Below are positions 1-41,906 of a stretch of 41,906 nucleotides of DNA, piece after piece. The notes below the pieces were generated by a model. That model made no database searches. It saw only the letters and a list, made by a program, of their open reading frames with translations, and was not told where the DNA came from. The stretch is from Escherichia phage usur. The stretch lies in sequence record MN850624.1; one strand, 5' to 3'. Within the stretch, counting starts at the first letter, position 1, and the number at the start of each line of letters is the position of its first letter. The position numbers and the translations under genes are program-made.

Positions 1-39
1 CACCCACGGCCTGTTCAATGTGTCAGCTTTCAGATGCCC

Positions 40-576
40 CTACAGCGTCGCACAGTAAGCGCTACAGCGTTTTGCACGAGCAACCAAGGCATCCCTATAG
101 CGAACGACTGTCGGGGCTTTAGAAGCCTTTAGGAACGCAATACGAAGGTCACAGACGGCTGCTGCTGCGGCGTGAGGTTCCAGACGTTGTGCTGCTTCCA
201 AGGTGACAGTACCAATATCCCCGTCCTGTGCAACGCCGCATACCCGCTGTAGAGCTTTCGCAGCACGGGAGATGCCGGAGTTGACGCCGTAGTCAAACAC
301 GGCACATGCAATCGCAGGGTGAAGCTCGTCACCTCTGATGGGGCTGTAGTAGTCCCGGCGATAGATTGCTTCGGCTTGCTCTTTGGTGAGCTGTTTAATA
401 GGCACGCACACAGTGCCGCCAAGCCCAGTAGGGACACCACAAGCTCTGCCATCCAGCTTCCCATCACGAGCGTCACTAATTCCATGGTTGGTTTCCCCTC
501 CAGTGTCACCGGGCAGCTTGGTGTACCCACCCTCGGCCAGCCCGGTGAACTTCATACAGATTTCAAAGTTAGTCAT
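40..576 (-). CDS. endolysin, GH108-like lysozyme domain plus peptidoglycan-binding domain
   Basis: N-terminal 'GLAEGGYTKLPGDTGGETNHGIS' matches the GH108 signature (EGGY...D.GG.T..GI); C-terminal 'DGDIGTVTLEAA' resembles a PG_binding_3 motif. Last gene of the phage, the usual position in phiKMV-like genomes. No signal peptide or SAR helix seen. Confidence 0.7.
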   Translation of the reverse strand: MTNFEICMKFTGLAEGGYTKLPGDTGGETNHGISDARDGKLDGRACGVPTGLGGTVCVPIKQLTKEQAEAIYRRDYYSPIRGDELHPAIACAVFDYGVNSGISRAAKALQRVCGVAQDGDIGTVTLEAAQRLEPHAAAAAVCDLRIAFLKASKAPTVVRYRDALVARAKRCSAYCATL

Positions 577-959
577 TACATCCCCACAATCGTTGTGATA
601 AAGGACTGGAGCGCCGTGAGGTCGCCAGCCTTGACCGCAAGATAGATACCGCTAACGAGTGAAGCGGTCAGGAGACACCACTTGACGGCGTGAGCCGCGT
701 AAGAGAACAGCTTACCGATGTGGCTCATAGTCTTTTGAATGTCCTGAATTTGCTCGACGACACGGAGCTGCTGCTGAATCTCCAGCCACCGGGAGTCGTT
801 CTCCGATAGCTTGGCCAGCATAGCAGCATCACCTTTCTCAAGGTTGGCGATTTGAATCTCGTGTTTGTCGAGGCGAGTTTCTACGGATTGCATACGAGCC
901 TCCACAGCGCCCATACGCGAGTGGATGTTAGGAGTTGGCTCCTTCTTTGCTTCCGTCAT
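576..959 (-). CDS. membrane protein with N-terminal coiled-coil and C-terminal TM helix; possible holin/antiholin
   Basis: 127 aa ORF; heptad-like polar N-terminus, hydrophobic stretch 'VKWCLLTASLVSGIYLAV' near the C-terminus. Sits between the lipoprotein gene and the endolysin. True start may be the internal Met (MGAVEARMQ...). Confidence 0.35.
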   Translation of the reverse strand: MTEAKKEPTPNIHSRMGAVEARMQSVETRLDKHEIQIANLEKGDAAMLAKLSENDSRWLEIQQQLRVVEQIQDIQKTMSHIGKLFSYAAHAVKWCLLTASLVSGIYLAVKAGDLTALQSFITTIVGM

Positions 960-1416
960 CTTTCACCTTCTTCTTCCACGGAGATGGTACAAACCACATC
1001 ACCAGACCTAAGATACAAGTAAGGCCCATGCCAAATGCCCACAGGAGACTGCGTGGGTCGCTCTGAGAGACCACGATAGTCTTAGCCTGCACGTTTCCAT
1101 TGGTAATCTGCGAACCCTGCTTAGAAGCGTTTACAGAGCCTCCTGTGACGTCCTTCACAGTCGTCGAATCACTACCCTGTTTAGCGGTATCCACTTGCGC
1201 GTTACCAGATACGTCACCGACCTTCGTTTCGTCGGACTGTTTCGCAGTCAAGCCGATGCCCTGTTTCGTGTTCTCTGCGCCAACCTGTGCCGTTAGTTCC
1301 GGCTTATTGGGAGAGACAGCCGAGGTTACAGCAGACAGTGCGCTTGTTGCGGAGCAGCCCGTCAAAGTCAAGGACAGTGACAGGACTGCCCCGGCCATAA
1401 GCCGAGACAGTTTCAT
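928..1416 (-). CDS. outer-membrane lipoprotein with C-terminal TM anchor; candidate unimolecular spanin
   Basis: N-terminus 'MKLSRLMAGAVLSLSLTLTGCSA' is a signal peptide with lipobox (LTGC); C-terminus 'LLWAFGMGLTCILGLVMWFVPSPWKKKVK' is a TM helix followed by a basic stretch; the middle is Thr/Ser/Gln/Lys-rich. Located in the lysis cassette. Confidence 0.5.
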   Translation of the reverse strand: MKLSRLMAGAVLSLSLTLTGCSATSALSAVTSAVSPNKPELTAQVGAENTKQGIGLTAKQSDETKVGDVSGNAQVDTAKQGSDSTTVKDVTGGSVNASKQGSQITNGNVQAKTIVVSQSDPRSLLWAFGMGLTCILGLVMWFVPSPWKKKVKDDGSKEGANS

Positions 1417-1425
1417 ATTGACCCC

Positions 1426-1611
1426 TTAGTTGGTCAGCGCAGTGAGCGCGTTGGACACACGAGTGACATACGCCTGATACGCCGCCACCAGCGTGGTGTT
1501 GGTGGTGTCGAAGAAGTAGTCCTCAGTCCACACGTTCAGGTACTTAGCCGCCATATTACAGGCTGCCACGAACTCTGCGCGTTCGGCTGCGGTAGAATCT
1601 ACAAGTGCCAT
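1426..1611 (-). CDS. hypothetical protein
   Basis: 61 aa ORF in gene-strand orientation, packed between neighbours; no TM segment. Confidence 0.35.
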   Translation of the reverse strand: MALVDSTAAERAEFVAACNMAAKYLNVWTEDYFFDTTNTTLVAAYQAYVTRVSNALTALTN

Positions 1612-1622
1612 AAAGACTCCTA

Positions 1623-2303
1623 TTAAGAGAGGGTAATGCCAGTGATTGCACCAGCGGAAACAGCGAAGGTCACGGTGTTGGTGTACGTGCCAGTGACCGG
1701 GATTGCCAGTGCATCACCGTTATCCACCATAGCCACAGTAGCGGCGAGGTTGAAGCCGGAGAGAGCACCGTTGCTTGCCACGACAGCGGTGGCGTTGTGG
1801 CCATCAGCGCCAGCAGAGTTACGGACGGAATAAGCCGTACCGTTAACCACTGCATCAGCGTTGGCCGGGAGCCGCACGTTGCTCAGCAGACCATCAGCTA
1901 CACGGGCCGTAGCGGTGGTGATGCCGAGGATAGAGCCGTCGAAGCGACGAATCTCAGTTGCGTCAGTGTGGTCTACCAGAGCTGCGGTAGACAGGACGAG
2001 CTGCACGTTATCCAGCGTGGTGCCAGTAACGTTGGCGGTGGCATTGTGCGCGTCGTTGCCTGCGGAGTTGACCACAGATACAGTAGCGCCGTCAGCCAGC
2101 AGAGCGGAACCTTCCGGCGTACCAGCATAGCCAGCCGCCTCAAGTGCCGCCACCAGATTGGTGATAGCCGTTTCAATGTCAGCAGCCTGAGCTGCCGTCA
2201 CTGCACGGGTGTCATTGATGAAGCGCTGAGTCTCGTTAGCTGCGATACCGCAGCGATAACCAAGCTCATACCGCTGAGCATCAGTGATGGTGATGATGGA
2301 CAT
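1623..2303 (-). CDS. hypothetical protein with internal tandem repeat; possible minor virion/fibre protein
   Basis: 226 aa, rich in A/T/V/N/G/S; two related segments ('VSVVNSAGNDAHNATANVTG' and 'YSVRNSAGADGHNATAVVAS'). Start abuts the stop region of the terminase large subunit. Confidence 0.45.
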   Translation of the reverse strand: MSIITITDAQRYELGYRCGIAANETQRFINDTRAVTAAQAADIETAITNLVAALEAAGYAGTPEGSALLADGATVSVVNSAGNDAHNATANVTGTTLDNVQLVLSTAALVDHTDATEIRRFDGSILGITTATARVADGLLSNVRLPANADAVVNGTAYSVRNSAGADGHNATAVVASNGALSGFNLAATVAMVDNGDALAIPVTGTYTNTVTFAVSAGAITGITLS

Positions 2304-4063
2304 TATCTAATTCTCCGTCGCGTACCGCGTACAGGCTTGTGGCTGCGCCATTTCGGGTCATCGTACCCCATAGGGTTGGCGATGAACTCTTTGGCCACAG
2401 CGACTGCACGGCGCTCCGCTTCTTCGTTTTCGTCTTGCTGCAACACCTCGGCGTGGAGGTACACGGCAGCGGCTAAGGTTTCAATTCGGTCATCGTGTGG
2501 GATGGATTGACGGTCTTGAGTCAGGTTCTGGAGCTGCCAGAACAGGCTGTACTCACGGCCACCGTTGGCCATACCCCGGCATAACCGCAGGTCTTCTTCA
2601 ACAACGCTCCAGTGGATAACCACACGGTGGCGCTGCATGATTGGGCCGAGGCGGTTGATGATACGCACCTCTTTCTGGCCGGACGAGTACACACCCTCGC
2701 AGCCCATGGTCAGCTTCTGCCGCTTAATCTCACCTCGGTACATGTTGGTCACGGTGCCGTGGCCCATGTTGTCCTCAATGACGAGACGTTTGCAGCCCAA
2801 CTCACCTAACCACGACACCGCCGTCTGGATGTTTTCCTCCGTCTGGCCGCCGTGGTAGACGTGCATACCAAGGACGTGGATAAACGGGCCGATAGAAGCG
2901 GTGACGATGATAACTGATTCATCCGACCCACCACCAGCAGGGTCAAGAAACGCCGAGGCATTTTCGAATGGTACATAAGTGTCCGAGAAATCAGCAGCCA
3001 AGAATAGCTGCGCACGAGCGAGTGGGAAATCCAGTGGCAGCTCGGCGGCGTGCCGTGGGTGATTCGACCAATGCAAGACTTCCGGCGCGGAGATAGGCGA
3101 GCCGTGGAAGAAGATTAAGTCCTTGAGATGCAAGGTCTGTTTGAGAGCATCCGACAGAGAAGTGTCCAGCATGAACTGCAACTGGAAGCCTGCCTGCTGG
3201 TAGTCTCGTTCGTTCTGCAACTGCTTTTCTTCGGAGTAGCGTTGCGGGTCGGTCTGCGCACCACGGTTCCCAAGGATACCGTAGCCTGTGCGAAGTTCCG
3301 GGTGGCCCTCCATCTTCTGCTTAATCCACGGGGCCAGACAGCCGCCGTAGCGTTCTTCTTCCTCAACCGTTGGGAAACGACCGGGCCAGATGCGAACGTC
3401 GAAGCCACGCTGCGGGAGCGTGTTGTAGATGGAGTCCTGAGTCTGTGGCGTGCCGAGGTACAGAATCTCTGCACCATCGTTGGCGATAGCCGCGAACTCT
3501 TTGGTCAGGGTGTTGATACGGGCGCGGTTGGCAGGAGAGCTACCGTTACTGGTAGTCTCCACGTCATCGGCAATCAACAGCGATACGTGGTTCCCCTGCA
3601 ACTGGCCGAAGATACCGACCGCTTTTACAGAGGGTTGTTTGTCAGGGATACGGAATGCGTGATGCACGTCGAAGCCATCGGTGTACGATGTACGTGCGCC
3701 AGCGCGAGTCTCCGGGCGTAACCATTCCAACCTGTCCCATTGCATGATAGCCGACACGATAGCGTGCGACAGCGTACCAGCATAGTCGTCGGAACCGGAT
3801 ACGAGCAGGACAGTGGCGTTCGGCATCTGCACAAATTCGTACAGAGCACGGGCAATGCCGATGGTGGACTTAGCCTCACCACGCTGCGCCATGACGCACT
3901 TGTTCTTGAGCGTCCGGTCGGCCATGTAGCGGCCAATGTCGAGCTGCATTTCAGTGAGGTCAAAGCCCAGCCATGCGAAGTAGTCATGCAGGAACAGCGG
4001 GAAGTTGTTCTCGTAGTGAGCGCGAACGATTCCTGCCATCACCATGCGGCGTTGTAAATCCAT
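2303..4063 (-). CDS. terminase large subunit (DNA maturase B)
   Basis: 586 aa, the same length class as T7 gp19; position after the small subunit and tailspike as in phiKMV-like phages. Confidence 0.85.
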   Translation of the reverse strand: MDLQRRMVMAGIVRAHYENNFPLFLHDYFAWLGFDLTEMQLDIGRYMADRTLKNKCVMAQRGEAKSTIGIARALYEFVQMPNATVLLVSGSDDYAGTLSHAIVSAIMQWDRLEWLRPETRAGARTSYTDGFDVHHAFRIPDKQPSVKAVGIFGQLQGNHVSLLIADDVETTSNGSSPANRARINTLTKEFAAIANDGAEILYLGTPQTQDSIYNTLPQRGFDVRIWPGRFPTVEEEERYGGCLAPWIKQKMEGHPELRTGYGILGNRGAQTDPQRYSEEKQLQNERDYQQAGFQLQFMLDTSLSDALKQTLHLKDLIFFHGSPISAPEVLHWSNHPRHAAELPLDFPLARAQLFLAADFSDTYVPFENASAFLDPAGGGSDESVIIVTASIGPFIHVLGMHVYHGGQTEENIQTAVSWLGELGCKRLVIEDNMGHGTVTNMYRGEIKRQKLTMGCEGVYSSGQKEVRIINRLGPIMQRHRVVIHWSVVEEDLRLCRGMANGGREYSLFWQLQNLTQDRQSIPHDDRIETLAAAVYLHAEVLQQDENEEAERRAVAVAKEFIANPMGYDDPKWRSHKPVRGTRRRIR

Positions 4064-4368
4064 TAGTGCATCATCCCGCTATCTTCTGCGATTGAGTTGA
4101 TGGCAGCAGTCATGATATCCTTACGGCCAGCCTCGGTCTTCTCGTTGTTGAGCTGTTCTTGCAGCGCGAGCAGGTCGTCGGCGTGGTCTTTATCAGCCTG
4201 AATGCCGTTGTCTTTCAGGAACTGGCGAAGCACAGACAGCTCAGCCGCCGCCATAGGTTCGATGATATTACCGTTCTCATCTTTTCTACGTGCGTCGGCC
4301 AAGCGGTCGGACAGATACTCCACCAGCATCCGGTGCAGCCCGTCGAGCTGCTTGTTCACGGATGCCAT
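4063..4368 (-). CDS. terminase small subunit (DNA maturase A)
   Basis: 101 aa charged helical protein immediately upstream of and overlapping the large-subunit start. Confidence 0.6.
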   Translation of the reverse strand: MASVNKQLDGLHRMLVEYLSDRLADARRKDENGNIIEPMAAAELSVLRQFLKDNGIQADKDHADDLLALQEQLNNEKTEAGRKDIMTAAINSIAEDSGMMH

Positions 4369-4377
4369 GGTTTCTCC

Positions 4378-6750
4378 TTAGATATAAGTGACCGGGTACG
4401 TCGCGGCAAGCTGAGTCCCAGCAGGGATAGCCGTAACGAGCGCCGGGGTAATGTCGATGCGTACCGGGTTCCCGATGTTGTTGTCCACCTGATAAGGCGC
4501 ACGAACCACCGTAACCGTCAGTGGCGCACCACCAGCGCCAGCGCCCGGCACCTGTAGACGAGTACCAGCCGAGATAGGCTTATGGTACAGCCACGAGGTG
4601 GAAGCCTGAGTACCAGCCGGAGTCAGGTTCTGCTCAAGATACGTCTGGCCAGCGGCAGCAGCACGCACCTTGAAGTTGTTCCCATCATCCGGGATATACG
4701 CACCGAAGCCTGTCACGATGAAGTTGCCACCTGAGCCGTCAGTCTTAAACAGCACCGTCCCCTCGCAGAACTCTTTACCAGTCGGGAACTCCCCACCAGT
4801 CAGGGTTGCAAGGTTATTCGGTAGCGTGTACATGCGGTTGACCGGAGACAGGATGACGCCTACGTTACCTTGGATGTTGGTGTACGGGATAGCACGCACG
4901 TTGGAGTTCAGCGTGCTGATATCCGAGTAGCGAGCCTTACTGTACAGCGCACCCTCAGTCATGCCCTCGCCGTAGAAGTTCACGTTCACCATGTTGAGAA
5001 CAGTCTTCTTGCGCGGGTACAGACCGTTGGATGAAGTGCCGCCGCTGGAGTCATCGCCCACAGCATCGAACACCACCCCGGTCACGTTGGTCATATTCAG
5101 CAGCGTTGCCACGCCGAACAGACTCATCGTATGACAGTGGATGTTTTCCAGATGGTACGTGTTGTTGTTCACGTCATCAGAGCCAACGCCAGCATAGAAG
5201 CGTCCGGTACGGGTCTGCACGTTGCGCACAGTCATGTCAAACGAAGGACATGCCGCGCCCGGCGTACCGCCTGCACCTGCTTGGTTCGCACCCCACTCCA
5301 GCATAACGAGACGAATCGCGTTAGGAGAAGTTGCGCCAGTGTTGATTGGCTCACCAGCCACGCCATCAATGGTCATTCGCTTGCAGCCGTAGGTGATTAC
5401 ACCTGCCGCCGTCAGGCCAGTGCCAGTTGACACAGCGAGGTCAGGGTTACAGAACACGTTCTCACACACGCTGTCGCGGGTAACTTCGAAGTGGACAACC
5501 TGACGCACGCCACGCGGAGCATGGACGTTACGGACTACCACGTTCTTGGCGTACTGCGTTTCAGCAGCATCCCAACCGAACGGGCCTTGGCCAGCAATAC
5601 CAATGCCGATACCCCAGTTGGACAGGGGGATAGGAGCGGTCGTACCGTCGAGGTCTTCAAGGTAGATGTTCTCAATCAGCAGGCCACCATCATAGTGCTT
5701 GTTGATTACGTTCATCTCAATGCCGTCACCCAGCATGTTCATCATAGCGATGTTGCGGATAACGCCGTTCTCGATAGCCTCACCCGTACCCTGCTGGAGA
5801 ATACCGAACTTGCCATTGCGGTGGATACCGTTCTCAATGACGTAGCTGCCCCCGGCGATGTTACCTTGGAACAGGATGCTCGCTACCTTGGAGTTCGATG
5901 GCGCACCAGTGAACTCGTAATCGGAGATGCGAACCTTGCCACCCCAGTAACAGACACGGACAGTGGAGGCTTTGAAGTCACGGAACGTGGAATCCAGCAG
6001 CCGGATATCAGCCGTACCGTTCCAAGTGCCGCCGACAACCTCGATACCGTCCATCAGGACAGTGGAGTTGACAGTACCGACCCAGCCACGGGCATCCACA
6101 GTCTTAGCGTTAGCCTTGGCATAGTCGAAGCACGCTTGTACCGCAGCGGCGATAGAGGCGTACCCGGTGTTGTTGGTGAACTCTGACAGGCATACGGTAT
6201 CCTGACGGTCAAGGAACGTACCGCCGCCCAGTGTACCAATCCACTTACCGCCGTCAGCCATTGCCAAAGCAATCGCCAGTGCGGAGTCAGGGATATCAAC
6301 CAGAGGAATCATGAACGGCTGGCCATTGCTGTCAAAGCCCAGTGCCTTGTTGCGGCGGCCAGCGACGTTCGGTAATGCGTTGATGGAGACTTCGGAGTTT
6401 GGGACACGGACGGCGCGGTCAAGCGGCGCGAGCCATGCTTCCTGAGTTTCCTCAGCCTTGAACAGAATCTGCTCGAAGTTCTCGTCGAGGTTGCTGCCCG
6501 TAAAGGCAGCGTCCTGTCCGAACTTGTTCAGCAGAGTCTCAGAGGTGTAGCGTTGCAAACGGACAATCACCCCGGCAAGCGGGGCGGTGTCAAAGACAAT
6601 CTGTTTGGTCACAGAGTTGTAGGTGTACCCGCTCGTCTGGAGTTCGGAGTTGAGGTACACCTGAATCTGTGTGAACACGCGCTGCTCAAACGTAACGAGG
6701 AACGCGGTCTGCGAGCCGTTCGCCACGTAAGTGTTGTAGCTGTTCGCCAT
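4378..6750 (-). CDS. tail fibre/tailspike with T7 gp17-like N-terminal adaptor and beta-helix depolymerase domain
   Basis: 790 aa; N-terminus 'MANSYNTYVANGSQTAFLVTFEQ...' resembles the T7 gp17 N-terminal domain; central region is Gly/Asn/Thr/Val-rich in a way typical of pectate-lyase-like right-handed beta-helices. Confidence 0.75.
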   Translation of the reverse strand: MANSYNTYVANGSQTAFLVTFEQRVFTQIQVYLNSELQTSGYTYNSVTKQIVFDTAPLAGVIVRLQRYTSETLLNKFGQDAAFTGSNLDENFEQILFKAEETQEAWLAPLDRAVRVPNSEVSINALPNVAGRRNKALGFDSNGQPFMIPLVDIPDSALAIALAMADGGKWIGTLGGGTFLDRQDTVCLSEFTNNTGYASIAAAVQACFDYAKANAKTVDARGWVGTVNSTVLMDGIEVVGGTWNGTADIRLLDSTFRDFKASTVRVCYWGGKVRISDYEFTGAPSNSKVASILFQGNIAGGSYVIENGIHRNGKFGILQQGTGEAIENGVIRNIAMMNMLGDGIEMNVINKHYDGGLLIENIYLEDLDGTTAPIPLSNWGIGIGIAGQGPFGWDAAETQYAKNVVVRNVHAPRGVRQVVHFEVTRDSVCENVFCNPDLAVSTGTGLTAAGVITYGCKRMTIDGVAGEPINTGATSPNAIRLVMLEWGANQAGAGGTPGAACPSFDMTVRNVQTRTGRFYAGVGSDDVNNNTYHLENIHCHTMSLFGVATLLNMTNVTGVVFDAVGDDSSGGTSSNGLYPRKKTVLNMVNVNFYGEGMTEGALYSKARYSDISTLNSNVRAIPYTNIQGNVGVILSPVNRMYTLPNNLATLTGGEFPTGKEFCEGTVLFKTDGSGGNFIVTGFGAYIPDDGNNFKVRAAAAGQTYLEQNLTPAGTQASTSWLYHKPISAGTRLQVPGAGAGGAPLTVTVVRAPYQVDNNIGNPVRIDITPALVTAIPAGTQLAATYPVTYI

Positions 6751-9700
6751 TATTCACCCTTAACTGCTTCGTTGAGTGCCCGGACGCCCGGCACGATTGA
6801 GATGAGTGGGATAGCTTGGATGATGTTACCTGCCGTTTTACGAGCGCCGGACACTGCCTGCTCGGTATCACCAGTCAGCACGCCGCCAGCAGCACTGGTA
6901 GCTGCACCCGCCACACCGTAAGCGCGGTCAAGGAACAGCAAGCCCGGCGCACCGAAGCTACGCTGCTGCCCAGTCAGGACGCCAGTGAACTCAGAGGCAA
7001 AGCCGATAGCACCAAGATAATTCAGCGCTTGGCCAGCCAGCTTGTTAGGTGCCATGGTTTCCGGGTCAGAGAATGCTTTACCGGAAATCACGTTATTGGC
7101 GGCAGTGGCCATCATTGCCAGCGGGTACTGGTACGCCATGAGCGTAGCCATGCCACGCGCACCCTCACGATTCCATGTACCCACCAGAGTCTTGTTGTGC
7201 GTAGCCGCGACGAATCGACGGAACGTAAACAGGAACTTACCCAGTGTACTGAACTCAGCAAATGCAGGCAGCTCACCTACACGAGCGCGAACAATAGCGT
7301 CATCCATGGCATTCATCATGACAATGCGAGAGCGATTGAACACCCCTTCATCCCAAGCGTCGGGCTTGGTGCCATGAGTACCAACCTGCTTGCGAATGTC
7401 AGCCAGCAGCGCGTCATTGGCACCATAGGTTTTCATGGCTGCGATAGCCTTGGCATCACCTTCGGCTGCCTTACGCAGCGTCTGCATCACGAGCGCAGCA
7501 TTGGTTCGAGTCTGGTGGAAGTGGATGTATTTCTGCATGTTGATGAACATCGTGGCGTCACGGGCGTGCTCAAGACGCATAACCCACGGTGACTTGTCAG
7601 CAGAGAACATGTCTTCATAGTGCTGCATGATTGGGCGCATACGGATATCGCTCGCCACGGCAGCGGTCAGAGCTTCCTCAGCATCCAAGGCCAACTGACG
7701 ACCTTCCTTAGTAGTAGCCCTCATTTGCTTAAATAATGCGCGAGCTTCCGGGATTGTACGCATCATGGCGCGAAATGTGTTGACCGCCCCGAAACGTTGC
7801 ATCATCGTGCCGTATTCCACCAACTGCCACAGACCGGACGCAGCCAGACCAGTAGCCTGAGTCAGTGCGGAGAGCTGGCGCATGAACTGCGGCATTTCCT
7901 CGCCGACCGGGGAACCCTGATAGTAGGCCATGATATTGTCATACTGCTCCAGTGCTTGGCGTCGAGCCGTACCATCCTTGATGGATTTGGCCAGAGCCTC
8001 ACGAGCAGCAGCGCGTTCGGCGTCAGTACCCAGTCCAGCCTCATGCAGAGCCAATCGCCCTGTAATGCGGCGGTTGTACGCATCCATCATGCTGGTGATG
8101 CTGTCATCGAACAGGTCACGCACCTGCAAGTTAGGGCCGAGCTGGTGCATCATGTCGATGTTGATACGGCTCTTAAGCATCGACGGTCGGCCAGCGTCCG
8201 AGCCAGATTCACGAAGGAGTGCGGAAGCACGGGCCTTGGCAGCCTCGTCAAGTCCTTTCGAGTTCTCAATGATTTCGAGCAGCTCATCGCGGCCCTCCTT
8301 GTTGATAATCATACCGGAGTTGTCGATACCGTAACCCTTGCGGCGAGCACGCTCCACCATGGCATGGGCAATGACGTTGGCAGTCGGACGGTCAGTACCG
8401 ATACCGCGCTGCACGGCAGTCGTCATCTGCTTCATGAATGCTTTCTTGCCAAGCAGTTGCTCAGCCTGCTCAACCTTGGTTACGTTCATCCGACGCGGGT
8501 AGTAGTACGGGTTCTTCTCCACGAAGCCCGGCTCAACCATACCCTTGCGCTCCAGCTCCCGGCCCACGGCGCGAGAGTATTCGCCCAGTCGGTCAGCAGC
8601 ATTGGCCACGTTCGGGTTAGCGCCACGGAAGTTGTTGTCAATCATGCGCTTGTCCAGCTCAAGACGAACAGCAGCTTCGAACTCCTGCTGCGCCCGGCGA
8701 TAGCCAACCGGGTCACGGAAGCGTCGGATGTTACTCCAGCCATCAGTGGTCAGGGCATGGCGCAGGGTGTCCTCGTACTGATTCAGCAGCACACCGAAGC
8801 GAGCCTGAGTCTCGCGCTGGATTGCAGCAGCAGAGGTCATGTTCGGATTCAGCGGGTCATCCAGCAGACGCCCGGCCAGAGCACTGGCTTCGTCAGAATG
8901 CTGACTGAACGACTTGAACAGTGACCACTCAAGGAACGGGCGCTTGGGGTTGGTCTGCTCACCACGGCGAGCGAGGTCGAGTCCACGCTGAGCCGCAGCT
9001 CGGATGGATTCAGGAACCTCATCAGTCTCCATTGCACCGCGACGCCCGAAGCCCAGTGACATTGCCAGCGGAGACATGGCGTTGTTCGGGTCGAACTGCG
9101 GCGGGTTGTTCGGGTCAATCCCGTTACGGCGCTGCATCTCTGCCGCAAATTCCTCCGGCGACAGCTCATCAAGGCGACGAGCTGGTGCAGCGGCTGGGCG
9201 ATAGAATGCAGTGGTGGCCGCCCCGTGCAGGGCAGCCGCAAAGATAATCTCGTTCTGAGACACTGGGCGTGCTTCATTACCCACCGCTGTCATAGTGACA
9301 GCAGTTGAAGCTGCACCGACAGCGGCGGTTCCGAGGCGACCAAGTTTCAGGGCAGTGCCTGCTCCCATCGAGAGCAGGTCAGTGGCGAGGTACAGCGGGT
9401 CAGCGAATTGCAGCACTGCGTTCATCACTGGCGCAGTGTGAGCCAACTGGGTACGCTCGCGCATCTCTTGGAGCTGCTGTGTACGCCAGTTGAACTCATC
9501 CATTGATTTGGACTTGAACAGGAACGTGCGGTCATCCTCAGTCACCGGGAACTGGACATTCTGCAATGCCTCGTTCGGGTGGAAGTCAGGGTCAGCCTGA
9601 AACACAGGCTTGTTGATTGCCGCATCAAAGAGCTGAGTGGTATCCCAGTTCTTCACAGAAGCGCTCAAAGCCGTGGCAATTGGGGTTGCTTCCAGTTCCT

Positions 9701-9857
9701 GCATCTTATCGAACTGCTCAACAGCACCCTTACGAGTGGCGTCTTGCAGTGGAGTGCTGAGCGTCTCAGCTTTTACGGGAGCTGGAATCACCAGCGTAGG
9801 GGCGTTGGCCCCCTGCTTGGGAGCCATGAACTTGTCGAGCGATTCTTGTGTAATCAT
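6750..9857 (-). CDS. internal virion (ejection) protein, gp16-like
   Basis: 1035 aa, last of three consecutive internal-virion-protein genes after tail tubular B; Ala/Arg-rich helical composition. Confidence 0.7.
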   Translation of the reverse strand: MITQESLDKFMAPKQGANAPTLVIPAPVKAETLSTPLQDATRKGAVEQFDKMQELEATPIATALSASVKNWDTTQLFDAAINKPVFQADPDFHPNEALQNVQFPVTEDDRTFLFKSKSMDEFNWRTQQLQEMRERTQLAHTAPVMNAVLQFADPLYLATDLLSMGAGTALKLGRLGTAAVGAASTAVTMTAVGNEARPVSQNEIIFAAALHGAATTAFYRPAAAPARRLDELSPEEFAAEMQRRNGIDPNNPPQFDPNNAMSPLAMSLGFGRRGAMETDEVPESIRAAAQRGLDLARRGEQTNPKRPFLEWSLFKSFSQHSDEASALAGRLLDDPLNPNMTSAAAIQRETQARFGVLLNQYEDTLRHALTTDGWSNIRRFRDPVGYRRAQQEFEAAVRLELDKRMIDNNFRGANPNVANAADRLGEYSRAVGRELERKGMVEPGFVEKNPYYYPRRMNVTKVEQAEQLLGKKAFMKQMTTAVQRGIGTDRPTANVIAHAMVERARRKGYGIDNSGMIINKEGRDELLEIIENSKGLDEAAKARASALLRESGSDAGRPSMLKSRINIDMMHQLGPNLQVRDLFDDSITSMMDAYNRRITGRLALHEAGLGTDAERAAAREALAKSIKDGTARRQALEQYDNIMAYYQGSPVGEEMPQFMRQLSALTQATGLAASGLWQLVEYGTMMQRFGAVNTFRAMMRTIPEARALFKQMRATTKEGRQLALDAEEALTAAVASDIRMRPIMQHYEDMFSADKSPWVMRLEHARDATMFINMQKYIHFHQTRTNAALVMQTLRKAAEGDAKAIAAMKTYGANDALLADIRKQVGTHGTKPDAWDEGVFNRSRIVMMNAMDDAIVRARVGELPAFAEFSTLGKFLFTFRRFVAATHNKTLVGTWNREGARGMATLMAYQYPLAMMATAANNVISGKAFSDPETMAPNKLAGQALNYLGAIGFASEFTGVLTGQQRSFGAPGLLFLDRAYGVAGAATSAAGGVLTGDTEQAVSGARKTAGNIIQAIPLISIVPGVRALNEAVKGE

Positions 9858-12550
9858 TCCTGCATACCTGCGAGTAGAGTTTGGACGTAATACTGCTTGC
9901 GCTCATCCTGCGACAGCTTGTAAGCCGGGGTCGCAGCCAGAGCCTGAACAGCCTTGTCACGGTCGCCAACACGGATAGCATCAGCCAACTTGCTGTACGC
10001 GCCCTCGTTGCGATACCAGCTTGCGCCAGCCTGATAACCAATCTGCATCATGAACTGGAACTGGGCGTCGTTGTCACGACTCCACCCCAGCGCTGCCGCA
10101 GTACCGGGCATCTGTCGGGCTACCATGTTGGTGTGATTGACGAACGTGTCGTGAATTGTACGAGGCGACCATTCAGTACCGCCGCGCATACCAGAAGCCT
10201 GACCCTCAGAGAAGTACGGGCTGCGGTCGGAGATACCGATGCCGTTGGTCTGGACGCCAGTGCTGTCACGGTACGTGGTGTTGCGGATACCTTCGAACTC
10301 AATCAGCTTGCCACGGGCAACGAGCATACGCTGCTCATCAACCCCGGCAGTATTCACGCCGTTGACACGAATCCCGATGTTGCTGGACTTATCGACAAAG
10401 AGTTTCCCATCACCGTAGACTTCGTTATTTGCGGTGGCGGCTGCACGGTCGTCTTCACGGATACGTTCCTGAATAGCCTGCGGCGTAATCCGGTAGTTAT
10501 TCGGGGAAACGTCACCCGTCTTGTTGAAGAACTGAACGTTCAGTGAGCCATCGGGCATAAACGAGTACGACGATTCGAAACCTTCCGGTGCCTTGCTCTG
10601 GTCAAGTGAGGCGATGGCGCGACCGATACGGTCAGGTGCCACGTCAGCAGGCAGGCCAAGCATAGACTGAACAGTTTGGTTTCTCGGAGCGATAAGCACA
10701 GAGCCGGGACTGAACGTAGTCTCCCCGACACGCAGCACGCGGTTGGCCAGCTTTGCAGACGCGAGTGCTTCCATACCGTCTTTCGTGATGTTCGGGTTCT
10801 TGAGTACCACGGCTTGCAGTTCCTCGCGGTACGCGGCAGACACCTCCGACATTTCCTGCGCAGCAGTAATGTCACCAGATGCGACACGAGCTTGGAACAG
10901 GTTGCGCTGTGTGTCTGAGAACAGACCAGCTAAGCCCTGCCAAGTGCGAGAGAAGAAGCCTTGAGACTCAAGTGAGTTGACTACACTGTTCACGTCAGAT
11001 TGACGCTGTGTTAAGATTTGGGACTTCTGAGCAGGGGTCAATCCAGAGTAGTCCTGCTGCTGCTTGATGTAACCCTGACCAGCTTGGTCGATGGTGCGGC
11101 CAGCTTTAATCTGCTCGCGCATGTACACCATCTTCTCTTGGTTTTCCTCTGACAGACCAGACAGGAGCTTAGTCCATGCGGTCTTGTCACCCTGATTTTC
11201 TGCCACAGTCACACGGTCAATTAGACCAGTGACGGTACGGGCAGCATCCGGGTTCATCTCATCCACGGTGCCGAAGTTCGACAGGGCTGGCTCAATCAGT
11301 TTGGCTGCGGATTTGTACGCAGATGGGAAGCCAGTCTGTGCGCCAACTTGCAGCAGGTCGAATGCCACAGAGCTGGCCGTAGCGCCCGGCTGCTTCATGC
11401 GAGCTTTGATGAATGCGTCAGCACCATCCTGCTCACTTGCGCCCTGCTGGAGCATGTACGTCTGGTTCCCAGTGGCATACGCCTGACCGAGCTGGCTGGC
11501 CTTGGCTTGCTTGGCGTAGTCCTTGTAGAAGGACTCGATAGCAGAGCTGTACCCGGAAGCAGTGATGAGCTTGTTGTCCACTAACTGCTGGAGCACCTGA
11601 CCGTACTGGCCCGGCGTAACGTCTCCAAATACAGCCTGACGAGCATCAAGCTGGCCCTTCGCCTCCAGCAGACCCATGTTATCCTGAACCTCGGTACGAG
11701 ATTTGGATTCACGAATCTGACCTTGCAGCTTGGCCAAGTCCTCAGCAGGCAGGTCATTGAACAGGCCAGAGTTAACCGCCGTCTCGACCGGGGTACGCAA
11801 ATCCTGTGAAAGCATCAGGCCCATCATGGACGTAACCTGCGTGCGCCGGGTTTCCAGCGGCAGCTTGTCGTCGGCCAGAATGGACTTAGCCCAAGCCATG
11901 GTAGCAGCCGTGGCGTTTGCATACGCACCGCCGTCACCGGATGCTTTGGCCTGAGCCGCCAGAGTAACCAGAGTGTTACCCTGAGAGTTGTACATTGCTG
12001 CACGCTGCTCAACCAGATACTTACCGTGCTGCGCAGCCTGCGTGCGAATCAGGGTGTTGCTGAACGTGAGCTGGTTCTCCAGCAGCGACTGGCGACCGCG
12101 AAGGGTCATACCATCGGTATTGTCGAACAGCCCGGTAGTCTTCTCATCAATGACTTTCAGGAAGTCTTGCGGAGACATTTTAGCGTACTCGGTCATGTTG
12201 GCCGAGATTTCAGAGGCTACGCCAGCCATCTGCATACGCTTGAATTGGTCGTTATAACCAGCTTTCTGGAACTGTGCAGTCAGCCAGTTCGAATCCAAAT
12301 CCTCAACAGCCTTACCGCTCGCGGCGGCGTTGGCACCTTTGAGATATTCTTCCTCGTTAGCACGCTCAGTGACACGGCCAGCCAACTGACTGGCCATGTT
12401 GAGTACGCGCTGGATGGACTCAGTAGGGAACGTGTCGATGCGAGTATCGCGGCCTGCGAGACTAAACGGAGTCTGAGCCTGCTGCACATTCGGTACGCCC
12501 TGTTGCGCAGCGTTGAGATTTGCGCCACGCTGGTCACGCATAATTGGCAT
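9854..12550 (-). CDS. internal virion protein, gp15-like; possible C-terminal muralytic domain
   Basis: 898 aa, second of the three internal-virion-protein genes. The C-terminal domain assignment is by positional analogy with phiKMV-like phages only. Confidence 0.65.
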   Translation of the reverse strand: MPIMRDQRGANLNAAQQGVPNVQQAQTPFSLAGRDTRIDTFPTESIQRVLNMASQLAGRVTERANEEEYLKGANAAASGKAVEDLDSNWLTAQFQKAGYNDQFKRMQMAGVASEISANMTEYAKMSPQDFLKVIDEKTTGLFDNTDGMTLRGRQSLLENQLTFSNTLIRTQAAQHGKYLVEQRAAMYNSQGNTLVTLAAQAKASGDGGAYANATAATMAWAKSILADDKLPLETRRTQVTSMMGLMLSQDLRTPVETAVNSGLFNDLPAEDLAKLQGQIRESKSRTEVQDNMGLLEAKGQLDARQAVFGDVTPGQYGQVLQQLVDNKLITASGYSSAIESFYKDYAKQAKASQLGQAYATGNQTYMLQQGASEQDGADAFIKARMKQPGATASSVAFDLLQVGAQTGFPSAYKSAAKLIEPALSNFGTVDEMNPDAARTVTGLIDRVTVAENQGDKTAWTKLLSGLSEENQEKMVYMREQIKAGRTIDQAGQGYIKQQQDYSGLTPAQKSQILTQRQSDVNSVVNSLESQGFFSRTWQGLAGLFSDTQRNLFQARVASGDITAAQEMSEVSAAYREELQAVVLKNPNITKDGMEALASAKLANRVLRVGETTFSPGSVLIAPRNQTVQSMLGLPADVAPDRIGRAIASLDQSKAPEGFESSYSFMPDGSLNVQFFNKTGDVSPNNYRITPQAIQERIREDDRAAATANNEVYGDGKLFVDKSSNIGIRVNGVNTAGVDEQRMLVARGKLIEFEGIRNTTYRDSTGVQTNGIGISDRSPYFSEGQASGMRGGTEWSPRTIHDTFVNHTNMVARQMPGTAAALGWSRDNDAQFQFMMQIGYQAGASWYRNEGAYSKLADAIRVGDRDKAVQALAATPAYKLSQDERKQYYVQTLLAGMQE

Positions 12551-12552
12551 GA

Positions 12553-13287
12553 TTAGCCCCCAAGCAAGCTACCGGAGCTGTAGCCCGTGTAGCGATTAGA
12601 ACTGTACTGAGCAGGAACCGGGTCAAATTCCCCAGCTTTCTGCATCCAATTGGTAGTGCCGAGCTGAACCGTGCTCGCACCAGTATTCCCGGACAGGCCA
12701 CCCAACCCGCTACCACCCTGAGTACCTGTGCCTTTGGCACCCTCAGTAGGCATGTAGTCGAAGCTGGTCTGCGCGAGGCTGGAAGCGAACTGCATTGCAG
12801 ACACGCCGATGGCGCGGCCAACAATCATGCTGTTGCTCGCAGGTTTCTGAGAGTATCGCTGTGCGGCGACTGCCGTGTTCACAATATCCTCAATGCTCGT
12901 GTCCAGATTCATCTCCTGAATCTGCTCATTGAACCGGGTCTGCGCTTGGCTTTCCTGATTCTGACGACTGATATCGTTGACTGATTCGTCAACCGATGCA
13001 CCTTCAATACCAGCGGCGGCGGCGTTGTTGATGCTGGCACCTGCTGCCCGGTTAGCTTCCTTGTTGATGTTGTACAGGTCGGTGCCAGTTTGCTGCCGGA
13101 GTAGGCCACGCTGGAGATTGACGGTGTTGATGCGCTGGCCCATTGCCTGCCACGTCTGCTTGTTCAGGCGTTCATTCTCTGCCTGCACAGCTTTCATCTG
13201 CGCACGCTCTGCTCGTCCTTGAGCATAGGTGGTGATGAAAGAGTTCGTGGCGTCGGCACCAGCTTTAGCAAAAGCTGCCCAACCCAT
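12553..13287 (-). CDS. internal virion protein, gp14-like
   Basis: 244 aa, Gln/Asn/Ala-rich, directly after tail tubular protein B. Confidence 0.55.
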   Translation of the reverse strand: MGWAAFAKAGADATNSFITTYAQGRAERAQMKAVQAENERLNKQTWQAMGQRINTVNLQRGLLRQQTGTDLYNINKEANRAAGASINNAAAAGIEGASVDESVNDISRQNQESQAQTRFNEQIQEMNLDTSIEDIVNTAVAAQRYSQKPASNSMIVGRAIGVSAMQFASSLAQTSFDYMPTEGAKGTGTQGGSGLGGLSGNTGASTVQLGTTNWMQKAGEFDPVPAQYSSNRYTGYSSGSLLGG

Positions 13288-13289
13288 AT

Positions 13290-15734
13290 TTAAATTCTCC
13301 GAGTGCGATTGTAGAACTTGACGTAATAACCCAGCCCCTGAATATTCAGGTCGCCAGCCGTAGACGAATCAACGACCATGCTGCTGGATTCGACCTCAAG
13401 GCCCATGCGAACTTTCAGGTGCGCACGTTTCGCCAGCATTGCAGATTCCAATCCGAGTTCCTTACTGGTGTAACGAATCGGGCTGGACTCAATGTTGTAG
13501 GCGTCGTATGCTCCCCGGTCGGTCGCCGTGATATTGAACAGGCTGGTGTACCGCAGGGTGAAGTTATAGAACATCACGACCATCTTGTTCACGTCCATGT
13601 ACGAGCCGTCACCGTTGAAGATGCGCGGCGGCGTAGGACTGAACAGTGCTGTGAAGCGCAGGCCAACCCACAGAGTTGTGGAGCCATAAGATGGTTGCAG
13701 GTACAGACGGCGGTTCGTGGTGTCCACTGACTTGATACCGACCTCGGCACCAATGTAGTCGCCGGACGGCACAACCGTGGTCATGAAGTCAGTGTTGCCA
13801 TCGGCCAGATACCGGGCCTGAATAATATCCCACAGCGCTTTCTGCACGCCATCGGCAGCGAACTGGATGTACGAGCTATCAGTGCTTGGGTTGGTCACGG
13901 TCATGTTCTGCGCATAGTCCATCGCAGGCAGGAATCGTGCTGGGTCAGTCGGGTCTGGTGAATCACGCATAGACAGCGTGAGCATGTGCATGTGGCCATT
14001 CTGCTCAACCAGCGCCACCAGAACCTCACGGACAAACCACGCTGCGTGGATAGTGCCGTACAGCTCCCAGCGATGCCACGAGGACATTACCTTCTCATCC
14101 CCTGACCAGAGGTACTCGTTCACGTACAGTGTCGAGCGCTCAGTGGTCGAGCCAAACACGACGATGTTATTCGTGGTGCTGGCCGAGATGTAGCTGTTAG
14201 CCCCTTCCAGATAGGTCGGCAGGTGGTCGGTCACGTCCTGACTCACGTACTGCAAATCCGTGTAGCCGGACGGCAGCATCTCCTTGATGGAGAACGAGCT
14301 GTTCGAACGCGGGTACGAATAATACAGGCTGCGGCCAGAGGTGGTCGGCGCTACGCCAGTGTCCATCTGGTACGTCGAGGTGAGCACAGCCGTGGCGTTG
14401 CTCGGTGACAGAATCTGGTTACGTCCGGGGATGACGGCCTGATGTTCTTCACTGGCCAGAATCAGGTCAGAGTTGAACGGGATGCCATACCGGAACGATG
14501 CGCCAGCGAAGCTCGACGCGGTGAACTCAATGCGGTCACTCTCCAACAACTGGGTCACAGTGGTGCGGAAGAAGTTAGTCCGGTCATCCTTGTCGCTGGA
14601 ACCCATGGTGATGTACGGGCCAGAGAAGATAATCAGGCGACCTTGGAACGATGCCAGCCCAGTGATGCCCACGCCATTGGCGTCGGTGAATGCAGGAATG
14701 GCGTTGGTCTTGTCATCGCCAGCAGTACGCCCCGGCCAAGAGCCTTGAGCGAACGAGTGCTGATTGAGCGTGCTGGTCGTGTTGAATACCAGCGGCATAC
14801 CACTTGGGTTAATCCCGGTCGGTGAGCCGTAGGCACCCTTCTCCACCCAGCGCGAGTTGGCGTAATCCCACTGGAAGTATTGCGCAAAGCTGTCATCACC
14901 TACGGTCATGATGAAGCCACCAGCCTGAGTCGGCAGACGTGCCGGGAGCTTGGTGGTCAGGTCAACCCTGTGAGTGTTTGATGCGATGGCATACGTTGAG
15001 CCAGTGTTCGTGGACACGTTCAGGTCAGTGTAAGCGGCAGTCGTCTGGAGGTACATGTACGCCCCATCCGTCTGCACAACCTCAAGCCCGGTAGAGCCGC
15101 CAATGGCAGTGTCGAGCTGAGTCTTCAACTGGCCAATGATATACTCGGCAGTGGCCTTGGTAGCATCACCAGCGGTAGTGCCGTCCGGTGTGGTGTATGA
15201 GGCGCTGTATGCGCCGCCGCTCGTCTCAATGCGAACAGTGTACTGCTTGCCATAGGCACCAGCCAAAACGAAAAAGTAACCCCGGCGACCCGGATTCATT
15301 CGCGTTTCGTTCTCAAGCAAAACAGGTAGCTTCGAACAGTTGGCCACATACATCGTGTTGCCTACGGTCGTGAATACAATGTCGTCAGGGTTGGAGGTAA
15401 TCAGGTAGTTGGACTGCCCCATGAATTGGACAGTCTCAGTCTCAACGAAGGAGGTGACGTACCCGGTCAGCGTATTGACCACGAAGGTAGTTACACCCCA
15501 CCCAAGGTTGGTTGTGTAAAAGCGCAGGTGGCCAAAGTTACCAAGGCTCCAGACACTGGCGTTGGTGGAGTCCACCAGTTTAGTGTCGCGGGTGCCGGGG
15601 CGTTTACGCAGGCCACGCACGGTATCAGAGGTCATATTGACCTGTTCCTCAACCTGCGATAGCTGGCGGTCAGTGTAGACCTGCTGGCTCACGCCGCCGA
15701 GGATGGATTTATAAGCGCCTTGGTATACTGGCAT
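13290..15734 (-). CDS. tail tubular protein B (gp12-like)
   Basis: 814 aa, immediately after the ~200 aa tail tubular A gene; same size class as T7 gp12. Confidence 0.8.
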   Translation of the reverse strand: MPVYQGAYKSILGGVSQQVYTDRQLSQVEEQVNMTSDTVRGLRKRPGTRDTKLVDSTNASVWSLGNFGHLRFYTTNLGWGVTTFVVNTLTGYVTSFVETETVQFMGQSNYLITSNPDDIVFTTVGNTMYVANCSKLPVLLENETRMNPGRRGYFFVLAGAYGKQYTVRIETSGGAYSASYTTPDGTTAGDATKATAEYIIGQLKTQLDTAIGGSTGLEVVQTDGAYMYLQTTAAYTDLNVSTNTGSTYAIASNTHRVDLTTKLPARLPTQAGGFIMTVGDDSFAQYFQWDYANSRWVEKGAYGSPTGINPSGMPLVFNTTSTLNQHSFAQGSWPGRTAGDDKTNAIPAFTDANGVGITGLASFQGRLIIFSGPYITMGSSDKDDRTNFFRTTVTQLLESDRIEFTASSFAGASFRYGIPFNSDLILASEEHQAVIPGRNQILSPSNATAVLTSTYQMDTGVAPTTSGRSLYYSYPRSNSSFSIKEMLPSGYTDLQYVSQDVTDHLPTYLEGANSYISASTTNNIVVFGSTTERSTLYVNEYLWSGDEKVMSSWHRWELYGTIHAAWFVREVLVALVEQNGHMHMLTLSMRDSPDPTDPARFLPAMDYAQNMTVTNPSTDSSYIQFAADGVQKALWDIIQARYLADGNTDFMTTVVPSGDYIGAEVGIKSVDTTNRRLYLQPSYGSTTLWVGLRFTALFSPTPPRIFNGDGSYMDVNKMVVMFYNFTLRYTSLFNITATDRGAYDAYNIESSPIRYTSKELGLESAMLAKRAHLKVRMGLEVESSSMVVDSSTAGDLNIQGLGYYVKFYNRTRRI

Positions 15735-16339
15735 TATCCTCTCCGAGCACTCTCATATCGCCACCAGCTCTGACGCTGGCGTGCATTGAATCGACGTTGA
15801 CGGGTATGGATTGACTGGCACTGCTGCAACGCCATGGCATAGCCGCCTGTCACGCTGGCCGGAGGGTTATCCCCAATGTCGTCGGCGTAAGCTGAGATAG
15901 CTGCTTGATATGCAATGAGTCGTTGAACAGGACTCGGTAGGTCATCCCACCCCAAATCATAAGTAACCAATCCCGGAACATCCTCAGTAAAAACAAAGGT
16001 TTGGGATTGCGCGTTGTAAAGATACCCGCCTCGCACAATACACTCAAACCCATCGGGGATGAAGCTCAGTGCGTCTGCGGGATATTTGACTCGACCATCC
16101 GACTCGCGTGGAATGGTGATTCGGATATTGTTGAACCACCAGCCATCGGTGAGGACTTCTTCCGTCGCCACGTTAATCTTGTCAAGCGCAAGGGTAACGG
16201 ACGGGTTTCGAATCTCAGTCGAGGATACGGTGTGCTCCGACAATGCCCGAAGAACAATATTAACTGCTTCGAGTAAAGTCATAAAACCTCCAGTGACAAT
16301 CATAGAAGCCCCTCGTGAGAAGGGCTTCGAGTTTGCCAT
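15734..16339 (-). CDS. tail tubular protein A (gp11-like)
   Basis: 201 aa, directly downstream of the major capsid gene. Confidence 0.75.
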   Translation of the reverse strand: MANSKPFSRGASMIVTGGFMTLLEAVNIVLRALSEHTVSSTEIRNPSVTLALDKINVATEEVLTDGWWFNNIRITIPRESDGRVKYPADALSFIPDGFECIVRGGYLYNAQSQTFVFTEDVPGLVTYDLGWDDLPSPVQRLIAYQAAISAYADDIGDNPPASVTGGYAMALQQCQSIHTRQRRFNARQRQSWWRYESARRG

Positions 16340-17331
16340 TAGGCTTCGGTAGTAACCACGCCTACCACGTCAGGACGACGCTGACCCACGGTGTACATGT
16401 GGAAGCTGTCCAGAACGTTGGTCAGTTCACGTTCGTCATCCCACACGCGGTTGAACAGCGGTTGGGCTTCGACAGTGACCAGAGCCAGAGACGGGTCGAA
16501 GATAATCATCTTACGCTTGATTTCTTCGGCGGTGACGTTGAAGTCGGCACCGAGGATGTGGCTGGTGATTGCTGCCTGCGGGAATGCGTTGCTCTCGATG
16601 ATACGGATACCGTTCACGTAAGCAACACGACGCATAGCGAAGTCGTTCACACCACGACCACCAGTGAACTCAACGTTCATCAGTTTCTTGTGCTCCAGCA
16701 GGATGCTGAACCACGCCGGGTCAATCAGCGTCACCAGACGGCCAAGGTCGGCATCGCGGCGAATGAACGCCTCAATGACTTTCTTGTGGCCATGCACCAG
16801 TGCGCTTGCATCTGCTTCCTCAGAAGCCACGGTGCCAGTCAGCGTTACCTTCTCCTTGATGCCGGAGTTGAACGCGCCTGCCAGAGAGGTCGGAGGAACG
16901 AAGTCAGCAGACTTCTGGAGCTGGATGACGTGCGCTTGGTCGAACGCTTTCGCCTGCGCAGTACCCATGTTACGGGTCAGCTCAGCACGGAAGTCCGGCG
17001 CAGTCCAGTCGTCCTGATAGTCAATCGGGATACGGATGTAAGACACGGTATCCACAGTGACAATCAGCTTCTCAGAGCGAACAGGCTGGTTGTCCAGAGA
17101 CTGACCAGACTTACGGCCCTTCACAGACACGGAGCCGAGACGGTCGCCACGCCAAGTGTTGGACTGGTTCGCAACAGACTTGAAGTTGGTCAGGCCGCTG
17201 CGGAAGATGGAGTTGTAGATGAACTGGGTCTGCACATCACGGTCATACACCTCAAGGTGAATGTCGTTATCAGAGTTCGCGCCACCCCAGTGTGGACGGA
17301 ACTGATTCGGCTGATAGTAGTTGTCGGCCAT
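16339..17331 (-). CDS. major capsid protein
   Basis: 330 aa; follows the scaffold gene; 'AAGGA' RBS 7 nt before the ATG at 17331. Confidence 0.85.
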   Translation of the reverse strand: MADNYYQPNQFRPHWGGANSDNDIHLEVYDRDVQTQFIYNSIFRSGLTNFKSVANQSNTWRGDRLGSVSVKGRKSGQSLDNQPVRSEKLIVTVDTVSYIRIPIDYQDDWTAPDFRAELTRNMGTAQAKAFDQAHVIQLQKSADFVPPTSLAGAFNSGIKEKVTLTGTVASEEADASALVHGHKKVIEAFIRRDADLGRLVTLIDPAWFSILLEHKKLMNVEFTGGRGVNDFAMRRVAYVNGIRIIESNAFPQAAITSHILGADFNVTAEEIKRKMIIFDPSLALVTVEAQPLFNRVWDDERELTNVLDSFHMYTVGQRRPDVVGVVTTEA

Positions 17332-17351
17332 GTGAAATCCTTACGAAGAAA

Positions 17352-18581
17352 TTAGTAACCCTGAGCTTTGGCCTGACGGCGCTGCTCTACCAGTACGGCG
17401 TAGTGCTTGTTGTATTCCGGGGAACCAACAGGATGCGCCTGCTCAAGCCAGCCAAGGTGCTGACGGAATGCCTCGTTTGTCATAACATCACGAGGTGCTT
17501 GACCGCCACCATTAGGCGTCAAACTTTGTCCAGAACGCTGAATCATGTTCCCTTGGGAACCAGCAAACTGGAGGATGGTGTTCACTGCCAGACGCACCTG
17601 ATTAGGGTCGCCGGAGTTCACAGCCGCTACTACTGCATCAACCGTTGCTTTATCAGCGCCAGTGTTGAATGCCTGTACCGCCAGACCCCAACGCTCTTGG
17701 CCGCCAGCCATCTGGTAAACCTGCTGCTCGATTGCAGCATCGCGCTGCTGACCAGCGGCAACCAGTGCGCCGAATTGACCTTTGAGGATGGCTACAGTCT
17801 GAGGGTCGAACTGTGCCAGATAGCGCTCGTTCACCAGAGTAGGGTCACGACGCTCGTAGGCAGAACCGAACGCTGCAAGCAGGTCGATGTTCTGGCCACG
17901 GGCAATGGTGTCCATACCTTGGAACACTGCGCGGCTGGTGTCGTCCGGGAAAATCTGAGCAACCTGCTCTGCGGTCAGCCCACCTTCCTGCGCCGCCAGC
18001 TTATCTGCTGTCAGGTTAGGATTCTGGAACTGCTGCGGAGGCTGGCCCGGCTGCTGCTGCAACTGCTGGAAAGGCTGCTGCTGCTGAGGTGCCTGCTGTT
18101 GCGGTTGCTGCTGCTGAGGCTGCTGCCCATAAGGGTTGAAGCCATACGCAGGGTTGTTCGGTGCTAAGCCCGGCTGCTGTGCCGGAGCCGCTTGGCCCGG
18201 AGGCGTGTAGCCCTGTTGCGGATACCCATTAAGCGGAATAGGTGGTGCCGCAAACGGGCTTTGCGGTTGCGGAGCACCATACGGGTTCTGCTGAGGTACG
18301 GGTGCGTAAGGGCTTGGGTTTCCCTGCTGCTGTTGGGCATACGGGTTGTACTCCTGATTTGGAATCAGGCCCGGCTGTTGACCGAACGGCTGTTGCGGCT
18401 GCGGAGTTGCACCACCTCGCGGCAGTTCAATCGGCGTGCCTAAGCGTCCGAGCGCTGGGTTCTGTACCACCTGTGGGCTTCCACCATAATCATTACCGCT
18501 GTGACCAGAGGGAGCATAGGTCGGGCCAGCGGGTACGTTTTGGGGAGCGGGTGCGGCAGTAGGTTGGTATTCACCAGACAT
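17352..18581 (-). CDS. scaffolding protein (Gln/Pro-rich)
   Basis: 409 aa between portal and capsid; long low-complexity N-terminal half (QQPQQQQPQQQAPQQQQ...). Confidence 0.65.
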   Translation of the reverse strand: MSGEYQPTAAPAPQNVPAGPTYAPSGHSGNDYGGSPQVVQNPALGRLGTPIELPRGGATPQPQQPFGQQPGLIPNQEYNPYAQQQQGNPSPYAPVPQQNPYGAPQPQSPFAAPPIPLNGYPQQGYTPPGQAAPAQQPGLAPNNPAYGFNPYGQQPQQQQPQQQAPQQQQPFQQLQQQPGQPPQQFQNPNLTADKLAAQEGGLTAEQVAQIFPDDTSRAVFQGMDTIARGQNIDLLAAFGSAYERRDPTLVNERYLAQFDPQTVAILKGQFGALVAAGQQRDAAIEQQVYQMAGGQERWGLAVQAFNTGADKATVDAVVAAVNSGDPNQVRLAVNTILQFAGSQGNMIQRSGQSLTPNGGGQAPRDVMTNEAFRQHLGWLEQAHPVGSPEYNKHYAVLVEQRRQAKAQGY

Positions 18582-18593
18582 GTAATCTCCAAA

Positions 18594-20159
18594 TTAAATC
18601 TGAGCGACGTTCGGCGCTACATCGACTGCGCCCGGCTGTACGCCTGCGGCAGCGGCTGCTGCTCTGTCGATTTGCTGACCTTCATTTGCGAGGTCTTGCG
18701 CTGACTTACGATAGTCATCAAGCGCGACGCCGTTGGAAGCGAAGATAACCTCAATGACCTTCTGCGGGTCAATGACGTTGGCAACGCCGTTAATGTTTTG
18801 GACAGCAACCATTGCTGCCTGCGAATCCGAGAGCGCACGAATAAGCGTCTCAGCTTCGATGCTGCGACCGAGGGCATCCAGACCAGCTTCAACTTGAAGC
18901 GTCAGGATATCGCCCACAATGTCAGGTACGGAGGACTCGTCAATCTCTGCGAGCAAGACGTATGCCAGAGGAATCTGGAGGGTCTTTGCCTGCATTGAGT
19001 ACGGGCCACCCAGCCCACGTTCGGCGCTGGTTGCTACCTGCTGCACTTCGGTTGCGGTGGTACGCTCCGAGTCACGGAACTCACCAGTGTACATGAACGC
19101 CTGCGCGAGTCGCTGCACAATCTGGTTAATTTCGTCACGGGCCTGTTGAACTTTCTGGTAATCCCCGACCTCAAGACCAGACAGCGTGGTGCCATTCTGG
19201 AGAGGTACGACCTGCCCGGTCTGCGCGGATTCAATGTCATCGACGTTGCCGCCAGAACCAGTCAGCATCCACAGGACACGCAGCGCCTCTTGCATGTACA
19301 GAGCTGAGTGCTCAGACAGCATCGACAGACGTGCGAAATCCCCAGCGTGGTCTTCGACAATCCCGCGACCATAATGCTCGCCAGACTTCAAAGACCACAC
19401 TGGGAAAATCCAAGGGCAGACTTTTTCAGGGTAGTAATCTTTACCGGGGGTGTAGACACAGCCTTGGTAGTTGCCCACCTGCTGCGTTACTTCATAGCCA
19501 TACAGCCCACTGTCCTTCCGAACTCGGAGGACGCGAGTGTACAGCCACACACGTTTGTTGCCACCACAGCGGAAGCCCTTGGCGTTCAGCATGTCCTGAA
19601 ACGCTTTGTCGAGGGAATCCCACTGGATGCGTTCTTTGACCACGGCGTCCGTAACAACGCCACGACCGTCGCGCTGCACCACGAAGGATTCCAGCCCGTA
19701 CACTCGGTACGTTCCAGTTTCCATATCGCGGTACAGCGCGGCGTTACCAGTGACTGCTTGTTGGGCAATGGTCATTAACAGGTCAGCGTAGCCGCCATTC
19801 TCTTTGGCTTTGTCTACGATGCCCTTTTCAATAGTGATGAGTGCCTGATTAACCTTAGACATTTGCTGCCGCTGTTGGTCAGACACCTTATCGAGTTTCA
19901 GCTTTACGAACCGGGCTGATGCCGGGAACAGGAACTCACCCAGTCGAGCGACGAGGTTGTTAACGAGCAGAGCGCCGACAGATTGGTAGTCACGAGTAAT
20001 CTGCTGGCGGTTCATGTCGTCTACTTCGGCGCGGTCGTATTCACTGACCAGCTTGGCCAACGTGTAACGACTGTACTCACGAGCCTTGGTGACTACGTTA
20101 CTGTCCCGGTACTTTTGCCAGAGCGATTCATAGCTGACGTTCTGCGCGTCATATGCCAT
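18594..20159 (-). CDS. portal (head-tail connector) protein
   Basis: 521 aa, size and position match T7 gp8. Confidence 0.85.
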   Translation of the reverse strand: MAYDAQNVSYESLWQKYRDSNVVTKAREYSRYTLAKLVSEYDRAEVDDMNRQQITRDYQSVGALLVNNLVARLGEFLFPASARFVKLKLDKVSDQQRQQMSKVNQALITIEKGIVDKAKENGGYADLLMTIAQQAVTGNAALYRDMETGTYRVYGLESFVVQRDGRGVVTDAVVKERIQWDSLDKAFQDMLNAKGFRCGGNKRVWLYTRVLRVRKDSGLYGYEVTQQVGNYQGCVYTPGKDYYPEKVCPWIFPVWSLKSGEHYGRGIVEDHAGDFARLSMLSEHSALYMQEALRVLWMLTGSGGNVDDIESAQTGQVVPLQNGTTLSGLEVGDYQKVQQARDEINQIVQRLAQAFMYTGEFRDSERTTATEVQQVATSAERGLGGPYSMQAKTLQIPLAYVLLAEIDESSVPDIVGDILTLQVEAGLDALGRSIEAETLIRALSDSQAAMVAVQNINGVANVIDPQKVIEVIFASNGVALDDYRKSAQDLANEGQQIDRAAAAAAGVQPGAVDVAPNVAQI

Positions 20160-20162
20160 TCG

Positions 20163-20423
20163 TTAACTCCCGATGCCGAGGTTGCTTGCTACACCCGTTC
20201 CGGTGCGGCGGCGTCGGCTCGATAAAGTGTCGGAGGCCGAAGTAACCTGACCACCTGCCTGAATCGTCGGGGTGTTATCGTTCGCCAAATCAGCCTGCAA
20301 GTTCGCATTCAAGGTTTCAGCCTTGACCTGATTCGGGTCGGTCTTAATCGTGTACTGGGGTTTCTGGCTGCCGAGTCCAAAGACCGAGCCAATCCCCTTG
20401 AAAACTTTACCTACGCTACCCAT
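20163..20423 (-). CDS. small virion protein, gp6.7-like (hypothetical)
   Basis: 86 aa Gly/Ser/Thr-rich with a basic C-terminal stretch (SRRRRTG), immediately upstream of the portal gene. Confidence 0.4.
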   Translation of the reverse strand: MGSVGKVFKGIGSVFGLGSQKPQYTIKTDPNQVKAETLNANLQADLANDNTPTIQAGGQVTSASDTLSSRRRRTGTGVASNLGIGS

Positions 20424-20842
20424 TACGGTTTCTCCAAATCAATGAAGCGGTACTCCTGAACGTAAGGCCGCACCATGTGGGAGTAACCGCACCAACGCAC
20501 ACCCTCGGAACGGGCCACGTCTTTGAGTACACGGAGGATGACACGCATCACTCCACGGTTTCTGTACTGGGGCCAGACGTATGAGGCCATAACGACCACC
20601 ATCTCGCCCACATGAATATCGAATAACCTGCCGATGTGAGCAACAGCCATGAGGCTGCCGTCATCGTCAGTGATGTAAACGTCAACACAGCCATTGGCCG
20701 TAGCATCGTACATGCTGTCAACGATTACATCGGGAGATAGGTTCGACCATGGCCGCTCGGCTTGGATGCCCTCGGCCACTGCACGGCGAATGTCAATCGG
20801 CATTGTCGTGTGTGATGTATTTCCCATAGTAGTAGCTTTCAT
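20423..20842 (-). CDS. GNAT-family N-acetyltransferase (putative)
   Basis: 'VWPQYRNRGVMRVILRVLKDVARSEG' matches GNAT motif A (R-x-x-G-x-G/A followed by a helix). No clear RBS for any of the N-terminal Met codons, so the start is uncertain. Confidence 0.45.
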   Translation of the reverse strand: MKATTMGNTSHTTMPIDIRRAVAEGIQAERPWSNLSPDVIVDSMYDATANGCVDVYITDDDGSLMAVAHIGRLFDIHVGEMVVVMASYVWPQYRNRGVMRVILRVLKDVARSEGVRWCGYSHMVRPYVQEYRFIDLEKP

Positions 20843-20843
20843 T

Positions 20844-21110
20844 TCAAATCACTCTTTCGCGTATGAAATCCAGCACGTCCTGCTTACCAGCTTCTCTGTT
20901 GATGAGAGGAAGGTTAGTGTCTATGGTTACTGTCCGGCCAACCTTCTCCCATGTACCGAAGTGCTTTTCCAGTAGAGCTAACTGAGCTTTAGTGAACGTT
21001 ACTCTATCTAATGGAGATTCTTTACCCATACAATCCTCTCTGAGTGGCAGCACCCCCGCCACTGACGGGGCTACCGGTAGCGTGATATCTATCACTATAG
21101 TAGCTTTCAT
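20844..21110 (-). CDS. hypothetical protein (start uncertain)
   Basis: 88 aa ORF starting MKATIVID. The internal Met at 21029 has a strong RBS (AGAGAGGATTGT-ATG) and lies downstream of the promoter-like element, so the real product may be 61 aa. Confidence 0.4.
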   Translation of the reverse strand: MKATIVIDITLPVAPSVAGVLPLREDCMGKESPLDRVTFTKAQLALLEKHFGTWEKVGRTVTIDTNLPLINREAGKQDVLDFIRERVI

Positions 21111-21139
21111 AAATAGTCAAAGAATACAGTACCTTATTA
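21088..21139 (-). promoter_or_regulatory. conserved element A, candidate phage-RNAP promoter (late)
   Basis: Minus strand reads TAAGGTACTGTATTCTTTGACTATTTATGAAAGCTACTATAGTGATAG; the core CTACTATAG resembles the T7/SP6/K11 promoter core CACTATAG. Starts at the RNAP stop codon; followed by a GC stem-loop (GCCCCGTCAGTGGCGGGG) and a strong RBS. Confidence 0.4.
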
Positions 21140-23569
21140 ACAGAAGAATTTGGTAGATTCTTTGACAAGATTTATGTCCAAGCTGCCCTTAGCTGGAGCC
21201 TCACGATTATACGCTTTGGCAAGCTGTTGAATTGGGTCATGTTGCTCATACATCTGCACGAACTTTTCACGGATGACTTTGTGCAGTAACCCTGCATGAG
21301 CAGCAGCAACACCGAATGAGTCATGGATGGATACCATGTAAACCCCGTTATTCCACATCTCCCACAGCACGCGCATCATGTGGCTGGCGTCCATGGCGTG
21401 TACGAAATTCGGAGCAATCGCAGCCGCACACTTACGTCCGTCAGGCTTATCCAGATACTCCCTCAGTTTAATCTGATGGACACCCATGAGGTGCAGGTGC
21501 ATCGGGGATTCCTTGGACGCTTGGTACAGGTTCGGCACCCGCAAACCGGATGGTGCAATAATCTCCACGTACTCGCCCATGCTCGCAGCTTCCAGCGCGA
21601 TAGCCTGCAACCATGCCATAAGCTCAGCAGCTTTCGGCACAACGCGAGGGATAGCGTTCCACATGAACTCAGCAATGAACTGCGCACACTCCAGCAGGGT
21701 CTTCCCTTCCGGCAGCTTGACGCGGTTCTCACGCAGGTACAGGCAGTAGTAATCCACCATGCCGTGCCGGGTTGCCCCGTACACGTAGGTCATCACTGGC
21801 TTCTTCGCCATCGCCCGAACAATGCCGATGGACACCAGCCAAGCACCCATTGGCGTCGGCGTGACTGCCTCACTTTCTTCAAGAGCCTGCATCGCCGCTG
21901 CTGCCGTCTTAAGATAGATGTCTGCTTTGCGTCCCACGCTATTGATAAGATTGACAGCAGCACCTCCAACCTCATCTCGTAGCATCGCACTGAGGTGCTG
22001 GAGTCCTGAACATGTAGCGTCCCATTGCGTAACCACTCGGCAGGGATAAGTCTCAGGACTTCCTGAGTCGATAGCTCGAATGAGTTCAACAGAAGCAGCC
22101 CACGCTGAGATAGGGCTATCGGCCTCTGACCAGAACGAATCAAATGCCTCTGGAAGACGGCACGCCTCACGTAATCGGGGGAGTGTTTTGTCCGTCCACG
22201 CTGCCCGGTCTTCGAAGTCTGTGGCGTCGTATCCAAAACAATTCGCAACATGTACCTTGAGCCAGAACAGCCCCTCGTTTCCGAGAGCCACTGGTTCAGC
22301 AAGTTCGAGCAGCGCTCGCACCGCGTCGATGGACTGAGGGTTAAGGGTCGAAGAATAATAAATTCGGCCCCGCGTATCGGCGTAAGTCGGGAGATAAATC
22401 CTATCGTACTGGGCATAGCGCTCGGCCTCTTTGACTGCGCCGTTCAGTGCCAGCATCTGCGACGTGAACTTACGCAACTCATTGTAATACAAGCGAGTCT
22501 TCACCTTGTACTCATGAGCTTCCGCATCCATCTGCTGCTGCATTTCCGGTGGGAACTTGCTGATGTACTGGGCGAAGCTGACGCCTGCCGGGATAGTGAA
22601 TGGGAGCTTAGGCTCACGGGGCGGCACAGGCAGCCCCATAATGCCTGTACGGTTCGTTCGCAGGAACTCCAGTACCATTGGGTTAACTCGGTACGGAACG
22701 CTGCTGAGCATCATACACGGCTCTATAACGGGGGTCGGGTCAACGCCCAGCGCACGATACCCTTTGTGGTTCATGCGACTGATAACCCGGTACATTGCTG
22801 ACTGCCCCGGCGAGTGCCACATACCACTGCGACCGTTCGGAGCAATCTGCGCTGGCGGTACAATAAGCGGTGGGCAGCACATGCCATCGGCACGCGGCAT
22901 ATCCAGCCAGTCATTCATTGTGGCCAGCACATCTTCGTGCAGGGCGAAGTGCGCAGTACCGCGCTGACGGTGGTTGCCGCCGACGCGGATAGTGCAGACC
23001 AGACCAGTTGGCTCAACGCACTGCATCATCAGCTTGCCCATGGTGATGAGCGCACGCTGAGGCAGGATATCAATCTCTACCCCAACATTGGCTGCCGACG
23101 CTTTGGCTTTGTTGTAAGCATGGTTCGCTGACTTGGTGCGTGACTTCTTCACGTCAGCCTTAACCTTCTCCATGTACGCCGCGCCGACTGGCCCTGACTT
23201 CTTCGCACGCTGGTACACCACCTCAGCCATGAGCGCCTTACCCATGTCTTTCAGCAGATTCAGTACCGCCTGCTCCGACGCTGCACCGGACACCGCCATG
23301 CTGAGCGCCAGCGACGAACACGCCTTGACGCCCAGCTCACGCATAAATGTCCGGTACTGCGCACCAGCACCACGGGTCGTTTCATTCAGGAGGTCTTGCA
23401 TCGCAGCTTCAACTTGAGGGAAAGCCTCAACCATCATACGTTGGAGCAACGGCACCGACCCTGCCCGGCCAGCGGCCATGGCATCTTTGATATTGTCCAG
23501 CCAGCCCTCGCGGTGTCTGGCTCGCGCTTCTTCTTCAAGTCGAATCTGCTCAGCAAGTAAGTCCATCAT
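21137..23569 (-). CDS. single-subunit DNA-dependent RNA polymerase (T7-like)
   Basis: 810 aa; '[20 protein letters not shown]' (T7 '[20 protein letters not shown]'), '[14 protein letters not shown]' and 'SIHDSFGV' match T7 RNAP catalytic motifs. Confidence 0.92.
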   Translation of the reverse strand: [810 protein letters not shown]

Positions 23570-23805
23570 TACTCCGTTGGTTGGTCATAGCCCGGCTGCA
23601 CTTGGCAGCGCATACCTTGTTCCCGCAGCACTGAGCGTTGCAGTGCTGGGTCAGTCACGCCTGTGCCACCACAGGCTTCGCATTCAGTTTGGACAAGCTC
23701 GTGTCGAATGGTCATGCTGGTGAATGTGCCACAGCCGTGGCACGCCCCGCATACACCTTTCTCGACCACGGTATCCTCAATGGCTCGTTGGTATCTGCTC
23801 ATCAT
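23569..23805 (-). CDS. small zinc-finger protein (DnaJ-type CxxCxGxG repeats)
   Basis: 'CGACHGCG' and 'CEACGGTG' motifs; ATG at 23805 preceded by GGAGAT. The ORF track extends the frame to 23958, but that extension overlaps a better-supported small ORF in another frame. Confidence 0.5.
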   Translation of the reverse strand: MMSRYQRAIEDTVVEKGVCGACHGCGTFTSMTIRHELVQTECEACGGTGVTDPALQRSVLREQGMRCQVQPGYDQPTE

Positions 23806-23810
23806 ATCTC

Positions 23811-23990
23811 CTATGCCAAGTAACAAATGAACCACGTTGGCAGCACAGCCACCAGCAACCATACGATGAAGCCAGCAGCCCCGGCGCGTTGCGGGTAGTG
23901 GATAACGTTGTAGGATTGGCAGGCATTCAAGCAGCGCAGCGTGAAGCATACAAACCATGCCAGAGCAATAACGTAAAGTAAAGCACTCAT
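23811..23990 (-). CDS. small two-helix membrane protein (not in ORF track, 59 aa)
   Basis: Hand translation: MSALLYVIALAWFVCFTLRCLNACQSYNVIHYPQRAGAAGFIVWLLVAVLPTWFICYLA. Its ATG overlaps the stop of the upstream gene (ATGA); two hydrophobic helices. Confidence 0.35.
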   Translation of the reverse strand: MSALLYVIALAWFVCFTLRCLNACQSYNVIHYPQRAGAAGFIVWLLVAVLPTWFICYLA

Positions 23991-24571
23991 TTAGTTTTCC
24001 TTAAAGCCAGTTCGAGAATGAACAGTGCATTGCAAGCGGCGTGCGCCAGATGGTGCAGGCCAGATTCCGGGTCGAGTTCTTCACCCTTACCCACCGCAGT
24101 CAGGTGCCGAAGCAGTGCTGACTTGTATCGTTCCTCACCTTCCGGCACAGTCTGCCATGAGTGAGCCGCGTACTTCTGAGCGCCGAAGGTTAGCACGCTG
24201 GCCACAGCCTCCAGTGCATTCGGGCAGCCGTCGAACAGCAGGGCCATGCGAGGCTTACCTCCGTCATACTTCATGCCGCCCGGCCCACCAGCACCCGCAC
24301 CAACGGCCACCGCCACCTCAACATCGGAGGCCGGGTCATATGGGTCAACTGGGATGAACGAAGTTTGCACTGGCTGTACCTCATACGGCTCCAGTACCAG
24401 CACCTCAGTCTTACCTTCATGCACGCAGGTGTAGTAATCACGGCTGTCATTTGGTACATCGTATGGCTCATCATAAGTCAGGATGACGCCGTTGTCTCGA
24501 AGCTCATTGAGCCGGGGGCTGTGGTAGTCACGGTTGATATCCAGACAGAACTTGTCGCCACGTTTACTCAT
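23987..24571 (-). CDS. hypothetical protein with 'KYDGGKPR' domain (possible dATP/dGTP pyrophosphohydrolase-like N-terminal domain)
   Basis: C-terminal half 'MKYDGGKPRMALLFDGCPNALEAVASVLTFGAQKYAAHSWQ' resembles a phage domain family linked to nucleotide pyrophosphohydrolases (from memory, not searched). Start set at the Met overlapping the upstream stop (ATGAGTAA); ORF-track start is 24625. Confidence 0.35.
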   Translation of the reverse strand: MSKRGDKFCLDINRDYHSPRLNELRDNGVILTYDEPYDVPNDSRDYYTCVHEGKTEVLVLEPYEVQPVQTSFIPVDPYDPASDVEVAVAVGAGAGGPGGMKYDGGKPRMALLFDGCPNALEAVASVLTFGAQKYAAHSWQTVPEGEERYKSALLRHLTAVGKGEELDPESGLHHLAHAACNALFILELALRKTK

Positions 24572-25067
24572 CTTTATCCCCATCGTATTTTGCATTGGCA
24601 TGGACATACTCATGGTTGTCTTCATACCGGGTTACTTCGTACACCGTGATGCCGAGGCTACGCATGAAGTCCACAATATGTGGCAGGTCATCAAAGGCAC
24701 AGACGATGTTCTCAATGCCAATGTCCTCCAGCGCAGCACGCTTCATCTCAGTGTCTTTGCGGCAGTCGCCAATCTCACGCATGATGAGCTTGTCATACAC
24801 CACACCATTGTCATCGAGCCACTGCTCGGTTACTTCACGGGCCACGGCTCCGCGTCCGGTCAGGATGATAATGCGATACGTGAGGGCCAGTGCGTTCACA
24901 ATATCAATCGTGTCCTGAAACGCTGGGTCGTCAGCGCCAGCCAAGTTGAACTCGGCCCACGCTTCGTCGAGATGCCTGCGCTCCGGTGGAGGCAGCAGGT
25001 GCAGACGCCAACGGCCATCAGCCAGCGTGCCGTCAAGGTCTACTACTACGGTGTCTTTCATGTGCAT
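24564..25067 (-). CDS. HAD-superfamily phosphatase (polynucleotide 3'-phosphatase / nucleotidase-like)
   Basis: 'VVVDLDGTLADG' is the HAD motif I (DxDGT). Start chosen at ATG 25067 with RBS GAGGAAG; ORF-track start is 25160. Confidence 0.6.
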   Translation of the reverse strand: MHMKDTVVVDLDGTLADGRWRLHLLPPPERRHLDEAWAEFNLAGADDPAFQDTIDIVNALALTYRIIILTGRGAVAREVTEQWLDDNGVVYDKLIMREIGDCRKDTEMKRAALEDIGIENIVCAFDDLPHIVDFMRSLGITVYEVTRYEDNHEYVHANAKYDGDKDE

Positions 25068-25257
25068 CGTGTGCTTCCTCAAGAGCGAAGATAATATCTT
25101 TGACATATGCCCACGGCACCCACACCTGCTCCCCTTCCTGCGAGATACAGACGGTGCCATCTTTGTACAGCTCGACCTGAGTGTTGGCCTCCCAGTCTAT
25201 CGAGAGGCCGTCATCTTTGAGCTGCACCACATCTTCTTGGTACAGGGTTCTACTCAC
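25033..25257 (-). CDS. hypothetical protein
   Basis: 74 aa ORF; start overlaps the stop of the metallophosphoesterase gene. Confidence 0.4.
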   Translation of the reverse strand: MSRTLYQEDVVQLKDDGLSIDWEANTQVELYKDGTVCISQEGEQVWVPWAYVKDIIFALEEAHDAHERHRSSRP

Positions 25258-26381
25258 TCCAACATCTCCGGGCTAATGGTGAATCGTGCGACCTCACCGT
25301 ACCGGGCATGATAAGTAATCACGCTCGCGCTGCGCTCACTCAGCCAACCACCACGAGAAGCATAGGCATCCTTAGCTGCCAGCGTCTGGTGCTGCTCAAC
25401 AATCATGACAGCAGACTCCAGCACCTTCTTGTGATGCAGGTGGCCAACGTGTGCATACGCATGTTTGGTTCGGCCATACACTTCGCGGAACTTCGCAACC
25501 AGTACAGTCTCCAGTTGCTCAGCCTTACGCTTGTGACCATGGTGGAAGAACAGTGCCGTCTCGCCATGCTCATAGCAGTAGTACGGGTCAGGGCTGCGGT
25601 CAACAGTGACACGCGGCTCGTCGGCGTACAGTACGTGCAGCAGCTCGCGCATCCAAATTGAGCTGGCCATGTCGTGGTTGCCCTCGGCGCACACTACGTG
25701 AACCTGCGGGAACTTCTCCAACAGCATGGAGATGATACGGCGCTGCGCCCGGATAGCCACACGCACCAGCTTCTGGAATCGCGTGTCTGCATCCAGCACA
25801 TGCCCACTCGATGGCGTCACTGCATCCAACCCATCCCAGTGCAGGAAGTCACCGAGCTGTCCGAAGATAGCAACTTGCGCTGGCGGCGCACTGGCAATGG
25901 CTGCCGCGAACCACTTGACCAGCAGGTCTTCGGCAATCTTCATATCCCAGTCATCACCAGTTTCCTCTGACCACGCCAGCATACCGAGGTGGTAGTCAGT
26001 GAGGATGAATAGGTTCAGCAGCTCAGCAGGTGCCGGGCCGCCGCCGTATGGCAGGGCCACTTCCGGGGTAATGGTTTCGCTGATTGCATCCACAGCTTCT
26101 TGCAGCAGGGCCAGCTCCTGCTCCCGGTCGAGTGCAGTCTTCACCCACTGCATGACCACGTTGCCGTCCTTATCGTACAGCGTGGACGTACCCTTCACCG
26201 CATATGGCTCCGGCACTTCCTTGGTCATGTCGTGCTCAGGACTCCAGCCGCTCTTGGCAAGCTGGCGCTTCCGGTAGCGAATAGCACCCGTGGACATGTC
26301 ATGCTTCTCAGCAATCTCAGTGGTGCCAAGACCCTCAGCGATATCTGCCTTGAGCTGTGCGTTACTTAACTTCGTCATCAT
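25254..26381 (-). CDS. calcineurin-like metallophosphoesterase with N-terminal helix-turn-helix domain
   Basis: Metallophosphatase motifs in order: 'ILTDYHLG' (D-x-H), 'QLGDFLHWD' (GD-x-x-D), 'EGNHDM' (GNHD), 'HHGH', 'VGHLHH'. N-terminal 'LGTTEIAEKHDMSTGAIRYRKRQL' looks like an HTH. Confidence 0.65.
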   Translation of the reverse strand: MMTKLSNAQLKADIAEGLGTTEIAEKHDMSTGAIRYRKRQLAKSGWSPEHDMTKEVPEPYAVKGTSTLYDKDGNVVMQWVKTALDREQELALLQEAVDAISETITPEVALPYGGGPAPAELLNLFILTDYHLGMLAWSEETGDDWDMKIAEDLLVKWFAAAIASAPPAQVAIFGQLGDFLHWDGLDAVTPSSGHVLDADTRFQKLVRVAIRAQRRIISMLLEKFPQVHVVCAEGNHDMASSIWMRELLHVLYADEPRVTVDRSPDPYYCYEHGETALFFHHGHKRKAEQLETVLVAKFREVYGRTKHAYAHVGHLHHKKVLESAVMIVEQHQTLAAKDAYASRGGWLSERSASVITYHARYGEVARFTISPEMLE

Positions 26382-26794
26382 TTCCCCTTAGTGATTACGG
26401 CACGCGCTTTAGCTGCTGCTGCCTTTTTACGTCTGTCGGCTGCTGCCGCTTTCTTCTCAGCCTCAGTCTTATGCGTCGGATACATCAGACCTGTGTGCTG
26501 CTTACGTCGCCACTCGATGGCGCTATCCAACCAGTCATCCACTGTGCGCTGGCGCTTCGCTCGGTTGGCAGAGTTCTCCACCTTACCGAGCTGAGCATTA
26601 CACCAGCGGCAGATGACACCGCGAATTTCCCCAGTCACATGGTCGTGGTCAACCACCATGAGCTTGAGGTCAACCATCGGCTCATCACAGAGTGGGCAGT
26701 TGCAACCCATCGCATTCTTCCGAAGCTGCAACAGAGTCGCGCCAGTCACTTTCCGCATACCATTCCTCACCCAGTTTCTTATGCAGCCAGACAC
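26378..26794 (-). CDS. endonuclease VII-like Holliday-junction resolvase
   Basis: 'CNCPLCDE...VVDHDHVTGEIRGVICRWCN' matches the endonuclease VII zinc/HNH-like signature. Start probably an internal Met because the ORF overlaps the exonuclease 3' end. Confidence 0.65.
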   Translation of the reverse strand: MSGCIRNWVRNGMRKVTGATLLQLRKNAMGCNCPLCDEPMVDLKLMVVDHDHVTGEIRGVICRWCNAQLGKVENSANRAKRQRTVDDWLDSAIEWRRKQHTGLMYPTHKTEAEKKAAAADRRKKAAAAKARAVITKGK

Positions 26795-27659
26795 GCAGCT
26801 CCTTGCTCAAGGTCAGCGTGTTCAAGTGGGCTGCGAATGAGTAGGTCGGCGTGCGGTACAGCCACAGCGCCACTGCCTCTGGCCACGGGTTCTGGTCACG
26901 CTGCATGTATTCACGCAGCACCAATTCCGCAACCACTGATTCATCATCAATCTCTTGATAATCAACCAGCATATCGTAGGCAGTCTGCTTCCCAATCTTC
27001 TTCACGCCAGCGATATTGTCGGCGGTATCGCCCATCAACATCTGCGCCCAAAAGAAGATAGGCCCGTGGCCGACCAGCGACTTGTCGCTTTTCGTTTCAT
27101 GCCACCACAGCCTGCCAATACCAACGCACGGCTCCAGCACCTTGTTGTCATACGGGTCAAGGAATCTGCCCGGCCAACAACGCAGGTCTTTATCCGCGCT
27201 GTAGATTACTGCATCGTTAATGCCAATCGTCCACGCATCCATGATTAAGGTATCGTCAGCCTCGAACTCAAAGTTCAGGTGGACGTACCAGTCCTCACCA
27301 TCCGGGACGTTGAACATGTTGCGGCCAATCGCTTTACGCAACGGCTCGACCAGACCGGGCTTGCGGTCTTTGTCTCGGTTGCCTTGGTACAGCTTGGCCC
27401 CACGCAGCTTGTACCGTCCAGCTTTCGTACACTCCGCAGCGGTCAACTCGATACGAACTGACTGAGCATTGGCGAGGAACTTGGCGGTCAGTACCCCGGA
27501 ACAGAACCGTGTCTTCGCCGTCTCGATGTTCTTCGTGGTTGCTGCCGCGACGTAGACTGTCGAGTCAGCATCGCACAGCAAGATACGACCAGACACGTAA
27601 CCATCAAACTGGTCATCGAGTTCCTCTGCATTGTGGAGCAAGCGTTGAAGTCTACTCAT
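26685..27659 (-). CDS. 5'-3' exonuclease (FEN-like, T7 gp6-like)
   Basis: 324 aa; 'GDTADNIAGVKKIGKQTA' matches the H3TH motif of 5'-3' exonucleases; position after the DNA polymerase. Confidence 0.8.
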   Translation of the reverse strand: MSRLQRLLHNAEELDDQFDGYVSGRILLCDADSTVYVAAATTKNIETAKTRFCSGVLTAKFLANAQSVRIELTAAECTKAGRYKLRGAKLYQGNRDKDRKPGLVEPLRKAIGRNMFNVPDGEDWYVHLNFEFEADDTLIMDAWTIGINDAVIYSADKDLRCWPGRFLDPYDNKVLEPCVGIGRLWWHETKSDKSLVGHGPIFFWAQMLMGDTADNIAGVKKIGKQTAYDMLVDYQEIDDESVVAELVLREYMQRDQNPWPEAVALWLYRTPTYSFAAHLNTLTLSKELRVWLHKKLGEEWYAESDWRDSVAASEECDGLQLPTL

Positions 27660-27695
27660 CGTTGTCCTCCGGCCACGTCCCTGTGGCCACCAGTC

Positions 27696-28583
27696 TTACA
27701 GGCTAGGCAAACCGAAGTCAGCGTCGCCAGTCACGTCCGGTTCTTTCTTGCTGTCGGCTTCACCCTTCACCGGAAGCTCAGCGACTTCCTGCTTAACTTC
27801 CTTCACTTCCTCCGGCTGGCCTACATCACCCAGCTCCGGCAGCTCAGCGATGGCAGAGCCAGCGCCAGCACCATTGAGCAGCAGGTCAAGAGGTGAGCCG
27901 GGGAACTCAGGAGACTCAAGCAGCTTGTCCTGAATCCAGTTCTTGGATTTGCCATCGTCGTTCTTGCCGTCGATGTACAGCGATTCCCAGTCTTCCTTGG
28001 TCGGACGGTTCCACAGGAACAGCTTGAACAGCGTCTCGTCTTCGACTTCCGGCACCGGGTACGGCTGGTCAGTTACCGGGTCAACAGCGAGCATGATGTT
28101 CTCAAGGTCGATGTTCGCATACACCTTCTTGTTCTCACCCTCGCCAGATTCATTGTGGGTAATCGGAACGATGAAGGTGTGGTTCAGCAACTGCGCGAAG
28201 TGCTTCGCAGTCTTGTCCGGGTTCATGCGCTTGAACAGTTTGTAAGCGCCGGACTTACTGTTCAGGTCTTTCTTCACAGCGATGAACTGCGTGCGAACTT
28301 TGCCCGGCACCATCTTACCATTGACAACTTCATGGTAAGTCTCGCCGTTCTTGGCCTTGCCCCACAGTGCGAACTGGAGGAAGAACTTATTGACTGGCGG
28401 TTTGTCCGGTGCCTGCTTAGTGGCGTGTGGCCCCACCTCAACGTAGCCAACCAGACGGGCCAGCGCCTTACCTTCCGGCAGGAGCTTACCACCACCAGAC
28501 GTGGCTTCGTTAAAGTCAAGTTCTTCCTCGTCAACATACTGTTCGACGATGGAGTTCATGCGGTTCAATACTGATGCGGTCAT
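27696..28583 (-). CDS. hypothetical protein with acidic C-terminal tail; possible ssDNA-binding/replisome protein
   Basis: 295 aa between polymerase and exonuclease; C-terminus 'EEVKEVKQEVAELPVKGEADSKKEPDVTGDADFGLPSL' is acidic with a penultimate aromatic residue, reminiscent of SSB-type tails. Confidence 0.4.
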   Translation of the reverse strand: MTASVLNRMNSIVEQYVDEEELDFNEATSGGGKLLPEGKALARLVGYVEVGPHATKQAPDKPPVNKFFLQFALWGKAKNGETYHEVVNGKMVPGKVRTQFIAVKKDLNSKSGAYKLFKRMNPDKTAKHFAQLLNHTFIVPITHNESGEGENKKVYANIDLENIMLAVDPVTDQPYPVPEVEDETLFKLFLWNRPTKEDWESLYIDGKNDDGKSKNWIQDKLLESPEFPGSPLDLLLNGAGAGSAIAELPELGDVGQPEEVKEVKQEVAELPVKGEADSKKEPDVTGDADFGLPSL

Positions 28584-31069
28584 ATGCTAATACCCTTACT
28601 CGTCAGGAAGTTACGTTTGAACTCCAGCACTTCTTCGGCTGTCGTCTCTACGTGATGCTTTTCGTACATGCTTGGCCCAGCTTCTACCTCTGCCGGAAAC
28701 GGAACTGTCAGGTTATATTCAGGCCAGATGTGGTTGTAGTATTCCGGGATGGATTCCATGATTGCCTTGAGTCCAACGAAGAACTCGTGAGGGCAGTCAG
28801 GTGCCACGTCGAAATAGAATGCGTCATGCACTTGGTTGATGGGAACCACACGCCCACCAAAGAAGTCATTGGCCAGCAGCCAGCGGAACAGCAGCCCACC
28901 AATTCCCTGTACCCAAAACGCTGTCTCACCCTGAATAGGATAGTTACGCATTTGAGTTGGTTTGTATTCCATCAGATAAGCACGCGCCGCCTTGTTCCAT
29001 TTCTCGTACTGACGGAATGAATAACAAGTTCCACCCGGCGAGCGGAAGTGACCACGGCGATACACCTGCCACCGTCCGTTCTCATCTTGTTCCTTGAACA
29101 CGTTGCTCTGTCCACTACGCTCAACGGCGGGGAAGATTACAGCGTCGAACCATTCTTCAACTTCCGGGAACAGACCCTTCTCGTTGTCGATGAACGCCTG
29201 TGCTTCTTCCTCCGAGCAACCAGTCGAGTAGGCAATGCCTCGCGCTGTTGCACCATACTGATAGGAGAACGCCTTTGGCTTAATGTCAGTACGCATCTGA
29301 CTGTATCGTGCATGGTCAGGATGGGTTTCATCCTTGCACTTCTTAAGCACGTCCTCGTATGGCTCATTGAGTTGAGCAGACAATCGCATACAGTGCATGT
29401 CGATACCATCGAGCAATGCACGAATCAGGTTCTTATCCTTACTGAACCCGGCCAGCCCCACCACTTCCAGTGCCGAGTAGTCAGCCTCAACGATGCGGCC
29501 ACCTTCACCAAAGCGGGAGGTGAACATCTGCTTAACTTTACTCGTACCTTTACGCGGCAGGTTCTGGCTGTTCGGTCGCTGAGATGACAGTCGCGTCGTC
29601 TCAGTCGCGGTCATGTTGATGGTGTGGTGTACGATGCTGTCCGGCTGGATGAACTGCATCATCCCCGACTGGCCAGTCACGTTGCCATCCTCATCAAACG
29701 TCTCGCTGAGGTAGTAGGTGCCGAGGTCTTTCTGCGCCTTGGCCCGGTCAGCAATCTCCACGACGCCGGGAATCTTACGAGCTGCCAGAATGTCCAGCAC
29801 CTCACCCGCCGTACTGAATACAGGAGAACCGTCAGCCAGCTTGCGCTTACCTACCCAGTCACCAGTGCGCCGGAGATATTCACCCGGACGCTTCGGGTCT
29901 TCCCACTCAAGGTTGTCGGCAATCTCCCGCGCTCGTCTGTCCTGCACACGCAGCAGACCGGGCAGCCGGAACAGTACCTCACCCCACTTGGTGTCCACCT
30001 CATCGGTCGCCAGCTTCTCAAACTTCGGCTCGCCTTTGTGCTTGCCGCTGGAGTAGATAGTCTGGTGTACCTTCTCAACCGGGTCGTACCATAACCCAGT
30101 CTCGTCATCCCATACGCATTCGCTGGTATGCTTGAGCCACTTGTCCTTGCCACGCTTGAACAGTGGTGCATCCACCTTCACGTAAATGAGATTGCCATCC
30201 CCATCTCGGCGCTCGACTCGCGCCTTGTACTTCATCACGCCGCCGAACACGAACGCGCTCATGTGATATGCAGACGTGAACTTGAATTGCTCACGCGCTT
30301 CACTCGGCATGTCGGCAGGCAGGTAGCCAAGCAGTGTCTCGGTCAGCCCACTGATTGCATCCTGTAACTCACGGCGGTTACGCTCTGCTACCTCGCGGTC
30401 AACATGCAGACCGGAGTGCATCATGTACGCCCACATGAGCATACCTTCGAACCGGGTCAGTGCCATCTGCAACATGCCCTGCTTCGTCAGCTCTGCCCAC
30501 TGACCAACGAACAGCTTGGTCGTGTTCTCAATATCCCCGGACGGCCCGGACAGATACTCGCTCAGCAGCTCAGCGTCAATCTGGCTGGTCAGATAACCTG
30601 ACTCCCACATTGCCTTGACTGCATCCACCTTGTGAGTACCACCATACTTCGGTGCTGTCTCGTTCAAGGATGGGTACTGGGATTGCTGGTGTGTCAGCAG
30701 ATACTCAGCATACGCGGTACAGAATACGCGGCCACCTCGTAAGAGGAACGCCGTGAACTCGTCACCGTAATGCTCGAACCACCAGCTCAGTTCATACGGA
30801 GCGTTGTGTGCAACCAGTATGTTCGTATCCGGGTGGAGGTGCAGGCTCTTGTTGGCCAGCCAATCCTCACGGGATGCGTACCGATATTCCTCACGCTTGT
30901 AGAACTCCCAGCCATCCTTGGTCAGCACACAGTCGCGCTGTCCCTGCATCACCACGTAGTTGTCAGGGCAGCGCGGCGATGCCAGCTCCCCATACCACTC
31001 ATGGTTCTCAGTTTCAACGTCGATAATCTGTGCTCGAATAGCCATCAATCCCCCGCTATGCTTTGCCAC
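28580..31069 (-). CDS. DNA polymerase, family A, with 3'-5' exonuclease domain
   Basis: 829 aa; 'IIDVETE' (exo I), 'DYSALEVV' (motif A), 'KAFSYQYGATA' (motif B), 'QVHDAFYFD' (motif C). Confidence 0.9.
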   Translation of the reverse strand: MAKHSGGLMAIRAQIIDVETENHEWYGELASPRCPDNYVVMQGQRDCVLTKDGWEFYKREEYRYASREDWLANKSLHLHPDTNILVAHNAPYELSWWFEHYGDEFTAFLLRGGRVFCTAYAEYLLTHQQSQYPSLNETAPKYGGTHKVDAVKAMWESGYLTSQIDAELLSEYLSGPSGDIENTTKLFVGQWAELTKQGMLQMALTRFEGMLMWAYMMHSGLHVDREVAERNRRELQDAISGLTETLLGYLPADMPSEAREQFKFTSAYHMSAFVFGGVMKYKARVERRDGDGNLIYVKVDAPLFKRGKDKWLKHTSECVWDDETGLWYDPVEKVHQTIYSSGKHKGEPKFEKLATDEVDTKWGEVLFRLPGLLRVQDRRAREIADNLEWEDPKRPGEYLRRTGDWVGKRKLADGSPVFSTAGEVLDILAARKIPGVVEIADRAKAQKDLGTYYLSETFDEDGNVTGQSGMMQFIQPDSIVHHTINMTATETTRLSSQRPNSQNLPRKGTSKVKQMFTSRFGEGGRIVEADYSALEVVGLAGFSKDKNLIRALLDGIDMHCMRLSAQLNEPYEDVLKKCKDETHPDHARYSQMRTDIKPKAFSYQYGATARGIAYSTGCSEEEAQAFIDNEKGLFPEVEEWFDAVIFPAVERSGQSNVFKEQDENGRWQVYRRGHFRSPGGTCYSFRQYEKWNKAARAYLMEYKPTQMRNYPIQGETAFWVQGIGGLLFRWLLANDFFGGRVVPINQVHDAFYFDVAPDCPHEFFVGLKAIMESIPEYYNHIWPEYNLTVPFPAEVEAGPSMYEKHHVETTAEEVLEFKRNFLTSKGISI

Positions 31070-31739
31070 CTAAGTGGTCGGGCATACGATTAACGTATGC
31101 TTCAATGGCTGGCAGATACTTTTCGTGCTTCTCCAGCATGTAGGCCACACGACTCAGGCTGGCATCCGGTCGGCAGACACGGAGGGTCAGCAGGTCATCG
31201 TAGCTTTCTACCAGACTGGCCAGTGCCGGGAACCACTGCACATCTTCGGCAGTCAGGTTCGGCTCATACGGGTACGCCATGAACTCGCCGGGGTCGCGGC
31301 TGTACTGGCCGGAGTAACGCGGGATACTGGACGGGAAGTAGAACTGGTTCAGGTTGAAGTCGAACTCGTTCAGTACCTGCGACCAGCACCCACACTTACT
31401 GATAATCACATCGACCGGGCCAATCTTATACACACCCCACAGACGGGAGCCGAAGTCGCCACCCTCTGCTGCATCGTGGTAGCTCGGCATGTACTCATAC
31501 GACAGCTCGTTCTGCTTGGCGTAGTCCTCCAGTCTGGAGTCCAGCCAGTCCAGTCGGCCAGCCACACGGCTCACATCACCACCCCAACCAAAGACCACAA
31601 TGTCGTAGTCCTTCGGCTCAACACCCAGCGCGGTATCCCTTGCCCCTCCCCCGGCAACCACGAAGTTCAGTTCTTCGGATTGCAGCAGACGGCAGATATC
31701 TTCTGCCCACACGCGCTTAGCTTCGGCATTACTTATCAT
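31056..31739 (-). CDS. Pol-beta-superfamily nucleotidyltransferase, tRNA-NT/poly(A) polymerase head-like
   Basis: 'FVVAGGGARDTALGVEPKDYDIVVFG' closely matches the class II tRNA nucleotidyltransferase signature GG-x-VRD-x-LLG...D-x-D. Start set at ATG 31739 (RBS AAGGGGAAA); the ORF-track start at 31880 is a GTG that overlaps the upstream gene. Confidence 0.55.
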   Translation of the reverse strand: MISNAEAKRVWAEDICRLLQSEELNFVVAGGGARDTALGVEPKDYDIVVFGWGGDVSRVAGRLDWLDSRLEDYAKQNELSYEYMPSYHDAAEGGDFGSRLWGVYKIGPVDVIISKCGCWSQVLNEFDFNLNQFYFPSSIPRYSGQYSRDPGEFMAYPYEPNLTAEDVQWFPALASLVESYDDLLTLRVCRPDASLSRVAYMLEKHEKYLPAIEAYVNRMPDHLGGKA

Positions 31740-31920
31740 GCTTCTGTTTCCCCTTACGATAGGTGAAGTTAACCACAGCCACGATATCTTCGGGTGCCAC
31801 GTTGTAACGCTCACCCAATGCTTCCTCCCCACGGAACGCATCACCCTTCCGGTACTGCGCCCGGATGGTGTCTTGTTCACGCTGGGTTAAGGGTGCTGCT
31901 CGATACACCTTGTCTTCCAT
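31729..31920 (-). CDS. hypothetical small protein (possible HTH)
   Basis: ATG at 31920 preceded by GGAG; 'LTQREQDTIRAQY...ALGERYNVAPEDIVAVV' loosely resembles a sigma region-4 type HTH. The ORF-track start at 31944 is GTG. Confidence 0.4.
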   Translation of the reverse strand: MEDKVYRAAPLTQREQDTIRAQYRKGDAFRGEEALGERYNVAPEDIVAVVNFTYRKGKQKHDK

Positions 31921-32039
31921 ACTGCTTAGCTCCACACTTTTCACACTCGTAAATCACCAGCGGTTTGCCAGTGGCTTTGCCCTTGACCTGCTCAACCAGC
32001 AGGCATCCGCCGCAAGAGCAACGGCGATAGCTGCGCCCC
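31877..32039 (-). CDS. possible small zinc-ribbon protein (not in ORF track; overlaps the previous feature in another frame)
   Basis: Hand translation from a GTG start: ...RRCSCGGCLLVEQVKGKATGKPLVIYECEKCGAKQYGRQ..., a four-Cys CxC/CxxC arrangement. The start overlaps the upstream stop (GTGA). Only one of the two overlapping small ORFs is likely real. Confidence 0.25.
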
Positions 32040-32040
32040 T

Positions 32041-32385
32041 TCACCACTTACTCGGCTTGCTGCCGGGCAGGTAGCTGGTCGTAGGCTTACGCTCAACGTA
32101 CTGATTGTACTTGGCCATGGCATCACACGCCGCCTGATACAGACGCTCAGCCTCAGCGTAGCTCCAGTCCTCATCAGTGGTCGTCGGCTCCGGCACCTCA
32201 ACCAGCAGCTCCCAGCACTCAGGCCGTGCAGTCCACGAGCCATAGATACCGGAACCGCGAGAGCCATCATCACGCTTGATGCTGATACACTTGCTGTCAA
32301 TATCAACCACAGTACCAGTCGCGCCACAGTGTACGCTCTTGGTGTCACAGTTACGAACTCGGTCGCCTACCTTAAGCACGCTCAT
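32041..32385 (-). CDS. hypothetical protein
   Basis: 114 aa starting MSVLKVGDRVRN; start overlaps the helicase stop. Confidence 0.5.
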   Translation of the reverse strand: MSVLKVGDRVRNCDTKSVHCGATGTVVDIDSKCISIKRDDGSRGSGIYGSWTARPECWELLVEVPEPTTTDEDWSYAEAERLYQAACDAMAKYNQYVERKPTTSYLPGSKPSKW

Positions 32386-33650
32386 TACATATCCTCGAAT
32401 TGGCAGCGGTCAGCAAAGAAGTGAACCTGCGACCGCACGTTGGATGGACGCCCAGCAATCTGGCGTTTGTTCTTCGGAGTGCTGACGCCTCGCCGCGCTG
32501 CCAGCGATGGGTCATCCACGCTGCCGAGCATGACGATAACATCAGTCGCACCTTGGATACCAGTCTTGGAATCCTTGAGTGCGTCCAGTGCAGGGAACAT
32601 ATCATCCTTACCATCGGCTGATACCTGCACCGTGGCCATTGATACGAAGTCATGGCGCACAGCCAGCTCACGTACCTCCTGCCATAGCTGCTCAACCTGC
32701 GACGCCTTGTTGCTGTTGGCATCGGAGACAGACAGCTTGAAGTTAGCCAACATATCCCACACCACAACACATGGGTTCATCGCTTCGATAACCTGCTCAG
32801 CTTTCGCCAGCGATGCGCCGTGCATGTCCTTCACACGAATGATGTTGGCTGGCGCACCCAGCGCTTTGGCATACGCAGCGTGCAGCTTAGCCCTGTCCTC
32901 TCCCAGCTCTTTCAGTTCCGGGAGCGTGCAGTTGAGCGCCGCTTGGTAGATGCGCGGGATGATGTTGATGCCCTGCCCTTCGTTGTTGAACCAGAGGATT
33001 GGCCTGCCCGGATAGAGCTTCGCTGCTGTCGCCGCCATTCGCGTAAGGTTAAACGCGATGAAGGAAGTCTTTCCGCTGTCAGGTCGAGCACCGATGGCAA
33101 CGGAGTCGCCGGGTAGAAGTACGCGAACGCTGTCTTGCAGGCAGAGCAGACCGAACTTGAGGCCGTGATTATCATCCGTCCGGTTGAGAATATCAACCAC
33201 ATCATCGTCCACGTAATCAGTGACAGATGACTGCCCCCGGCTGCGACGTGCGCCCTCAGCAAGACGGCCCAGCTCATAGATAATATCCAGTTCCTCACCA
33301 TTGTCGTACCTCTGCATTAGCAGGTTAGCACGGCCAGCGGTATCCAACTCGACGAGCTGGTCAAGCACACCTTCCTTCTGTTCCTTCGTTGGCTTGTACT
33401 CTCGAAGCTGCGAGCACAACGAATCAAAGGCTGCCATCTGTTCAGGCGTGCTGCCTGTCTTTAAACGAACGTGCGTACCCAGCGTGTCAATGTCAATGTA
33501 GTCACTGTCCGGGAACGCATCAAAGTATGAGCCGTAAGCCTTGAGCATATAGCTCGTGGTCTGGCTCATCGTATCTTCCGGGATGGCGTGTCGCAGGGAG
33601 TTGAACTTCCCGCGCTCGCGCATCACCGTTAACAACAGCTTGTCAAGCAC
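32385..33650 (-). CDS. DnaB-like replicative DNA helicase
   Basis: 421 aa; Walker A 'GARPDSGKTSF'; position after the primase as in phiKMV-like phages. Confidence 0.85.
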   Translation of the reverse strand: MLDKLLLTVMRERGKFNSLRHAIPEDTMSQTTSYMLKAYGSYFDAFPDSDYIDIDTLGTHVRLKTGSTPEQMAAFDSLCSQLREYKPTKEQKEGVLDQLVELDTAGRANLLMQRYDNGEELDIIYELGRLAEGARRSRGQSSVTDYVDDDVVDILNRTDDNHGLKFGLLCLQDSVRVLLPGDSVAIGARPDSGKTSFIAFNLTRMAATAAKLYPGRPILWFNNEGQGINIIPRIYQAALNCTLPELKELGEDRAKLHAAYAKALGAPANIIRVKDMHGASLAKAEQVIEAMNPCVVVWDMLANFKLSVSDANSNKASQVEQLWQEVRELAVRHDFVSMATVQVSADGKDDMFPALDALKDSKTGIQGATDVIVMLGSVDDPSLAARRGVSTPKNKRQIAGRPSNVRSQVHFFADRCQFEDM

Positions 33651-33651
33651 A

Positions 33652-34359
33652 TCACTCTCCTACGATTAGCACATGGCCTACGATGCGCAGTTCTCTGCGC
33701 AGCCTCTGTGCCGATGGGTGGTGGTAGATGTTCACTCGCTGGTAGCCATAGGCCAATGCCACACTGACCAGCGCCTGCACTGTACTGTCATCCACGTTGG
33801 GAACGAACGCACAGTTGCCACCTCCACGCACAGCCGTCAGATAATCAGCCGCCTCAGCATAGATGCTGAGGGTATGGTTGTCATCATATGGGCCGTACAC
33901 CTTCATCGCCAAGCTATGCTTATGCGGCGAGCGCCACGGGATGAACTGCCGCCCGGTGTAGTCCAGACCACAGTAGCTGCCCGTGTCGTCCGGCAGATAC
34001 AGCCTGCCATACGTTGGGCTTGCAGTCAGGAGTGACAGGTGCGGCATCAGGTTCTCCCGCTCCAGCACTGGCAGCAGCAGCCGTGGCTGCTTGGCAATCA
34101 CCTCAGTGATAGGCACCACATCAGTCGGCACCTTCACCTGCACCTCGGCTGGCGGCACATACACAGCGTGAGTCAGGTCACGCTTCTGGCTGTACCCACA
34201 GCGGTGGCACTTGCACCAGATGTAATCCGGCGCACGGCCATACTCGAAGTTGGTCTTATTGAATGACCGCGAGCAACTGTGAAACGTCCTTCGCTTTTGT
34301 CCTACAGGCAGACGCTTCGCCAGCTCCGGCCACTCGTCGTTGCTCACTGATTTCATCAT
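33652..34359 (-). CDS. DNA primase (zinc-binding), putative
   Basis: 235 aa with a Cys/His cluster 'HSCSRSF...CKCHRCG' near the N-terminus; immediately upstream of the helicase. Confidence 0.55.
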   Translation of the reverse strand: MMKSVSNDEWPELAKRLPVGQKRRTFHSCSRSFNKTNFEYGRAPDYIWCKCHRCGYSQKRDLTHAVYVPPAEVQVKVPTDVVPITEVIAKQPRLLLPVLERENLMPHLSLLTASPTYGRLYLPDDTGSYCGLDYTGRQFIPWRSPHKHSLAMKVYGPYDDNHTLSIYAEAADYLTAVRGGGNCAFVPNVDDSTVQALVSVALAYGYQRVNIYHHPSAQRLRRELRIVGHVLIVGE

Positions 34360-34796
34360 TCGTTATCCCAGTCCGGTATGTACTGAATCTTCTTCTTCAT
34401 CTTCACGCTGGCTACAACTTGTAGCACACGGACAGTACCACCGTGGCGCTCTGCCAGACGCTCAGCTTCATCCCGCGCTTCACGTTCAGTGATGTGCTCA
34501 ATCTTCGGCGGCGTGCTGCCACCCTCAAGCAGACACATGAACCGACCGCGCTTCTGCGCCGGGGTACTGACCAGACTGGTGTTGTCCTCCAGCCAATCAG
34601 ATTTGTAGTGGCTGATATCCGGCTGCGCATTCAAGCGCTCACCAATCCAGCTCACGATGTAACGAGTCTCCCCGCTGCGCTCCCACGCTCGGCGGTCAGG
34701 GTTAACCCATGCGATGATACCCAGCTTACCCGACCGGGTGCCAGTGCCATCGTCGCCTACGATTTCATCCCCGACTTTGTACTTTGGCTTTACCAT
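34356..34796 (-). CDS. hypothetical protein
   Basis: 146 aa, tightly packed in the operon. Confidence 0.5.
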   Translation of the reverse strand: MVKPKYKVGDEIVGDDGTGTRSGKLGIIAWVNPDRRAWERSGETRYIVSWIGERLNAQPDISHYKSDWLEDNTSLVSTPAQKRGRFMCLLEGGSTPPKIEHITEREARDEAERLAERHGGTVRVLQVVASVKMKKKIQYIPDWDNE

Positions 34797-34990
34797 TTAA
34801 TCCACCCCTTACTCCAGCCAATGTCAATGCACTTGGACATGCCAACTGCGCCAACAACAAAGCCCAGCAGCGTACCAATTACAGAGGTAAGCTGTTCTCC
34901 AATGTAAGGCTGAATAAGATAGGCAACACCTACCCACAACGCGCCCCACAATATAACGACGACTACGAATAACATTAATACTCGGAACAT
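34790..34990 (-). CDS. small membrane protein (two TM helices)
   Basis: 66 aa, 'MFRVLMLFVVVVILWGALWVGVAYLI...'; strong RBS GGAGGAAAT before the ATG; first gene after the promoter-like element at 35008-35025. Confidence 0.5.
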   Translation of the reverse strand: MFRVLMLFVVVVILWGALWVGVAYLIQPYIGEQLTSVIGTLLGFVVGAVGMSKCIDIGWSKGWIKW

Positions 34991-35007
34991 ATTTCCTCCA
35001 CGTTGGC

Positions 35008-35030
35008 CAATATAGTAGCTTTCATAATGC
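35008..35030 (-). promoter_or_regulatory. conserved element B, candidate phage-RNAP promoter (middle genes)
   Basis: Minus strand reads ATGAAAGCTACTATATTGGCC, same 15-nt core as element A; 226-bp intergenic gap at the early/DNA-metabolism boundary. Confidence 0.35.
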
Positions 35031-35173
35031 CAGCTAAATAATAACTGGCATGAGTAAGATACTAAGCTGGAATAATATTCCGCATAATACGTTGAAGGTC
35101 TTCGAGTTTACTCTCGGCTTCCCACTTTGTATCACGCACAGCCAAAGGTTTATTTGGTTGCAGCTTATCAACT

Positions 35174-35197
35174 ACCCACCAGAATAATCCGGTGGGT
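35174..35197 (-). terminator. stem-loop 19 nt after the last early gene; possible early terminator or processing site
   Basis: Perfect 7-bp stem ACCCACC/GGTGGGT with 10-nt loop; no clear U-tract on the transcribed strand. Confidence 0.25.
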
Positions 35198-35215
35198 GAT
35201 TTGGTTACGGTGAGA

Positions 35216-35731
35216 TTAGTGACGGGTTGCATTCTTGGCCTGCTGCATTGCCTGAATTAATTCACCCACCTGACCACTGACTGCACGGATGGTTGCGTCG
35301 ATGAACTCACCAACGAACAGCAGGCCCAGCGTCGTCTCACTGATATCGCTTGGCACATTAGCGCACGCCATGTACCAGTCGTGATAGCGCTCAGCAATGT
35401 CCGGTTCCGACATGGCCTTAGCTGCGAGCGTACCAGTCAGGCGCAACGTCTCAACCTCAGCCGCATTGCCCTGCTCACTGGCACGCTTCACGTTCATGCC
35501 AATCAGCACGCTAACGTTGCGTGCCAGCAGCGCTCCGGTTCTGGTCTGCGGGATAATGTCCAGCATACCTTCGCGGCCTTTGCGCACCGCGCCGATGTAA
35601 CTTTGCTTCGGCAGGTAGCCACCCTTGAACTCAACCAGTTCGCTCAGCTCCGGGTGGTTGTCGATGAACTCAGCCAGAGACTTGACAGTTTCGAGCTGCT
35701 CTGCGTTGAATAATTTAAAGTCAATAGCCAT
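35216..35731 (-). CDS. hypothetical early protein
   Basis: 171 aa, last gene of the early block. Confidence 0.5.
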   Translation of the reverse strand: MAIDFKLFNAEQLETVKSLAEFIDNHPELSELVEFKGGYLPKQSYIGAVRKGREGMLDIIPQTRTGALLARNVSVLIGMNVKRASEQGNAAEVETLRLTGTLAAKAMSEPDIAERYHDWYMACANVPSDISETTLGLLFVGEFIDATIRAVSGQVGELIQAMQQAKNATRH

Positions 35732-35733
35732 GA

Positions 35734-36027
35734 TTACTTTCCTTCTTTCAGTGTGCGGATTGTGAACTCGTCGTCTTCAAACGCCTGCCATTCACGTTCA
35801 GGGCTATGCCCCAGCTTGGTTACAACCAGTCGGCTGCCGTCATATTCAACGGCACCGATGCGCTGGATGTACCCACCATATGCTACAACGTAGTCGCCCA
35901 GCTTAAGCTCCTGCGTTTTCTTCTCGACGTATGTGAACGGCGAGTCGTCGTGGTCAGGGGTAGGCGGTGGCCCGAAGCTATCCTTCACCCACTGTACCAG
36001 CGCATCCCACTTAGCACTTCTGCTCAT
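35734..36027 (-). CDS. hypothetical early protein
   Basis: 97 aa from ATG 36027 (RBS GAGAGGTG); the ORF-track N-terminal extension overlaps the upstream gene. Confidence 0.5.
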   Translation of the reverse strand: MSRSAKWDALVQWVKDSFGPPPTPDHDDSPFTYVEKKTQELKLGDYVVAYGGYIQRIGAVEYDGSRLVVTKLGHSPEREWQAFEDDEFTIRTLKEGK

Positions 36028-36028
36028 G

Positions 36029-36313
36029 TTACACCTCTCTTTTCTCCAGCCATTCTTGCGCGGCTGCATACGCATCCTCATAACTAATGAAGCCATCGAA
36101 CTCATCACCCGCTGGTGTGAGGAAGCACCAGTCGAGCTTCACATTAGGATTGCCACGAGCAAAGATAACGCAGGGGAACACACCGCCTACGCTGTGACCA
36201 CGCAGGCCACCGTTGCCAGAGAGATGACCACGGGTAGCTGCGACCCCGCGCTTTTCAACCGCCGCCCGGATATCAGCAGCGTGTTCAATGATTGATTCGG
36301 ATGCCAGTACCAT
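36029..36313 (-). CDS. hypothetical early protein
   Basis: 94 aa ORF on the gene strand. Confidence 0.5.
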   Translation of the reverse strand: MVLASESIIEHAADIRAAVEKRGVAATRGHLSGNGGLRGHSVGGVFPCVIFARGNPNVKLDWCFLTPAGDEFDGFISYEDAYAAAQEWLEKREV

Positions 36314-36322
36314 GATGTTACC

Positions 36323-36787
36323 TCACTGTATGGTTATGGTTTTATGCAACACTTTCTGATATCGAAATATCTCCACTTTGTCACAGCCGTGTACCGCTTG
36401 CTGCCAAGCGTAAGCCAAAGCCTCAGCCTCTGTATCAAAATGCTTGGTGCCTACCATGAAACCAAGGTACGGCTCAGCAACCTCGGCTCTTTTCACAGGC
36501 TTATGGCACACAGCTATGGCATTGTCATCTTCCAGTAAGCCAGCGTCGTATAGCTTTTCCCACACCAGAACAGCACCGCTTACCTTGTTGTTCGGGCCAC
36601 CTTTGTACTGCTGCCTGACAAAAGGATAGTCAGGGTAGTGCGTCAACAAGGTGACGTACTTAGGTATCCCATCAGCCAAACCCTCTTTCAGTTTCTGGCA
36701 CACCTCGCGTTTAAACCAAGTAGCGTACACATTGTCCACTCGGTTCTGCCGCCGTGTTGTTCCCAGCACACCGCGTAACAATTCCAT
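36323..36787 (-). CDS. hypothetical early protein
   Basis: 154 aa from ATG 36787 with RBS GGAGG; the ORF-track start (36799) lacks an RBS. Confidence 0.5.
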   Translation of the reverse strand: MELLRGVLGTTRRQNRVDNVYATWFKREVCQKLKEGLADGIPKYVTLLTHYPDYPFVRQQYKGGPNNKVSGAVLVWEKLYDAGLLEDDNAIAVCHKPVKRAEVAEPYLGFMVGTKHFDTEAEALAYAWQQAVHGCDKVEIFRYQKVLHKTITIQ

Positions 36788-36813
36788 ATCTACCTCCATC
36801 GTTTGATAATGAC

Positions 36814-36838
36814 ACTGCCCCCGGCACGCAGGGGCAGT
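36814..36838 (-). promoter_or_regulatory. GC-rich stem-loop in early intergenic region
   Basis: Perfect 8-bp stem ACTGCCCC/GGGGCAGT with 9-nt loop, between two early genes and ~20 nt upstream of an RBS. Confidence 0.35.
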
Positions 36839-36844
36839 AGCTTA

Positions 36845-37090
36845 TCACACTTCAATAGTCCCGGCCAGTTCATACGGGCCGAAGCGATTGATGACAGCCT
36901 GCGACTTGACATGCGTGCGGTTAGCTTCGAAGCCTGCACGCTTGGTGGTTGCGATGCGCTGCACATCAGCCAGTGTCTCAGCCGCCGCGCCATTCATTGC
37001 AATCACATCGACCGGGGCTACAATCTCCTGCCCTTCCGGTACGATAGTCCAGTCACCTTCGCCGTCTTTGTATACGTCATACTTAGCCAT
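36845..37090 (-). CDS. hypothetical early protein
   Basis: 81 aa; preceded by GAGAGGCAAGC-ATG. Confidence 0.5.
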   Translation of the reverse strand: MAKYDVYKDGEGDWTIVPEGQEIVAPVDVIAMNGAAAETLADVQRIATTKRAGFEANRTHVKSQAVINRFGPYELAGTIEV

Positions 37091-37148
37091 GCTTGCCTCT
37101 CATTTATTTGGTAGTGAAACAGCCCCTGCAAGCAGAGGCTGTAGATTA

Positions 37149-37400
37149 TTACTCGACGAACTTGAATGACTTACCTTCATGGTAGTCAATGTGTGCGCCA
37201 GCTAAGTCACCCACTTCATCACGGAAACTGACCGAGCGCTTGTCAACTTCATCCCCTTCGGCGTCCACCTCGCCCGGTTCGAGGATGAGTACATCGTACT
37301 CTTTACCCTCGACGGTATCGAGGAACGGACAGAAGGTGCCGAACGGAGTAGGACGGCCATAGTCGTTGCGCAGAATTACAATCTTAGCTTGAGTGCTCAT
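37149..37400 (-). CDS. hypothetical early protein
   Basis: 83 aa from ATG 37400 with RBS GAGG. Confidence 0.5.
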   Translation of the reverse strand: MSTQAKIVILRNDYGRPTPFGTFCPFLDTVEGKEYDVLILEPGEVDAEGDEVDKRSVSFRDEVGDLAGAHIDYHEGKSFKFVE

Positions 37401-37408
37401 ATAAAACC

Positions 37409-37723
37409 TCACGTTAGGTTGATGTTATGACCGTTGATTGAGAGAGTCACGATGGTGGTCACGCCATCATGCTCCAGCTTTTCTTTCAGGTGTGGCAGCA
37501 CATCCTCACACTCACCAACGTAGGCCAGTGTGCTGACAGTGCCGCCTTTGCGTAGGTCAATGACGCAAGCAGAGTACACCTGTCCATCAGGTGCGCCCAG
37601 CGGTACGTCATACGCATCCAAATGCACCTTCTCCACAGTGGCTGCCAGTGCCACATGCACGGTGCTGAGATACAGGGTGGCCAGCATCAACAGCACGAAC
37701 AGATATCCTTTGCTTACCTTCAT
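37409..37723 (-). CDS. secreted/periplasmic early protein (Sec signal peptide)
   Basis: N-terminus 'MKVSKGYLFVLLMLATLYLSTVHVALAAT' has n-, h- and c-regions with an A-L-A cleavage motif; mature part ~75 aa with two Cys. Confidence 0.55.
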   Translation of the reverse strand: MKVSKGYLFVLLMLATLYLSTVHVALAATVEKVHLDAYDVPLGAPDGQVYSACVIDLRKGGTVSTLAYVGECEDVLPHLKEKLEHDGVTTIVTLSINGHNINLT

Positions 37724-37726
37724 GAT

Positions 37727-38065
37727 TTAACCCTCGTTGTCTACGCCAAAGAGATACATCTCCCCTTCGTAGATTGTTGTGAGAGCATAAAGCCATGCCT
37801 TGAACAGCAGCGAACCATCAGCATTGATGTGCTGGTCATTCATCAGGTCGATGATGAACGGTCTGCCCCCGGCGTATGCCTTGCAGCGCTCAATGATTTG
37901 CTCATCGGTGGCATCAGCAATCAGCATGTGCTCACCCATGATTTCAATCTGGTCAATGATGACCAGCCCCTCCTGACCGGACGGCAAGCGGTACTGCAAT
38001 GCAGCAATCTCTTGCCCGTCTTCGAAGTCAGGCCCACGCATTACCTTCACTCGATGTAGTGCCAT
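37727..38065 (-). CDS. hypothetical early protein
   Basis: 112 aa; RBS GAGAGGGGAGC before the ATG. Confidence 0.5.
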   Translation of the reverse strand: MALHRVKVMRGPDFEDGQEIAALQYRLPSGQEGLVIIDQIEIMGEHMLIADATDEQIIERCKAYAGGRPFIIDLMNDQHINADGSLLFKAWLYALTTIYEGEMYLFGVDNEG

Positions 38066-38129
38066 GCTCCCCTCTCGTCAATGGATTTCAAAAAGGCTAC
38101 CCGCTGGACAGCCTTGAGTAATCCACTGC

Positions 38130-38303
38130 TTACAACTTCCACAACCATAGCAGGTTGGTGCTGATACCAACGGCTATTGCTGCGGTGGTTGGCAGGAAAT
38201 AAGCAGCAGCCAGTCCAGCGCTTATGCTTACCTTAAGGATGATGGCCGTCTCCCAGTGCCGACGCTCCATACCCTTGACCCGTTGTAACAGATTAATGTT
38301 CAT
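38130..38303 (-). CDS. possible small membrane protein (57 aa, not in ORF track)
   Basis: Hand translation: MNINLLQRVKGMERRHWETAIILKVSISAGLAAAYFLPTTAAIAVGISTNLLWLWKL; hydrophobic C-terminal two-thirds. Lies in an otherwise unassigned 390-bp gap. Confidence 0.3.
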   Translation of the reverse strand: MNINLLQRVKGMERRHWETAIILKVSISAGLAAAYFLPTTAAIAVGISTNLLWLWKL

Positions 38304-38456
38304 TGCCCAGCGACGGCGCTTCGTCTACCTTATCACCAGCGATGAATGCCAGACCGCCGTTGCTCAGGGAATACACGTTGATTGTAGCCATGGTAAATCT
38401 CCAGTTAGGTTGGGCATGATTGCCGCACTGCCCCGTCGCAACGAGGCAGTAAGGTA

Positions 38457-38792
38457 TCACGCAGAGAAGTCCACGTCATCGTCGTCGCTGTCCTGCTCGT
38501 ACTCAGCGATGACTTCGATGGTCGCTTCTTTCAGGTTGTCAGGGCTGACGAATGCCAGACCTTCGAACATGGCAACCAGTTGCAGCGGCAGCGCTAGCGG
38601 CAGGTTGTCTTCGTGGAAGTGCGCTTTCACATCTTCCGCGCTGTCACCACCAGTCGGGCCAACAACCAGTGCGCCCGGTTCGCCGTCACGCTGGAAGCCA
38701 ACGAAGGTCTGCGGTTGCAGTTCTGCCACGTCATCAGCGTCGAAAGCGTCAGCAGCGATGTTAGAAATCAGTACCAGTTTCAGTGTAGACAT
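38457..38792 (-). CDS. highly acidic small early protein; candidate DNA mimic
   Basis: 111 aa from ATG 38792 (RBS GAGGA); roughly 25 Asp/Glu against ~5 Lys/Arg; C-terminus 'EYEQDSDDDDVDFSA'. Confidence 0.55.
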   Translation of the reverse strand: MSTLKLVLISNIAADAFDADDVAELQPQTFVGFQRDGEPGALVVGPTGGDSAEDVKAHFHEDNLPLALPLQLVAMFEGLAFVSPDNLKEATIEVIAEYEQDSDDDDVDFSA

Positions 38793-38865
38793 AGGATTAA
38801 TCCTCAGATTGGAATAAGGCAGTATTGCCACGCTGCACCCTCGCAAGGATGCAGCAGGACAACGC

Positions 38866-39150
38866 TTATTCGTCGTCTACGTCAGCTTCGAAGCTGCCGA
38901 TACCCTGAATGGTCAGGTCATCGCCGTGACGCAGTTGCAGGTCATCTTCCGTCTGGCCAGCCAGCATACAGATGATTTCGTGCGGCAGCGGAATGCCTTT
39001 CAGCGTTTCCAGAATGCCATCGTGGTCGGTCGGTTCACCTTCTTCACGAACGTGGTGCAGGTAGTTGTGGCCGCCGTCGATAGACACAGCATAGCCGTAC
39101 ACTTCTTCGCCTTTCTTGGTGACGTAGGCCAGAACAGTTTTAGTGGTCAT
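38866..39150 (-). CDS. highly acidic small early protein; candidate DNA mimic
   Basis: 94 aa from ATG 39150 (RBS GGAG); roughly 20 Asp/Glu against ~6 Lys/Arg; C-terminus 'GSFEADVDDE'. The ORF-track start at 39219 is TTG. Confidence 0.55.
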   Translation of the reverse strand: MTTKTVLAYVTKKGEEVYGYAVSIDGGHNYLHHVREEGEPTDHDGILETLKGIPLPHEIICMLAGQTEDDLQLRHGDDLTIQGIGSFEADVDDE

Positions 39151-39225
39151 GGATGATACTCCGTAATTGTTGGGGCAGAATTGCCATAAAGCCAGCGCCT
39201 TGACACTGGCTTGAGTCAATCCCGC

Positions 39226-39753
39226 TTACGCAGCTTTCAGCTTGCGCAGGCCGTCCAGCACGTTCTGAGGCACGACAACCTTGTTCGCATCCTCATCGCG
39301 CCCTTCATGGCGCAGCTCGTTCGCCTTGTTCATTGCCTTTTCAGCTTTGGCAATCAGCTTTTCGAGCGCATCTTGCAGGTCGAAGCCATCAAAGGCCGCT
39401 TCTGGCTTGCAAGTCCACCACATCGTGGCTTTCGCCTTGTCGATGTTCTCTTTGATGAAGTCAGCACCCTTCCAGCCAACGAAGCCGGACTTGCCATCTT
39501 CATGCTCACCCACAATCAGGCCGCCGAACTGGACGAACCAGTCAACCAGTGCCTTACCACGGACGCCATCACCCAGTTGGTGAGTGAACGACTCAGCACG
39601 AGTGTAGTCGCCGTGATGGTAAGCGTGCAGGATAATACCGACCGCAACGTTCTGAATATCGTTACGGAGTGAGTGCGCCTTTTTGACAGTCGCTTCGATA
39701 GCTTTGTCCAGCGCCGCAGCATCTTTGAATGCAGTATATTTAACAGTAGTCAT
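39226..39753 (-). CDS. hypothetical early protein
   Basis: 175 aa; RBS GAGGTG before the ATG. Confidence 0.55.
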   Translation of the reverse strand: MTTVKYTAFKDAAALDKAIEATVKKAHSLRNDIQNVAVGIILHAYHHGDYTRAESFTHQLGDGVRGKALVDWFVQFGGLIVGEHEDGKSGFVGWKGADFIKENIDKAKATMWWTCKPEAAFDGFDLQDALEKLIAKAEKAMNKANELRHEGRDEDANKVVVPQNVLDGLRKLKAA

Positions 39754-39975
39754 GATACACCTCGTCGGGTTGTTGGTTGGTTACTTCACAATGCGCCTCG
39801 CAAGACGCATTAGGCAGTCACCATAATTTGGGACGAGTCAACCAGTAAATCCACAAGCCTGCAAAGACAAACCAGAACAACGCTACCAGTAAGTCCCACA
39901 TATCAGGCTCGCTTAGACAGGCGCTGGTCAATCAGCCAGCACGCCGCCGCTATCACACAGAGTGCAGTGAACATA

Positions 39976-40368
39976 TTACGCCTCCACTACCCAAAATTGC
40001 TCACCATCGTAAGTCCAAGCAGTGAACTGCCCGGCTTCCATCTCCGCTTCTGTCTTGCTGACAAACTTGCCAGCAGGCTTGCCCGGATATGGTGAATCCA
40101 TGAAGATTGCATCATTGTCATCGATCACTACCATGATGCAGTCCTGTTCAAAGGCTTTACAGAACAGCTTAACAGCCTGTCTGATTTCGTAGATTCCATC
40201 GACAGGAAAGACCATGCTTAACTCATACGCATTGTCGAATTTGCCTGTCAGTGTGACCGGAATCACTCCGAACATATCCTGCACCGTTCGCAGTGCCTTG
40301 CAATGAAGCGCCAGATTAACACACTCAGCATTGTTCTGGCGGTATGCGCTTGCATAGATACGGTACAT
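39976..40368 (-). CDS. hypothetical protein, first early gene
   Basis: 130 aa; RBS GGAGAAA 6 nt before ATG 40368; first ORF downstream of the tandem sigma70-like promoters. Confidence 0.55.
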   Translation of the reverse strand: MYRIYASAYRQNNAECVNLALHCKALRTVQDMFGVIPVTLTGKFDNAYELSMVFPVDGIYEIRQAVKLFCKAFEQDCIMVVIDDNDAIFMDSPYPGKPAGKFVSKTEAEMEAGQFTAWTYDGEQFWVVEA

Positions 40369-40846
40369 AGTTATTTCTCCAGTTGTTGGCTATTTTCAGG
40401 TGGATAGTGAACCCATTGTGACGCGCCGTACAGTCTGCACTCAGTGGCATTGATTGGCTTGTCGGATTCACTACCCTGAAAAATCGCCCCGCCCATTTCG
40501 CGCCGTGGATATTGTCTGCATCCACTCTCAGGAGTCTTCCAGCAGTCCGTCGCGTATCTTGCTCACCGTTGCCAGCTAACAAGCCGTTTGACTACCTACC
40601 CGCTATACTCCGCGCCTTATAAGACGTTTGGTATTGTGCTGATACTGCGCTGCGTCTATCGCGCTTCTCTGTTACCTTGCATCAGGCGCTACCCCTACGG
40701 CGTTAGCATTGTTGCGATACCGTTGCCTTTCGGCGATGCCTCACCCAGTTCCAACCTGCGGCGGATACCCAGTGAGCCGTGACACTACGCGGCCAGTTTG
40801 CGTTCACTCAGAGCAGGATGCTTTCCATCCTTTCAACTCGGTGCTG

Positions 40847-40875
40847 ATTACAACACAGTGTATTCAGCTTGTCAA
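40847..40875 (-). promoter_or_regulatory. sigma70-like early promoter P1
   Basis: On the minus strand: TTGACA (40875-40870), 17-nt spacer, TGTAAT (40852-40847), preceded by TGc (extended -10). Confidence 0.5.
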
Positions 40876-40926
40876 CTACTTTTTACTACTGACTGTCAGG
40901 CTTGCTGCCCTGTCAATCTGGAGCGT

Positions 40927-40955
40927 ATTACAGCATACTCGTTTCATCCTGTCAA
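40927..40955 (-). promoter_or_regulatory. sigma70-like early promoter P2
   Basis: Minus strand: TTGACA (40955-40950), 17-nt spacer, TGcTGTAAT (-10 at 40932-40927). Confidence 0.5.
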
Positions 40956-41063
40956 CCGATTTAATCAGCGCCCGTTCTGAGATGAATAAACCGTACCAGT
41001 TTGCCTGCGTGTGTTTTAACGTCTTTATCAATGACTGTTTAGCTTGCTGGCTGACGTGGAAGC

Positions 41064-41092
41064 ATTACAGCATAGTGAGCTTGCCTTGTCAA
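41064..41092 (-). promoter_or_regulatory. sigma70-like early promoter P3
   Basis: Minus strand: TTGACA (41092-41087), 17-nt spacer, TGcTGTAAT (-10 at 41069-41064). Confidence 0.5.
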
Positions 41093-41167
41093 TACACTCC
41101 AGATTGTTAAAGAGCAGTGTTACCGTCTTGCCACCGTGTAGCGATGTTCTGCTACCCGGCGAGATGA

Positions 41168-41197
41168 ATTACAGCACAAAGCGAATCAGACTTGCAA
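41168..41197 (-). promoter_or_regulatory. sigma70-like early promoter P4
   Basis: Minus strand: TTGCAA (41197-41192), 18-nt spacer, TGcTGTAAT (-10 at 41173-41168). Confidence 0.4.
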
Positions 41198-41229
41198 GAA
41201 TTATTTTCACTGAATAGCTCAAATAGTGG

Positions 41230-41330
41230 ATAAGTTACTGTAATCATTAGGAATAAATATTTGATTGAATAGGTTATTGCATAGGATAGATACCGATATC
41301 AGATAGGTTATAAGTTACTGTAATCATTAG
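41230..41330. repeat. two perfect 20-bp direct repeats (TAAGTTACTGTAATCATTAG) 81 bp apart in an AT-rich segment
   Basis: Exact copies at 41230-41249 and 41311-41330; the second copy forms the 5' part of element C. Confidence 0.8.
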
Positions 41331-41358
41331 ATAATTATGAAAGCTACTATAGTGATAT
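41311..41358 (+). promoter_or_regulatory. conserved element C (plus-strand copy of the promoter-like element)
   Basis: Plus strand reads TAAGTTACTGTAATCATTAGATAATTATGAAAGCTACTATAGTGATAT, about 40 of 47 positions identical to element A but in opposite orientation to all genes, pointing into the T-depleted tract. Confidence 0.35.
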
Positions 41359-41374
41359 GTATCGCTAGATACGC

Positions 41375-41860
41375 AGAGCGAGCGCGGCGCAGCCGAAACA
41401 AGCGAGCGCGGAACGGCAACGGATGGAATCCGACAGGATGACAGGCGGCAGCCAGTGAACGCAGTAGGACAGGTGACACAGTAGCAGAGCATGACGCGCA
41501 GAGCTGGCGGCGCAGACAGTAGACCAGCAGACAGGACAGCACCACGGCAGCACCGCCACCACACAGCACCACACGGCGCAGAGCATCACGGCAAAAGAGA
41601 CAGATACCCGCACGACCGAGCGCAGCACGCAGCACCGCACAGCCAGCGCAGAGCGTCCCCATAGGACAGCACCGCACCGCACAGCCAGCAGGACAGCGCA
41701 CAGCACGCCACACGGCAGACGATGAAACGCGACACGCACGAGCTATACCGCACGCAGGCAATCCTCTTGACGCGCCGCGCAGCGCACGCGAGCAAATATC
41801 GCGCACGTCGCGAGGCTAATCCGCGCACACGCTATGGGGGCACGCGCGGTCATTCGGGTC
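41375..41860. other. strand-asymmetric, T-depleted (plus strand) low-complexity tract; candidate genome-terminus region
   Basis: Over ~450 bp the plus strand is almost entirely A/C/G with quasi-repeats (GCGCAGAGC, CAGGACAG, CACAGCCAGC). All three minus-strand frames are open here, as expected for an A-poor strand. Confidence 0.6.
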
Positions 41861-41906
41861 GAGGGAGGCCCACGCACAAATAGTCAATTTTCAAGCCGGG
41901 GTATTG

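Follow-up and report, generated by a model that had tools for sequence, protein, structure and literature searches.

The lysis cassette of Escherichia phage usur, a Bonnellvirus, raises two linked questions: which protein acts as the spanin of this T7-like phage, and which one serves as its holin. A preliminary description of this DNA had proposed that a 162-aa lipoprotein replaces the usual Rz/Rz1 pair as a unimolecular spanin (u-spanin), and had considered the neighbouring 127-aa coiled-coil protein atypical for a holin. Both proteins were analysed within the window, the whole 41,906-nt stretch of sequence record MN850624.1. This late cassette occupies positions 40–1416 on the minus strand in the order u-spanin, holin candidate and endolysin, and its three genes overlap or abut. 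The features discussed below are as follows, with the evidence for each in parentheses.

1422..1427, minus strand: Shine-Dalgarno-like AAGGGG lying 5 nt before the ATG of the u-spanin gene (read from the sequence)
928..1416, minus strand: gene usur_3 (QHR72930.1), 162 aa, very probable u-spanin of the T1 gp11 family (ORF with ATG; phrog_1804; BLASTP to T1 gp11; sequence exactly that of usur_3)
1354..1416, minus strand: predicted lipoprotein signal peptide, residues 1–21, with lipobox LTGC (Cys21) (regular expression and hydropathy)
1261..1290, minus strand: family signature AQVGAENTKQ, residues 43–52 (alignments of homologues)
1069..1254, minus strand: periplasmic 20-residue KQ-periodic modules, residues 55–116 (KQ spacing, self-alignment, indel pattern)
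982..1056, minus strand: C-terminal transmembrane (TM) domain, residues ~121–145 (Kyte-Doolittle, AlphaFold)
931..981, minus strand: basic cytoplasmic tail PSPWKKKVKDDGSKEGANS of the u-spanin (sequence)
928..959, minus strand: 32 nt shared by the 3' end of the u-spanin gene and the 5' end of the 127-aa gene (ORF coordinates)
576..959, minus strand: gene usur_2, 127-aa protein with coiled coil and C-terminal TM helix, proposed holin (phrog_35530, "unknown function"; AlphaFold; family profile and genomic contexts)
899..903, minus strand: GGAGG upstream of internal Met23 (ATG 891–893) of the 127-aa gene (sequence)
633..704, minus strand: Ser/Thr/Gly-rich TM segment of the 127-aa protein, residues ~86–109 (hydropathy; conserved hydrophobic block in alignment A5)
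579..632, minus strand: conserved K-x-G-D turn, in which G112 and D113 are invariant, followed by a short hydrophobic helix at the C-terminus of the 127-aa protein, residues 110–127 (alignment A5; AlphaFold helix 114–126)
40..576, minus strand: soluble GH108 endolysin with a PG_binding_3 domain (PF05838, E 6e-22; phrog_315, endolysin)

The spanin gene and its family

The topology reported in the preliminary description, an LTGC lipobox at the N-terminus of the 162-aa ORF and a C-terminal TM helix followed by KKKVK, was recovered in our analysis. The lipobox (residues 18–21) is preceded by a basic n-region (K2, R5) and a hydrophobic h-region, and Cys21 is followed by Ser-Ala at positions +2/+3, with the Asp inner-membrane retention signal absent. 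Outside the signal peptide, the only strong hydrophobic windows start at residues 121–128 (Kyte-Doolittle, 19-residue window; maximum of 2.01 at residue 125). This segment coincides with the AlphaFold helix 121–142, the sole region of the model with a pLDDT above 70, and leads into W-KKKVK. The final 29 coding nucleotides of the tail (931–959) and the stop codon (928–930) overlap the 127-aa gene. The protein contains two cysteines, Cys21 of the lipobox and Cys134 inside the TM helix, and none in the periplasmic domain.

Both membrane anchors are conserved in 24 diverse homologues. L18, G20 and C21 are invariant in a six-phage alignment (A1), while among the 24 homologues L18 and C21 show no variation and G20 almost none, and the C-terminal hydrophobic block is kept throughout. 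The signature AQVGAENTKQ is invariant in usur, J8-65, LIMEzero, CB5, myPSH1235 and T1, representing five genera, and largely invariant among the 24 homologues.

Homology as well as topology bore out the earlier u-spanin reading. The usur protein matches phrog_1804, "Rz-like spanin" (E 2.1e-37; residues 7–151 against profile positions 4–134 of 136), as does T1 gp11 (E 9.7e-45), both proteins end to end. Other spanin PHROGs gave insignificant matches (E >0.1), and no matching model was found in Pfam or NCBIfam. In BLASTP, the usur protein and T1 gp11 share a modest 36% identity over 141 columns (E 5e-16). From these sequence comparisons, the 162-aa protein is very probably a unimolecular spanin of the T1 gp11 family.

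The preliminary description also implied that such a protein would be surprising in a T7-like phage, and this part did not hold. There is nothing unusual about a u-spanin in a T7-like phage: homologues occur in 361 phage records, mostly of Autographiviridae (Klebsiella and Pectobacterium phages). Several genera of that family carry it: u-spanins of the T1 gp11 type are standard in Drulisvirus/KP34-like phages, Phimunavirus, LIMElight, Waewaevirus/LIMEzero and Bonnellvirus. The ortholog in J8-65, the Bonnellvirus type species (PI28_gp45, YP_009101394.1), is 90.8% identical, falls in the same 90% cluster as the usur protein and is named "Rz-like spanin" in RefSeq, whereas usur_3 is labelled "hypothetical protein" in GenBank. 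Among the 28 u-spanins that Table 5 of Kongari et al. 2018 (PMC6139136) assigns to the T1 gp11 family are those of J8-65 and LIMEzero, which the paper describes as unusually long and as the sole family members without pinholin and SAR endolysin partners. The same study reports that T1 gene 11 complements a lambda Rz/Rz1 defect, this complementation and the need for the lipobox Cys having been shown for T1 gp11 only, and that none of 58 u-spanins has a periplasmic cysteine. The usur u-spanin is thus already known, its ortholog having been catalogued for Bonnellvirus in 2018.

The genomic setting is also conserved. The GH108 endolysin lies two genes downstream of the u-spanin, and in LIMEzero, CB5 and myPSH1235 TerL is likewise followed further on by a small gene, the u-spanin gene, a gene for a small membrane protein and the endolysin gene, in that order. 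A location in the lysis cassette beside holin and endolysin is also found in four other genera.

A scan for an n-region, h-region and lipobox across the whole window, in six frames and with internal starts, found no embedded or adjacent Rz1-like lipoprotein ORF, and the u-spanin ORF was the sole match in or near the lysis genes. No second lipobox ORF occurs in any frame of 576–1416 or nearby, in agreement with the earlier proposal that an Rz/Rz1 pair is lacking. As a positive control, the scan was applied to five related loci, where each time the u-spanin was the one ORF recovered. The only coiled-coil protein of the cassette, the 127-aa protein, carries its TM helix C-terminally, not N-terminally as an i-spanin does.

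Two other readings of the lipoprotein were weighed against these results. It could be the o-spanin of a two-component system with the 127-aa protein as an Rz-like i-spanin, a reading that draws on the long coiled coil shared with Rz, on the 32-nt overlap between the two genes, and on the names "Rz1A" or "Rz1-like" given to the lipoprotein in some databases. The 127-aa protein, however, has neither an N-terminal signal nor an N-terminal TM helix; its sole TM segment is C-terminal, which should leave the coiled coil in the cytoplasm, contrary to the arrangement in Rz. It was rejected as an i-spanin on this topology. The lipoprotein, moreover, itself bears an inner-membrane anchor, and its homologue T1 gp11 acts alone; relatives with the same u-spanin hold an 83–89-aa pinholin in the middle slot, and the 127-aa family also occurs without a neighbouring lipoprotein gene. 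We regard a two-component spanin as extremely improbable. Scarcely more credible is a role outside lysis, whether in superinfection exclusion or receptor blocking (of the T5 Llp or Cor type) or as a virion-associated protein. Exclusion roles are possible for small phage lipoproteins, and the GenBank annotation is merely hypothetical, but the homologous T1 gp11 has been validated experimentally and the late position beside the endolysin is kept in five genera. The two anchors are moreover conserved, and an outer-membrane exclusion lipoprotein would not need the second.

The periplasmic domain of the u-spanin

The periplasmic region of the usur u-spanin appears to be built from modules of about 20 residues. 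The KQ spacing in these modules is 20/20, and the self-alignment score of 42, against a shuffle mean of 26.6, was reached by 20 of 2000 shuffles, which gives modest support for a repeat. A module of ~20 residues present in usur is missing from the T1, KP34-type and CB5 proteins (indels in alignments A1 and A4), while the LIMEzero protein has one further module of 21 residues. Judged from these alignments, the copy number of the module would explain the length classes of 129, 162 and 188 aa in the T1 gp11 family. The repeat is visible at the protein level only; Tandem Repeats Finder detected no DNA tandem repeats over 900–1450.

The AlphaFold model of the u-spanin, based on a 24-sequence alignment, is of low confidence (mean pLDDT 50.8). 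Apart from the C-terminal helix it contains a short helix at residues 24–30, the remainder being of low confidence (pLDDT ~45) with no beta strands, so that it does not confirm the beta-rich fold reported for the family. In the supplement to Kongari et al. 2018 (PMC6139136), the J8-65 periplasmic domain is given as 102 residues, and the next two columns, displayed there without headers, were taken to mean 15 helical and 35 beta residues. Profile searches of the PDB found no relatives of the u-spanin or of the 127-aa protein among solved structures.

The 127-aa protein as holin candidate

The fresh lead at this locus is the 127-aa neighbour only, and not the u-spanin. The AlphaFold model of this protein, computed from the single sequence (pLDDT 86.9), consists of a continuous helix (12–111) and a short helix (114–126). 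Its sole hydrophobic window starts at residues 91–94, corresponding to one TM segment. The LIMEzero homologue is 53% identical, and the homologues of both J8-65 and LIMEzero are annotated from the Met that corresponds to Met23. From the sequence, this Met may be a second start, yielding the protein in two forms, from Met1 and from Met23. Translational coupling of the u-spanin and 127-aa genes through their overlap is likely, and analogous overlaps between the spanin and the next gene measure 41 nt in LIMEzero, 11 nt in CB5, 8 nt in myPSH1235, and 83 and 8 nt at the loci L012 and L013, respectively.

The preliminary description had called this protein atypical for a holin. As an account of a coiled coil with a C-terminal TM helix this is fair, and a holin with one TM helix and ~85 residues in the cytoplasm would indeed be unusual. 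However, its position, its linkage to a soluble endolysin and its standing as the only other membrane protein of the late region point to a holin. Besides the u-spanin, no other TM protein is encoded in the late region, and the stop codon of the 127-aa gene overlaps the ATG of the endolysin (TAATG). The usur endolysin has no SAR or signal sequence (N-terminal Kyte-Doolittle 17-residue maximum of 0.29).

This association extends beyond usur. Remote relatives of the 127-aa protein, detected with a profile at 22–30% identity, always lie directly upstream of a PF00959 endolysin, a different family from that of usur, and a u-spanin is located upstream in two of them and absent in two. All endolysins adjoining the 127-aa family lack an N-terminal hydrophobic segment (Kyte-Doolittle 17-residue maximum ≤0.97), whereas a SAR-like segment (1.54–1.77) is present in the endolysins beside the 83–89-aa pinholins (CB5, myPSH1235) and in T1 gp12, which lies beside the 71-aa holin gp13. 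This correlation between the type of middle gene and the endolysin N-terminus covers eight loci.

The 127-aa protein has no significant match to a named holin family in Pfam, PHROGs or NCBIfam, and does not align with the CB5, KP34-type or T1 holins. Matches to XhlA (PF10779) were obtained for 5 of 10 family members, but they are weak, remain below the Pfam threshold (E 0.0019–0.006) and involve the coiled-coil part only, a region that also attracts partial profile-search matches to dozens of generic coiled-coil families. A search of the Kongari et al. supplements by accession and locus tag found no holin for J8-65 or LIMEzero. Bonnellvirus papers mention the endolysin alone.

An alternative keeps the u-spanin assignment but gives the 127-aa protein another identity, as an antiholin, a regulator of lysis timing or some unrelated membrane protein, the true holin being another small TM ORF such as the 66-aa ORF at 34790–34990. 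The missing holin-family match and the atypical architecture leave room for this, as do further uncharacterised small TM ORFs at 37409–37723, 38130–38303 and 39818–39931. XhlA is also the sole related Pfam signal of the 127-aa protein, and XhlA works beside a separate holin in PBSX. These small ORFs, however, belong to the early/middle region, a long way from the endolysin gene, and have no PHROG match. The 127-aa family is repeatedly and tightly coupled, with stop/start overlap, to soluble endolysins of two unrelated families, and the metagenomic cassettes show no other TM protein adjoining the endolysin. A different holin is therefore possible but rather unlikely in our assessment, and the 127-aa protein is probably the unannotated, putative holin of the usur cassette.

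On balance, we also lean slightly towards a broader proposal, namely that the 127-aa protein (phrog_35530) and its remote relatives constitute an undescribed holin family of Gram-negative T7-like podophages. Its members would be tail-anchored, with a cytoplasmic coiled coil of ~85 residues, a Ser/Thr/Gly-rich TM helix, a K-x-G-D turn and a short hydrophobic C-terminal helix, possibly made in two forms (Met1 and Met23). This family would have displaced the pinholin wherever a soluble endolysin (GH108 or GH24) replaced a SAR endolysin.

Proposed lysis mechanism and comparison with known systems

By analogy with its family, usur_3 would be exported by Sec and lipidated at Cys21. Ser at residue +2 would let Lol sort the N-terminus of the protein to the outer membrane (inner leaflet), and its C-terminal helix would remain in the inner membrane. 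Being anchored in both membranes, the protein would therefore span the envelope with its periplasmic domain of ~100 residues, passing through the murein meshwork. The 127-aa protein, for which a tail-anchored, N-in topology with the coiled coil in the cytoplasm is predicted, would supply the holin function and release the soluble GH108 endolysin, in place of the pinholin/SAR-endolysin pair of the relatives. Destruction of the peptidoglycan by the endolysin would free the tethered usur_3 molecules to move and collapse. According to the current model, they would then fuse the inner and outer membranes and complete lysis, with no partner protein needed.

For annotation, usur_3 and most of its Bonnellvirus orthologs, now called "hypothetical" or, misleadingly, "Rz1A", can be renamed u-spanin. 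If the 127-aa protein is the holin, these phages offer a natural comparison in which the same u-spanin is paired either with a pinholin and a SAR endolysin or with a coiled-coil protein and a soluble endolysin. The large cytoplasmic domain of such a holin would moreover make it an unusual addition to the known architectures.

Compared with T1 gp11, the usur u-spanin shares the L-x-G-C lipobox, a non-Asp residue at +2, the AQVGAENTKQ signature, a short helix after the Cys, a periplasmic domain free of Cys, a C-terminal TM helix followed by basic residues, and a gene within the lysis cassette. Its greater length (162 against 133 aa) is due to one additional periplasmic module of 20 residues. The usur gene order is spanin-holin-endolysin, whereas that of T1 is holin-endolysin-spanin, and usur combines a soluble GH108 endolysin with a coiled-coil membrane protein where T1 has a SAR-type endolysin and a 71-aa holin.

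Among the closest systems are those of J8-65, with an orthologous u-spanin of 163 aa, the same gene neighbours and trivial differences, and Pantoea phage LIMEzero, whose ortholog (ORF53, 188 aa) is 67% identical and lies in the same cassette. KP34-like phages (Drulisvirus) and Phimunavirus resemble usur in that the cassette follows the large terminase and runs from the spanin through a small membrane protein to the endolysin; they also have a homologous u-spanin (34–51% identity), whose gene slightly overlaps the next. In contrast, their middle gene encodes an 83–89-aa holin/pinholin unrelated in sequence to the 127-aa protein (12–18% aligned identity), and their endolysin carries an N-terminal SAR-like segment that is absent from usur.

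Like lambda Rz/Rz1 and T7 18.5/18.7, the usur protein has a predicted outer-membrane lipoprotein anchor and presumably disrupts the outer membrane by linking both membranes. Unlike them, it carries both anchors in one polypeptide, has neither a periplasmic coiled coil nor a periplasmic Cys, and is accompanied by no embedded, overlapped or separate lipoprotein gene. Finally, the 127-aa protein resembles XhlA (PF10779) of the Bacillus PBSX-type lysis modules in being small, with an N-terminal coiled coil and one C-terminal TM helix, and in lying beside lysis genes. It differs in that its family comes from Gram-negative podophages and carries the K-x-G-D turn and C-terminal helix outside the XhlA match.

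The lysis region of phage usur

The complete usur genome (41,906 bp; MN850624) belongs to the genus Bonnellvirus of the Autographiviridae and carries all of its genes on the minus strand, including one for a T7-type RNA polymerase (PF00940, E 6e-83). Over its first 4.1 kb, identity is 99% to phage forsur and 85% to J8-65, the type species. The late genes are transcribed from right to left in the following order.

Late genes of usur, in order of transcription
4063-4368, minus: TerS
2303-4063, minus: TerL
1623-2303, minus: 226-aa gene
1426-1611, minus: 61-aa gene
928-1416, minus: 162-aa gene, usur_3 (QHR72930.1, exact match)
576-959, minus: 127-aa gene, usur_2 (QHR72929.1, exact match)
40-576, minus: GH108 endolysin, 178 aa

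The products of the 226-aa and 61-aa genes, which separate TerL from the spanin gene, have an N-terminal domain in common, and both match phrog_9732. A gene of 61-64 aa occupies the equivalent position in LIMEzero, CB5, myPSH1235 and the metagenomic contig L009.

A unimolecular spanin homologous to T1 gp11

The preliminary description had read usur_3 as a lipoprotein resembling a unimolecular spanin (u-spanin), and all the features it listed were observed in the sequence and hydropathy profile. A basic n-region and a hydrophobic h-region lead to the lipobox LTGC, whose Cys is residue 21 and is followed by Ser-Ala at positions +2/+3. The central part is hydrophilic and rich in Ser/Thr/Gly/Lys, and the one strong hydrophobic segment, starting at residues 121-128, precedes W-KKKVK. 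As the only two cysteines lie in the lipobox and the TM helix, the periplasmic part contains none. A good ribosome-binding site precedes the gene. Signal-plus-lipobox ORFs were sought in six frames across the whole window from every possible start codon. The usur_3 ORF was the sole match in or near the lysis genes, where the embedded Rz1-like lipoprotein ORF proposed for checking was thus not found; the remaining matches were short out-of-frame shadows within unrelated genes, mostly on the non-coding strand. Applied to five related control loci, the scanner returned exactly one ORF each, the u-spanin. The described features are therefore confirmed, and a chance pattern is ruled out.

Family searches matched usur_3 almost end to end to PHROG 1804 ('Rz-like spanin', E 2.1e-37), as they did T1 gp11 from NC_005833 (E 9.7e-45). 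Aligned directly, from lipobox to basic tail, the two proteins are 36% identical (E 5e-16). The proteins of six phages (usur, J8-65, LIMEzero, Pectobacterium CB5, Klebsiella myPSH1235 and T1) were also aligned. Invariant in all of them were the L-x-G-C lipobox and the motif AQVGAENTKQ, ten residues long; the C-terminal hydrophobic block was conserved, and the pattern was repeated in 24 diverse database homologues. Given the profile match, the direct alignment and the conserved lipobox and motif, usur_3 is, at the sequence level, related to T1 gp11 by homology beyond mere similar topology, and the u-spanin reading is correct.

By homology, usur_3 would be lipidated at Cys21 and, since its +2 residue is other than Asp, sorted to the outer membrane, while the C-terminal helix would keep it anchored in the inner membrane; once murein is degraded, it would disrupt the outer membrane. 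The current u-spanin model proposes disruption through inner-outer membrane fusion (PMC6139136). The fold on record for the T1 gp11 family is beta-rich. Apart from the two membrane helices, AlphaFold modelled only a short helix, residues 24-30, with any confidence (mean pLDDT 50.8), and a PDB profile search found no related solved structure.

The periplasmic domain (1069-1254, minus) displays a 20-residue periodicity with the marker (A/S)KQ, in the units TAKQSDETKVGDVSGNAQVD, TAKQGSDSTTVKDVTGGSVN and ASKQGSQITNGNVQAKTIVV. At the protein level, self-alignment scored modestly above shuffles (20 of 2000 reached the observed score); no tandem repeat was found in the gene at the DNA level. The u-spanins of 129-134 aa (CB5, KP34-type, T1) have one module fewer and that of LIMEzero (188 aa; locus L006, 1951-2517) one more. 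Module copy number thus accounts for the length of the LIMEzero and J8-65 proteins, which are described as 'unusually long' and also as the least similar to other family members (PMC6139136).

Prior records and distribution

The identification of usur_3 is a rediscovery of a catalogued u-spanin, in a genus already covered. The spanin database of Kongari et al. 2018 (PMC6139136) lists 28 members of the T1 gp11 family in its Table 5, including 'Limezero, J8-65', and its supplements give the J8-65 protein as a u-spanin of 163 aa with a periplasmic domain of 102 residues; usur_3 is 90.8% identical to it and shares its 90% cluster. A tblastn search brought up 361 phage records with homologues (235 of Klebsiella phages, 51 Pectobacterium, 37 Escherichia), the majority Autographiviridae and many labelled spanin or U-spanin. 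The KP34-like genus is defined in part by a 'spanin-holin-endolysin' cassette with a u-spanin (PMC4411677). What the preliminary description says of T7-supergroup phages, namely that Rz/Rz1 is their normal spanin, is true of T7 and phiKMV but not of u-spanin genera such as the KP34-like phages.

RefSeq labels the J8-65, Lidtsur and LIMEzero copies 'Rz-like spanin'. Names within the usur_3 cluster are inconsistent: beside that RefSeq label for J8-65 stand 'hypothetical protein' (GenBank usur, forsur, glasur, RZ4, Kc261), 'Rz1A protein' (UniProt), 'putative Rz1-like lysis protein' (smaasur) and 'protein-disulfide isomerase' (one IMG entry). In the metagenomic locus L012, a 167-aa u-spanin ORF (1170-1673; lipobox LWGC, ITAQVGKTNTKQ motif), overlapping the next gene by 83 nt, went unreported by the gene caller, exemplifying the spanin annotation problem.

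The 127-aa neighbour as a holin candidate

AlphaFold and hydropathy bore out the coiled coil with a C-terminal TM helix described for usur_2. The model comprises one helix (12-111), a turn and a short helix (114-126), with pLDDT 86.9; residues 1-85 form a hydrophilic coiled coil, and 86-109 are the sole TM-grade segment. With no N-terminal signal, the coiled coil should be cytoplasmic, the opposite side to that of an i-spanin. Two starts are available.

Putative starts of the usur_2 gene
957-959, minus: ATG of the long form (Met1), Shine-Dalgarno GGTG at 964-967
891-893, minus: internal ATG (Met23), Shine-Dalgarno GGAGG at 899-903

Conservation of residues 1-22 shows the long form, which begins at ATG 959, to be genuine. 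RefSeq annotates the J8-65 and LIMEzero homologues from Met23, a residue missing from the remote relatives; a dual-start arrangement or mis-annotated RefSeq starts are both possible from the sequences.

The protein belongs to phrog_35530, which has no function label, and resembles XhlA below threshold in the coiled-coil part only. A word-based search found it solely in bonnellvirus-like contigs and LIMEzero, and a profile search against 1.8 billion representative sequences recovered full-length relatives (22-30% identity) of the same architecture, in which the TM helix is followed by a K-x-G-D turn whose G-D is invariant across the family. The remote relatives lie on T7-like contigs, and in every case the gene stops where a PF00959 endolysin gene starts or overlaps that start; PF00959 is a different family from the GH108 of usur.

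Metagenomic loci with remote usur_2 relatives
L013: TerL, 134-aa u-spanin, usur_2-family member (1461-1868), lysozyme
L012: 167-aa u-spanin, usur_2-family member (1591-1974), lysozyme
L009-L011: TerL, 64-aa gene, usur_2-family member (L009 4001-4381), lysozyme
L015: TerL (C-terminal fragment), 98-aa gene, usur_2-family member (474-857), lysozyme

The lipobox scan found no lipoprotein gene near the relatives in L009-L011 and L015.

A soluble endolysin requires a hole-forming holin. All endolysins adjoining the usur_2 family are without an N-terminal hydrophobic segment (Kyte-Doolittle maximum over a 17-residue window, 0.0-0.97). Because of this requirement, and because usur_2 sits in the holin slot and is the sole other membrane protein of the late region, we consider it probably the holin of the cassette, with moderate confidence. 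The main alternative is that usur_2 acts as a lysis regulator, with the true holin encoded elsewhere. For a holin or membrane protein the genome offers only four other candidates, small ORFs of the early/middle region (34790-34990, 37409-37723, 38130-38303 and 39818-39931, minus) that contain strong hydrophobic segments and match no PHROG. A literature search on Bonnellvirus found no holin named for the genus. Together with its remote relatives, usur_2 forms a wider unannotated family, probably one of undescribed holins. The modest novelty lies in an unannotated holin candidate beside a known u-spanin.

Across these phages, the type of endolysin varies with the protein that fills the middle slot. 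In the endolysins of CB5 and myPSH1235, as in T1 gp12, a SAR-like segment lies at residue 7 (Kyte-Doolittle maximum 1.54-1.77); the former two adjoin a pinholin of 83-89 aa, and gp12 lies beside the 71-aa holin gp13. J8-65 and LIMEzero are the only T1 gp11-family members without the pairing of pinholin and SAR endolysin (PMC6139136).

Follow-up and report, generated by a model that had tools for sequence, protein, structure and literature searches.

A Rac-like GNAT-fold protein encoded between the RNA polymerase and portal genes of an Escherichia phage

Rac of phiKMV-like phages and the corresponding locus in phage usur

The best described relative of the protein considered here is Rac (gp28) of the Pseudomonas phages LUZ19 and phiKMV, a predicted GNAT whose gene lies directly downstream of the phage RNA polymerase (RNAP) gene and overlaps the first structural gene (Ceyssens et al. 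2020, Viruses 12:976; PMC7552054). Rac alone suffices for cleavage of the alpha subunit of P. aeruginosa RNAP at Gln244-Glu245; it shows no proteolytic activity of its own, proteases of the host have been implicated, and in LUZ19 infection the cut removes the alpha C-terminal domain, with alpha disappearing 5-6 min after infection (PMC7552054). Expression of Rac is toxic and is accompanied by a rise in lysine acetylation, and the predicted acetyl-CoA pocket, "QYV...AR", is required, a pocket mutant in which the four residues were altered only jointly being inactive (PMC7552054, Figure A3 legend). No acetylated peptide was identified for Rac in that work, nor was direct transfer to a defined substrate demonstrated (PMC7552054). 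Infection by phage LKA1 leaves RNAP alpha intact, and LIMEzero ORF36 is entered as Rac-like in Table A1 of the same study (PMC7552054); growth of P. putida is unaffected by Rac. The alpha-cleavage phenotype of Rac is genus-specific.

The DNA analysed here (the window; 41,906 nucleotides) comes from Escherichia phage usur, a Bonnellvirus-like member of the Autographiviridae, and all of its major genes lie on the minus strand. The region of interest is 92-93.5% identical in nucleotide sequence to those of Kosakonia virus Kc261 and Escherichia phage glasur. The original prediction placed a GNAT-like acetyltransferase between the RNAP and portal genes, and this placement is right, with the addition that the interval also holds two small genes. 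The minus-strand order begins with the gene for the single-subunit phage RNAP (21137..23569, minus; PF00940, E 5.7e-83), the upstream neighbor of the block, followed by a small gene resembling LUZ19 gene 27 (20844..21029, minus), the ORF with an ATG start that encodes the 139-aa protein (20423..20842, minus), a gene for an 86-aa virion structural protein (20163..20423, minus), the portal or head-tail connector gene (18594..20159, minus; PF12236, E 1.9e-46), and the scaffold and capsid genes. LUZ19 shows the identical order of RNAP, gp27, gp28, gp29, portal, scaffold and capsid, the small gene, the GNAT gene, the small virion-protein gene and the portal gene being collinear with LUZ19 gp27-gp30. 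The N-terminal half of the scaffold protein (409 aa; 17352-18581, minus) is long, of low complexity and rich in Gln and Pro, and the protein matches no Pfam family.

Both small neighbors have counterparts in LUZ19. The 86-aa protein matches phrog_35536 (E 1.2e-48) and phrog_3112 (E 7.7e-12), the latter being the family of LUZ19 gp29, and is the counterpart of LUZ19 gp29 and of T7 gp7.3; a 2026 preprint likewise takes gp34 of the phiKMV-like phage Ar-KM, the equivalent of this protein, as a T7 gp7.3 orthologue. The upstream gene was delimited mechanically as an 88-aa ORF reaching 21110, but it probably starts at an internal ATG at 21029 to give 61 aa, which is the annotation used in Escherichia phages Lidtsur and glasur; a Shine-Dalgarno-like GAGAGGA lies upstream of that ATG, and the first 27 codons of the longer ORF would cross a promoter-like motif and 5' leader. 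Its ORF matches phrog_6575 weakly (E 0.0046, residues 35-87), the family to which LUZ19 gp27 belongs (1.2e-53). This gp27-like ORF ends 1 nt ahead of the ATG of the GNAT gene, whose stop codon in turn overlaps the start of the 86-aa gene as TAATG, and the GNAT gene is translationally coupled to its neighbors. Its dN/dS of 0.08-0.12, obtained against three relatives with 74-94% protein identity, establishes 20423-20842 as a real protein-coding gene under purifying selection.

In PHROGs the best family for the 139-aa protein is phrog_3986 (E 8.5e-37), which is also that of LUZ19 gp28 (E 2e-66). BLASTP aligns it with LUZ19 gp28 over 109 aa (29% identity, E 1e-9) and with LKA1 ORF39 over 66 aa (38% identity, E 8e-13), and the LIMEzero protein is 55% identical to it. 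By sequence comparison the 139-aa protein is thus homologous to, as well as collinear with, LUZ19 Rac. The Lidtsur orthologue is already annotated in RefSeq as "GNAT family N-acetyltransferase" and a 95%-identical protein is named "N-acetyltransferase domain-containing" in UniRef, while most close relatives of the gene are still labelled "hypothetical protein".

A compact GNAT fold and its conserved residues

The protein passes the gathering cutoff of Pfam PF00583 (Acetyltransf_1) marginally, with 22.0 bits against 20.7 and E 2e-4; the same model is matched singly at E<=0.01 by 41 of 52 family members, the best with E 5.3e-9. NCBIfam gave no significant match. Nor did the sequences in the PDB when searched with the single sequence (best E 0.37); there, the family profile was needed, which matches thialysine and spermidine/spermine acetyltransferases by sequence with E of 1.9e-6 to 1e-4. 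A profile built from 13 close homologues and searched against 1.84 billion cluster representatives recovered no more than 58 proteins at E<=1e-3, almost all of 135-155 aa. A library protein of 3393 aa also gave a match (E 1.6e-24), made up of 31 separate stretches that all fall on profile positions 36-79, but it looks repetitive and not like a member of the family.

An AlphaFold2 model of the 139-aa protein (mean pLDDT 88.7, pTM 0.82) contains beta1 (2-8), alpha1 (16-29), alpha2 (37-47), beta2 (52-58), beta3 (64-75), beta4 (79-89), alpha3 (98-112), beta5 (117-125) and beta6 (128-135), which reproduces the GNAT core order beta1-alpha1-alpha2-beta2-beta3-beta4-alpha3-beta5-alpha4-beta6(-beta7) apart from alpha4. 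That helix, which carries motif B, is absent from the model, where beta5 passes directly into beta6 as a hairpin in a block of moderate confidence (pLDDT about 78); the model of T7 gp7 shows the same direct hairpin without alpha4. Beta7 is likewise absent from the model of the 139-aa protein. We consider it almost certain that this is a GNAT fold of the Rac family. The original proposal of a GNAT-like protein with motif A in its C-terminal region is therefore borne out by both the profile search and the predicted structure, with the qualifications that the Pfam match is marginal and that the fold is predicted without alpha4.

Motif A spans residues 86-100 at the end of beta4 and in the beta4-alpha3 loop (20543..20587, minus), and reads Y88 V89 x P91 x Y93 R94 x x G97 x M99 R100. 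The characteristic Q/R-x-x-G-x-G/A pattern is represented by R94-N-R-G97-V-M99, with Met rather than Gly/Ala at the last position. This region aligns with the mutated pocket of LUZ19 Rac such that S87-Y88-V89...M99-R100 keeps the Y, V and R, three of the four mutated residues, the Gln being replaced by Ser. Across 53 Rac-like sequences, R94 is found in 51, P91 in 47, Y88 in 44, V89 in 42 and G97 in 34. The most conserved motif of the family lies elsewhere, in the beta3-beta4 turn D-I-H-V-G (residues 75-79; 20606..20620, minus), where G79 is present in all 53 sequences, D75 and H77 in 52 and V78 in 51; the D and H are invariant in the T7 gp7 group too, and the turn aligns with D-P-W-I-G of the spermidine/spermine acetyltransferase (SSAT) and thialysine enzymes. 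By secondary-structure reasoning this turn appears to be far from the acetyl-CoA cleft. In beta5, S/T121 is found in 52/53 and H122 in 41/53. Residue 133 (20444-20446, minus) is Tyr in 52/53 of the Rac-like sequences and Phe in the clade of the window protein, and the aligned position of T7 gp7 is also Phe; a Tyr at position 131 is missing in some close relatives. The Phe at 133 and the missing Tyr131 may bear on catalysis.

The missing alpha4, Met99, Ser87 and Phe133 keep a non-catalytic role in consideration, in which a catalytically inactive GNAT fold would act by binding a host or phage partner. Several features are in line with such a pseudoenzyme: besides the absence of motif B and the Met that ends motif A, G97 is kept in just 34 of the 53 sequences, the Tyr133 of the family is Phe here, the position of the catalytic Glu92 of SSAT is taken by M85, in the T7 gp7 group Asp stands in place of the Arg of motif A and the Gly varies, and the strongest conservation falls on the turn predicted to be distant from the cleft. 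On the other hand, R94, P91, Y88 and V89 are well conserved, and many active GNATs manage without a dedicated general base. The Rac phenotype, moreover, needs the predicted pocket and is accompanied by increased lysine acetylation (PMC7552054). On balance we regard the pseudoenzyme reading as unlikely, and rate the chance that the 139-aa protein is an active acetyltransferase slightly better than even.

The nearest enzymes of known structure by sequence, SSAT and thialysine N-acetyltransferase (8yv7, 2b3u), share with the 139-aa protein the fold, motif A and a D-x-(H/W)-x-G turn; unlike them, the model of the protein has neither alpha4/motif B nor beta7, and the SSAT Glu and Tyr are not kept. 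In human SSAT1 the catalytic residues are Glu92 and Tyr140. A further reading would make the protein a small-molecule acetyltransferase of the polyamine/thialysine type, changing the polyamine pool while DNA is packaged. The catalytic residues, however, are not conserved, E92 aligning with M85 and Y140 falling in the missing alpha4 region, and sequence identity to the SSAT/thialysine enzymes is low (6-16% to GNAT structures in the PDB). As the Rac data also favor protein targets (PMC7552054), we consider such an activity very unlikely.

A candidate promoter and a proposed role at the middle-to-late switch

The gap after the RNAP stop codon contains a candidate phage-RNAP promoter, TTTATGAAAGCTACTATAGTGATAGA (21088..21113, minus). 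It contains a 17-mer, TATGAAAGCTACTATAG, of which the window has three copies where chance would give 0.05. The first copy (21095-21111, minus) is intergenic, on the coding strand and directly after the RNAP gene, upstream of the GAGAGGA Shine-Dalgarno sequence and the internal ATG of the gp27-like gene; the second (35010-35026, minus) is also intergenic and on the coding strand, after a hairpin and before a Shine-Dalgarno-ATG pair at about 34990; the third (41336-41352, plus) lies on the opposite strand near the right end of the window and points outward. We take the 17-mer to resemble promoters of the SP6/T7 class (…ACTATAG). At the post-RNAP position the element is conserved in glasur; in Lidtsur and J8-65 its conservation is weaker.

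Transcription from the element at 21088..21113 would cover the gp27-like gene, the GNAT gene, the virion-protein gene and the portal gene. The GNAT gene, at the head of the late operon, is thus probably among the genes that the phage RNAP transcribes; the loss of alpha at 5-6 min in LUZ19 infection is consistent with such timing. Late expression, as originally suggested from gene position, has accordingly become plausible through the repeated SP6/T7-like motif right after the RNAP stop and the coupling of the GNAT gene to its neighbors. A scan for sigma-70 promoters and intrinsic terminators across 16-26 kb returned fewer sites than shuffled sequence and is therefore uninformative.

Two further observations concern the promoter-like motif and the right end of the window. 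At 20825-20844 (minus), the GNAT gene opens with 13 nt, ATGAAAGCTACTA (encoding MKAT), that are identical to part of the motif, which is probably a coincidence or a remnant because the GNAT N-terminus varies among relatives. The last ~550 nt (41350-41906, plus) have a strikingly T-poor plus strand with many GCAC/CAGC-type repeats, and are preceded by two 32-nt direct repeats (41219-41250 and 41299-41330) 80 nt apart; this stretch may mark the end of the genome, an origin or a terminal repeat.

On these grounds we propose that the 139-aa protein is a Rac-like GNAT, transcribed by the phage RNAP, that acetylates host proteins at the middle-to-late switch, a reading to which we assign a probability of roughly 0.55. 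Under this proposal the phage RNAP would transcribe the GNAT gene from the promoter just downstream of its own gene, as the second cistron of a coupled set comprising the gp27-like gene, the GNAT gene, the gp7.3-like virion-protein gene and the portal gene. The product would bind acetyl-CoA at the beta4-alpha3 loop through Y88, V89, R94-x-x-G97 and R100, and would acetylate one or more host proteins at the switch, thereby helping to shut down or redirect host functions. Acetyl-CoA binding, enzymatic activity, target and timing are here all inferred, by analogy with Rac.

It is not assumed that the host function affected is the RNAP alpha subunit, as it is in P. aeruginosa, because the LKA1 homologue does not cause the cut, Rac leaves P. 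putida growth unchanged, and the exact EEQ/EDE string that surrounds the Pseudomonas cut is missing from the linker of E. coli RpoA (…RQPEVKEEKPEFDP… / …DVRQPEVKEEKPEFDPILL…). Triggering of alpha cleavage in an enterobacterial host is hence an improbable outcome. A different host target would be an immune protein, inactivated in the manner in which the GNAT anti-CRISPR AcrVA5 acts on Cas12a. This phage GNAT precedent is cited in the Rac study (PMC7552054), and the gene considered here is non-core and variable in sequence, as might suit a counter-defence function; we nevertheless consider it extremely unlikely that this is its role.

The gp7.3/portal slot and T7 gene 7

The original prediction also held that the T7/phiKMV late module does not normally include an acetyltransferase, and it is this part that has to be abandoned: phrog_3986 includes the LUZ19 Rac at the same place, and the family is found at corresponding positions far more widely. 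The search for related loci with the profile of the 13 close homologues returned 5 close relatives only; the picture of the wider distribution therefore comes from tblastn searches of a phage collection with Rac and with T7 gp7. Rac matched 208 phage records, among them many T7-like Pseudomonas phages in which the match adjoins a gp7.3-like gene labelled "tail assembly" or "host range and adsorption". In Ghunavirus 17A, a member of the Studiervirinae with the T7 gene order, the GNAT gene lies between the gp6.7-like and gp7.3-like genes, overlaps the latter and is upstream of the portal gene, and thus fills the slot of T7 gene 7. The window corresponds to the same 6.7 / 7 / 7.3 / 8 arrangement, its GNAT gene being followed by the gp7.3-like gene and then by the portal gene. 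The 17A slot and the neighbors of the Rac matches indicate that the conserved linkage is to the gp7.3-like and portal genes and not to the RNAP gene. The Rac-like family is a regular occupant of the gp7.3/portal slot in T7/phiKMV-type phages.

T7 gp7 itself (gene 7; 631-1029 of the compared T7 segment) has no Pfam match, and belongs to phrog_2746 ("host range and adsorption protein"). It aligns with the 139-aa protein over 69 aa (26% identity, E 1e-5) and with the window family in profile-profile comparison (E 6e-5 to 9e-5), and a high-confidence prediction gives it the same compact GNAT fold. Searching the model of the 139-aa protein against the viral predicted structures of BFVD with Foldseek likewise returned, besides the Lidtsur GNAT, entries named "host specificity protein A" and "host range protein" from ICP3, CR8 and P694. 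As phrog_2746 is only the second-best family for the 139-aa protein (E 1.1e-11, after phrog_3986), that protein belongs to a sister family of the T7 gp7 family. T7 gp7 is a remote homologue of the 139-aa protein with the same compact fold; judging from its degenerate motif A, the T7 branch might have lost acetyl-CoA binding.

This relationship raises the possibility that the 139-aa protein is a factor for virion infectivity or "host range" of the T7 gene 7 kind, which would act in assembly. It might, for instance, acetylate or chaperone the product of the adjacent gp7.3-like ejection/wedge gene or a different virion protein, with consequences for adsorption to certain hosts, or infectivity on them, and not for host transcription. 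The phrog_2746 match and the Foldseek entries point in this direction, as do the persistence of the gp7.3-like gene, and not of the RNAP gene, as the neighbor across architectures, the position and overlap of the GNAT gene in 17A and the TAATG overlap in the window. However, synteny is weak evidence here, the Autographiviridae all being broadly collinear, and the "host range" label of T7 gp7 is an old genetic annotation whose basis could not be traced in the literature searched, where we found only papers on gp7.3 and a single preprint on gp7, which describes it as non-essential. We therefore consider a role in infectivity rather unlikely. One specific variant, N-terminal acylation of the gp7.3-like protein, which starts with Met-Gly in the window phage, Lidtsur and T7, was rejected because the LKA1 protein starts MAKK and that of LUZ19 is annotated as Val-Leu-Gly.

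It is also conceivable, but distinctly unlikely, that the Rac-like GNATs and T7 gene 7 proteins form one ancient family, spread across the Autographiviridae and tied to the gp7.3-like ejection/wedge gene where the structural module begins. The ancestral job of such a family would have been to modify or escort virion or ejection proteins, with alpha cleavage derived in Phikmvvirus and the enterobacterial branches, given Phe at the Tyr position of the family and the degenerate motif A of T7, perhaps drifting towards a non-catalytic state. If true, this would explain the old host-range phenotype.

The acetylation of host proteins by a Rac-like enzyme remains our preferred reading, and its novelty should not be overstated. 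Earlier work has already described the family, where its genes lie and one biological role, and the gene is an ordinary Rac relative in its usual place, so that its value as a discovery is minor. The practical gain lies in better annotation of Rac-family genes now listed as "hypothetical protein", and in joining three sets of genes, those named Rac, "GNAT family N-acetyltransferase" and the T7 "host range / host specificity protein A", under one compact GNAT fold in the same slot. Nowhere in the literature found are "host range protein" or "host specificity protein A" linked with GNAT; we offer the connection between T7 gene 7 and Rac as a clarification of annotation, of which we found no statement in the literature searched, although it may already have been published elsewhere. 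Should the enterobacterial members be active, E. coli and T7 genetics could reveal the direct substrate of Rac-type enzymes.

Among the described systems, T7 gp7 differs from the 139-aa protein in its degenerate motif A, and the RNAP gene of T7 is early and far off. LKA1 ORF39 (Stubburvirus) occupies the same locus and is closer in its core sequence than LUZ19 Rac, but the annotated ORF is shorter, at 125 aa. From LUZ19 Rac the protein is set apart by its length (139 versus 157 aa, the Rac C-terminal tail being absent), by an overall identity of only 29%, by Ser in place of Gln as the first pocket residue, and by an enterobacterial host instead of P. aeruginosa. With the same Rac it nevertheless shares membership of phrog_3986, the compact GNAT core, the Y, V and R of the pocket, and a gene that follows those for the RNAP and the gp27-like protein and abuts the first structural gene.

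Follow-up and report, generated by a model that had tools for sequence, protein, structure and literature searches.

A repeated element at module boundaries of Escherichia phage usur as the likely promoter of its own T7-type RNA polymerase

The polymerase gene and four copies of the element

The window analysed here, 41,906 nt in length, is the complete genome of Escherichia phage usur (MN850624.1), a T7-supergroup podovirus of the genus Bonnellvirus (Autographiviridae); every gene lies on the minus strand. In the polymerase region, identity is 96.6% with Kosakonia virus Kc261 and 86–88% with a set of Escherichia, Cronobacter, Enterobacter and Pantoea phages. The RNA polymerase gene closes the replication module immediately ahead of the virion genes, as in phiKMV-like phages, and its 810-aa product is presumably the enzyme that reads the element described below. 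The segment of residues 685–703 in this protein is a hot spot of clade-specific substitutions. A PHROG search of the small genes beside the putative promoters returned no functional names except 'virion structural protein' for 20163–20423.

21137–23569, minus strand: gene of a T7-type single-subunit RNA polymerase, 810 aa (E = 1e-55 to T7 RNA polymerase chains in the PDB)
21461–21517, minus strand: specificity-loop segment of the polymerase, residues 685–703, aligning to T7 residues 742–758

The element ATGAAAGCTACTATAG occurs four times in the usur genome. The 21-mer ATGAAAGCTACTATAGTGATA is found exactly at 21090–21110 (−) and 41337–41357 (+), with 0 occurrences expected from 100 dinucleotide shuffles; a 15-mer of the element has a further exact copy at 35011–35025 (−) and a fourth copy with 2 mismatches, of which 12 nt are exact, at 20828–20842 (−). 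The 15-mer search thus gave 4 matches against 0.01 expected, and all four occurrences reported in a preliminary description of this DNA (the 21-mer at 21110 and 41337, 15 nt at 35025 and 12 nt at 20842) were recovered. That description had also proposed a search for mismatched copies of the core, and such a search turned up no others above chance: allowing up to 3 mismatches to the 13-mer core gave 6 matches against 4.8 expected, the good ones being the known four only. The start of the polynucleotide kinase gene at 25061 (ATGAAAGACACCGTAG) was considered as a family member and rejected on its 4 mismatches and lack of covariation.

21090–21112, minus strand: candidate promoter copy 1, −17 to +6, inferred +1 at the G at 21095
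20822–20844, minus strand: candidate promoter copy 2, off consensus at −2/−1 (ATGAAAGCTACTACTATGGGA)
35005–35027, minus strand: candidate promoter copy 3, at the boundary between early and DNA-replication genes
41335–41357, plus strand: candidate promoter copy 4, full consensus, +1 G at 41352

Copy 1 sits in the 26-nt gap behind the polymerase stop codon, with a full consensus of ttATGAAAGCTACTATA and then GTGATA from +1; the two copies behind that stop codon stand at 26 and 294 nt from it. Copy 2 overlaps the start codon and first five codons of a 139-aa gene (20423–20842). Copy 3 has T instead of G at +1 (ATGAAAGCTACTATA followed by TTGGCC), and copy 4, on the strand opposite to all genes, is aimed at the left genome end and the terminal repeat. 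In the melting and initiation region, CTATA is followed by G in two copies and by T in one, and the remaining copy has CTACT followed by A.

The T7 class III consensus is TAATACGACTCACTATAGGGAGA. The preliminary description had noted that CTACTATAG is one base off the T7/SP6/K11 core CACTATAG, and inspection against this consensus shows that it was correct. Copy 1 (ttATGAAAGCTACTATAGTGATA) and the T7 consensus agree at 14 of 23 positions; −6 to +1 (ACTATAG) is identical in the two phages, and 7 of the 9 mismatches lie between −13 and −7, a stretch of which part sets specificity in T7.

The sequences around the copies have features of their own. A 32-nt direct repeat (…GATAAGTTACTGTAATCATTAG) stands twice upstream of the leftward copy, at 41219–41250 and 41299–41330 (+), and a relative of it lies upstream of the post-polymerase copy at 21113–21137 (−); the copies at 21110 and 41337 are 83% similar across 54 nt because of this relative. 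The repeat may be an upstream promoter element or a piece of early host promoters on the other strand. The inferred transcripts would start with a palindrome, GTGATAGATATCAC at 21082–21095 (−) and GTGATATGTATCGC at 41352–41372 (+), which in glasur is kept as a shorter hairpin despite a 1-nt deletion. Such a 5' palindrome may be an RNA-stabilising hairpin or a protein-binding site.

Conservation of the element and covariation with the polymerase

We compared usur with eight complete relatives (seven Bonnellvirus genomes and LIMEzero) and with nine more genomes by their polymerase region. The element was found at the same sites in 17 related genomes, and every Bonnellvirus genome carries it at the same four places in the same orientations. 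One copy follows the polymerase stop codon by 26–28 nt, another lies where the second downstream gene starts, a third stands between the early genes and the primase module, and the fourth is on the other strand, close to the left end. The alignment with relatives suggested by the preliminary description gave conservation of the element without conservation of a reading frame at 21110, 35025 and 41337.

When +1 is set at the G after TATA, the bases that vary between genomes are −8, −7 and −6. They read CTA in usur and Kc261; TGA in glasur, forsur, RZ4 and ROV85 (glasur-type promoter, GTGACTATA); TGT in altidsur, aldrigsur, megetsur, mellemsur, HHU8, LF82-23, BHUENT7 and one IMG/VR contig (altidsur-type promoter, GTGTCTATA); and TAA, together with CTGTA, in J8-65. 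Across the eight complete Bonnellvirus genomes, each genome's own variant recurs at all four sites, so that the bases of copy 2 shift together with those of the other copies, the exception being the 20842-equivalent of J8-65, which has TAT. Two more divergent contigs carry further variants, and their copies are less uniform.

Each −8 to −6 variant is paired one-to-one with one polymerase sequence at residues 688–699 among 17 Bonnellvirus genomes, which make up only a few clades and hence a small number of independent events. The polymerases of usur and glasur are 90% identical overall; at residues 688–699, 9 of 13 alignment columns differ, compared with 72 of 798 elsewhere (Fisher p = 3e-7). 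HMMER places these residues at T7 residues 745–754, inside the specificity loop, in a part of the alignment that is gapped and of low identity. The T7 specificity loop (739–770) contacts promoter bases −7 to −11. An invariant G at −9 is accompanied by an invariant lysine aligned to T7 R756. Judged from these alignments, the joint change of loop and promoter at every site is what enzyme-promoter co-evolution would predict.

A separate observation concerns RZ4, where ATAGTGATATGTATCA is present twice within 19862–19910, once as positions −3 to +13 of the post-polymerase promoter and once immediately upstream of that promoter. This doubling is common to RZ4-, altidsur-, ROV85- and HHU8-type genomes and looks like a tandem partial duplication of the promoter.

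Pantoea phage LIMEzero (NC_015585) belongs to a different genus, with the same genome organisation and a polymerase 70% identical to that of usur, and carries an unrelated repeat, AAGGCAAGCACTAAGG, at the same four positions and at one more. Two of its sites, at homologous positions (7294–7313 and 20330–20349), are annotated as 'putative phage specific promoter'; one of the annotated promoters directly follows the RNA polymerase gene, and the other stands between a terminator hairpin and the primase module. We found three unannotated matches to the LIMEzero consensus, two exact and one with a single mismatch, at 20744 (+), 33870 (+) and 652 (−), the first at the start of ORF36, the second within ORF45, which encodes an internal virion protein, and the third close to the left end and directed leftward. 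ORF36 begins with a perfect LIMEzero promoter consensus.

The layout was further compared with phages whose promoters have been mapped. Four phage-specific promoters, P001 and P007–P009, were identified in Pseudomonas phage LUZ19 by ONT-cappable-seq: two directly follow the polymerase gene, another belongs to the structural region, and the last is an antisense promoter at the left end; antisense transcripts cross the genome end, and the promoter positions are conserved in 15 other Phikmvvirus species (PMC10914365). P001 is the analogue of usur copy 4, and we located the LUZ19 motif at 748 (−), within the A-depleted left end of that genome. The LUZ19 motif GgtTATGTCACacACAnnGG (TATGTCACacACA) is unrelated to that of usur: the layout is common to the two phages, the sequence family is not. 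The fourth LUZ19 copy lies in the structural region, whereas that of usur lies before the primase gene, and the LUZ19 promoters were mapped experimentally, whereas those of usur are predicted from sequence. Klebsiella phage KP34 has a strong promoter, T(A/G)ATGTTACAGGAGTA, just behind its polymerase gene, demonstrated by 5' RACE and in vitro transcription (PMC6834552). As in usur, one KP34 copy directly follows the polymerase gene and another lies near the left end; the motif (TAATGTTACAGGAGTA) is unrelated to that of usur, and the left-end copy, at 475, is on the gene strand, unlike in usur. Four copies are present in each of usur, LUZ19 and KP34, compared with 17 in T7. Further differences from T7 are that the usur polymerase gene ends the replication module instead of lying among the early genes, and that one usur copy faces the genome end.

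Start codons, hairpins and the leftward copy

Each copy contains an ATG that could open a Met-Lys-Ala-Thr reading frame, and the preliminary description proposed that the starts at 21110, 20842 and 35025 are artefacts if transcription begins inside the element. At three of the four sites the ATG is not a conserved reading-frame start. The ATG at 21110 is in frame with the downstream gene in usur and Kc261 only; glasur, RZ4, altidsur, ROV85, HHU8 and J8-65 have indels or stop codons that disrupt it. The downstream in-frame ATG with a ribosome-binding site to which the same description had pointed is indeed present, and its equivalent is where the gene starts in all annotated relatives.

20844–21029, minus strand: the true 61-aa gene, with ATG 21029 behind GAGAGGA

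By this comparison, 21030–21110 would be a 5' leader and not coding. At 35025, a 16-codon open reading frame, the frame relation to the next gene varies between genomes, and the copy at 41337 lies on the non-coding strand, with a stop at codon 8 in altidsur. The view of the starts as artefacts therefore held for 21110 and 35025, where the frame is not conserved, and did not hold for 20842, a conserved annotated start.

In every relative, LIMEzero with its ORF36 among them, the homologous 139-aa gene is annotated as starting at the equivalent of the ATG at 20842. This ATG directly adjoins the stop codon ahead of it, a Shine-Dalgarno-like GAAAGAG lies upstream, and an alternative start codon near the equivalent position is absent in Lidtsur-type and LIMEzero genomes. 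A promoter-like copy and a real start codon coexist here. The N-termini of this gene follow the promoter variant (MKATT, MKVTI, MKVST and MKVSV, with MKAST in LIMEzero), and because its first codons track that variant, the DNA appears to be selected as a polymerase site and not for the peptide. In most genomes this copy is off consensus at −2/−1, so transcription from it may be weaker or begin at another position; in J8-65 it is near-perfect, with one mismatch, at −6.

We also searched for other signals near the copies. A strong hairpin lies directly upstream of copy 3:

35028–35051, minus strand: 10-bp hairpin (z = −4.4; 0 of 200 shuffles fold as well)

In altidsur and HHU8 this hairpin shows a compensatory change (tgccag/ctggca to tgcctg/caggca), and hairpins of other sequence occupy the equivalent position in J8-65 and LIMEzero, where LIMEzero annotates a terminator. 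It is likely a terminator or processing site for early transcripts. Folding was no better than that of shuffled sequences for the 5' leader after 21095 (z = −1.4) and for the first 119 nt of the leftward RNA (z = −1.35), and a scan for sigma-70 promoters and intrinsic terminators around all four copies gave none that coincides with the element. A strong hairpin after the capsid gene (16305–16328, z = −3.55) resembles the T7 late terminator in position. It falls within the first codons of a 201-aa open reading frame at 15734–16339 (−), the counterparts of which bear the label tail protein A in J8-65 and altidsur; a start at the ATG at 16282, which GGAGG precedes, would give 182 aa, the annotated length of the Kc261 homologue, and the listed start is probably too early. 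Elsewhere, the E. coli Chi sequence GCTGGTGG occurs 10 times, from 1485 to 30786 and always on the minus (coding) strand, compared with 2.8 expected on both strands; this excess could be a codon-usage effect or reflect RecBCD protection.

The region that copy 4 would transcribe is almost devoid of T on the strand that corresponds to the RNA.

41352–41906, plus strand: non-coding region that copy 4 would transcribe, 8.6% T compared with 22.9% genome-wide

Some 50-nt windows in this region contain 1–2 T, and it includes, by homology to J8-65, a single collapsed copy of the direct terminal repeat. The gene-sense strand is likewise A-depleted at 1–500 of J8-65, 100–600 of LIMEzero and 1–700 of LUZ19. 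Stop codons are missing from such sequence, and for this reason the long open reading frames in the ~550-nt left-end region (e.g., the Kc261 hypothetical protein at 41017–41556) are probably artefacts. The equivalent of copy 4 has the same orientation in all 8 complete relatives examined, at 652 (−) in LIMEzero and at 548 (−) in J8-65, which has an annotated 259-bp DTR at 1–259. No terminal repeat was found at the two ends of the usur record (1–39 and 41862–41906); aligned to J8-65, the record is a circularly collapsed assembly opened 39 nt past the endolysin stop codon. Based on this alignment, the true left end probably lies near 41861 and the repeat at roughly 41600–41861. RNA from 41352 would then cover ~250 nt of unique sequence followed by the repeat, the physical left end lying roughly 510 nt away, and on concatemers it would run on antisense into the lysis genes. 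No Rfam family matched anywhere in the usur genome, which indicates that neither the leaders nor the leftward RNA correspond to a known RNA. ATCTGTT, the class II pause signal of T7, was absent from the leftward-transcribed region, and the tandem repeats at the left end amounted to two trivial arrays.

T7 has promoters adjoining its genome ends, and by analogy one may speculate that the leftward copy has a role in replication or concatemer processing. For the corresponding LUZ19 transcript, a block on read-through into the early genes was suggested (PMC10914365). A leftward promoter and an A-depleted left end are common to Bonnellvirus, Waewaevirus and Phikmvvirus, and this sharing by three genera might point to a conserved end role and not an incidental antisense promoter; priming replication, processing concatemers and blocking read-through are candidate roles for the RNA. 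As a tentative and rather doubtful extension of these observations, the N-terminus of the 20842 gene might be dictated by, and co-evolve with, the promoter specificity of the polymerase, and the leftward RNA, ~0.5 kb long and nearly U-free, might have a conserved genome-end role.

The promoter reading and its alternatives

The element is repeated, stands at conserved positions, varies together with the polymerase and lacks coding conservation at three sites, and we consider it to be the promoter of the phage's own T7-type single-subunit RNA polymerase with a probability of about 0.9. The proposal of a phage RNA polymerase promoter at module boundaries, made in the preliminary description, gains strong support from the comparative data and fits the mapped LUZ19 and KP34 promoters. 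It has to be weighed against three other readings. It would be highly improbable that the copies form a conserved translation start module, in which four genes begin with Met-Lys-Ala-Thr under selection on the peptide or on initiation. ATG AAA does open all copies in a favourable start context, and 20842 is a real start with its Shine-Dalgarno-like GAAAGAG upstream; however, the frame at 21110 is broken in 6 of 8 relatives, the frame at 35025 relates differently to the next gene among genomes, and 41337 lies on the non-coding strand, with the altidsur stop at codon 8. There is no Shine-Dalgarno sequence at 21110, 35025 or 41337, and even at 20842 the coding changes (A to V, T to S) track the promoter variant while the peptide is not conserved.

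The copies would also serve as DNA signals if they were host sigma-70 promoters or were bound by some other DNA-binding protein of the phage, for instance a regulator or a replication or packaging factor. The 21110 copy has a TTGACT 15 nt ahead of its TATAGT, the palindromic +1 to +14 sequence GTGATAGATATCAC could bind a dimer, and one copy adjoins the terminal repeat, an expected place for signals of packaging or replication. Yet the consensus scan (−35/−10 with a 16–18-nt spacer) found no match at any of the four copies, and TTGACT stands at a spacing of 14–15 nt and is missing from the other copies. The variable bases covary with the region of the polymerase specificity loop and, as far as tested, with nothing else; −6 to +1 equals the T7 promoter, and the positions fit the mapped single-subunit polymerase promoters of LUZ19 and KP34. 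We regard this reading as very unlikely. Equally, little credence can be given to the copies as functionless remnants of a recent duplication or gene conversion, their identity reflecting homogenisation and not selection. The 54-nt similarity of the 21110 and 41337 copies does exceed a normal promoter, and RZ4-type genomes have the extra ATAGTGATATGTATCA upstream of the post-polymerase copy. Against this, LIMEzero, in a different genus, keeps the four positions with an unrelated sequence, the post-polymerase and leftward sites are kept in Phikmvvirus, repeats of 15–21 nt are poor substrates for conversion, and the core is exact while the flanks diverge.

Under the preferred promoter reading, the element would be a promoter of ~23 bp, (T/A)(T/A)ATGAAAG-CTA-CTATA followed by G, and we infer that transcription starts at the G following TATA. 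By analogy with T7, the AT-rich part at −17 to −13 would be bound by the N-terminal domain, the part at −11 to −6 read by the specificity loop, and TATA melted for the start of RNA synthesis; this mechanism would be the same as that of T7, SP6 and K11. The copy at 21110 would launch the late (virion and lysis) transcript just past the polymerase gene. The copy at 20842, 268 nt downstream, would act as a second and probably weaker promoter and also provide a real gene with its start codon and initial codons. The copy at 35025 is predicted to restart transcription of the replication genes behind the terminator hairpin, and that at 41337 to fire leftward over the terminal repeat, yielding a non-coding RNA. 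The activity of copies 3 and 2 is uncertain because of the T at +1 in copy 3 and the departure at −2/−1 in copy 2. The 'ATG AAA GCT ACT' reading would be a by-product of the promoter sequence, translated only at 20842.

Our literature search found no transcript 5' ends or in vitro transcription for usur or any Bonnellvirus, and no description of Bonnellvirus promoters; the two papers on the genus do not contain the word 'promoter'. The element is most likely a genuine regulatory signal of a kind and layout already known from related phages, and the present analysis supplies a likely promoter consensus for a genus in which we found none described. The gene starts can be corrected, 21029 being a start and 21110 and 35025 not. 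The layout first mapped in Pseudomonas phage LUZ19, including the leftward end promoter, is extended to enterobacterial phages. At least 4 closely related polymerase/promoter pairs that differ at −8 to −6 form a natural set, and these pairs could be used as orthogonal parts for transcription and to test the rules by which specificity loops work.

Follow-up and report, generated by a model that had tools for sequence, protein, structure and literature searches.

Why does an ordinary T7-like coliphage, Escherichia phage usur (MN850624.1), carry three different phosphohydrolase genes close together near its RNA polymerase gene, and do their products serve a common purpose? The window analysed here, 41,906 nucleotides, is the whole genome, which is of the Bonnellvirus type within the Autographiviridae, around 95% identical to that of Escherichia phage glasur and has its genes on the minus strand. 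An earlier note had placed three phosphohydrolases at positions 23987-26381 and had offered remodelling of the dNTP pool, nucleic-acid end healing and the degradation of defence signals as possible roles. All three proteins are encoded there, on the minus strand, and the E-values of their matches rule out chance.

The cluster within the replication operon

21137..23569, minus strand: RNA polymerase of the single-subunit phage type, lying downstream of the cluster; glasur, LF82-23 and LIMEzero have an RNA polymerase annotated in this position
23569-23958, minus strand: ORF for a Q-like zinc-finger protein, between the RNA polymerase gene and P1
23811-23990, minus strand: 59-aa ORF with a hydrophobic sequence, between the RNA polymerase gene and P1
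23987..24571, minus strand: P1, DUF5664 (PF18909) protein with a predicted activity as dNTP pyrophosphohydrolase; as called mechanically, the ORF reaches 24625 (212 aa)
23996..24277, minus strand: catalytic domain of P1 (DUF5664, predicted to be helical), residues 117-210 in the numbering of the 212-aa ORF
24305..24553, minus strand: beta domain at the N-terminus of P1, variable and SH3/KOW-like
24564..25067, minus strand: P2, a 167-aa HAD 3'-phosphatase that stands alone and is of the same type as the phosphatase domain of T4 Pnkp; full ORF to 25160
25033-25257, minus strand: 74-aa ORF between P3 and P2, overlapping both; annotated in glasur
25254..26381, minus strand: P3, HTH-fused metallophosphoesterase (MPE), predicted Mn-dependent DNA nuclease, 375 aa
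25257..26021, minus strand: metallophosphoesterase core of P3, aa 121-375
26253..26363, minus strand: N-terminal HTH of P3 (aa 7-43), formed by three helices of which the third is basic (AF2 helices 7-15, 20-26 and 31-43)
26378..26794, minus strand: endonuclease VII, directly upstream of P3 (PF02945, E 3.5e-14)
26685..27659, minus strand: 5'-3' exonuclease (phrog_107, E 4.9e-59; PF01367, E 1.8e-8, with 35.2 bits below the cut-off of 40)

The operon runs from the DNA polymerase through a conserved unknown protein, the 5'-3' exonuclease, endonuclease VII, P3, a small ORF, P2 and P1 to the 59-aa ORF, the Q-like protein and the RNA polymerase. The genes overlap or abut, and between the polymerase genes no terminator-like site on the minus strand emerged from a simple consensus scan. 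The three genes had been described as consecutive and as adjoining the RNA polymerase gene; they do share one operon and the polymerase gene is near, but the 74-aa ORF separates P3 from P2, and two small ORFs lie between P1 and the polymerase gene. The 74-aa ORF has a marginal Pfam match to the SH3-like IN_DBD_C (E 8.8e-5), and an ORF of similar size with weak similarity (E 0.017) occupies the same position in Pantoea phage LIMEzero. It was dropped as a candidate cross-lineage partner of the metallophosphoesterase, given that weak LIMEzero match and a counterpart without similarity in SETP7.

Pfam scans covered 28 ORFs, namely those of the early and middle region and a small number elsewhere, and among these no RNA or DNA ligase and no polynucleotide kinase was found, a search that very divergent ligases could escape. 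None of P1, P2, P3 and the small ORF matched a PADLOC model at E up to 0.01, and NCBIfam gave nothing informative for P1 or P3.

Families, motifs and predicted folds

Translation of P1 probably starts at M19 (position 24571), giving 194 aa; this codon has a GGGGA Shine-Dalgarno-like motif, agrees with the start annotated in glasur and overlaps the stop codon of P2 by 8 nt. P1 matches PF18909 (dGTP_diPhyd_N, formerly DUF5664) with an E-value of 3.9e-34 (117 bits, cut-off 27; the match spans positions 4-93 of the 99-position profile), and its domain contains the motifs KYDGGKPR (aa 119-126), GAQKY, RH and GE-x-x-DPE-x-G...HLAH. The residues invariant in the DUF5664 family, K151, Y152, W157, Y167, R173, H174, E182, D185, E187 and H192, have counterparts, as judged by inspection, in ALY10775.1 of Arthrobacter phage Wayne, to which the P1 domain is 45% identical over 77 aa (BLASTP, E 6e-13). 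A 2026 study, which assayed the stand-alone DUF5664 protein of Wayne with Mn2+ and with Mg2+, reported that it hydrolyses dATP, dUTP and dGTP to dNMP and pyrophosphate (PMC12884076). The suggestion that the KYDGGKPR domain is of the nucleotide pyrophosphohydrolase type thus appears sound by homology to an assayed enzyme, and the gene, which occurs in 871 phage records and is usually labelled hypothetical or, wrongly, 'endolysin; inhibits RNA polymerase', can now be read as a likely dNTP pyrophosphohydrolase. PDB searches with P1, by single sequence or alignment profile, gave no match. The idea that usur might be a Z-genome (2-aminoadenine) phage was rejected, as the scanned genes include no PurZ-like ORF; its DNA polymerase is an ordinary family A enzyme. 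Hydrolysis of dATP or dGTP as in Wayne would hardly be sensible for a phage with canonical DNA, which speaks against a salvage role.

P2, with its likely start at 25067, is the HAD phosphatase with a DxDGT motif that had been predicted: DLDGT is present, and the protein matches PF25109 (HAD_PNKP) at E 2.9e-15 (57 bits, cut-off 27.6) and phrog_415 at E 6.5e-57. Its PDB matches are the phosphatase domains of Pnkp1 (4xrp) and T4 PNK (5uj0, 1ltq), with which the motifs DxDGT, (S/T)GR, RKD..K and DD align; D10, D12, T14, R21, T70, G71, R72, D105, K109 and D126 are invariant. By Pfam and the homologue alignment all 167 aa are HAD, with no P-loop 5'-kinase domain, and the close homologues, mostly of 150-240 aa (range 149-264), have solely HAD-type Pfam domains. 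The tail ...AKYDGDKDE was considered as a conserved mimic of the DUF5664 motif KYDG(G/D)K, but is confined to close relatives and was treated as a coincidence; distant HAD homologues have H-G-x-DK at their C-terminal end.

P3 combines, as had been proposed, an HTH with a calcineurin-like enzyme in which all five motifs can be recognized (D129-x-H131, G177-D178-F-L-H181, G234-N-H-D237, H281 and G313-H-x-H316). In 46 relatives, down to 35% identity, D129, H131, G177, D178, N235, H236, H281 and H316 are invariant, and H181, G234, D237, G313 and H314 are at least 90% conserved. Because all metal ligands are invariant, P3 is probably an enzyme and more than a DNA binder. It matches phrog_704 over its full length (E 1.8e-144) and has no Pfam match, the Metallophos profile included; a relative in SETP7 matches PF00149 and PF12850, both below the cut-off. 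As the family is too divergent for the Pfam Metallophos profile, its assignment to the superfamily rests on the motifs and the fold. In the AlphaFold model (pLDDT 90.4) a three-helix N-terminal HTH is followed by the alpha-beta-beta-alpha sandwich of metallophosphoesterases, and the predicted fold appears closest to the nucleases PolD-DP1, Mre11 and SbcD (DP1 15.6, Mre11 14.8 and SbcD 14.7 versus MJ0936 13.6 and LpxH 13.3). At the sequence level the family profile gives marginal matches to SbcD/Mre11 (E 0.15-0.7) and weak ones to sigma-H region 4 and GerE (E 0.035-0.046), a single-sequence PDB search gave no match, and relatives carry Pfam GerE, HTH_23, HTH_28 and HTH_8 matches. By structural and sequence proximity the model is not close to the lambda-phosphatase-like/CthPnkp MPE clade. 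No Rad50/SbcC-type ATPase was detected among the scanned ORFs of the window or beside the inspected P3 homologues; the missing partner in the scanned ORFs is a second observation that speaks against a salvage role. The fusion of HTH and metallophosphoesterase had been called unusual, which is wrong: it defines a large conserved phage family with 2,041 phage records (1,945 with at least 80% protein coverage) and 4,868 clusters at 50% identity, found in about 4% of sequenced phage genomes. A literature search found no experimental work on this family.

Recurrence of the trio and its possible role

Pantoea phage LIMEzero, which belongs to another genus, has a gene order identical to that of usur, and shared descent accounts for part of this synteny. 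A locus search in IMG/VR with a 10-sequence alignment of the metallophosphoesterase as query yielded 80 loci. The order MPE-HAD-DUF5664 occurs in 8 of these, and in another 6 a divergent DUF5664 gene directly adjoins the MPE gene, in three different arrangements. A further 4 carry a gene for a dNMP kinase (phrog_139, E 1e-38 to 1e-45) after MPE and HAD, a context that agrees with remodelling of the dNTP pool. In 13 more of 80 DUF5664 loci a HAD gene is found directly upstream of DUF5664 without the MPE, and Vibrio phage 1.007.O carries MPE and DUF5664 genes about 1 kb apart, beside an SSB gene. The trio is not an obligate module, since 62 of the 80 MPE loci and likewise 62 of the 80 DUF5664 loci have neither other family within 6 kb.

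As the three families re-associate in different orders across lineages, salvage of deoxynucleotides and shaping of their pool are indicated, and we consider the chances about even that the trio are members of a DNA-metabolism operon with this role, acting on DNA and deoxynucleotides and not on RNA or signals. Among the roles put forward earlier, remodelling of the dNTP pool is the best supported, because a stand-alone DUF5664 protein has been shown biochemically to hydrolyse dATP, dUTP and dGTP (PMC12884076). We infer the substrates of the three proteins, the nuclease activity of P3 and their cooperation from these families, folds and contexts. P3 would be a nuclease that depends on metal, works alone and has a structure of the Mre11/SbcD/PolD-DP1 type; kept on DNA by its N-terminal HTH, it would help to degrade host DNA or to process the ends of DNA. 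P2, as a Pnkp-type HAD 3'-phosphatase, may strip 3'-phosphates from DNA fragments or 3'-nucleotides, which would leave ends usable by exonucleases and the polymerase and nucleotides that can be salvaged. P1, a DUF5664 protein and a candidate dNTP pyrophosphohydrolase of the all-alpha, MazG/AF0060-related superfamily, would convert selected dNTPs to dNMP and pyrophosphate and so clean or bias the pool; for a phage with a canonical genome the most sensible substrates would be dUTP or other non-canonical dNTPs. Cuts by Mre11-type enzymes and endonuclease VII leave 3'-OH ends, which counts against this reading, as it leaves P2 with no evident source of 3'-phosphates.

The same loci can also be read as functionally unrelated neighbours held together by shared ancestry of the replication module, with P3 perhaps a regulator of transcription or recombination or a factor in superinfection exclusion. 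We regard this as unlikely, while noting that the frequent absence of the other two families from MPE and DUF5664 loci favours it, as do the very different contexts of the MPE: in the Jerseyvirus SETP7 it lies in a reverse-strand islet beside an Imm superinfection-immunity gene, in T1-like phages and in Dhillonvirus its neighbours are genes for lysis or terminase, and in Jedunavirus it lies two genes downstream of a small 'polynucleotide kinase' ORF. A regulatory role would find a parallel in Bxb1 gp47, annotated as a metallo-phosphoesterase in its database record. This protein is a recombination directionality factor that also has roles in DNA replication. However, it belongs to another family (phrog_221 versus phrog_704), to which hhalign gives a weak, partial match, the invariant metal ligands of P3 argue against a mere DNA binder, and descent alone poorly explains why the MPE adjoins DUF5664 in at least three arrangements and HAD plus dNMP kinase elsewhere. 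End healing, in which P2 and P3 would clear 3'-phosphates or 2',3'-cyclic phosphates from tRNA or DNA cut by defence systems and a host ligase would seal the ends, seems quite improbable. P2 does have homologues in the phosphatase domains of T4 Pnkp and bacterial Pnkp1, the latter part of the Pnkp1-Rnl5-Hen1 RNA repair system, bacterial Pnkp end healing employs a calcineurin-type phosphoesterase, and the Jedunavirus ORF would fit. This part of the earlier suggestion stands, but P2 has neither kinase domain nor P-loop, the scanned ORFs provide no ligase or polynucleotide kinase, the kinase that follows the HAD gene elsewhere is a nucleotide and not a polynucleotide kinase, and P3 appears structurally nearest to DP1, Mre11 and SbcD. 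The scanned genes do not make up a full repair pathway of the Pnkp type.

For the degradation of second messengers used in defence no support was found, and we hold it highly improbable that the trio destroys immune signals or toxic analogues, such as cyclic oligonucleotides, ddhNTPs, dITP or the m6-dAMP that triggers PUA-Cal-HAD. The combination of calcineurin-like, HAD and MazG-superfamily proteins does mirror the effectors of PUA-Cal-HAD and PUA-MazG-HAD (bioRxiv 10.64898/2026.01.15.699771), and usur carries other counter-defence genes, for instance a SAM lyase. However, the proteins resemble no PADLOC model in sequence, the HTH and nuclease-like fold of P3 indicate DNA, the DUF5664 enzyme that has been assayed hydrolyses ordinary dNTPs, and the genes lie in the replication operon and not among the early host-takeover genes. 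The known anti-CBASS, anti-Pycsar and anti-Thoeris enzymes have other folds. A related idea, to which we attach only a slight probability, is that HTH-MPE, Pnkp-type HAD and DUF5664, with the dNMP kinase as an alternative, form a mix-and-match counter-defence cassette, a viral counterpart of the PUA-Cal-HAD-type effectors. Beyond salvage, such a cassette would clear nucleotides that trigger or execute bacterial immunity, whether these arise as by-products when host DNA is degraded or are dNTP analogues that act as toxins or alarms; m6-dAMP, dITP and ddhNTPs would be candidate targets.

P1, P2 and P3 are ordinary members of known phage families, already labelled in relatives as phosphodiesterase, as polynucleotide kinase/phosphatase-like, and as phosphoesterase or DNA repair exonuclease, and the cluster is therefore no discovery in itself. 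What the repeated and rearranged linkage of the HTH-MPE to a 3'-phosphatase, a dNTP pyrophosphohydrolase and a dNMP kinase offers is a concrete and testable hypothesis, namely that breakdown of host DNA supplies deoxynucleotide salvage.

Comparison with known systems

Like P1, Wayne ALY10775.1 has its DUF5664 domain at the C-terminal end, behind a variable stretch of about 100 aa, and the two share GA-x-KY, AL-x-RH and GE-x-LDPE-x-G...HLA, whereas their N-terminal domains are unrelated. Wayne is a Z-genome siphovirus, for which removal of dATP is sensible, while usur has no PurZ among its scanned genes. P2 shares the HAD fold and aligned catalytic motifs with T4 pseT and Capnocytophaga Pnkp1, but differs from T4 Pnkp in standing alone, with no 5'-kinase domain and no partner ligase detected. 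P3 was compared with Mre11/SbcD, the archaeal PolD DP1 proofreading exonuclease (3qg5, 7dog, 5ihe) and T4 gp47; unlike Mre11/SbcD and PolD, it has neither a Rad50/SbcC ATPase partner among the scanned ORFs nor a PolD-type polymerase catalytic partner, and it possesses an N-terminal HTH and a beta-hairpin/helix insert where Mre11 has a capping domain and DP1 an OB fold.

Closer in setting are gp48 of mycobacteriophage A10ZJ24 and Bxb1 gp47 (phrog_221), which like P3 are stand-alone phage metallophosphoesterases whose genes lie close to that for endonuclease VII in the replication region. The gp48 protein, a precedent for the role proposed for P3, is a phosphodiesterase and DNase that degrades host DNA early in infection (PMC12287305). 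Membership of P3 in the same family was considered and rejected, as only motifs III-V align weakly; gp48 and Bxb1 gp47 lack an HTH, and their motif I begins at residue 10. PUA-Calcineurin-CE-HAD and PUA-MazG-HAD share the calcineurin-like, HAD and MazG-like superfamilies with the trio, and in the former the HAD enzyme converts dNTP to dNDP and Calcineurin-CE dNDP to dNMP (bioRxiv 10.64898/2026.01.15.699771). However, PUA-Cal-HAD is a host defence with a filament-forming PUA sensor, P2 and P3 match no PADLOC model, and the HAD protein of usur is of the Pnkp type. As a set, the trio can be likened to the gp46/47 nuclease, pseT 3'-phosphatase, gp1 dNMP kinase and gp56 dCTPase/dUTPase of T4.

Layout of the DNA polymerase-to-RNA polymerase operon

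The window, at 41.9 kb, spans the complete genome of a Bonnellvirus, a genus of Autographiviridae. Its segment 23500-26800 shares ~95% identity with Escherichia phage glasur and 81-92% with ~20 further phages (coliphages and phages of Enterobacter, Cronobacter, Pantoea and Kosakonia). Every gene of the stretch running from the DNA polymerase to the RNA polymerase is carried on the minus strand. Adjoining genes share a few bases at their ends, and no minus-strand terminator-like site was seen in this stretch by a simple consensus scan.

Genes of the operon, in the direction of transcription
28580-31069, minus strand: DNA polymerase
27696-28583, minus strand: conserved 295-aa protein
26685-27659, minus strand: 5'-3' exonuclease
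26378-26794, minus strand: endonuclease VII
25254-26381, minus strand: P3, HTH-fused metallophosphoesterase (MPE)
25033-25257, minus strand: 74-aa ORF
24564-25067, minus strand: P2, HAD phosphatase
23987-24571, minus strand: P1, DUF5664 protein
23811-23990, minus strand: 59-aa ORF, hydrophobic sequence
within 23569-23958, minus strand: Q-like zinc-finger protein
21137-23569, minus strand: RNA polymerase

The earlier note had described three consecutive phosphohydrolase genes next to the RNA polymerase gene. This observation is confirmed, and the interpretation attached to it is partly supported. All three enzymes are present and clustered, but they are not strictly consecutive, as the 74-aa ORF separates P3 from P2, and the RNA polymerase gene is nearby rather than immediately adjacent, with two small ORFs intervening after P1. 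The mechanically called ORFs of P1 and P2 exceed the likely genes; starts at 24571 (P1, preceded by a Shine-Dalgarno-like motif) and 25067 (P2) agree with the glasur annotation. In GenBank relatives, the trio is already labelled 'putative phosphodiesterase', 'polynucleotide 5'-kinase/3'-phosphatase-like', and 'phosphoesterase' or 'DNA repair exonuclease'.

The 295-aa protein, encoded directly after the DNA polymerase gene, belongs to phrog_862, a conserved family of unknown function. Its C-terminal tail is acidic (...EPDVTGDADFGLPSL), and in NCBIfam it weakly matches, below the threshold, a phage replication initiation protein. A Gp2.5-like SSB comes after the polymerase in PaP3-like phages, and by its position the 295-aa protein may be a gp2.5-like single-stranded DNA-binding/annealing protein. 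The 74-aa ORF is wedged between the MPE and HAD genes and overlaps both; a similar-sized ORF is found at the same place in glasur and LIMEzero, the LIMEzero one being only weakly similar (E 0.017). The 74-aa ORF has a marginal Pfam match to an SH3-like integrase DNA-binding domain (E 8.8e-5), and an SH3/KOW-like fold is likewise predicted for the variable N-terminal domain of P1. The gene directly preceding that of the RNA polymerase encodes a protein that carries the label 'anti-termination protein Q-like' (phrog_6060) and contains two CxxCxGxG motifs of the DnaJ zinc-finger type. Its position is kept in phages LIMEzero, Lidtsur and LF82-23, and glasur has a short ORF there, annotated as hypothetical only. 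Outside the operon, an early gene (39976-40368, minus strand) encodes an S-adenosylmethionine lyase (PF23780, E 1.9e-26), a T3-type anti-restriction function, and a GNAT-family acetyltransferase, also annotated in Lidtsur, is encoded between the RNA polymerase and portal genes (20423-20842, minus strand; Pfam 22.0 bits against a cut-off of 20.7).

The three phosphohydrolases

P1 matches PF18909 (dGTP_diPhyd_N, formerly DUF5664; E 3.9e-34), whose name ('N-terminal domain') implies that it is no more than a non-catalytic accessory to the DUF5664-DUF550 MazZ enzyme. An accessory-only role is contradicted by ALY10775.1 of Arthrobacter phage Wayne, a DUF5664 protein that stands alone and converts dATP, dUTP and dGTP to dNMP and pyrophosphate, with a Km of 20 µM and a kcat of 0.48 per second on dATP (PMC12884076, 2026). 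The Wayne protein and P1 have a common architecture, a variable region of ~100 aa followed by a C-terminal DUF5664 domain; they are 45% identical across 77 aa and both contain GA-x-KY, RH, GE-x-x-DPE-x-G and HLA elements. Hence, the suggestion that the KYDGGKPR-type domain is nucleotide pyrophosphohydrolase-like is borne out by homology to a characterised enzyme. The N-terminal domain varies among P1 homologues. The congeneric phage Lidtsur lacks it: its 102-aa protein begins exactly with MKYDGGKPR and is 91% identical, indicating from sequence comparison that the DUF5664 domain, predicted to be helical, is the functional unit. This domain occurs in 871 phage records, mostly of podoviruses of 40-49 kb. 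In records of Pseudomonas and Vibrio phages, and also in phrog_5033 and phrog_2252, DUF5664 proteins are often labelled 'endolysin; inhibits RNA polymerase', which looks like a propagated mis-annotation.

P2 is a 167-aa HAD protein matching PF25109 (HAD_PNKP, E 2.9e-15). In the PDB it is related only to the Pnkp1 phosphatase domain (4xrp, E 4.5e-8) and to that of T4 polynucleotide kinase (5uj0, 1ltq), with which its DxDGT, (S/T)GR, RKD..K and DD motifs align; these are invariant among 22 homologues. In contrast to T4 polynucleotide kinase, P2 lacks a kinase domain, and its close homologues, mostly of 150-240 aa, likewise consist of HAD domains only. When the remaining early and middle ORFs were scanned against Pfam, they yielded a DnaB-type helicase, the SAM lyase, the GNAT acetyltransferase and a lysozyme, and no ligase or polynucleotide kinase. 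By these scans, a complete T4 Pnkp/Rnl-type heal-and-seal pathway is therefore not encoded.

The C-terminus of P2 (24564-24590, minus strand) ends in ...NAKYDGDKDE, resembling the KYDG(G/D)K with which the DUF5664 domain begins in the product of the following gene. As a conserved mimic this tail was rejected, since it is found in close relatives only and more distant HAD homologues end in H-G-x-DK; the resemblance is probably coincidental.

P3 has no Pfam match and matches phrog_704 across its whole length (E 1.8e-144). The earlier note had reported all five MPE motifs; their metal ligands are invariant or nearly so in P3 and 45 relatives (down to 35% identity). A confident AlphaFold model (pLDDT 90.4, pTM 0.79) predicts a three-helix HTH (aa 7-43), a beta-hairpin and helix (aa 60-101) and an MPE sandwich from aa 121. 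Its structural neighbours include the archaeal PolD DP1 proofreading exonuclease (15.6), Mre11 (14.8), SbcD (14.7), MJ0936 (13.6), LpxH (13.3), YfcE (12.7) and Rv0805 (12.0); lambda-phosphatase-type enzymes are absent from the top 60. The margin by which the model favours a nuclease is small. Sequence profiles agree weakly with the structure (SbcD/Mre11, E 0.15-0.7; sigma region 4 or GerE at the N-terminus, E ~0.04), P3 relatives have Pfam HTH matches, and several viral relatives are auto-annotated as 'DNA polymerase II small subunit'. No Rad50-like partner for P3 was found among the scanned ORFs of the window. The HTH fusion, which had been considered unusual, is widespread: the family falls into 4,868 clusters at 50% identity, and its members occur in 2,041 phage records (1,945 near full length), including Jerseyvirus, Dhillonvirus, T1-like phages, Webervirus, Vibrio and Campylobacter phages and N4-like roseophages. 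No experimental study of it was found in the literature. Mycobacteriophage A10ZJ24 gp48, a stand-alone MPE homologous to Bxb1 gp47, has DNase activity and acts in early degradation of host DNA (PMC12287305). It is the nearest functional precedent, a different phage MPE that belongs to another PHROG and aligns with P3 over motifs III-V only.

Association of the three families in other phages

In Pantoea phage LIMEzero (genus Waewaevirus), the DNA polymerase-to-RNA polymerase order is identical to that in the window. In loci sampled from IMG/VR and scanned with HMMs from our own alignments, 5 of 80 DUF5664 loci contained all three genes, 13 had the HAD gene directly upstream and no MPE, and 62 had DUF5664 alone. 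Among 80 MPE loci, the order MPE-HAD-DUF5664 was found in eight, MPE-HAD followed by another gene in four and a divergent DUF5664 gene directly beside the MPE in six, with neither partner within 6 kb in the other 62. The trio is thus not obligate, and shared descent accounts for part of the synteny. In the four MPE-HAD loci (L098 7144-8285; L099; L165 2152-3335; L171 7065-8155), the next gene encodes a deoxynucleoside monophosphate (dNMP) kinase (phrog_139, E 1e-38 to 7e-45), which takes the place held by DUF5664 in the window; in L171 the three genes sit on the plus strand as an islet flanked by minus-strand genes. Of the six MPE-DUF5664 loci, three have DUF5664 upstream of the MPE, one has it downstream and two have it on the opposite strand; Pfam confirmed it in all four tested. 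Within 12-kb stretches, each of the six independent DUF5664 genes is no more than ~500 bp from the MPE. We infer that the three families and the alternative dNMP kinase re-associate in varied arrangements more than expected at random.

In Vibrio phage 1.007.O (L004 8375-9237), the order is SSB, MPE, HNH, DUF7768, DUF5664: the MPE gene is followed by an inserted HNH endonuclease gene, and a DUF7768 protein (PF24963, E 2.6e-24), which may be another nucleotide-metabolism partner, precedes DUF5664. In the Jerseyvirus Salmonella phage SETP7 (L005 4747-6346), the HTH-MPE lies in a reverse-strand three-gene islet within the tail module, directly after a superinfection-immunity gene (Imm, PF14373). 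For that lineage, this placement, which looks moron-like, hints at a function outside replication; taken together with MPE genes near lysis or terminase genes in others, it suggests that the role of the MPE may not be tied to replication.

Possible functions of the trio

Pnkp-type end healing, as envisaged in the earlier note, draws on the homology of P2, which stands; the missing kinase and ligase and the fold of P3 argue against it, and we consider it unlikely. For the degradation of second messengers used in defence, also put forward there, no positive evidence was found. PUA-Calcineurin-CE-HAD and PUA-MazG-HAD defence systems, which drain dNTPs, combine the same three superfamilies (bioRxiv 10.64898/2026.01.15.699771). 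By this analogy, a nucleotide-targeting counter-defence role is conceivable, albeit as a decidedly improbable reading.

The exonuclease, endonuclease VII and polymerase in the operon, and the dNMP kinase elsewhere, point to a context of deoxynucleotide and DNA metabolism. The most economical model, which we hold with about even confidence, is that the trio is a host-DNA breakdown and salvage set, in which P3 would act as a DNA-bound nuclease, P2 would clear 3'-phosphates off fragments or 3'-nucleotides and P1 would hydrolyse selected dNTPs. Removal of dATP or dGTP by P1 would be odd, the phage genome being canonical. The three proteins are members of known phage families within a conserved operon, and there is little new in the genes themselves; of lasting value is the corrected annotation for the DUF5664 gene, and the HTH-MPE family, very common yet uncharacterised, gains a testable hypothesis. 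As a breakdown and salvage set, the trio would be functionally analogous to gp46/47, the pseT 3'-phosphatase, gp1 and gp56 of T4.

Follow-up and report, generated by a model that had tools for sequence, protein, structure and literature searches.

What lies between the small early genes of Escherichia phage usur and the genes with which its DNA metabolism begins: a terminator, a processing site, a promoter, or some combination of these? The window analysed here is a stretch of 41,906 nucleotides (MN850624.1), which represents a near-complete genome of the genus Bonnellvirus (Autographiviridae, J8-65-like group). Its minus strand carries every long open reading frame of the open-reading-frame listing, and its gene order is like that of annotated relatives, namely early small genes, primase, helicase, DNA polymerase, RNA polymerase, and structural genes. 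This gene order is of the phiKMV type, and usur stands outside the T7 subfamily. A megablast of 34700-35600 returned 14 full-length relatives, each of them from the Autographiviridae genus Bonnellvirus, with forsur (96.0%) and then glasur (95.7%) being the nearest over this interval. The sequence-only reading of this DNA had assigned the locus to the early-to-middle transition, and the conserved promoter-like element indeed sits at the boundary between the small early genes and the block of membrane-protein, primase, helicase, and DNA polymerase genes. The genes and the translation signal that frame this boundary are as follows.

35216-35731, minus strand: upstream early gene, 171 aa (open-reading-frame listing; hypothetical protein in all relatives)
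35062-35232, minus strand: ORF56, 56 aa, MQPVTNLTVTKSPTGLFWWVV...IIPA, with a 17-nt overlap with the upstream gene
34995-34999, minus strand: Shine-Dalgarno sequence GGAGG, 4 nt ahead of the ATG and kept in 14 of 14 phages
34790-34990, minus strand: gene of a 66-aa protein with two hydrophobic segments (open-reading-frame listing; annotated in relatives)

In each of the 14 genomes compared, the ORF56 reading frame is unbroken. The records of forsur, glasur, ROV85, RZ4, aldrigsur, and others list it as a gene; those of J8-65, Lidtsur, and Kc261 leave it unannotated. The dN/dS value of ORF56 is 0.02-0.04 against the closer groups, which indicates purifying selection, and 0.16-0.20 against J8-65 and Lidtsur, where dS reaches up to 1.6. 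Being conserved and under purifying selection, ORF56 is therefore a real gene, and the true spacer comprises positions 34991-35061, or 71 nt. Accordingly, the 226-bp gap that had been described as the largest intergenic region inside the gene block does not exist as such, since ORF56 occupies most of it. Pfam and PHROG searches gave no match for the 171-aa protein, the ORF56 product, or the 66-aa membrane protein. The gene of the latter opens the block that leads on to primase, helicase, and DNA polymerase; a strong ribosome-binding site followed by a 66-aa protein with two transmembrane segments had been read here, and the GGAGG, the ATG at position 34990, and the two hydrophobic stretches agree with it.

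The spacer contains a conserved 15-mer, ATGAAAGCTACTATA (35011-35025, minus strand), of which the window holds three exact copies and one copy with two mismatches, as compared with 0.55 expected. We compared this element among eight whole genomes (usur, Kc261, forsur, glasur, ROV85, RZ4, aldrigsur, and J8-65), each of which has it at the same four positions.

35011-35027, minus strand: putative phage RNA polymerase promoter TTATGAAAGCTACTATA (-17 to -1), multi-copy, with concerted variants
Promoter site 1: before the small membrane-protein gene, in 8 genomes
Promoter site 2: directly after the RNA polymerase gene, in 8 genomes
Promoter site 3: at the start codon of the gene that comes second after the polymerase gene (annotated in Lidtsur as a GNAT acetyltransferase), in 8 genomes
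Promoter site 4: antisense, in the non-coding end region, in 8 genomes

Within the motif, the G at -9 is invariant and the bases from -8 to -6 vary between phage groups, doing so in concert at all four sites. Specifically, four promoter variants pair with four variants of the polymerase specificity loop, across the eight genomes and at all four sites.

usur and Kc261: promoter -9 to -6 GCTA, specificity loop SPM-HLH
forsur, glasur, ROV85, and RZ4: promoter -9 to -6 GTGA, specificity loop IALNNIN
aldrigsur: promoter -9 to -6 GTGT, specificity loop TMLNNIN
J8-65: promoter GTAA..TGT, specificity loop TTM-GIK

The loop residues are those aligned with T7 positions 745-748, including R746 and N748, and the polymerases of the groups differ further where the alignment has T7 Q754. 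The usur polymerase (810 aa) matches T7 RNA polymerase at an E-value of 1e-55, and has 99.4% identity with the Kc261 enzyme and 90% with the forsur enzyme, whereas the DNA around 34700-35600 is 96% identical to forsur and 81% to Kc261. Since the polymerase is Kc261-like while the local DNA is forsur-like, the promoter variant follows the polymerase and not the flanking DNA. Additionally, the CTATA core of the usur promoter matches the T7 and SP6 promoters. The start of the copy in the spacer is predicted at about 35010, where TATA is followed by TTGG; an initiating G at +1 is absent from this copy, and the first G residues stand at +3 and +4. With T at the predicted +1, this copy may therefore be weak, or its start may be shifted. 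The strongest-looking copies, at 21096 and 41337, read TATA and then GTGAT, and both are followed by a short 5' palindrome, GTGATA..TATCAC. The ATG within the promoter motif, which the annotation of J8-65 gp11 takes as the start of the membrane protein, is out of frame in usur and most relatives; it was rejected as a start codon since the GGAGG is conserved and serves the downstream ATG. Together, the four copies, the concerted variants, and the tracking of the polymerase specificity loop agree with the earlier assignment of this element to the phage RNA polymerase, and support the conserved 15-mer as a phage promoter at which initiation is predicted.

The same spacer is predicted to fold, as RNA, into a two-stem hairpin that includes most of this promoter.

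35013-35064, minus strand: T7-type RNase III-like hairpin of 52 nt with two stems (RNAalifold, covariation, covariance model)
35064-35056 with 35021-35013, minus strand: lower stem, with one 1x1 mismatch
35055-35052 (ACUC) against 35026-35022 (UAUGA), minus strand: internal loop
35051-35042 with 35036-35027, minus strand: upper stem, 10 bp, with the apical loop UUAUU

The hairpin begins at the stop codon of ORF56, lies on the gene strand, and is comprised of 9 + 1 + 10 pairs, 20 in all. The lower stem has the promoter bases from -12 to -4 as its 3' strand. In this place the sequence-only reading had listed a weak hairpin, GCCAG-N-CTGGC; the hairpin is present but not weak, since ATGCCAG-N11-CTGGCAT is a perfect 7-bp stem in usur, extendable to 10 bp, with strong comparative support. 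This stem pairs in 14 of 14 phages and shows two-sided changes at four of the seven pairs, with variants such as ATGCCTG/CAGGCAT in aldrigsur, GTGGCAT/ATGCCAC in J8-65, and ATGGCAT/ATGCCAT in Lidtsur. RNAalifold independently gives the 10-bp upper stem and a lower stem formed by the bases after ORF56 with the promoter. On the 14-phage alignment, 95% of the cells are paired and 10 of the 20 pairs show two-sided changes, a count in which the 14 genomes represent about five independent lineages. None of 500 shuffles was as good as the real alignment, and sliding the 3' partners by 1-3 columns drops the pairing to 31-47%.

The lower stem follows the promoter variants. Its partners are TATCTT with AAGCTA in usur, TCGCTT with AAGCTA in Kc261, CCATCT or CCACCT with AGGTGA in the forsur group, and TCATCT with AGGTGT in the aldrigsur group; in two groups, a promoter change from A to G at -10, found in this copy only, is accompanied by a change from T to C on the opposite strand. 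Local recombination could have moved promoter and stem changes together. A U.G pair is invariant in 14 of 14 phages (alignment A3, columns 24/34), and G.U is frequent at columns 10/49. Such pairs indicate that the conserved structure is RNA from the sense strand and not a DNA palindrome. Single-sequence folds of seven distinct variants reproduce this structure, with energies from -18 to -22 kcal/mol. The ACUC strand of the internal loop is invariant in 14 of 14 phages, and the 3' strand is UAUGA, or CAUGA in J8-65. No hairpin of this type was found when it was sought at the other promoter copies.

We compared this structure with the RNase III sites of T7 by using a hand-written descriptor, which consists of a lower stem, [AC]CUC, a 9-bp upper stem, a loop, YAYGA, and the lower stem again. 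In 22 kb of T7 the descriptor matched R1.1, R4.7, and R6.5 only; in the window it matched the 35013-35064 hairpin and a second site after the capsid gene only; and in 200 randomisations it matched nothing. A covariance model was trained on five T7 RNase III sites only, with R6.5 held out. The model recovers the held-out R6.5, and gave no false match at an E-value below 0.001 within the T7 sequence searched, roughly 28.7 kb. In the window it found four matches, at 53.9, 44.3, 41.7, and 36.2 bits, all on the gene strand. The junction hairpin is the lowest-scoring of the four, at 36.2 bits and an E-value of 1.8e-7, which is rough because the calibration was shortened; the next-best background scored 14.2 bits. 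The other three matches also adjoin stop codons. In the relatives, the homologous hairpin scores 32-36 bits each with the same T7-trained model. An Rfam search of 34600-35400, with E-values up to 10, returned only a chance 11-bit match to a Yersinia sRNA and no RNase III-site family.

T7 R1.1 has a 4-nt/5-nt asymmetric internal loop (PMC6121014). The same 4/5 asymmetric loop, (A/C)CUC against YAYGA, is present in the folds of T7 R0.3, R0.5, R1.1, R4.7, R6.5, and R18.5, three of which read as follows.

T7 R1.1: GGGACAA-ACUC-AAGGUCAUUC-GCAA-GAGUGGCCUU-UAUGA-UUGACCU
T7 R4.7: GUAU-CCUC-...-CAUGA-AUAC
T7 R6.5: ACUC-...-UACGA, with the phi6.5 promoter in the loop

The RNase III cuts of T7, which we take, after Dunn and Studier 1983, to lie at 890, 1468, 5887, 13892, 18563, and 36856, fit these folds, and in every case the cut follows the third base of the 3' loop strand. 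By the same rule, the cut in usur is predicted between UAU and GA, that is, between 35024 and 35023. Since UAUGA is part of every promoter copy, that half of the likeness to T7 is not independent evidence. We regard the 35013-35064 hairpin as a supported T7-type RNase III site, for which cleavage and the cut position are predicted from sequence and from the likeness to T7.

The 71-nt spacer is probably a composite junction of the T7 kind, in which a processing hairpin and a phage promoter are combined, and its predicted cleavage, initiation, and timing can be outlined as a mechanism. Early in infection, host RNA polymerase would start at TTGACA-N17-TGTAAT promoters near the genome end and read through the early genes; three or four such host promoters were spotted by eye at about 40850-41100. 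A sigma-70 promoter scan of 34500-35800 gave no match, and wider sigma-70 scans missed the early host promoters because their -10 box is TGTAAT. The spacer RNA would fold into the 52-nt hairpin, and host RNase III would cut the 3' side of the internal loop at the position given above. After the cut, the early mRNA would keep a protective 3' hairpin, as in T7, and would be separated from the downstream message. The phage single-subunit RNA polymerase, once made, would start about 13 nt downstream of the cut and transcribe the gene of the membrane protein, those of primase, helicase, and DNA polymerase, and in the end its own. The polymerase gene is located 11 kb downstream of the junction on the same strand, and terminator scans found no convincing terminator between the two. 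In this proposal, the 5' half of the hairpin is missing from the phage-polymerase transcripts, which would therefore not be cut. An early terminator or processing site followed by a promoter had been expected at this locus. A processing-type hairpin with a promoter is what we find, and an intrinsic terminator is not among the features. The processing site had also been credited to the wrong hairpin, and the one at 35013-35064 overlaps the promoter, so that the two are not separate modules.

The hairpin credited earlier, together with a neighbouring inverted repeat, lies further upstream.

35174-35197, minus strand: stem-loop ACCCACCGGA-UUAU-UCUGGUGGGU, 10 bp including one G.U (RNA fold)
35069-35081, minus strand: inverted repeat GGAATAtTATTCC, in the last ORF56 codons (R-N-I-I-P)

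The stem-loop had been described as a perfect 7-bp stem 19 nt after the early gene. It does exist, 18 nt after the TAA (35216-35218) and with the perfect core ACCCACC/GGTGGGT, but the stem really has 10 bp (35197-35188 paired with 35183-35174), lies inside ORF56, and belongs to a class found at chance frequency. Specifically, hairpins with a perfect 7-bp stem and 3-12 nt in the loop number 31 in the window and 31.6 in randomised sequence, and 6-bp arms with a 1-nt spacer number 9 and 11, so neither the 7-bp stem-loop nor the GGAATA repeat is above chance. The repeat, GGAATA-A-TATTCC, had been placed at 35068-35080, one base off; it too exists, inside ORF56, and is perfect in usur only, the relatives carrying GGAATGT or CGTAATGT. 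As it is not conserved and at chance frequency, the repeat was rejected as an operator. No U-tract follows either the stem-loop or the repeat, and two-sided pair changes are seen in neither. The stem-loop was rejected as a terminator or processing site, being located inside a conserved gene without a U-tract, and having neither two-sided pair changes nor a match to the RNase III model. The stem-loop might still be a regulatory RNA in itself, such as a signal for processing, pausing, or translational coupling: it forms its 10-bp stem, every substitution seen in the 5' arm is wobble-compatible, the stem is kept in J8-65 and Lidtsur despite a different loop, and the 281-nt region folds with z = -4.3. 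We consider this unlikely. The arms encode S-P-T-G and (F)-W-W-V, and in this conserved coding sequence the residues SPTG and WWV dictate most of the bases; the changes of the stem in relatives are one-sided and wobble-compatible only, and therefore provide no independent evidence of function. The chance frequency and the lack of an RNase III match, already mentioned, also count against this reading.

For the 35013-35064 hairpin itself, three other readings were weighed against the composite junction. It could be an early terminator, intrinsic or factor-assisted, after which the phage promoter restarts transcription; the hairpin stands directly after the stop of the last early gene, its stem reaches -18 to -22 kcal/mol, and a terminator upstream of the DNA-metabolism genes has been predicted for LIMEzero and JG068 (PMC3765740). 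This is very unlikely, given that neither stem is followed by the U-tract of a rho-independent terminator (the sequence behind them being UAUGAAAG or UAUUGG, and a third tail examined being AGUUGAUA), that the terminator scan of 34500-35800 gave 0 sites and wider scans no convincing one, that the hairpin matches the RNase III sites of T7, at which transcription does not terminate, and that the downstream polymerase gene depends on read-through by the host enzyme until phage polymerase has been made. The symmetry might instead act on DNA, as a palindromic operator or cruciform through which a dimeric phage or host protein controls the adjacent promoter. The compensatory changes keep the inverted repeat as well as the RNA stem, and the element abuts and overlaps the promoter; yet the G.U pairs, invariant or frequent, would fail to match in DNA and likewise on the opposite strand, four of the seven core stem pairs change identity, which is unfit for a sequence-specific operator, and the ACUC/UAUGA loop and the score under the covariance model speak for the T7 RNA element. 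We therefore hold a DNA operator to be highly improbable. A slim but appreciable chance is left for the RNase III site alone being functional, with the promoter-like copy inactive and retained as the lower stem or via recombination. The T at the predicted +1 and the off-consensus -10 in two groups would fit such a copy, as would LUZ19 and KP34, which have no mapped promoter at the equivalent position (PMC10914365). On the other hand, the bases from -8 to -6 match the phage's own polymerase type in every lineage, although any sequence could pair, and the stem partner differs between usur (TATCTT) and Kc261 (TCGCTT) with the promoter identical, which suggests that the promoter is the constrained side.

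The composite junction also bears on how polymerase and promoter have changed together. Tentatively, the polymerase loop, the promoter bases from -8 to -6, and the opposite hairpin strand may have co-evolved, leaving at least four natural and possibly orthogonal pairs, and the promoter embedded in the hairpin, with the gene of the polymerase downstream of it, could act as an autocatalytic switch. We offer this proposal as possible though doubtful. The polymerases of the four pairs are 76-90% identical, and three of them are about 90% identical to one another. If the proposal is true, the 5' end of the switch RNA would differ by about 13 nt from that of the RNase III-processed host transcript. 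The four matched variants of polymerase loop and promoter are candidate orthogonal expression parts. In the junction, one stretch of DNA has to suit both the polymerase and the RNA stem, and it does so. For each genome, the annotation gains an overlooked conserved 56-aa gene, four putative phage promoters, and as many RNase III-type sites, and the design of the T7 RNase III site, including the ACUC/UAUGA loop, extends outside the T7 subfamily. The type of junction is known from T7 and is newly annotated in Bonnellvirus; it is not a new mechanism, and the current understanding is not overturned.

Among phiKMV-like phages, LUZ19 and KP34 resemble usur in having four phage promoters per genome, two of them just after the polymerase gene (PMC10914365). 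The mapped phage promoters of LUZ19 include those after the polymerase gene and an antisense one at the left end, and neither LUZ19 nor KP34 has a mapped promoter upstream of the DNA-metabolism genes (PMC10914365), so these phages provide no direct precedent for the position in usur. The fourth copy of LUZ19 lies in the structural region, whereas that of usur is upstream of the DNA-metabolism genes. Moreover, the LUZ19 motif GgtTATGTCACacACAnnGG is unrelated in sequence to the Bonnellvirus motif, which ends in CTATA like those of T7 and SP6. In a limited literature search, we found nothing relevant on RNase III sites in phiKMV-like phages, and no mention of promoters or RNase III-type sites for Bonnellvirus.

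T7 offers closer parallels, as it has pairs of promoters and RNase III cleavage sites (PMC6938266). In R13/phi13 and R6.5/phi6.5 the promoter is within the hairpin, as in usur, forming a stem strand in R13 and lying in the loop in R6.5; in contrast to these two, the start in usur is predicted downstream of the cut. T7 R1.1 has loop sequences identical to those of usur, ACUC and UAUGA, and likewise combines a 10-bp upper stem, a 4-5-nt loop, and an 8-9-bp lower stem with one 1x1 mismatch. R1.1 stands between two promoters and its cleavage is proven, whereas the usur hairpin contains the promoter and its cleavage is predicted.

The closest known system to the usur junction is T7 R4.7/phi4.7. Each is a two-stem hairpin whose 10-bp upper stem stands on a (A/C)CUC against YAUGA loop; each lower stem has a 3' strand that continues into the promoter, with the cut upstream of the start, which in usur is a prediction; and both are located between small genes, ahead of DNA-metabolism genes. 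They differ in the sequence of the upper stem, which is AUGCCAG in usur and AAGGUC in R4.7 (AAGGYC among the T7 sites), and in the distance from cut to start, which is 23 nt in R4.7/phi4.7, with the T7 cut coordinates given above, and about 13 nt as predicted for usur. They also differ in the extent to which hairpin and promoter are merged: R4.7 overlaps the class II promoter phi4.7 from -17 to -14 only, while the usur hairpin covers the whole stretch from -17 to -4.

The phage RNA polymerase gene and its specificity loop are located as follows:

21137-23569, (-): phage RNA polymerase gene, with the specificity loop at polymerase residues 688-699

The group-specific differences of the polymerase are concentrated in this loop, which forms a hotspot, and within a single genus four specificity-loop variants are paired with four promoter variants. 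Judged by sequence identity, the genome is a mosaic: its polymerase resembles that of Kc261 (99.4%), and its early region resembles forsur (96%).

Beyond the copy in the spacer upstream of the membrane-protein gene, the following promoter copies and predicted transcript starts are located in the window:

20828-20842, (-): promoter-like copy with two mismatches, coinciding with a gene start codon
41337-41351, (+): exact promoter copy, antisense to all genes and directed at the genome end
21080-21095, (-), and 41352-41365, (+): predicted palindromic transcript starts of the two best promoter copies

The specificity bases of the 20828-20842 copy likewise match the polymerase type of the same genome. 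The start codon there belongs to the second gene after the polymerase gene, which is annotated as GNAT/Rac-like in Lidtsur. A short palindrome, either GTGATAgaTATCAC or GTGATAtgTATCGC, would open the transcripts from the two best copies, which suggests that these transcripts carry a 5' hairpin; the spacer copy has no such hairpin.

Three further hairpins were scored against the covariance model built from five T7 RNase III sites:

38079-38128, (-): T7-type RNase III-like hairpin, 53.9 bits
39175-39225, (-): T7-type RNase III-like hairpin, 41.7 bits
16291-16341, (-): T7-type RNase III-like hairpin, 44.3 bits

All three, like the spacer hairpin, adjoin the upstream gene's stop codon, and the one at 16291-16341, immediately 3' of the major capsid gene, is kept in 8 of 8 genomes.

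The small gene ORF56 has intact homologues that are unannotated in three public records:

L004 (J8-65), 5219-5392
L014 (Lidtsur), ~5546-5737
L007 (Kc261), 5642-5812

An extra gene separates ORF56 from the hairpin-promoter element in J8-65 and Lidtsur. Inside ORF56, the DNA of ~60 nt (window ~35095-35150, -) is almost invariant in 12 phages, synonymous sites included; in half of these phages the identity of the flanking genes is only ~77%. Compared with the window and glasur, the forsur (L002) membrane-protein gene (33214-33381) has a single additional T, so that its product is annotated at a shorter length of 55 aa; the T either is a frameshift or reflects a sequencing error.

The host-type promoters precede the first early gene:

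~40850-41100, (-): three or four strong promoters, TTGACA-N17-TGTAAT

The consensus promoter scan did not detect these promoters at ~40850-41100, because the second position of their -10 box is G. Next to the window's end, a G+C-rich stretch (~41400-41800) is rich in short direct repeats such as ctgtgcggtgctg and presumably represents the end region of the genome.

The antisense promoter copy at 41337-41351 is kept in all 8 genomes compared, and in J8-65 it is located at position 548, just inside the 259-bp terminal repeat. Its analogue in LUZ19 is P001, an experimentally mapped promoter (PMC10914365).

Follow-up and report, generated by a model that had tools for sequence, protein, structure and literature searches.

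A small accessory gene in the presumed early region of the T7-like Escherichia phage usur encodes a protein with a predicted Sec signal peptide

T4 (with Spackle and Imm) and T5 (with Llp) shut out later phages via small exported early proteins, and most of the exported early phage proteins that have been characterised are exclusion factors. To our knowledge, no small exported exclusion factor has been characterised in T7-like phages. Small exported proteins are also known from bacterial genes: Ivy, PliC/MliC and PliG are Sec-exported periplasmic lysozyme inhibitors, either soluble or lipid-anchored, which bind peptidoglycan hydrolases. T4 Spackle (gp61.3) is a periplasmic superinfection-exclusion protein (PMC7650644); it is made early and bears a signal peptide, and its 75-aa mature form, which has one disulfide, binds the tail lysozyme gp5 and inhibits it (PMC7677548). 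T4 RI is likewise small and periplasmic, with a signal peptide that is cleaved and an effector domain that works in the periplasm (PMC8385771), and T5 Llp and lambdoid Cor are small exported proteins that are made before lysis and protect the infected cell from further infection (PMC9586334). In T7-like phages, genome entry is slow because transcription of the early region draws the DNA in, which takes about 10-12 min for T7, and the periplasmic defence HXS delays T7 genome entry, with escape mutations in gp15/gp16; the periplasmic entry machinery gp14/15/16 of T7-like phages was thereby only recently shown to be a target of host defence (PMC13128918).

The DNA analysed here, called the window below, is the whole 41,906-nt stretch of Escherichia phage usur (MN850624.1). 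At the locus of interest the window was 99.1% identical to Escherichia phage forsur and 97.6% identical to glasur; Lidtsur and J8-65 are further relatives. Like the window, these are T7-like phages of Bonnellvirus, Autographiviridae. All genes lie on the minus strand in the phiKMV/LIMEzero layout: SAM hydrolase (39976..40368) comes first, then about 15 small ORFs, primase and helicase, DNA polymerase, RNA polymerase (21137..23569), structural genes, terminase and lysis genes. The gene under study and its immediate surroundings are as follows.

37409..37723, minus strand: coding sequence of the gene for the predicted exported protein, 104 codons, precursor of 104 aa (ORF list and sequence)
37723..37721 and 37411..37409, minus strand: its start codon ATG and its stop codon TGA (ORF list and sequence)
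37731..37735, minus strand: Shine-Dalgarno sequence GAGGG, 7 nt before the ATG, within the 3' end of the upstream gene
37727..38065, minus strand: upstream gene of 112 aa (MALHRVKVMRG...), directly 5' of the gene under study
37149..37400, minus strand: downstream gene of 83 aa (MSTQAKIVIL...), with its own GAGG (sequence and forsur annotation)

The minus strand 5' of the gene reads ...AACGAGGGTTAAATC-ATG. The TAA of the upstream gene ends 3 nt before this ATG, and the downstream gene begins 8 nt past the stop codon; with such tight spacing to both neighbours, the gene is therefore a link in a packed minus-strand operon. The upstream gene gave no Pfam or PHROG match, and its adjacency to the gene under study is kept in forsur, in Lidtsur, in LIMEzero (ORF10-ORF11) and in the metagenomic loci L009 and L010. 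Purine runs resembling a Shine-Dalgarno sequence were found at equal distance from the start in Lidtsur, L009, L010, LIMEzero and PGT2. The ORF is a real gene under purifying selection, with a dN/dS of 0.16-0.20 against Lidtsur, L009 and L010, whose proteins are 56-87% identical to its product. Its product is 100% identical to forsur_38 and 87% identical to Lidtsur gp13, and both are annotated as 'hypothetical protein'; no GenBank relative is annotated beyond that. Our literature search found no paper on the gene or its homologues, and the descriptions of these phages do not mention it.

To place the gene in the transcription order, two further kinds of sites in the window are needed.

40847..41092, minus strand: three sigma-70-type promoter-like sites (TTGACA-N14-TGnTGTAAT), 5' of SAM hydrolase, the first gene
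35008..35026, minus strand: first copy of the 19-mer TATGAAAGCTACTATAKTG, a candidate phage promoter, after a hairpin and just before the replication genes

The early promoters have TGTAAT as their -10 hexamer, and for this reason a generic promoter/terminator scan passed over them; a targeted pattern search found them, with 3 matches against 0.21 expected. The 19-mer occurs in 3 exact copies (0.02 expected) and appears again at 21111..21093, just past the RNA polymerase gene. The three sigma-70-like sites are presumed to be the source of early transcripts covering the gene, and the 19-mer at 35026..35008, which lies 3' of the gene in transcription order, is a candidate for the mark that ends the early region. 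The gene sits between the two, co-oriented, in an arrangement equivalent to that of LIMEzero, for which three host promoters, ORF1-16 and then a terminator and a phage promoter before the primase gene are annotated. That the gene is early, as the original prediction had it, and transcribed by the host polymerase is supported by this position, from which the timing is read.

The precursor would be divided into two parts at a predicted cleavage site.

37643..37723, minus strand: predicted signal peptide, codons 1-27 (hydropathy, rule-based scan and homologue alignment)
37412..37642, minus strand: predicted mature domain after the cut, 77 aa, 8.2 kDa, pI 4.85 (ProtParam)

The protein sequence is MKVSKGYLFVLLMLATLYLSTVHVALA up to the predicted cut site and ATVEKVHLDAYDVPLGAPDGQVYSACVIDLRKGGTVSTLAYVGECEDVLPHLKEKLEHDGVTTIVTLSINGHNINLT after it. 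The first part is laid out as an n-region MKVSKG, an h-region YLFVLLMLATLYLST and a c-region VHVALA, followed by Ala. The n-region has a net charge of +2, with two Lys and no Asp or Glu; the core of the h-region, YLFVLLMLATLYL(ST), is 13-15 residues long and uncharged, with a peak 11-residue Kyte-Doolittle mean of 2.52; and the polar c-region ends in A25-L-A27 before A28, which gives a predicted signal peptidase I cut at A27/A28. Within residues 15-34, the -3/-1 rule was satisfied at one site only, after residue 27. No twin-arginine motif is present in the window protein, which has no Arg in residues 1-27. However, a crude signal-peptide rule was positive on 10 of the 358 six-frame ORFs of the window, most of them spurious ones, so one sequence alone is not convincing and the weight lies on conservation.

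Homologues were collected by a sequence search of 5.8 billion proteins, which gave 12 clusters, and by an exhaustive HMMER profile search of 1.84 billion representatives, which gave 6 matches, one of them spurious; a second profile round gave 21 clusters. The 7702-aa repeat adhesin P0015 was rejected, since its 29 repeats with 'NTINLTKDVTVPTVTLTG' mimic the C-terminal strand motif. Wherever the context was readable, the gene lay in the equivalent slot of an Autographiviridae genome of 42-43 kb or of a piece of such a genome. The family is very small and phage-only, covering Bonnellvirus, Waewaevirus and probably Ermolevavirus. The n-h-c layout with an (A/V)-x-(A/S) site at the matching position was found in all 20 homologues, including LIMEzero ORF11 and metagenomic proteins with 30-37% identity, and the alignment of these 20 members showed that the hydrophobic residues of the signal are exchanged freely while the architecture stays. 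A25 and A27 are invariant across the Bonnellvirus-like members, and Lys or Arg is found near the N-terminus in 19 of the 20 homologues, the exception (P0019) looking N-terminally truncated. In homologue P0023, a 14-aa insertion lies right behind the predicted cut site and ahead of the first beta-strand, which is where a linker would tolerate extra residues. By region, dN/dS against Lidtsur was 0.26 for codons 1-27 and 0.11 for the mature part, and more distant pairs gave 0.15-0.20; the signal region is constrained, and therefore the hydrophobic segment is translated. Taken as a Sec/signal-peptidase-I-type signal, the N-terminus makes export well supported in silico; the precursor would then be exported and cleaved, and its 77-residue product would most likely act in the host periplasm. 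Both the Sec signal peptide and the secreted size of about 75 aa that had been proposed from the window alone agree well with these data.

In the mature part, D36, D39, C53, D56, T65 and C72 are invariant in the homologue alignments, and so are I96-N97-G98...N102-L103 of the C-terminal motif I-N-G-x-x-[IV]-N-L. AlphaFold2 models built on alignments of 13 and of 20 sequences both gave the topology b1-b2-b3-helix-b4-b5 (b1 31-43, b2 49-59, b3 62-69, helix 72-84/85, b4 89-96, b5 99-101/102), preceded by one helix for the signal and a low-confidence linker around the cut site. The pLDDT was 80-90 in the core and lower at the C-terminus, and the more diverse alignment brought no gain in confidence (pLDDT 72 for the second model, 77 for the first). 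The predicted fold is a generic beta-meander plus helix; with the RNase H-like/ASKHA fold, which has a five-stranded mixed sheet with flanking helices and catalytic acidic residues, it may share a structural resemblance only. In the predicted hairpin register, C53 on b2 lies opposite residues 67-69, which adjoin C72 at the start of the helix, so a C53-C72 disulfide is geometrically plausible in the model; D36 and D56 would be cross-strand neighbours, and the invariant N-G would sit at the turn between b4 and b5, so that its conservation can be explained by structure. The cysteine pair is invariant also in the probable PGT2 relatives described below, and no other metal ligands are conserved; judged from the alignments, two such cysteines would fit an oxidising compartment.

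Pfam, PHROGs, NCBIfam and PADLOC scans of the window protein and all 20 members gave only scattered sub-threshold noise, and in a viral structure library the family matched only itself and a 103-aa protein of Escherichia phage PGT2 (g00012), which has a homologue in phiKT (Ermolevavirus). This structural match had a Foldseek E of 7e-4 and a TM of 0.59. Like the window protein, PGT2 g00012 has an N-terminal signal, laid out as MKPNQKK, IPALLLCSVGLLWAVAGV and NQAYA with the cut before Ser; its two Cys are at positions aligned with those of the window protein, its C-terminal INGESLNTI follows an INGxSLNTI motif, and its gene has an early-region position before the primase gene, as the window gene has. 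However, the identity is only 16-22%, D36, D39 and D56 are not conserved, and profile-profile comparison gave a probability of 23% with an E of 9e-4. PGT2 g00012 is a probable distant relative which shares the scaffold but not the surface.

The described system that comes closest in design is T4 Spackle: the window protein has a 27-aa predicted signal, a 77-aa mature part and two invariant Cys, and the phage has a lysozyme motif in its virion. But Spackle is an all-alpha bundle from a myovirus, whereas the window protein comes from a T7-like podovirus and has a predicted b-b-b-alpha-b-b order; no Pfam or PHROG family matched the window protein at E<=1, and the family profile found no PDB chain at E<=10 in a library that includes the Spackle entries (6X6O). 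With Ivy, PliC/MliC and PliG the window protein shares small size and predicted Sec export to the periplasm, but those are encoded by bacterial, not phage, genes, and neither Pfam/NCBIfam nor structural comparison matched the window protein to any of them. Llp and Cor are small exported phage proteins, as the window protein is predicted to be, but they are lipoproteins tied to a specific receptor and receptor-binding protein, while the window protein lacks the lipobox Cys. Although the window protein resembles the small early proteins that T4 and T5 export, it differs from them in sequence, fold and lipidation, and its family represents an uncharacterised, lineage-restricted scaffold of early proteins, exported by in silico criteria, in T7-like phages.

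The distribution of the gene was patchy. It is present in forsur, glasur, Lidtsur, Cronobacter phage RZ4, Kosakonia phage Kc261, Pantoea phage ROV85 and LIMEzero, and it was not found in the other sequenced Bonnellviruses, being absent from J8-65, altidsur, LF82-23 and HHU8. Where present, it always lies 1-3 nt behind a conserved gene for 110-113 aa with the start MA(L/I)H..V..RG. In HHU8, altidsur and LF82-23, the slot after this conserved gene is filled by an unrelated gene of about 80 aa without a signal. We considered functional coupling to the upstream 112-aa gene and found no support for it, because that gene stays where the gene for the exported protein is absent or replaced. In HHU8, only the final six codons of the gene and its stop are left, and they are joined to the beginning of a gene of the altidsur type (MARSILIRIIGH followed by NINLT and the stop); this fusion is, by its sequence, a recombination scar at an IIGH/INGH microhomology. 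A nonsense allele, G47 to TGA, was found in two phage contigs within E. coli genome assemblies. Because sister phages lack the gene, HHU8 bears the scar and a natural nonsense allele exists, the gene is accessory and dispensable. Lidtsur has about 70% genome identity to the rest, and since both Lidtsur and Waewaevirus carry the gene, ancestral presence with repeated loss is the simplest history. The gene is a compact, dispensable and naturally polymorphic test case, for which isogenic-like phages already exist: forsur, glasur and the window carry it, HHU8 and altidsur lack it, and others have the nonsense allele. If it had no measurable effect, it would be one more ORFan.

Co-variation of the gene with the receptor-binding protein was also considered and rejected, as the presence of the gene is independent of tailspike type: the identity of the colanidase tailspike was 86-93% in non-carrier phages and only 59.5% in the carrier Lidtsur. 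Receptor masking is therefore unlikely, and for a mode of action in the style of Llp/Cor, which is disfavoured, the lipid anchor is also missing. The readings that remain are those of a small periplasmic binder aimed either at parts of an incoming phage or at a component of the host envelope. An exported, early, accessory periplasmic binder is the best explanation as a whole, though we put it forward tentatively.

For a binder of incoming phage parts, the following course is proposed. The 104-aa precursor would be made early from host-RNA-polymerase transcripts and exported by the Sec pathway, and signal peptidase I would cut it after Ala27, so that the periplasm would receive an acidic 77-aa alpha/beta domain with a single C53-C72 disulfide. 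Within the envelope of a cell that is already infected, this mature domain would most likely serve as a small factor that binds proteins. In a step like that of Spackle, it would bind the periplasm-exposed entry apparatus of incoming phages of the same lineage, and later infections would then fail and the envelope would be spared damage from repeated adsorption. One candidate target is found in the 898-aa internal virion protein, which the phage injects: the region with the lysozyme motif (residues 749-871, PHROG 2083/7), a motif which must act in the periplasm. This segment is mildly basic, with a pI of 9.4 and a net charge of +3, and its charge complementarity with the exported protein is weak evidence for the pairing. 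A target on the incoming phage is favoured because most characterised exported early phage proteins are exclusion factors, and because T4 Spackle has a near-identical design and a virion lysozyme motif is found here as well. But the protein has no sequence or fold relation to Spackle or to other exclusion proteins, the ING..N conservation is explained by the beta-hairpin turn and so is no pointer to a target, superinfection exclusion is of limited obvious value to a fast lytic phage, and sister phages with the same virion proteins manage without the gene. By analogy with Spackle, a periplasmic binder that keeps superinfecting phages out or protects the site of entry is our leading guess but somewhat doubtful.

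A host-directed role is rather unlikely, if still worth weighing: the protein would be a periplasmic counter-defence or host-takeover effector that binds not a phage component but a component of the host envelope, such as a periplasmic defence effector, a stress sensor or a cell-wall enzyme. The early, accessory and fast-evolving small genes of T7-like phages are typically host-directed, the patchy distribution fits an arms-race gene, and periplasmic defences acting on T7 DNA entry exist, HXS being an example. In phages isolated on Escherichia, Cronobacter, Kosakonia and Pantoea the protein is 96-97% identical, in keeping with a target conserved across enterobacteria, but these host-spanning phages are also about 90% identical here at the DNA level, and the conservation may be mere relatedness. 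Nor did Pfam, PHROGs, PADLOC or NCBIfam give any similarity to known anti-defence proteins or defence components, and no candidate target can be named. If either exclusion of incoming phages or envelope counter-defence were true, this would matter for phage cocktails with colanic-acid-degrading Bonnellviruses and would add a new fold to the periplasmic phage effectors.

Either of these two readings would also be compatible with a variant in topology, in which the protein is exported but stays tethered to the membrane, through an uncleaved signal anchor or, in some relatives, through a lipoprotein signal. Residues 7-27 (21 residues) could span the bilayer and form one helix in AlphaFold, and in 6 of the 20 homologues a Cys in a lipobox-compatible context (VSAC, ISAC, LVSC, A[ST]SC) occupies position 22 or 24 and precedes the AxA site by five residues. 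Judging from this motif, some homologues may be lipoproteins; together with the others they would recall the pair MliC and PliC. However, the hydrophobic core is only 13-15 residues long, polar S-T-x-H comes after it as it does in signals that are cleaved, and the small residues at -3 and -1 are kept in every member, although an anchor would not need them. The window protein has no lipobox of the form [LVI][ASTVI][GAS]C, with Val instead of Cys at position 22 and no Cys before residue 53. We consider the tethered form unlikely.

The exported protein might also act in the phage's own infection, and not just against later phages, by shielding or stabilising the ejectosome tunnel or by neutralising periplasmic 'gatekeeper' defences such as HxsA. 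Since genome entry in T7-like phages is slow and coupled to transcription, a Sec-exported early product could reach the periplasm while most of the genome is still entering. We regard this role as distinctly improbable; if it were true, the protein would be the first factor of a T7-like phage to assist entry or counter a defence from within the periplasm and would found a scaffold family common to Bonnellvirus, Waewaevirus and Ermolevavirus.

Lysis timing has even less in its favour. Here the protein would be a periplasmic antiholin like T4 RI, which binds the holin or spanin to delay lysis, and both the precedent of RI, which is itself small, periplasmic and made with a cleavable signal peptide (PMC8385771), and the unimolecular, periplasm-spanning spanin of this phage are in keeping with that. 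But RI partners a holin with a large periplasmic domain, and this phage has no such holin, forsur annotating just one 61-codon gene beside the spanin; the endolysin is a soluble, cytoplasmic GH108 enzyme without a SAR or export signal. The gene is unlinked to the lysis genes, lying about 36 kb from the lysis cassette, the endolysin and spanin types are the same in carriers and non-carriers, and no similarity to RI was found in Pfam and PDB sequence searches or in fold. Control of lysis in the style of RI is thus disfavoured and in our view very unlikely. As for the suggestion that the protein might protect peptidoglycan until lysis, it is not obvious why this would be needed, since the GH108 endolysin is cytoplasmic and has no export signal.

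That the protein is not exported at all, being made from an internal start or acting as a cytoplasmic or inner-leaflet peptide, is extremely improbable: the in-frame GTG33 and TTG35 do follow a GGAG-like run from Glu-Lys codons, but just 3 nt separate this run from GTG33 and TTG rarely serves as a start codon, which makes both poor starts, while the upstream ATG has a canonical Shine-Dalgarno sequence in every homologue and the signal region is under purifying selection with its architecture kept at 30% identity, so that a true start downstream of the hydrophobic segment, named at the outset as the case against export, is contradicted throughout the family.

The original prediction had further called a signal peptide on an early protein unusual for a podophage. 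This holds in part, but the same architecture occurs at the same position in Waewaevirus and probably in Ermolevavirus, and other small membrane proteins are encoded in the early region of the window as well. Co-occurrence of the gene with two of these small early membrane proteins, of 57 aa and 58 aa, was considered and rejected because the patterns of absence and presence do not match: both are absent from the carriers RZ4, Kc261 and ROV85 and present in the non-carrier LIMElight.

The exported-protein gene, which encodes a precursor with a predicted Sec signal peptide, was absent from the Bonnellvirus relative HHU8, where its last six codons and stop remain at ~3381-3470 of the HHU8 locus L004. 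This remnant is homologous to window 37409-37438 and is joined to the beginning of an 80-aa gene of the altidsur type, giving MARSILIRIIGHNINLT*, a recombination scar at the short IIGH/INGH microhomology. Interrupted alleles were also found in two Bonnellvirus-like contigs that lie within bacterial (E. coli) genome assemblies:

L015 5857-6171 and L014 2863-3177 (contigs, GCA_045798845.1 and GCA_050488985.1): exported-protein gene with a premature stop

In both alleles the stop arises at Gly47 (GGA->TGA), so propagation in those cultures does not require the gene.

In alignment A3 of the family, 6 of 20 members (P0007-P0012) have Cys at position 22 or 24, within a sequence that is compatible with a lipobox (VSAC, ISAC, LVSC or A[ST]SC). 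This Cys precedes by five residues the conserved AxA site, where signal peptidase I is predicted to cut. The window protein has Val where these six homologues have the Cys. Because such cysteines occur in part of the family, its members may switch between soluble and lipid-anchored forms.

Comparison with the relative forsur showed that the window lacks 1108 bp, corresponding to about four small genes at 7513-8620 of the forsur locus L001. The junction lies at window 38305-38311, with a 7-nt overlap. The ORF at this site and two small membrane-protein genes are:

38293..38391 (-): chimeric ORF left at the junction, 32 aa, MATINVY...APSLGNEH
38130..38303 (-): small early membrane protein, 57 aa
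34790..34990 (-): small early membrane protein, 66 aa, two hydrophobic stretches

The chimeric ORF overlaps the start of the 57-aa gene, whose product is common to the window, forsur, glasur, Lidtsur and LIMElight; its co-occurrence with the exported protein is not strict. The 66-aa protein was found in every Bonnellvirus examined.

Four further genes, for virion and lysis proteins, were analyzed:

9854..12550 (-): internal virion protein, 898 aa, PHROG 2083 ("internal virion lysozyme motif")
4378..6750 (-): tailspike, colanic-acid-degrading enzyme
928..1416 (-): unimolecular spanin (u-spanin), PHROG 1804
40..576: GH108 endolysin, adjoining the spanin gene

Residues 749-871 of the internal virion protein (segment pI 9.4) matched an endolysin PHROG weakly and had no match in Pfam. 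An exclusion protein acting in the periplasm might have this virion protein as its target. The tailspike shares 92.8% identity with phage NST1's "colanic acid-degrading protein". Catalytic parts related to that of the tailspike are present in other, unrelated phages, both myoviruses and podoviruses, with 46-50% identity across residues 178-790. Neither a signal nor a SAR sequence was found in the endolysin. The 162-aa product of 928..1416 has a lipoprotein signal (LSLTLTG-C) and a C-terminal transmembrane helix, and the T1 gp11 u-spanin family already includes its J8-65 and LIMEzero homologues (PMC6139136).

Near the leading genome end we found another promoter-like repeat:

41336..41354 (+): phage-promoter-like 19-mer TATGAAAGCTACTATAGTG, third exact copy

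This copy is oriented opposite to all genes and is flanked by a G+C-rich repetitive stretch (~41400-41906) and host-type promoters.

Follow-up and report, generated by a model that had tools for sequence, protein, structure and literature searches.

What do two small, strongly acidic proteins, encoded side by side among the first genes of a coliphage, do for the phage that carries them? The question is raised by Escherichia phage usur (sequence record MN850624.1), in which two adjacent early genes, here called A and B, encode proteins of 111 and 94 aa. A first-pass annotation of the window, meaning the whole stretch of 41,906 nucleotides that was analysed, read the two products as candidate DNA mimics comparable to the anti-restriction protein Ocr of phage T7, and supposed that two such proteins in tandem have distinct targets, for example restriction-modification (R-M) and BREX-type systems.

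The early region of usur and its two most acidic genes

The window is a complete or near-complete genome of a Bonnellvirus (Autographiviridae), with all genes on the minus strand. Its layout is phiKMV-like: the early region lies at the right end of the window and is followed downstream by primase and helicase, DNA polymerase, RNA polymerase and then the structural genes. Between positions 37000 and 41000, usur shares 97-99% identity with Escherichia phages glasur and forsur. Read along the minus strand from the right end, the main features are the following:

41092-41064, 40955-40927 and 40875-40847, minus strand: promoter-like TTGACA-N17-TGTAAT in three direct repeats ahead of the SAM lyase gene (read from the sequence)
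39976-40368, minus strand: S-adenosylmethionine (SAM) lyase of the T3 SAMase type, first early gene (Pfam PF23780, S-AdoMet_lyase, E 1.9e-26)
39226-39753, minus strand: conserved gp2-like early protein of 175 aa, directly upstream of B (phrog_1448, a family with no functional annotation)
38866-39150, minus strand: gene B, 94 aa, ATG start, GGAG 9 nt upstream
38457-38792 including the stop codon, minus strand: gene A, 111 aa, ATG start, GAGGA 9 nt upstream
28580-31069, minus strand: DNA polymerase gene
21137-23569, minus strand: RNA polymerase gene

The SAM lyase is annotated as anti-restriction in the records of relatives. B and A are the third and fourth early genes, behind the promoter-like repeats, the SAM lyase and the gp2-like gene and far upstream of the genes for DNA and RNA polymerase, which bears out the early position assigned to them in the first pass. 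A sigma-70 consensus scan made no call at the three repeats because their -10 hexamer carries an unusual G at position 2; judged by their sequence, they are likely early promoters of the host RNA polymerase.

The surroundings of these genes hold three further features. Upstream of the promoter-like repeats, the non-coding leader contains two exact copies of the 20-mer TAATGATTACAGTAACTTAT, 80 bp apart (41230-41249 and 41310-41329, minus strand), for which the chance expectation is 0. The end of the genome (41370-41906) is GC-rich and filled with short repeats of the CTGCG/GTGCTG type, with spurious open reading frames only; it is probably part of a terminal-repeat or packaging region, and the record of phage J8-65 has an annotated terminal repeat of 259 bp. 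Lastly, the 222-nt stretch from the SAM lyase to gp2 (39754-39975, minus strand) differs by one substitution from glasur and is conserved in phage LF82-23. It holds two tiny hydrophobic open reading frames, MFTALCVIAAACWLIDQRLSKRA and MWDLLVALFWFVFAGLWIYWLTRPKLW, which the annotations of relatives lack and which, from their sequence, may encode small membrane peptides.

The starts of A and B, corrected in the first pass to give 111 and 94 aa, agree with the annotated orthologues glasur_4 (112 aa) for A, and glasur_3 and forsur_31 (94 aa) for B; longer, TTG-initiated versions of both open reading frames were rejected, as they would read through a conserved intergenic RNA element described below. 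With 15 Asp, 9 Glu, 3 Lys and 1 Arg (24 D/E against 4 K/R), A has a net charge of -20 and a pI of 4.05; B, with 10 Asp, 10 Glu, 4 Lys and 2 Arg (20 D/E against 6 K/R), has a net charge of -14 and a pI of 4.48. Asp and Glu make up ~21% of either protein. The initial estimate of four to five times as many acidic as basic residues holds only as an average of the two, the individual ratios being 6.0 for A and 3.3 for B. The Asp-rich C-termini are as first quoted, ...EQDSDDDDVDFSA in A and ...FEADVDDE in B.

None of the other usur proteins, 48 in all with A and B, is as acidic as these two, whose net charge per residue is -0.18 and -0.15 (z = -3.3 and -2.7), with binomial probabilities for their acidic content of 2.6e-3 and 6.8e-3. 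The four most acidic proteins of this set are all early. The third and fourth, encoded on the minus strand at 37727-38065 (112 aa, net -11) and 37149-37400 (83 aa, net -9), have no sequence kinship to A or B, and their genes are without the GGCAAT box of the RNA element described below.

Judged by substitution patterns, A and B are real genes under purifying but relatively relaxed selection, since comparison with orthologues gives dN/dS values of 0.15-0.33 (B) and 0.20-0.48 (A), with dS up to ~1.2. Together with the SD sequences at 9 nt, this range of 0.15-0.48 vindicates the original call of two adjacent, strongly acidic minus-strand genes. Their divergence is fast: between usur and LF82-23, amino-acid identity is 92% for the SAM lyase and 85% for gp2, against 64% for B and 40% for A. 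What is kept is the charge. All 37 family sequences examined are net negative (-6 to -20), and most individual acidic positions vary. A conserved motif, DD[VI]DFxA, stands at the C-terminus of A, and a related one, D-x-x-DF(E/A), in C1-type proteins (products of another array gene, see below); the tail motif is absent from the A-orthologues of phages J8-65 and Lidtsur and from all B proteins.

The acidic gene array and its RNA element

In most relatives of usur, the SAM lyase and gp2 genes are followed by five small acidic genes in the order B-A-C1-E-C2, each product having a net charge of -7 to -20. Other orders are A-B'-B-E in J8-65, A-B-A'-C-C in Lidtsur and A-C-B in one metagenomic contig. 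Set beside these gene orders, A and B are best described as surviving cassettes of a lineage-specific modular acidic early array whose full form is B-A-C1-E-C2. The step from a tandem pair to a pair of distinct targets is thereby weakened: the two genes are indeed adjacent, but the pair is the remnant of a five-gene array. The losses are recorded at three loci:

38293-38391 of usur, minus strand: C1 remnant, a 32-aa open reading frame in which the first 29 codons of C1 run on into the final codons of a gp9-like gene (mapped against glasur)
5508-5726 of the forsur locus: site of the deletion in A, with GATGACGTGG repeats
4656-5186 of the locus of Pantoea phage ROV85: in-frame fusion of gp2 (1-118) to C1 (36-93), with B and A gone

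Compared with glasur, usur has lost ~1.1 kb (C1, E, C2, gp8 and gp9) between two copies of the 7-bp sequence GCTGGGC, and it carries B and A only because this deletion took the genes from C1 to gp9. In forsur, ~99% identical to usur in this region, an in-frame 258-bp deletion inside A between two GATGACGTGG copies has left a 26-codon stub. With the fusion of ROV85, this makes three independent microhomology deletions of array genes, all in viable phages, and each cassette is therefore dispensable on the isolation host. The array genes are individually dispensable on laboratory or isolation hosts (E. coli K-12), and the region that contains them is a gene-loss hotspot. Both forsur, which lacks A, and usur, which lacks C1, E and C2, were isolated on the EcoKI-positive MG1655.

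An observation of a related kind concerns J8-65 gp7 (J8-65 locus 4005-4418), a fusion whose first ~43 residues are like the N-terminus of the A-like Lidtsur gp5 and whose remainder is a conserved gp14-like protein. By its sequence, this gene too arose by recombination, at the border of the array.

Each cassette comes with a conserved non-coding element, present in three copies in usur:

39151-39225, minus strand: element upstream of B, with hairpin at ~39212-39189, GGCAATTCTGCC box at 39185-39174, CA-rich spacer and SD
38793-38865, minus strand: element upstream of A, with hairpin at ~38855-38832, GGCAATACTGCC box at 38829-38818, spacer and SD
38392-38456, minus strand: third element, between A and the truncated C1, with hairpin at ~38450-38427 and GGCAATCATGCC box at 38424-38413

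Every gene of type A, B, C or D has the same bipartite element in front of it. The first part, a GC-rich hairpin of 8-11 bp, begins right behind the stop codon of the preceding gene and is followed, 1-3 nt further in most copies and ~14 nt further in two, by an invariant GGCAAT-N3-GCC box; this box is itself a 4-bp mini-hairpin, and the CA-rich spacer and the SD come next. RNA fold z-scores are -3.6 for the element of B (-29.5 kcal/mol), -4.0 for that of A and -2.7 for the third one, and compensatory changes are seen in 10 of the 14 hairpin pairs among 18 elements. There are exactly three copies of the box in the 41.9 kb of usur (upstream of B, of A and of the truncated C1), for an expectation of 0.5, and one to four in each of 13 related loci, always inside the array and always on the coding strand.

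Several roles can be envisaged for this element. The spacing and hexamers of the GGCAAT box do not fit a sigma-54 or sigma-70 promoter, and a promoter for the phage RNA polymerase is unlikely, the box being absent from the rest of the genome. The hairpin and box may instead serve for processing of the RNase III type, stabilise the mRNA or act as a translational operator. In the early mRNA of T7, RNase III processing hairpins lie between early genes, and the usur array is comparable in having stable, irregular and covarying hairpins between consecutive polycistronic early genes, at which cleavage is putative. It departs from the T7 arrangement in two respects: the Bonnellvirus element adds the invariant GGCAAT-N3-GCC mini-hairpin and belongs to no Rfam family (an Rfam search of the early region gave no match), and the usur elements are confined to the front of A-, B- and C-type cassettes and do not separate every pair of early genes.

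The element also bears on the history of the array. One and the same variant is found after gp2 in usur, but after B in J8-65 and Lidtsur; this difference in array position suggests that recombination at the hairpin and box elements shuffles the cassettes. The sharing of an upstream element favours a common descent of the genes as cassettes or their origin by cassette duplication.

Family boundaries and predicted structures

Neither A nor B belongs to a family in Pfam, PHROGs, PADLOC or NCBIfam, and searches of the same four resources gave no family match for 30 related array proteins or for the other array proteins. In a Pfam-A scan with E values up to 1, A had no match and B only sub-threshold ones to DUF3759 and DUF7695; no enzymatic or other domain was detected in either protein. 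The earlier statement that the two do not resemble Ocr in sequence is confirmed: the Ocr profile (Pfam PF08684) matched neither A, B nor any of the 30 array members, and a PDB search with the family sequence profile returned chance matches only, at E values of at least 0.06 and without an Ocr chain. ArdA, ArdB and KlcA, anti-restriction proteins usually encoded on plasmids or conjugative elements, gave no Pfam or NCBIfam match to A or B, and no match to either protein was found by tblastn in 72,556 plasmids.

The homologues that do exist are confined to one group of phages. A search of 5.8 billion proteins retrieved five clusters for A and nine for B, and tblastn located A and B in 16-17 phage records, every one a bonnellvirus. 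A HMMER scan of 1.84 billion representatives with the family profile recovered nine family clusters and nothing else credible; two further matches were discarded as spurious long repeat-containing proteins, the one that was checked resembling a plant PPR-type repeat protein. As far as these sequence searches reach, the family is restricted to Bonnellvirus-like phages. Orthologues of A share 84-96% identity, and divergent ones 30-40%; for B the corresponding ranges are 64-100% in Bonnellviruses and 23-34%. A literature search found neither functional work on Bonnellvirus early genes nor a publication on A or B.

Profile comparisons link the divergent members to their families, with hhalign E values of 3.5e-6 for A against Lidtsur gp5 and 3.3e-6 for B against J8-65 gp4. 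Relationships between the families are less firm. With enriched profiles, B and C align at E 8e-5 (61% probability) over the C-terminal 34 columns, and A-B and A-C reach 8e-3 and 4e-3, no better than the best unrelated or reversed control (4e-3). The paralogy of A and B indicated by a first hhalign run (E 2e-3) and by pairwise BLAST (1e-3) did not rise above noise with better profiles and controls, and it is therefore unproven. Foldseek did not link the models of A and B; these models share the order of their secondary-structure elements, but both were built from the same mixed alignment. A single A/B/C superfamily is possible.

The AlphaFold2 (AF2) model of B (pLDDT 79.9, pTM 0.66) predicts an alpha/beta protein with strands at residues 2-13, 16-23 and 30-34, helices at 43-51, 58-64 and 68-75, a fourth strand at 79-91 and then the DVDDE tail. 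It superposes on BFVD models of orthologues with TM scores of 0.90 at 66% identity and 0.64-0.67 at 23% identity. The model of A, built on a shallow alignment of close A homologues with B- and C-type sequences, is of low confidence (pLDDT 60.7, and <50 for residues 102-111, the C-terminal tail, which on this prediction is probably disordered); in topology it nevertheless matches the BFVD models made independently for orthologues (TM 0.70-0.81, and 0.70-0.79 for those at 31-40% identity). As modelled, the fold of the A/B family is unmatched in the PDB. It has no likeness to any known DNA mimic and differs from the Ocr fold, an elongated helical dimer.

Decoys, takeover factors and other readings

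A and B are probably dispensable host-interference proteins. Their closest known counterparts, namely Ocr, other acidic mimics and the accessory genes of coliphages, are functional analogues and not relatives. A large share of the characterised small, highly acidic phage early proteins act as nucleic-acid decoys or mimics. Examples are T7 gp5.9, T4 Arn, PBS Ugi and phi29 p56, lambda Gam, and AcrIIA4 and AcrIF2, which have 50-140 aa, a pI of ~4, early expression and one host DNA-binding target each, and which share no fold. A and B are similar to them in size, in pI (~4-4.5) and in early position, and their smallness, acidity and low pI (4.05 and 4.48) give them the size and charge of the DNA-mimic class. 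With T7 Ocr (gp0.3), they have in common that they are small early autographivirus proteins encoded near the leading genome end and dispensable on permissive hosts, and their acid:base bias is comparable: 34:6 in the 116 aa of Ocr (PMC3439906), 24:4 in the 111 aa of A and 20:6 in the 94 aa of B. Mutagenesis of Ocr has established that antirestriction activity does not need the full charge bias (PMC3439906). A and B differ from Ocr and ArdA in being members of neither family. Mimic proteins diverge in sequence and fold (PMC3902945), and because they share no common fold, the mismatch of A and B with known mimic folds neither supports nor refutes mimicry.

The pattern of occurrence points in a related direction. 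Coliphage accessory genes have been described in one preprint as small, fast-evolving and variably present, and most of them as likely antagonists of host defences or other viruses (bioRxiv 10.1101/2023.04.06.535777, Silas et al.). A and B share with them variable presence, an early and leading-end position and rapid divergence, and the Bonnellvirus array likewise varies in presence and absence among near-identical genomes; it differs in that its cassettes are related to one another and have a conserved RNA element of their own. The preprint does not report any Bonnellvirus protein (0 matches for 'J8-65'). The fast divergence and repeated natural loss of the array genes fit accessory counter-defence genes.

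The reading that we favour is that the anionic surface or tail of A and B fills the nucleic-acid-binding sites of host proteins, as a decoy or mimic, and we put its probability at roughly 40%. It is preferred on account of the Ocr-like composition, of the mimic precedents, of the accessory, arms-race pattern and of the nine EcoKI sites that the usur genome holds, for eight expected, and thus without avoidance. Right after DNA entry, the host RNA polymerase would transcribe the early genes from the promoter-like repeats, as is assumed from phiKMV-type biology. Each array protein would then bind one host protein stoichiometrically and neutralise it by filling its nucleic-acid-binding site with a negatively charged surface and tail. 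The most plausible targets are defence or DNA-metabolism factors that bind DNA or RNA, and they would differ from cassette to cassette. The hairpin and the GGCAAT-N3-GCC box would provide a common post-transcriptional processing or control of each cassette and would also supply the homology for cassette shuffling.

Several considerations weigh against the decoy reading. The first is that composition is a weak discriminator, acidity being widespread in the early proteome. The first-pass annotation took the composition of A and B as a match to DNA mimics; their size, D/E content (~21%) and pI are indeed in range, but because several other usur early proteins are also highly acidic, the acidity points less specifically to mimicry. 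The second is that usur already possesses a SAM lyase whose family is annotated as anti-restriction. Further, dispensability has been observed on laboratory or isolation hosts only, and the model of A is of low confidence. A more ambitious version, which we regard as unlikely, extends the decoy idea to the whole array (B, A, C1, C2 and their variants) as a system not recognised before: a recombination-shuffled battery of decoys with folds that have no PDB match, each duplicated along with its own RNA control element and each tuned to a different nucleic-acid-binding host defence, would form a modular anti-defence 'cassette island', gaining and losing genes as the host requires.

The rival that survives best, itself rather on the doubtful side, holds that A and B are host-takeover factors acting through ordinary protein-protein interfaces, their acidity being incidental or a general trait of the early proteome. 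They would bind housekeeping proteins of the host, to inhibit or redirect them, with RNA polymerase or sigma, FtsZ or MreB, proteins of the nucleoid, and proteases or RNases as candidates. Phages of the phiKMV and T7 types have many small early ORFans with host-takeover roles; A and B are early in position, many usur early proteins are acidic whatever their family, and a homologue of a known host-RNAP shut-off factor was not detected in the early region, all of which suits such a role. One paper deals with small early phage ORFans of this kind (PMC7552054). The loss of A and B in viable relatives means, however, that they are not essential takeover functions, and an identity of 40% for A beside 85-92% for its neighbours fits an arms race better than conserved housekeeping partners.

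That A and B form an Ocr-like pair, one protein blocking Type I R-M and the other BREX as first proposed, now appears improbable. The composition is near the 34:6 of Ocr, the nine EcoKI sites imply that protection is needed when the DNA is unmodified, and Ocr itself is reported to block Type I R-M and BREX alike. Against this stand the lack of homology or fold match to Ocr or ArdA, the origin of the 'pair' as what is left of five genes, and the isolation of both forsur without A and usur without C1, E and C2 on an EcoKI-positive host. Moreover, the SAM lyase encoded nearby is a member of the T3 SAMase family, which already counters Type I R-M as well as BREX.

An equally slender chance attaches to a decoy acting through its tail, in which the acidic C-terminus with its conserved aromatic residue (DD[VI]DFxA in A, D-x-x-DF(E/A) in C1) would imitate SSB-type tails and compete with them for basic pockets in the nucleases and helicases that interact with SSB, or attach to the replisome of the phage itself. 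The conserved motif does lie in the low-pLDDT C-terminus of A and recurs in C1-type proteins, and acidic C-terminal tails to which it can be likened, with imperfect resemblance, are the SSB tip (DDDIPF) and those of T7 gp2.5 and gp4. The Phe of the A and C1 motif is not C-terminal, however, while the SSB tip needs a terminal Phe carboxylate, and neither the J8-65 and Lidtsur A-orthologues nor any B protein carries the motif.

Finally, the notion that A and B are spurious or non-functional open reading frames, acidic by chance, which could be entertained given the lack of a database family and the frequent deletion of the genes, is in effect refuted by the way in which the genes are conserved: at dS values of up to ~1.2, dN/dS stays well below 1, the proteins are conserved across the genus and in metagenomic relatives (23-40% identity) with their predicted folds, SDs are correctly spaced, and a dedicated conserved element precedes each gene.

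Part of this picture is familiar, as acidic early ORFans are common and mimicry is the standard guess for them. What is new is the set of uncharacterised acidic early accessory proteins with a predicted fold unmatched in the PDB, carried on cassettes that have a dedicated RNA element. The near-isogenic natural variants, namely glasur with the full array, forsur without A and usur without C1 to gp9, ease testing, and the combination of a modular array, a specific RNA element and natural knock-outs makes for a tractable system. Should A and B prove to be ordinary early ORFans instead, a modular, deletion-prone accessory region of a coliphage genus that has been little studied will nonetheless have been cleanly described. 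If they are decoys, the phage nucleic-acid mimics and anti-defence proteins, of which few are listed so far, would gain at least one new fold and possibly new targets. The cassette-specific RNA element would serve as a sequence handle with which further genes of this kind can be found.
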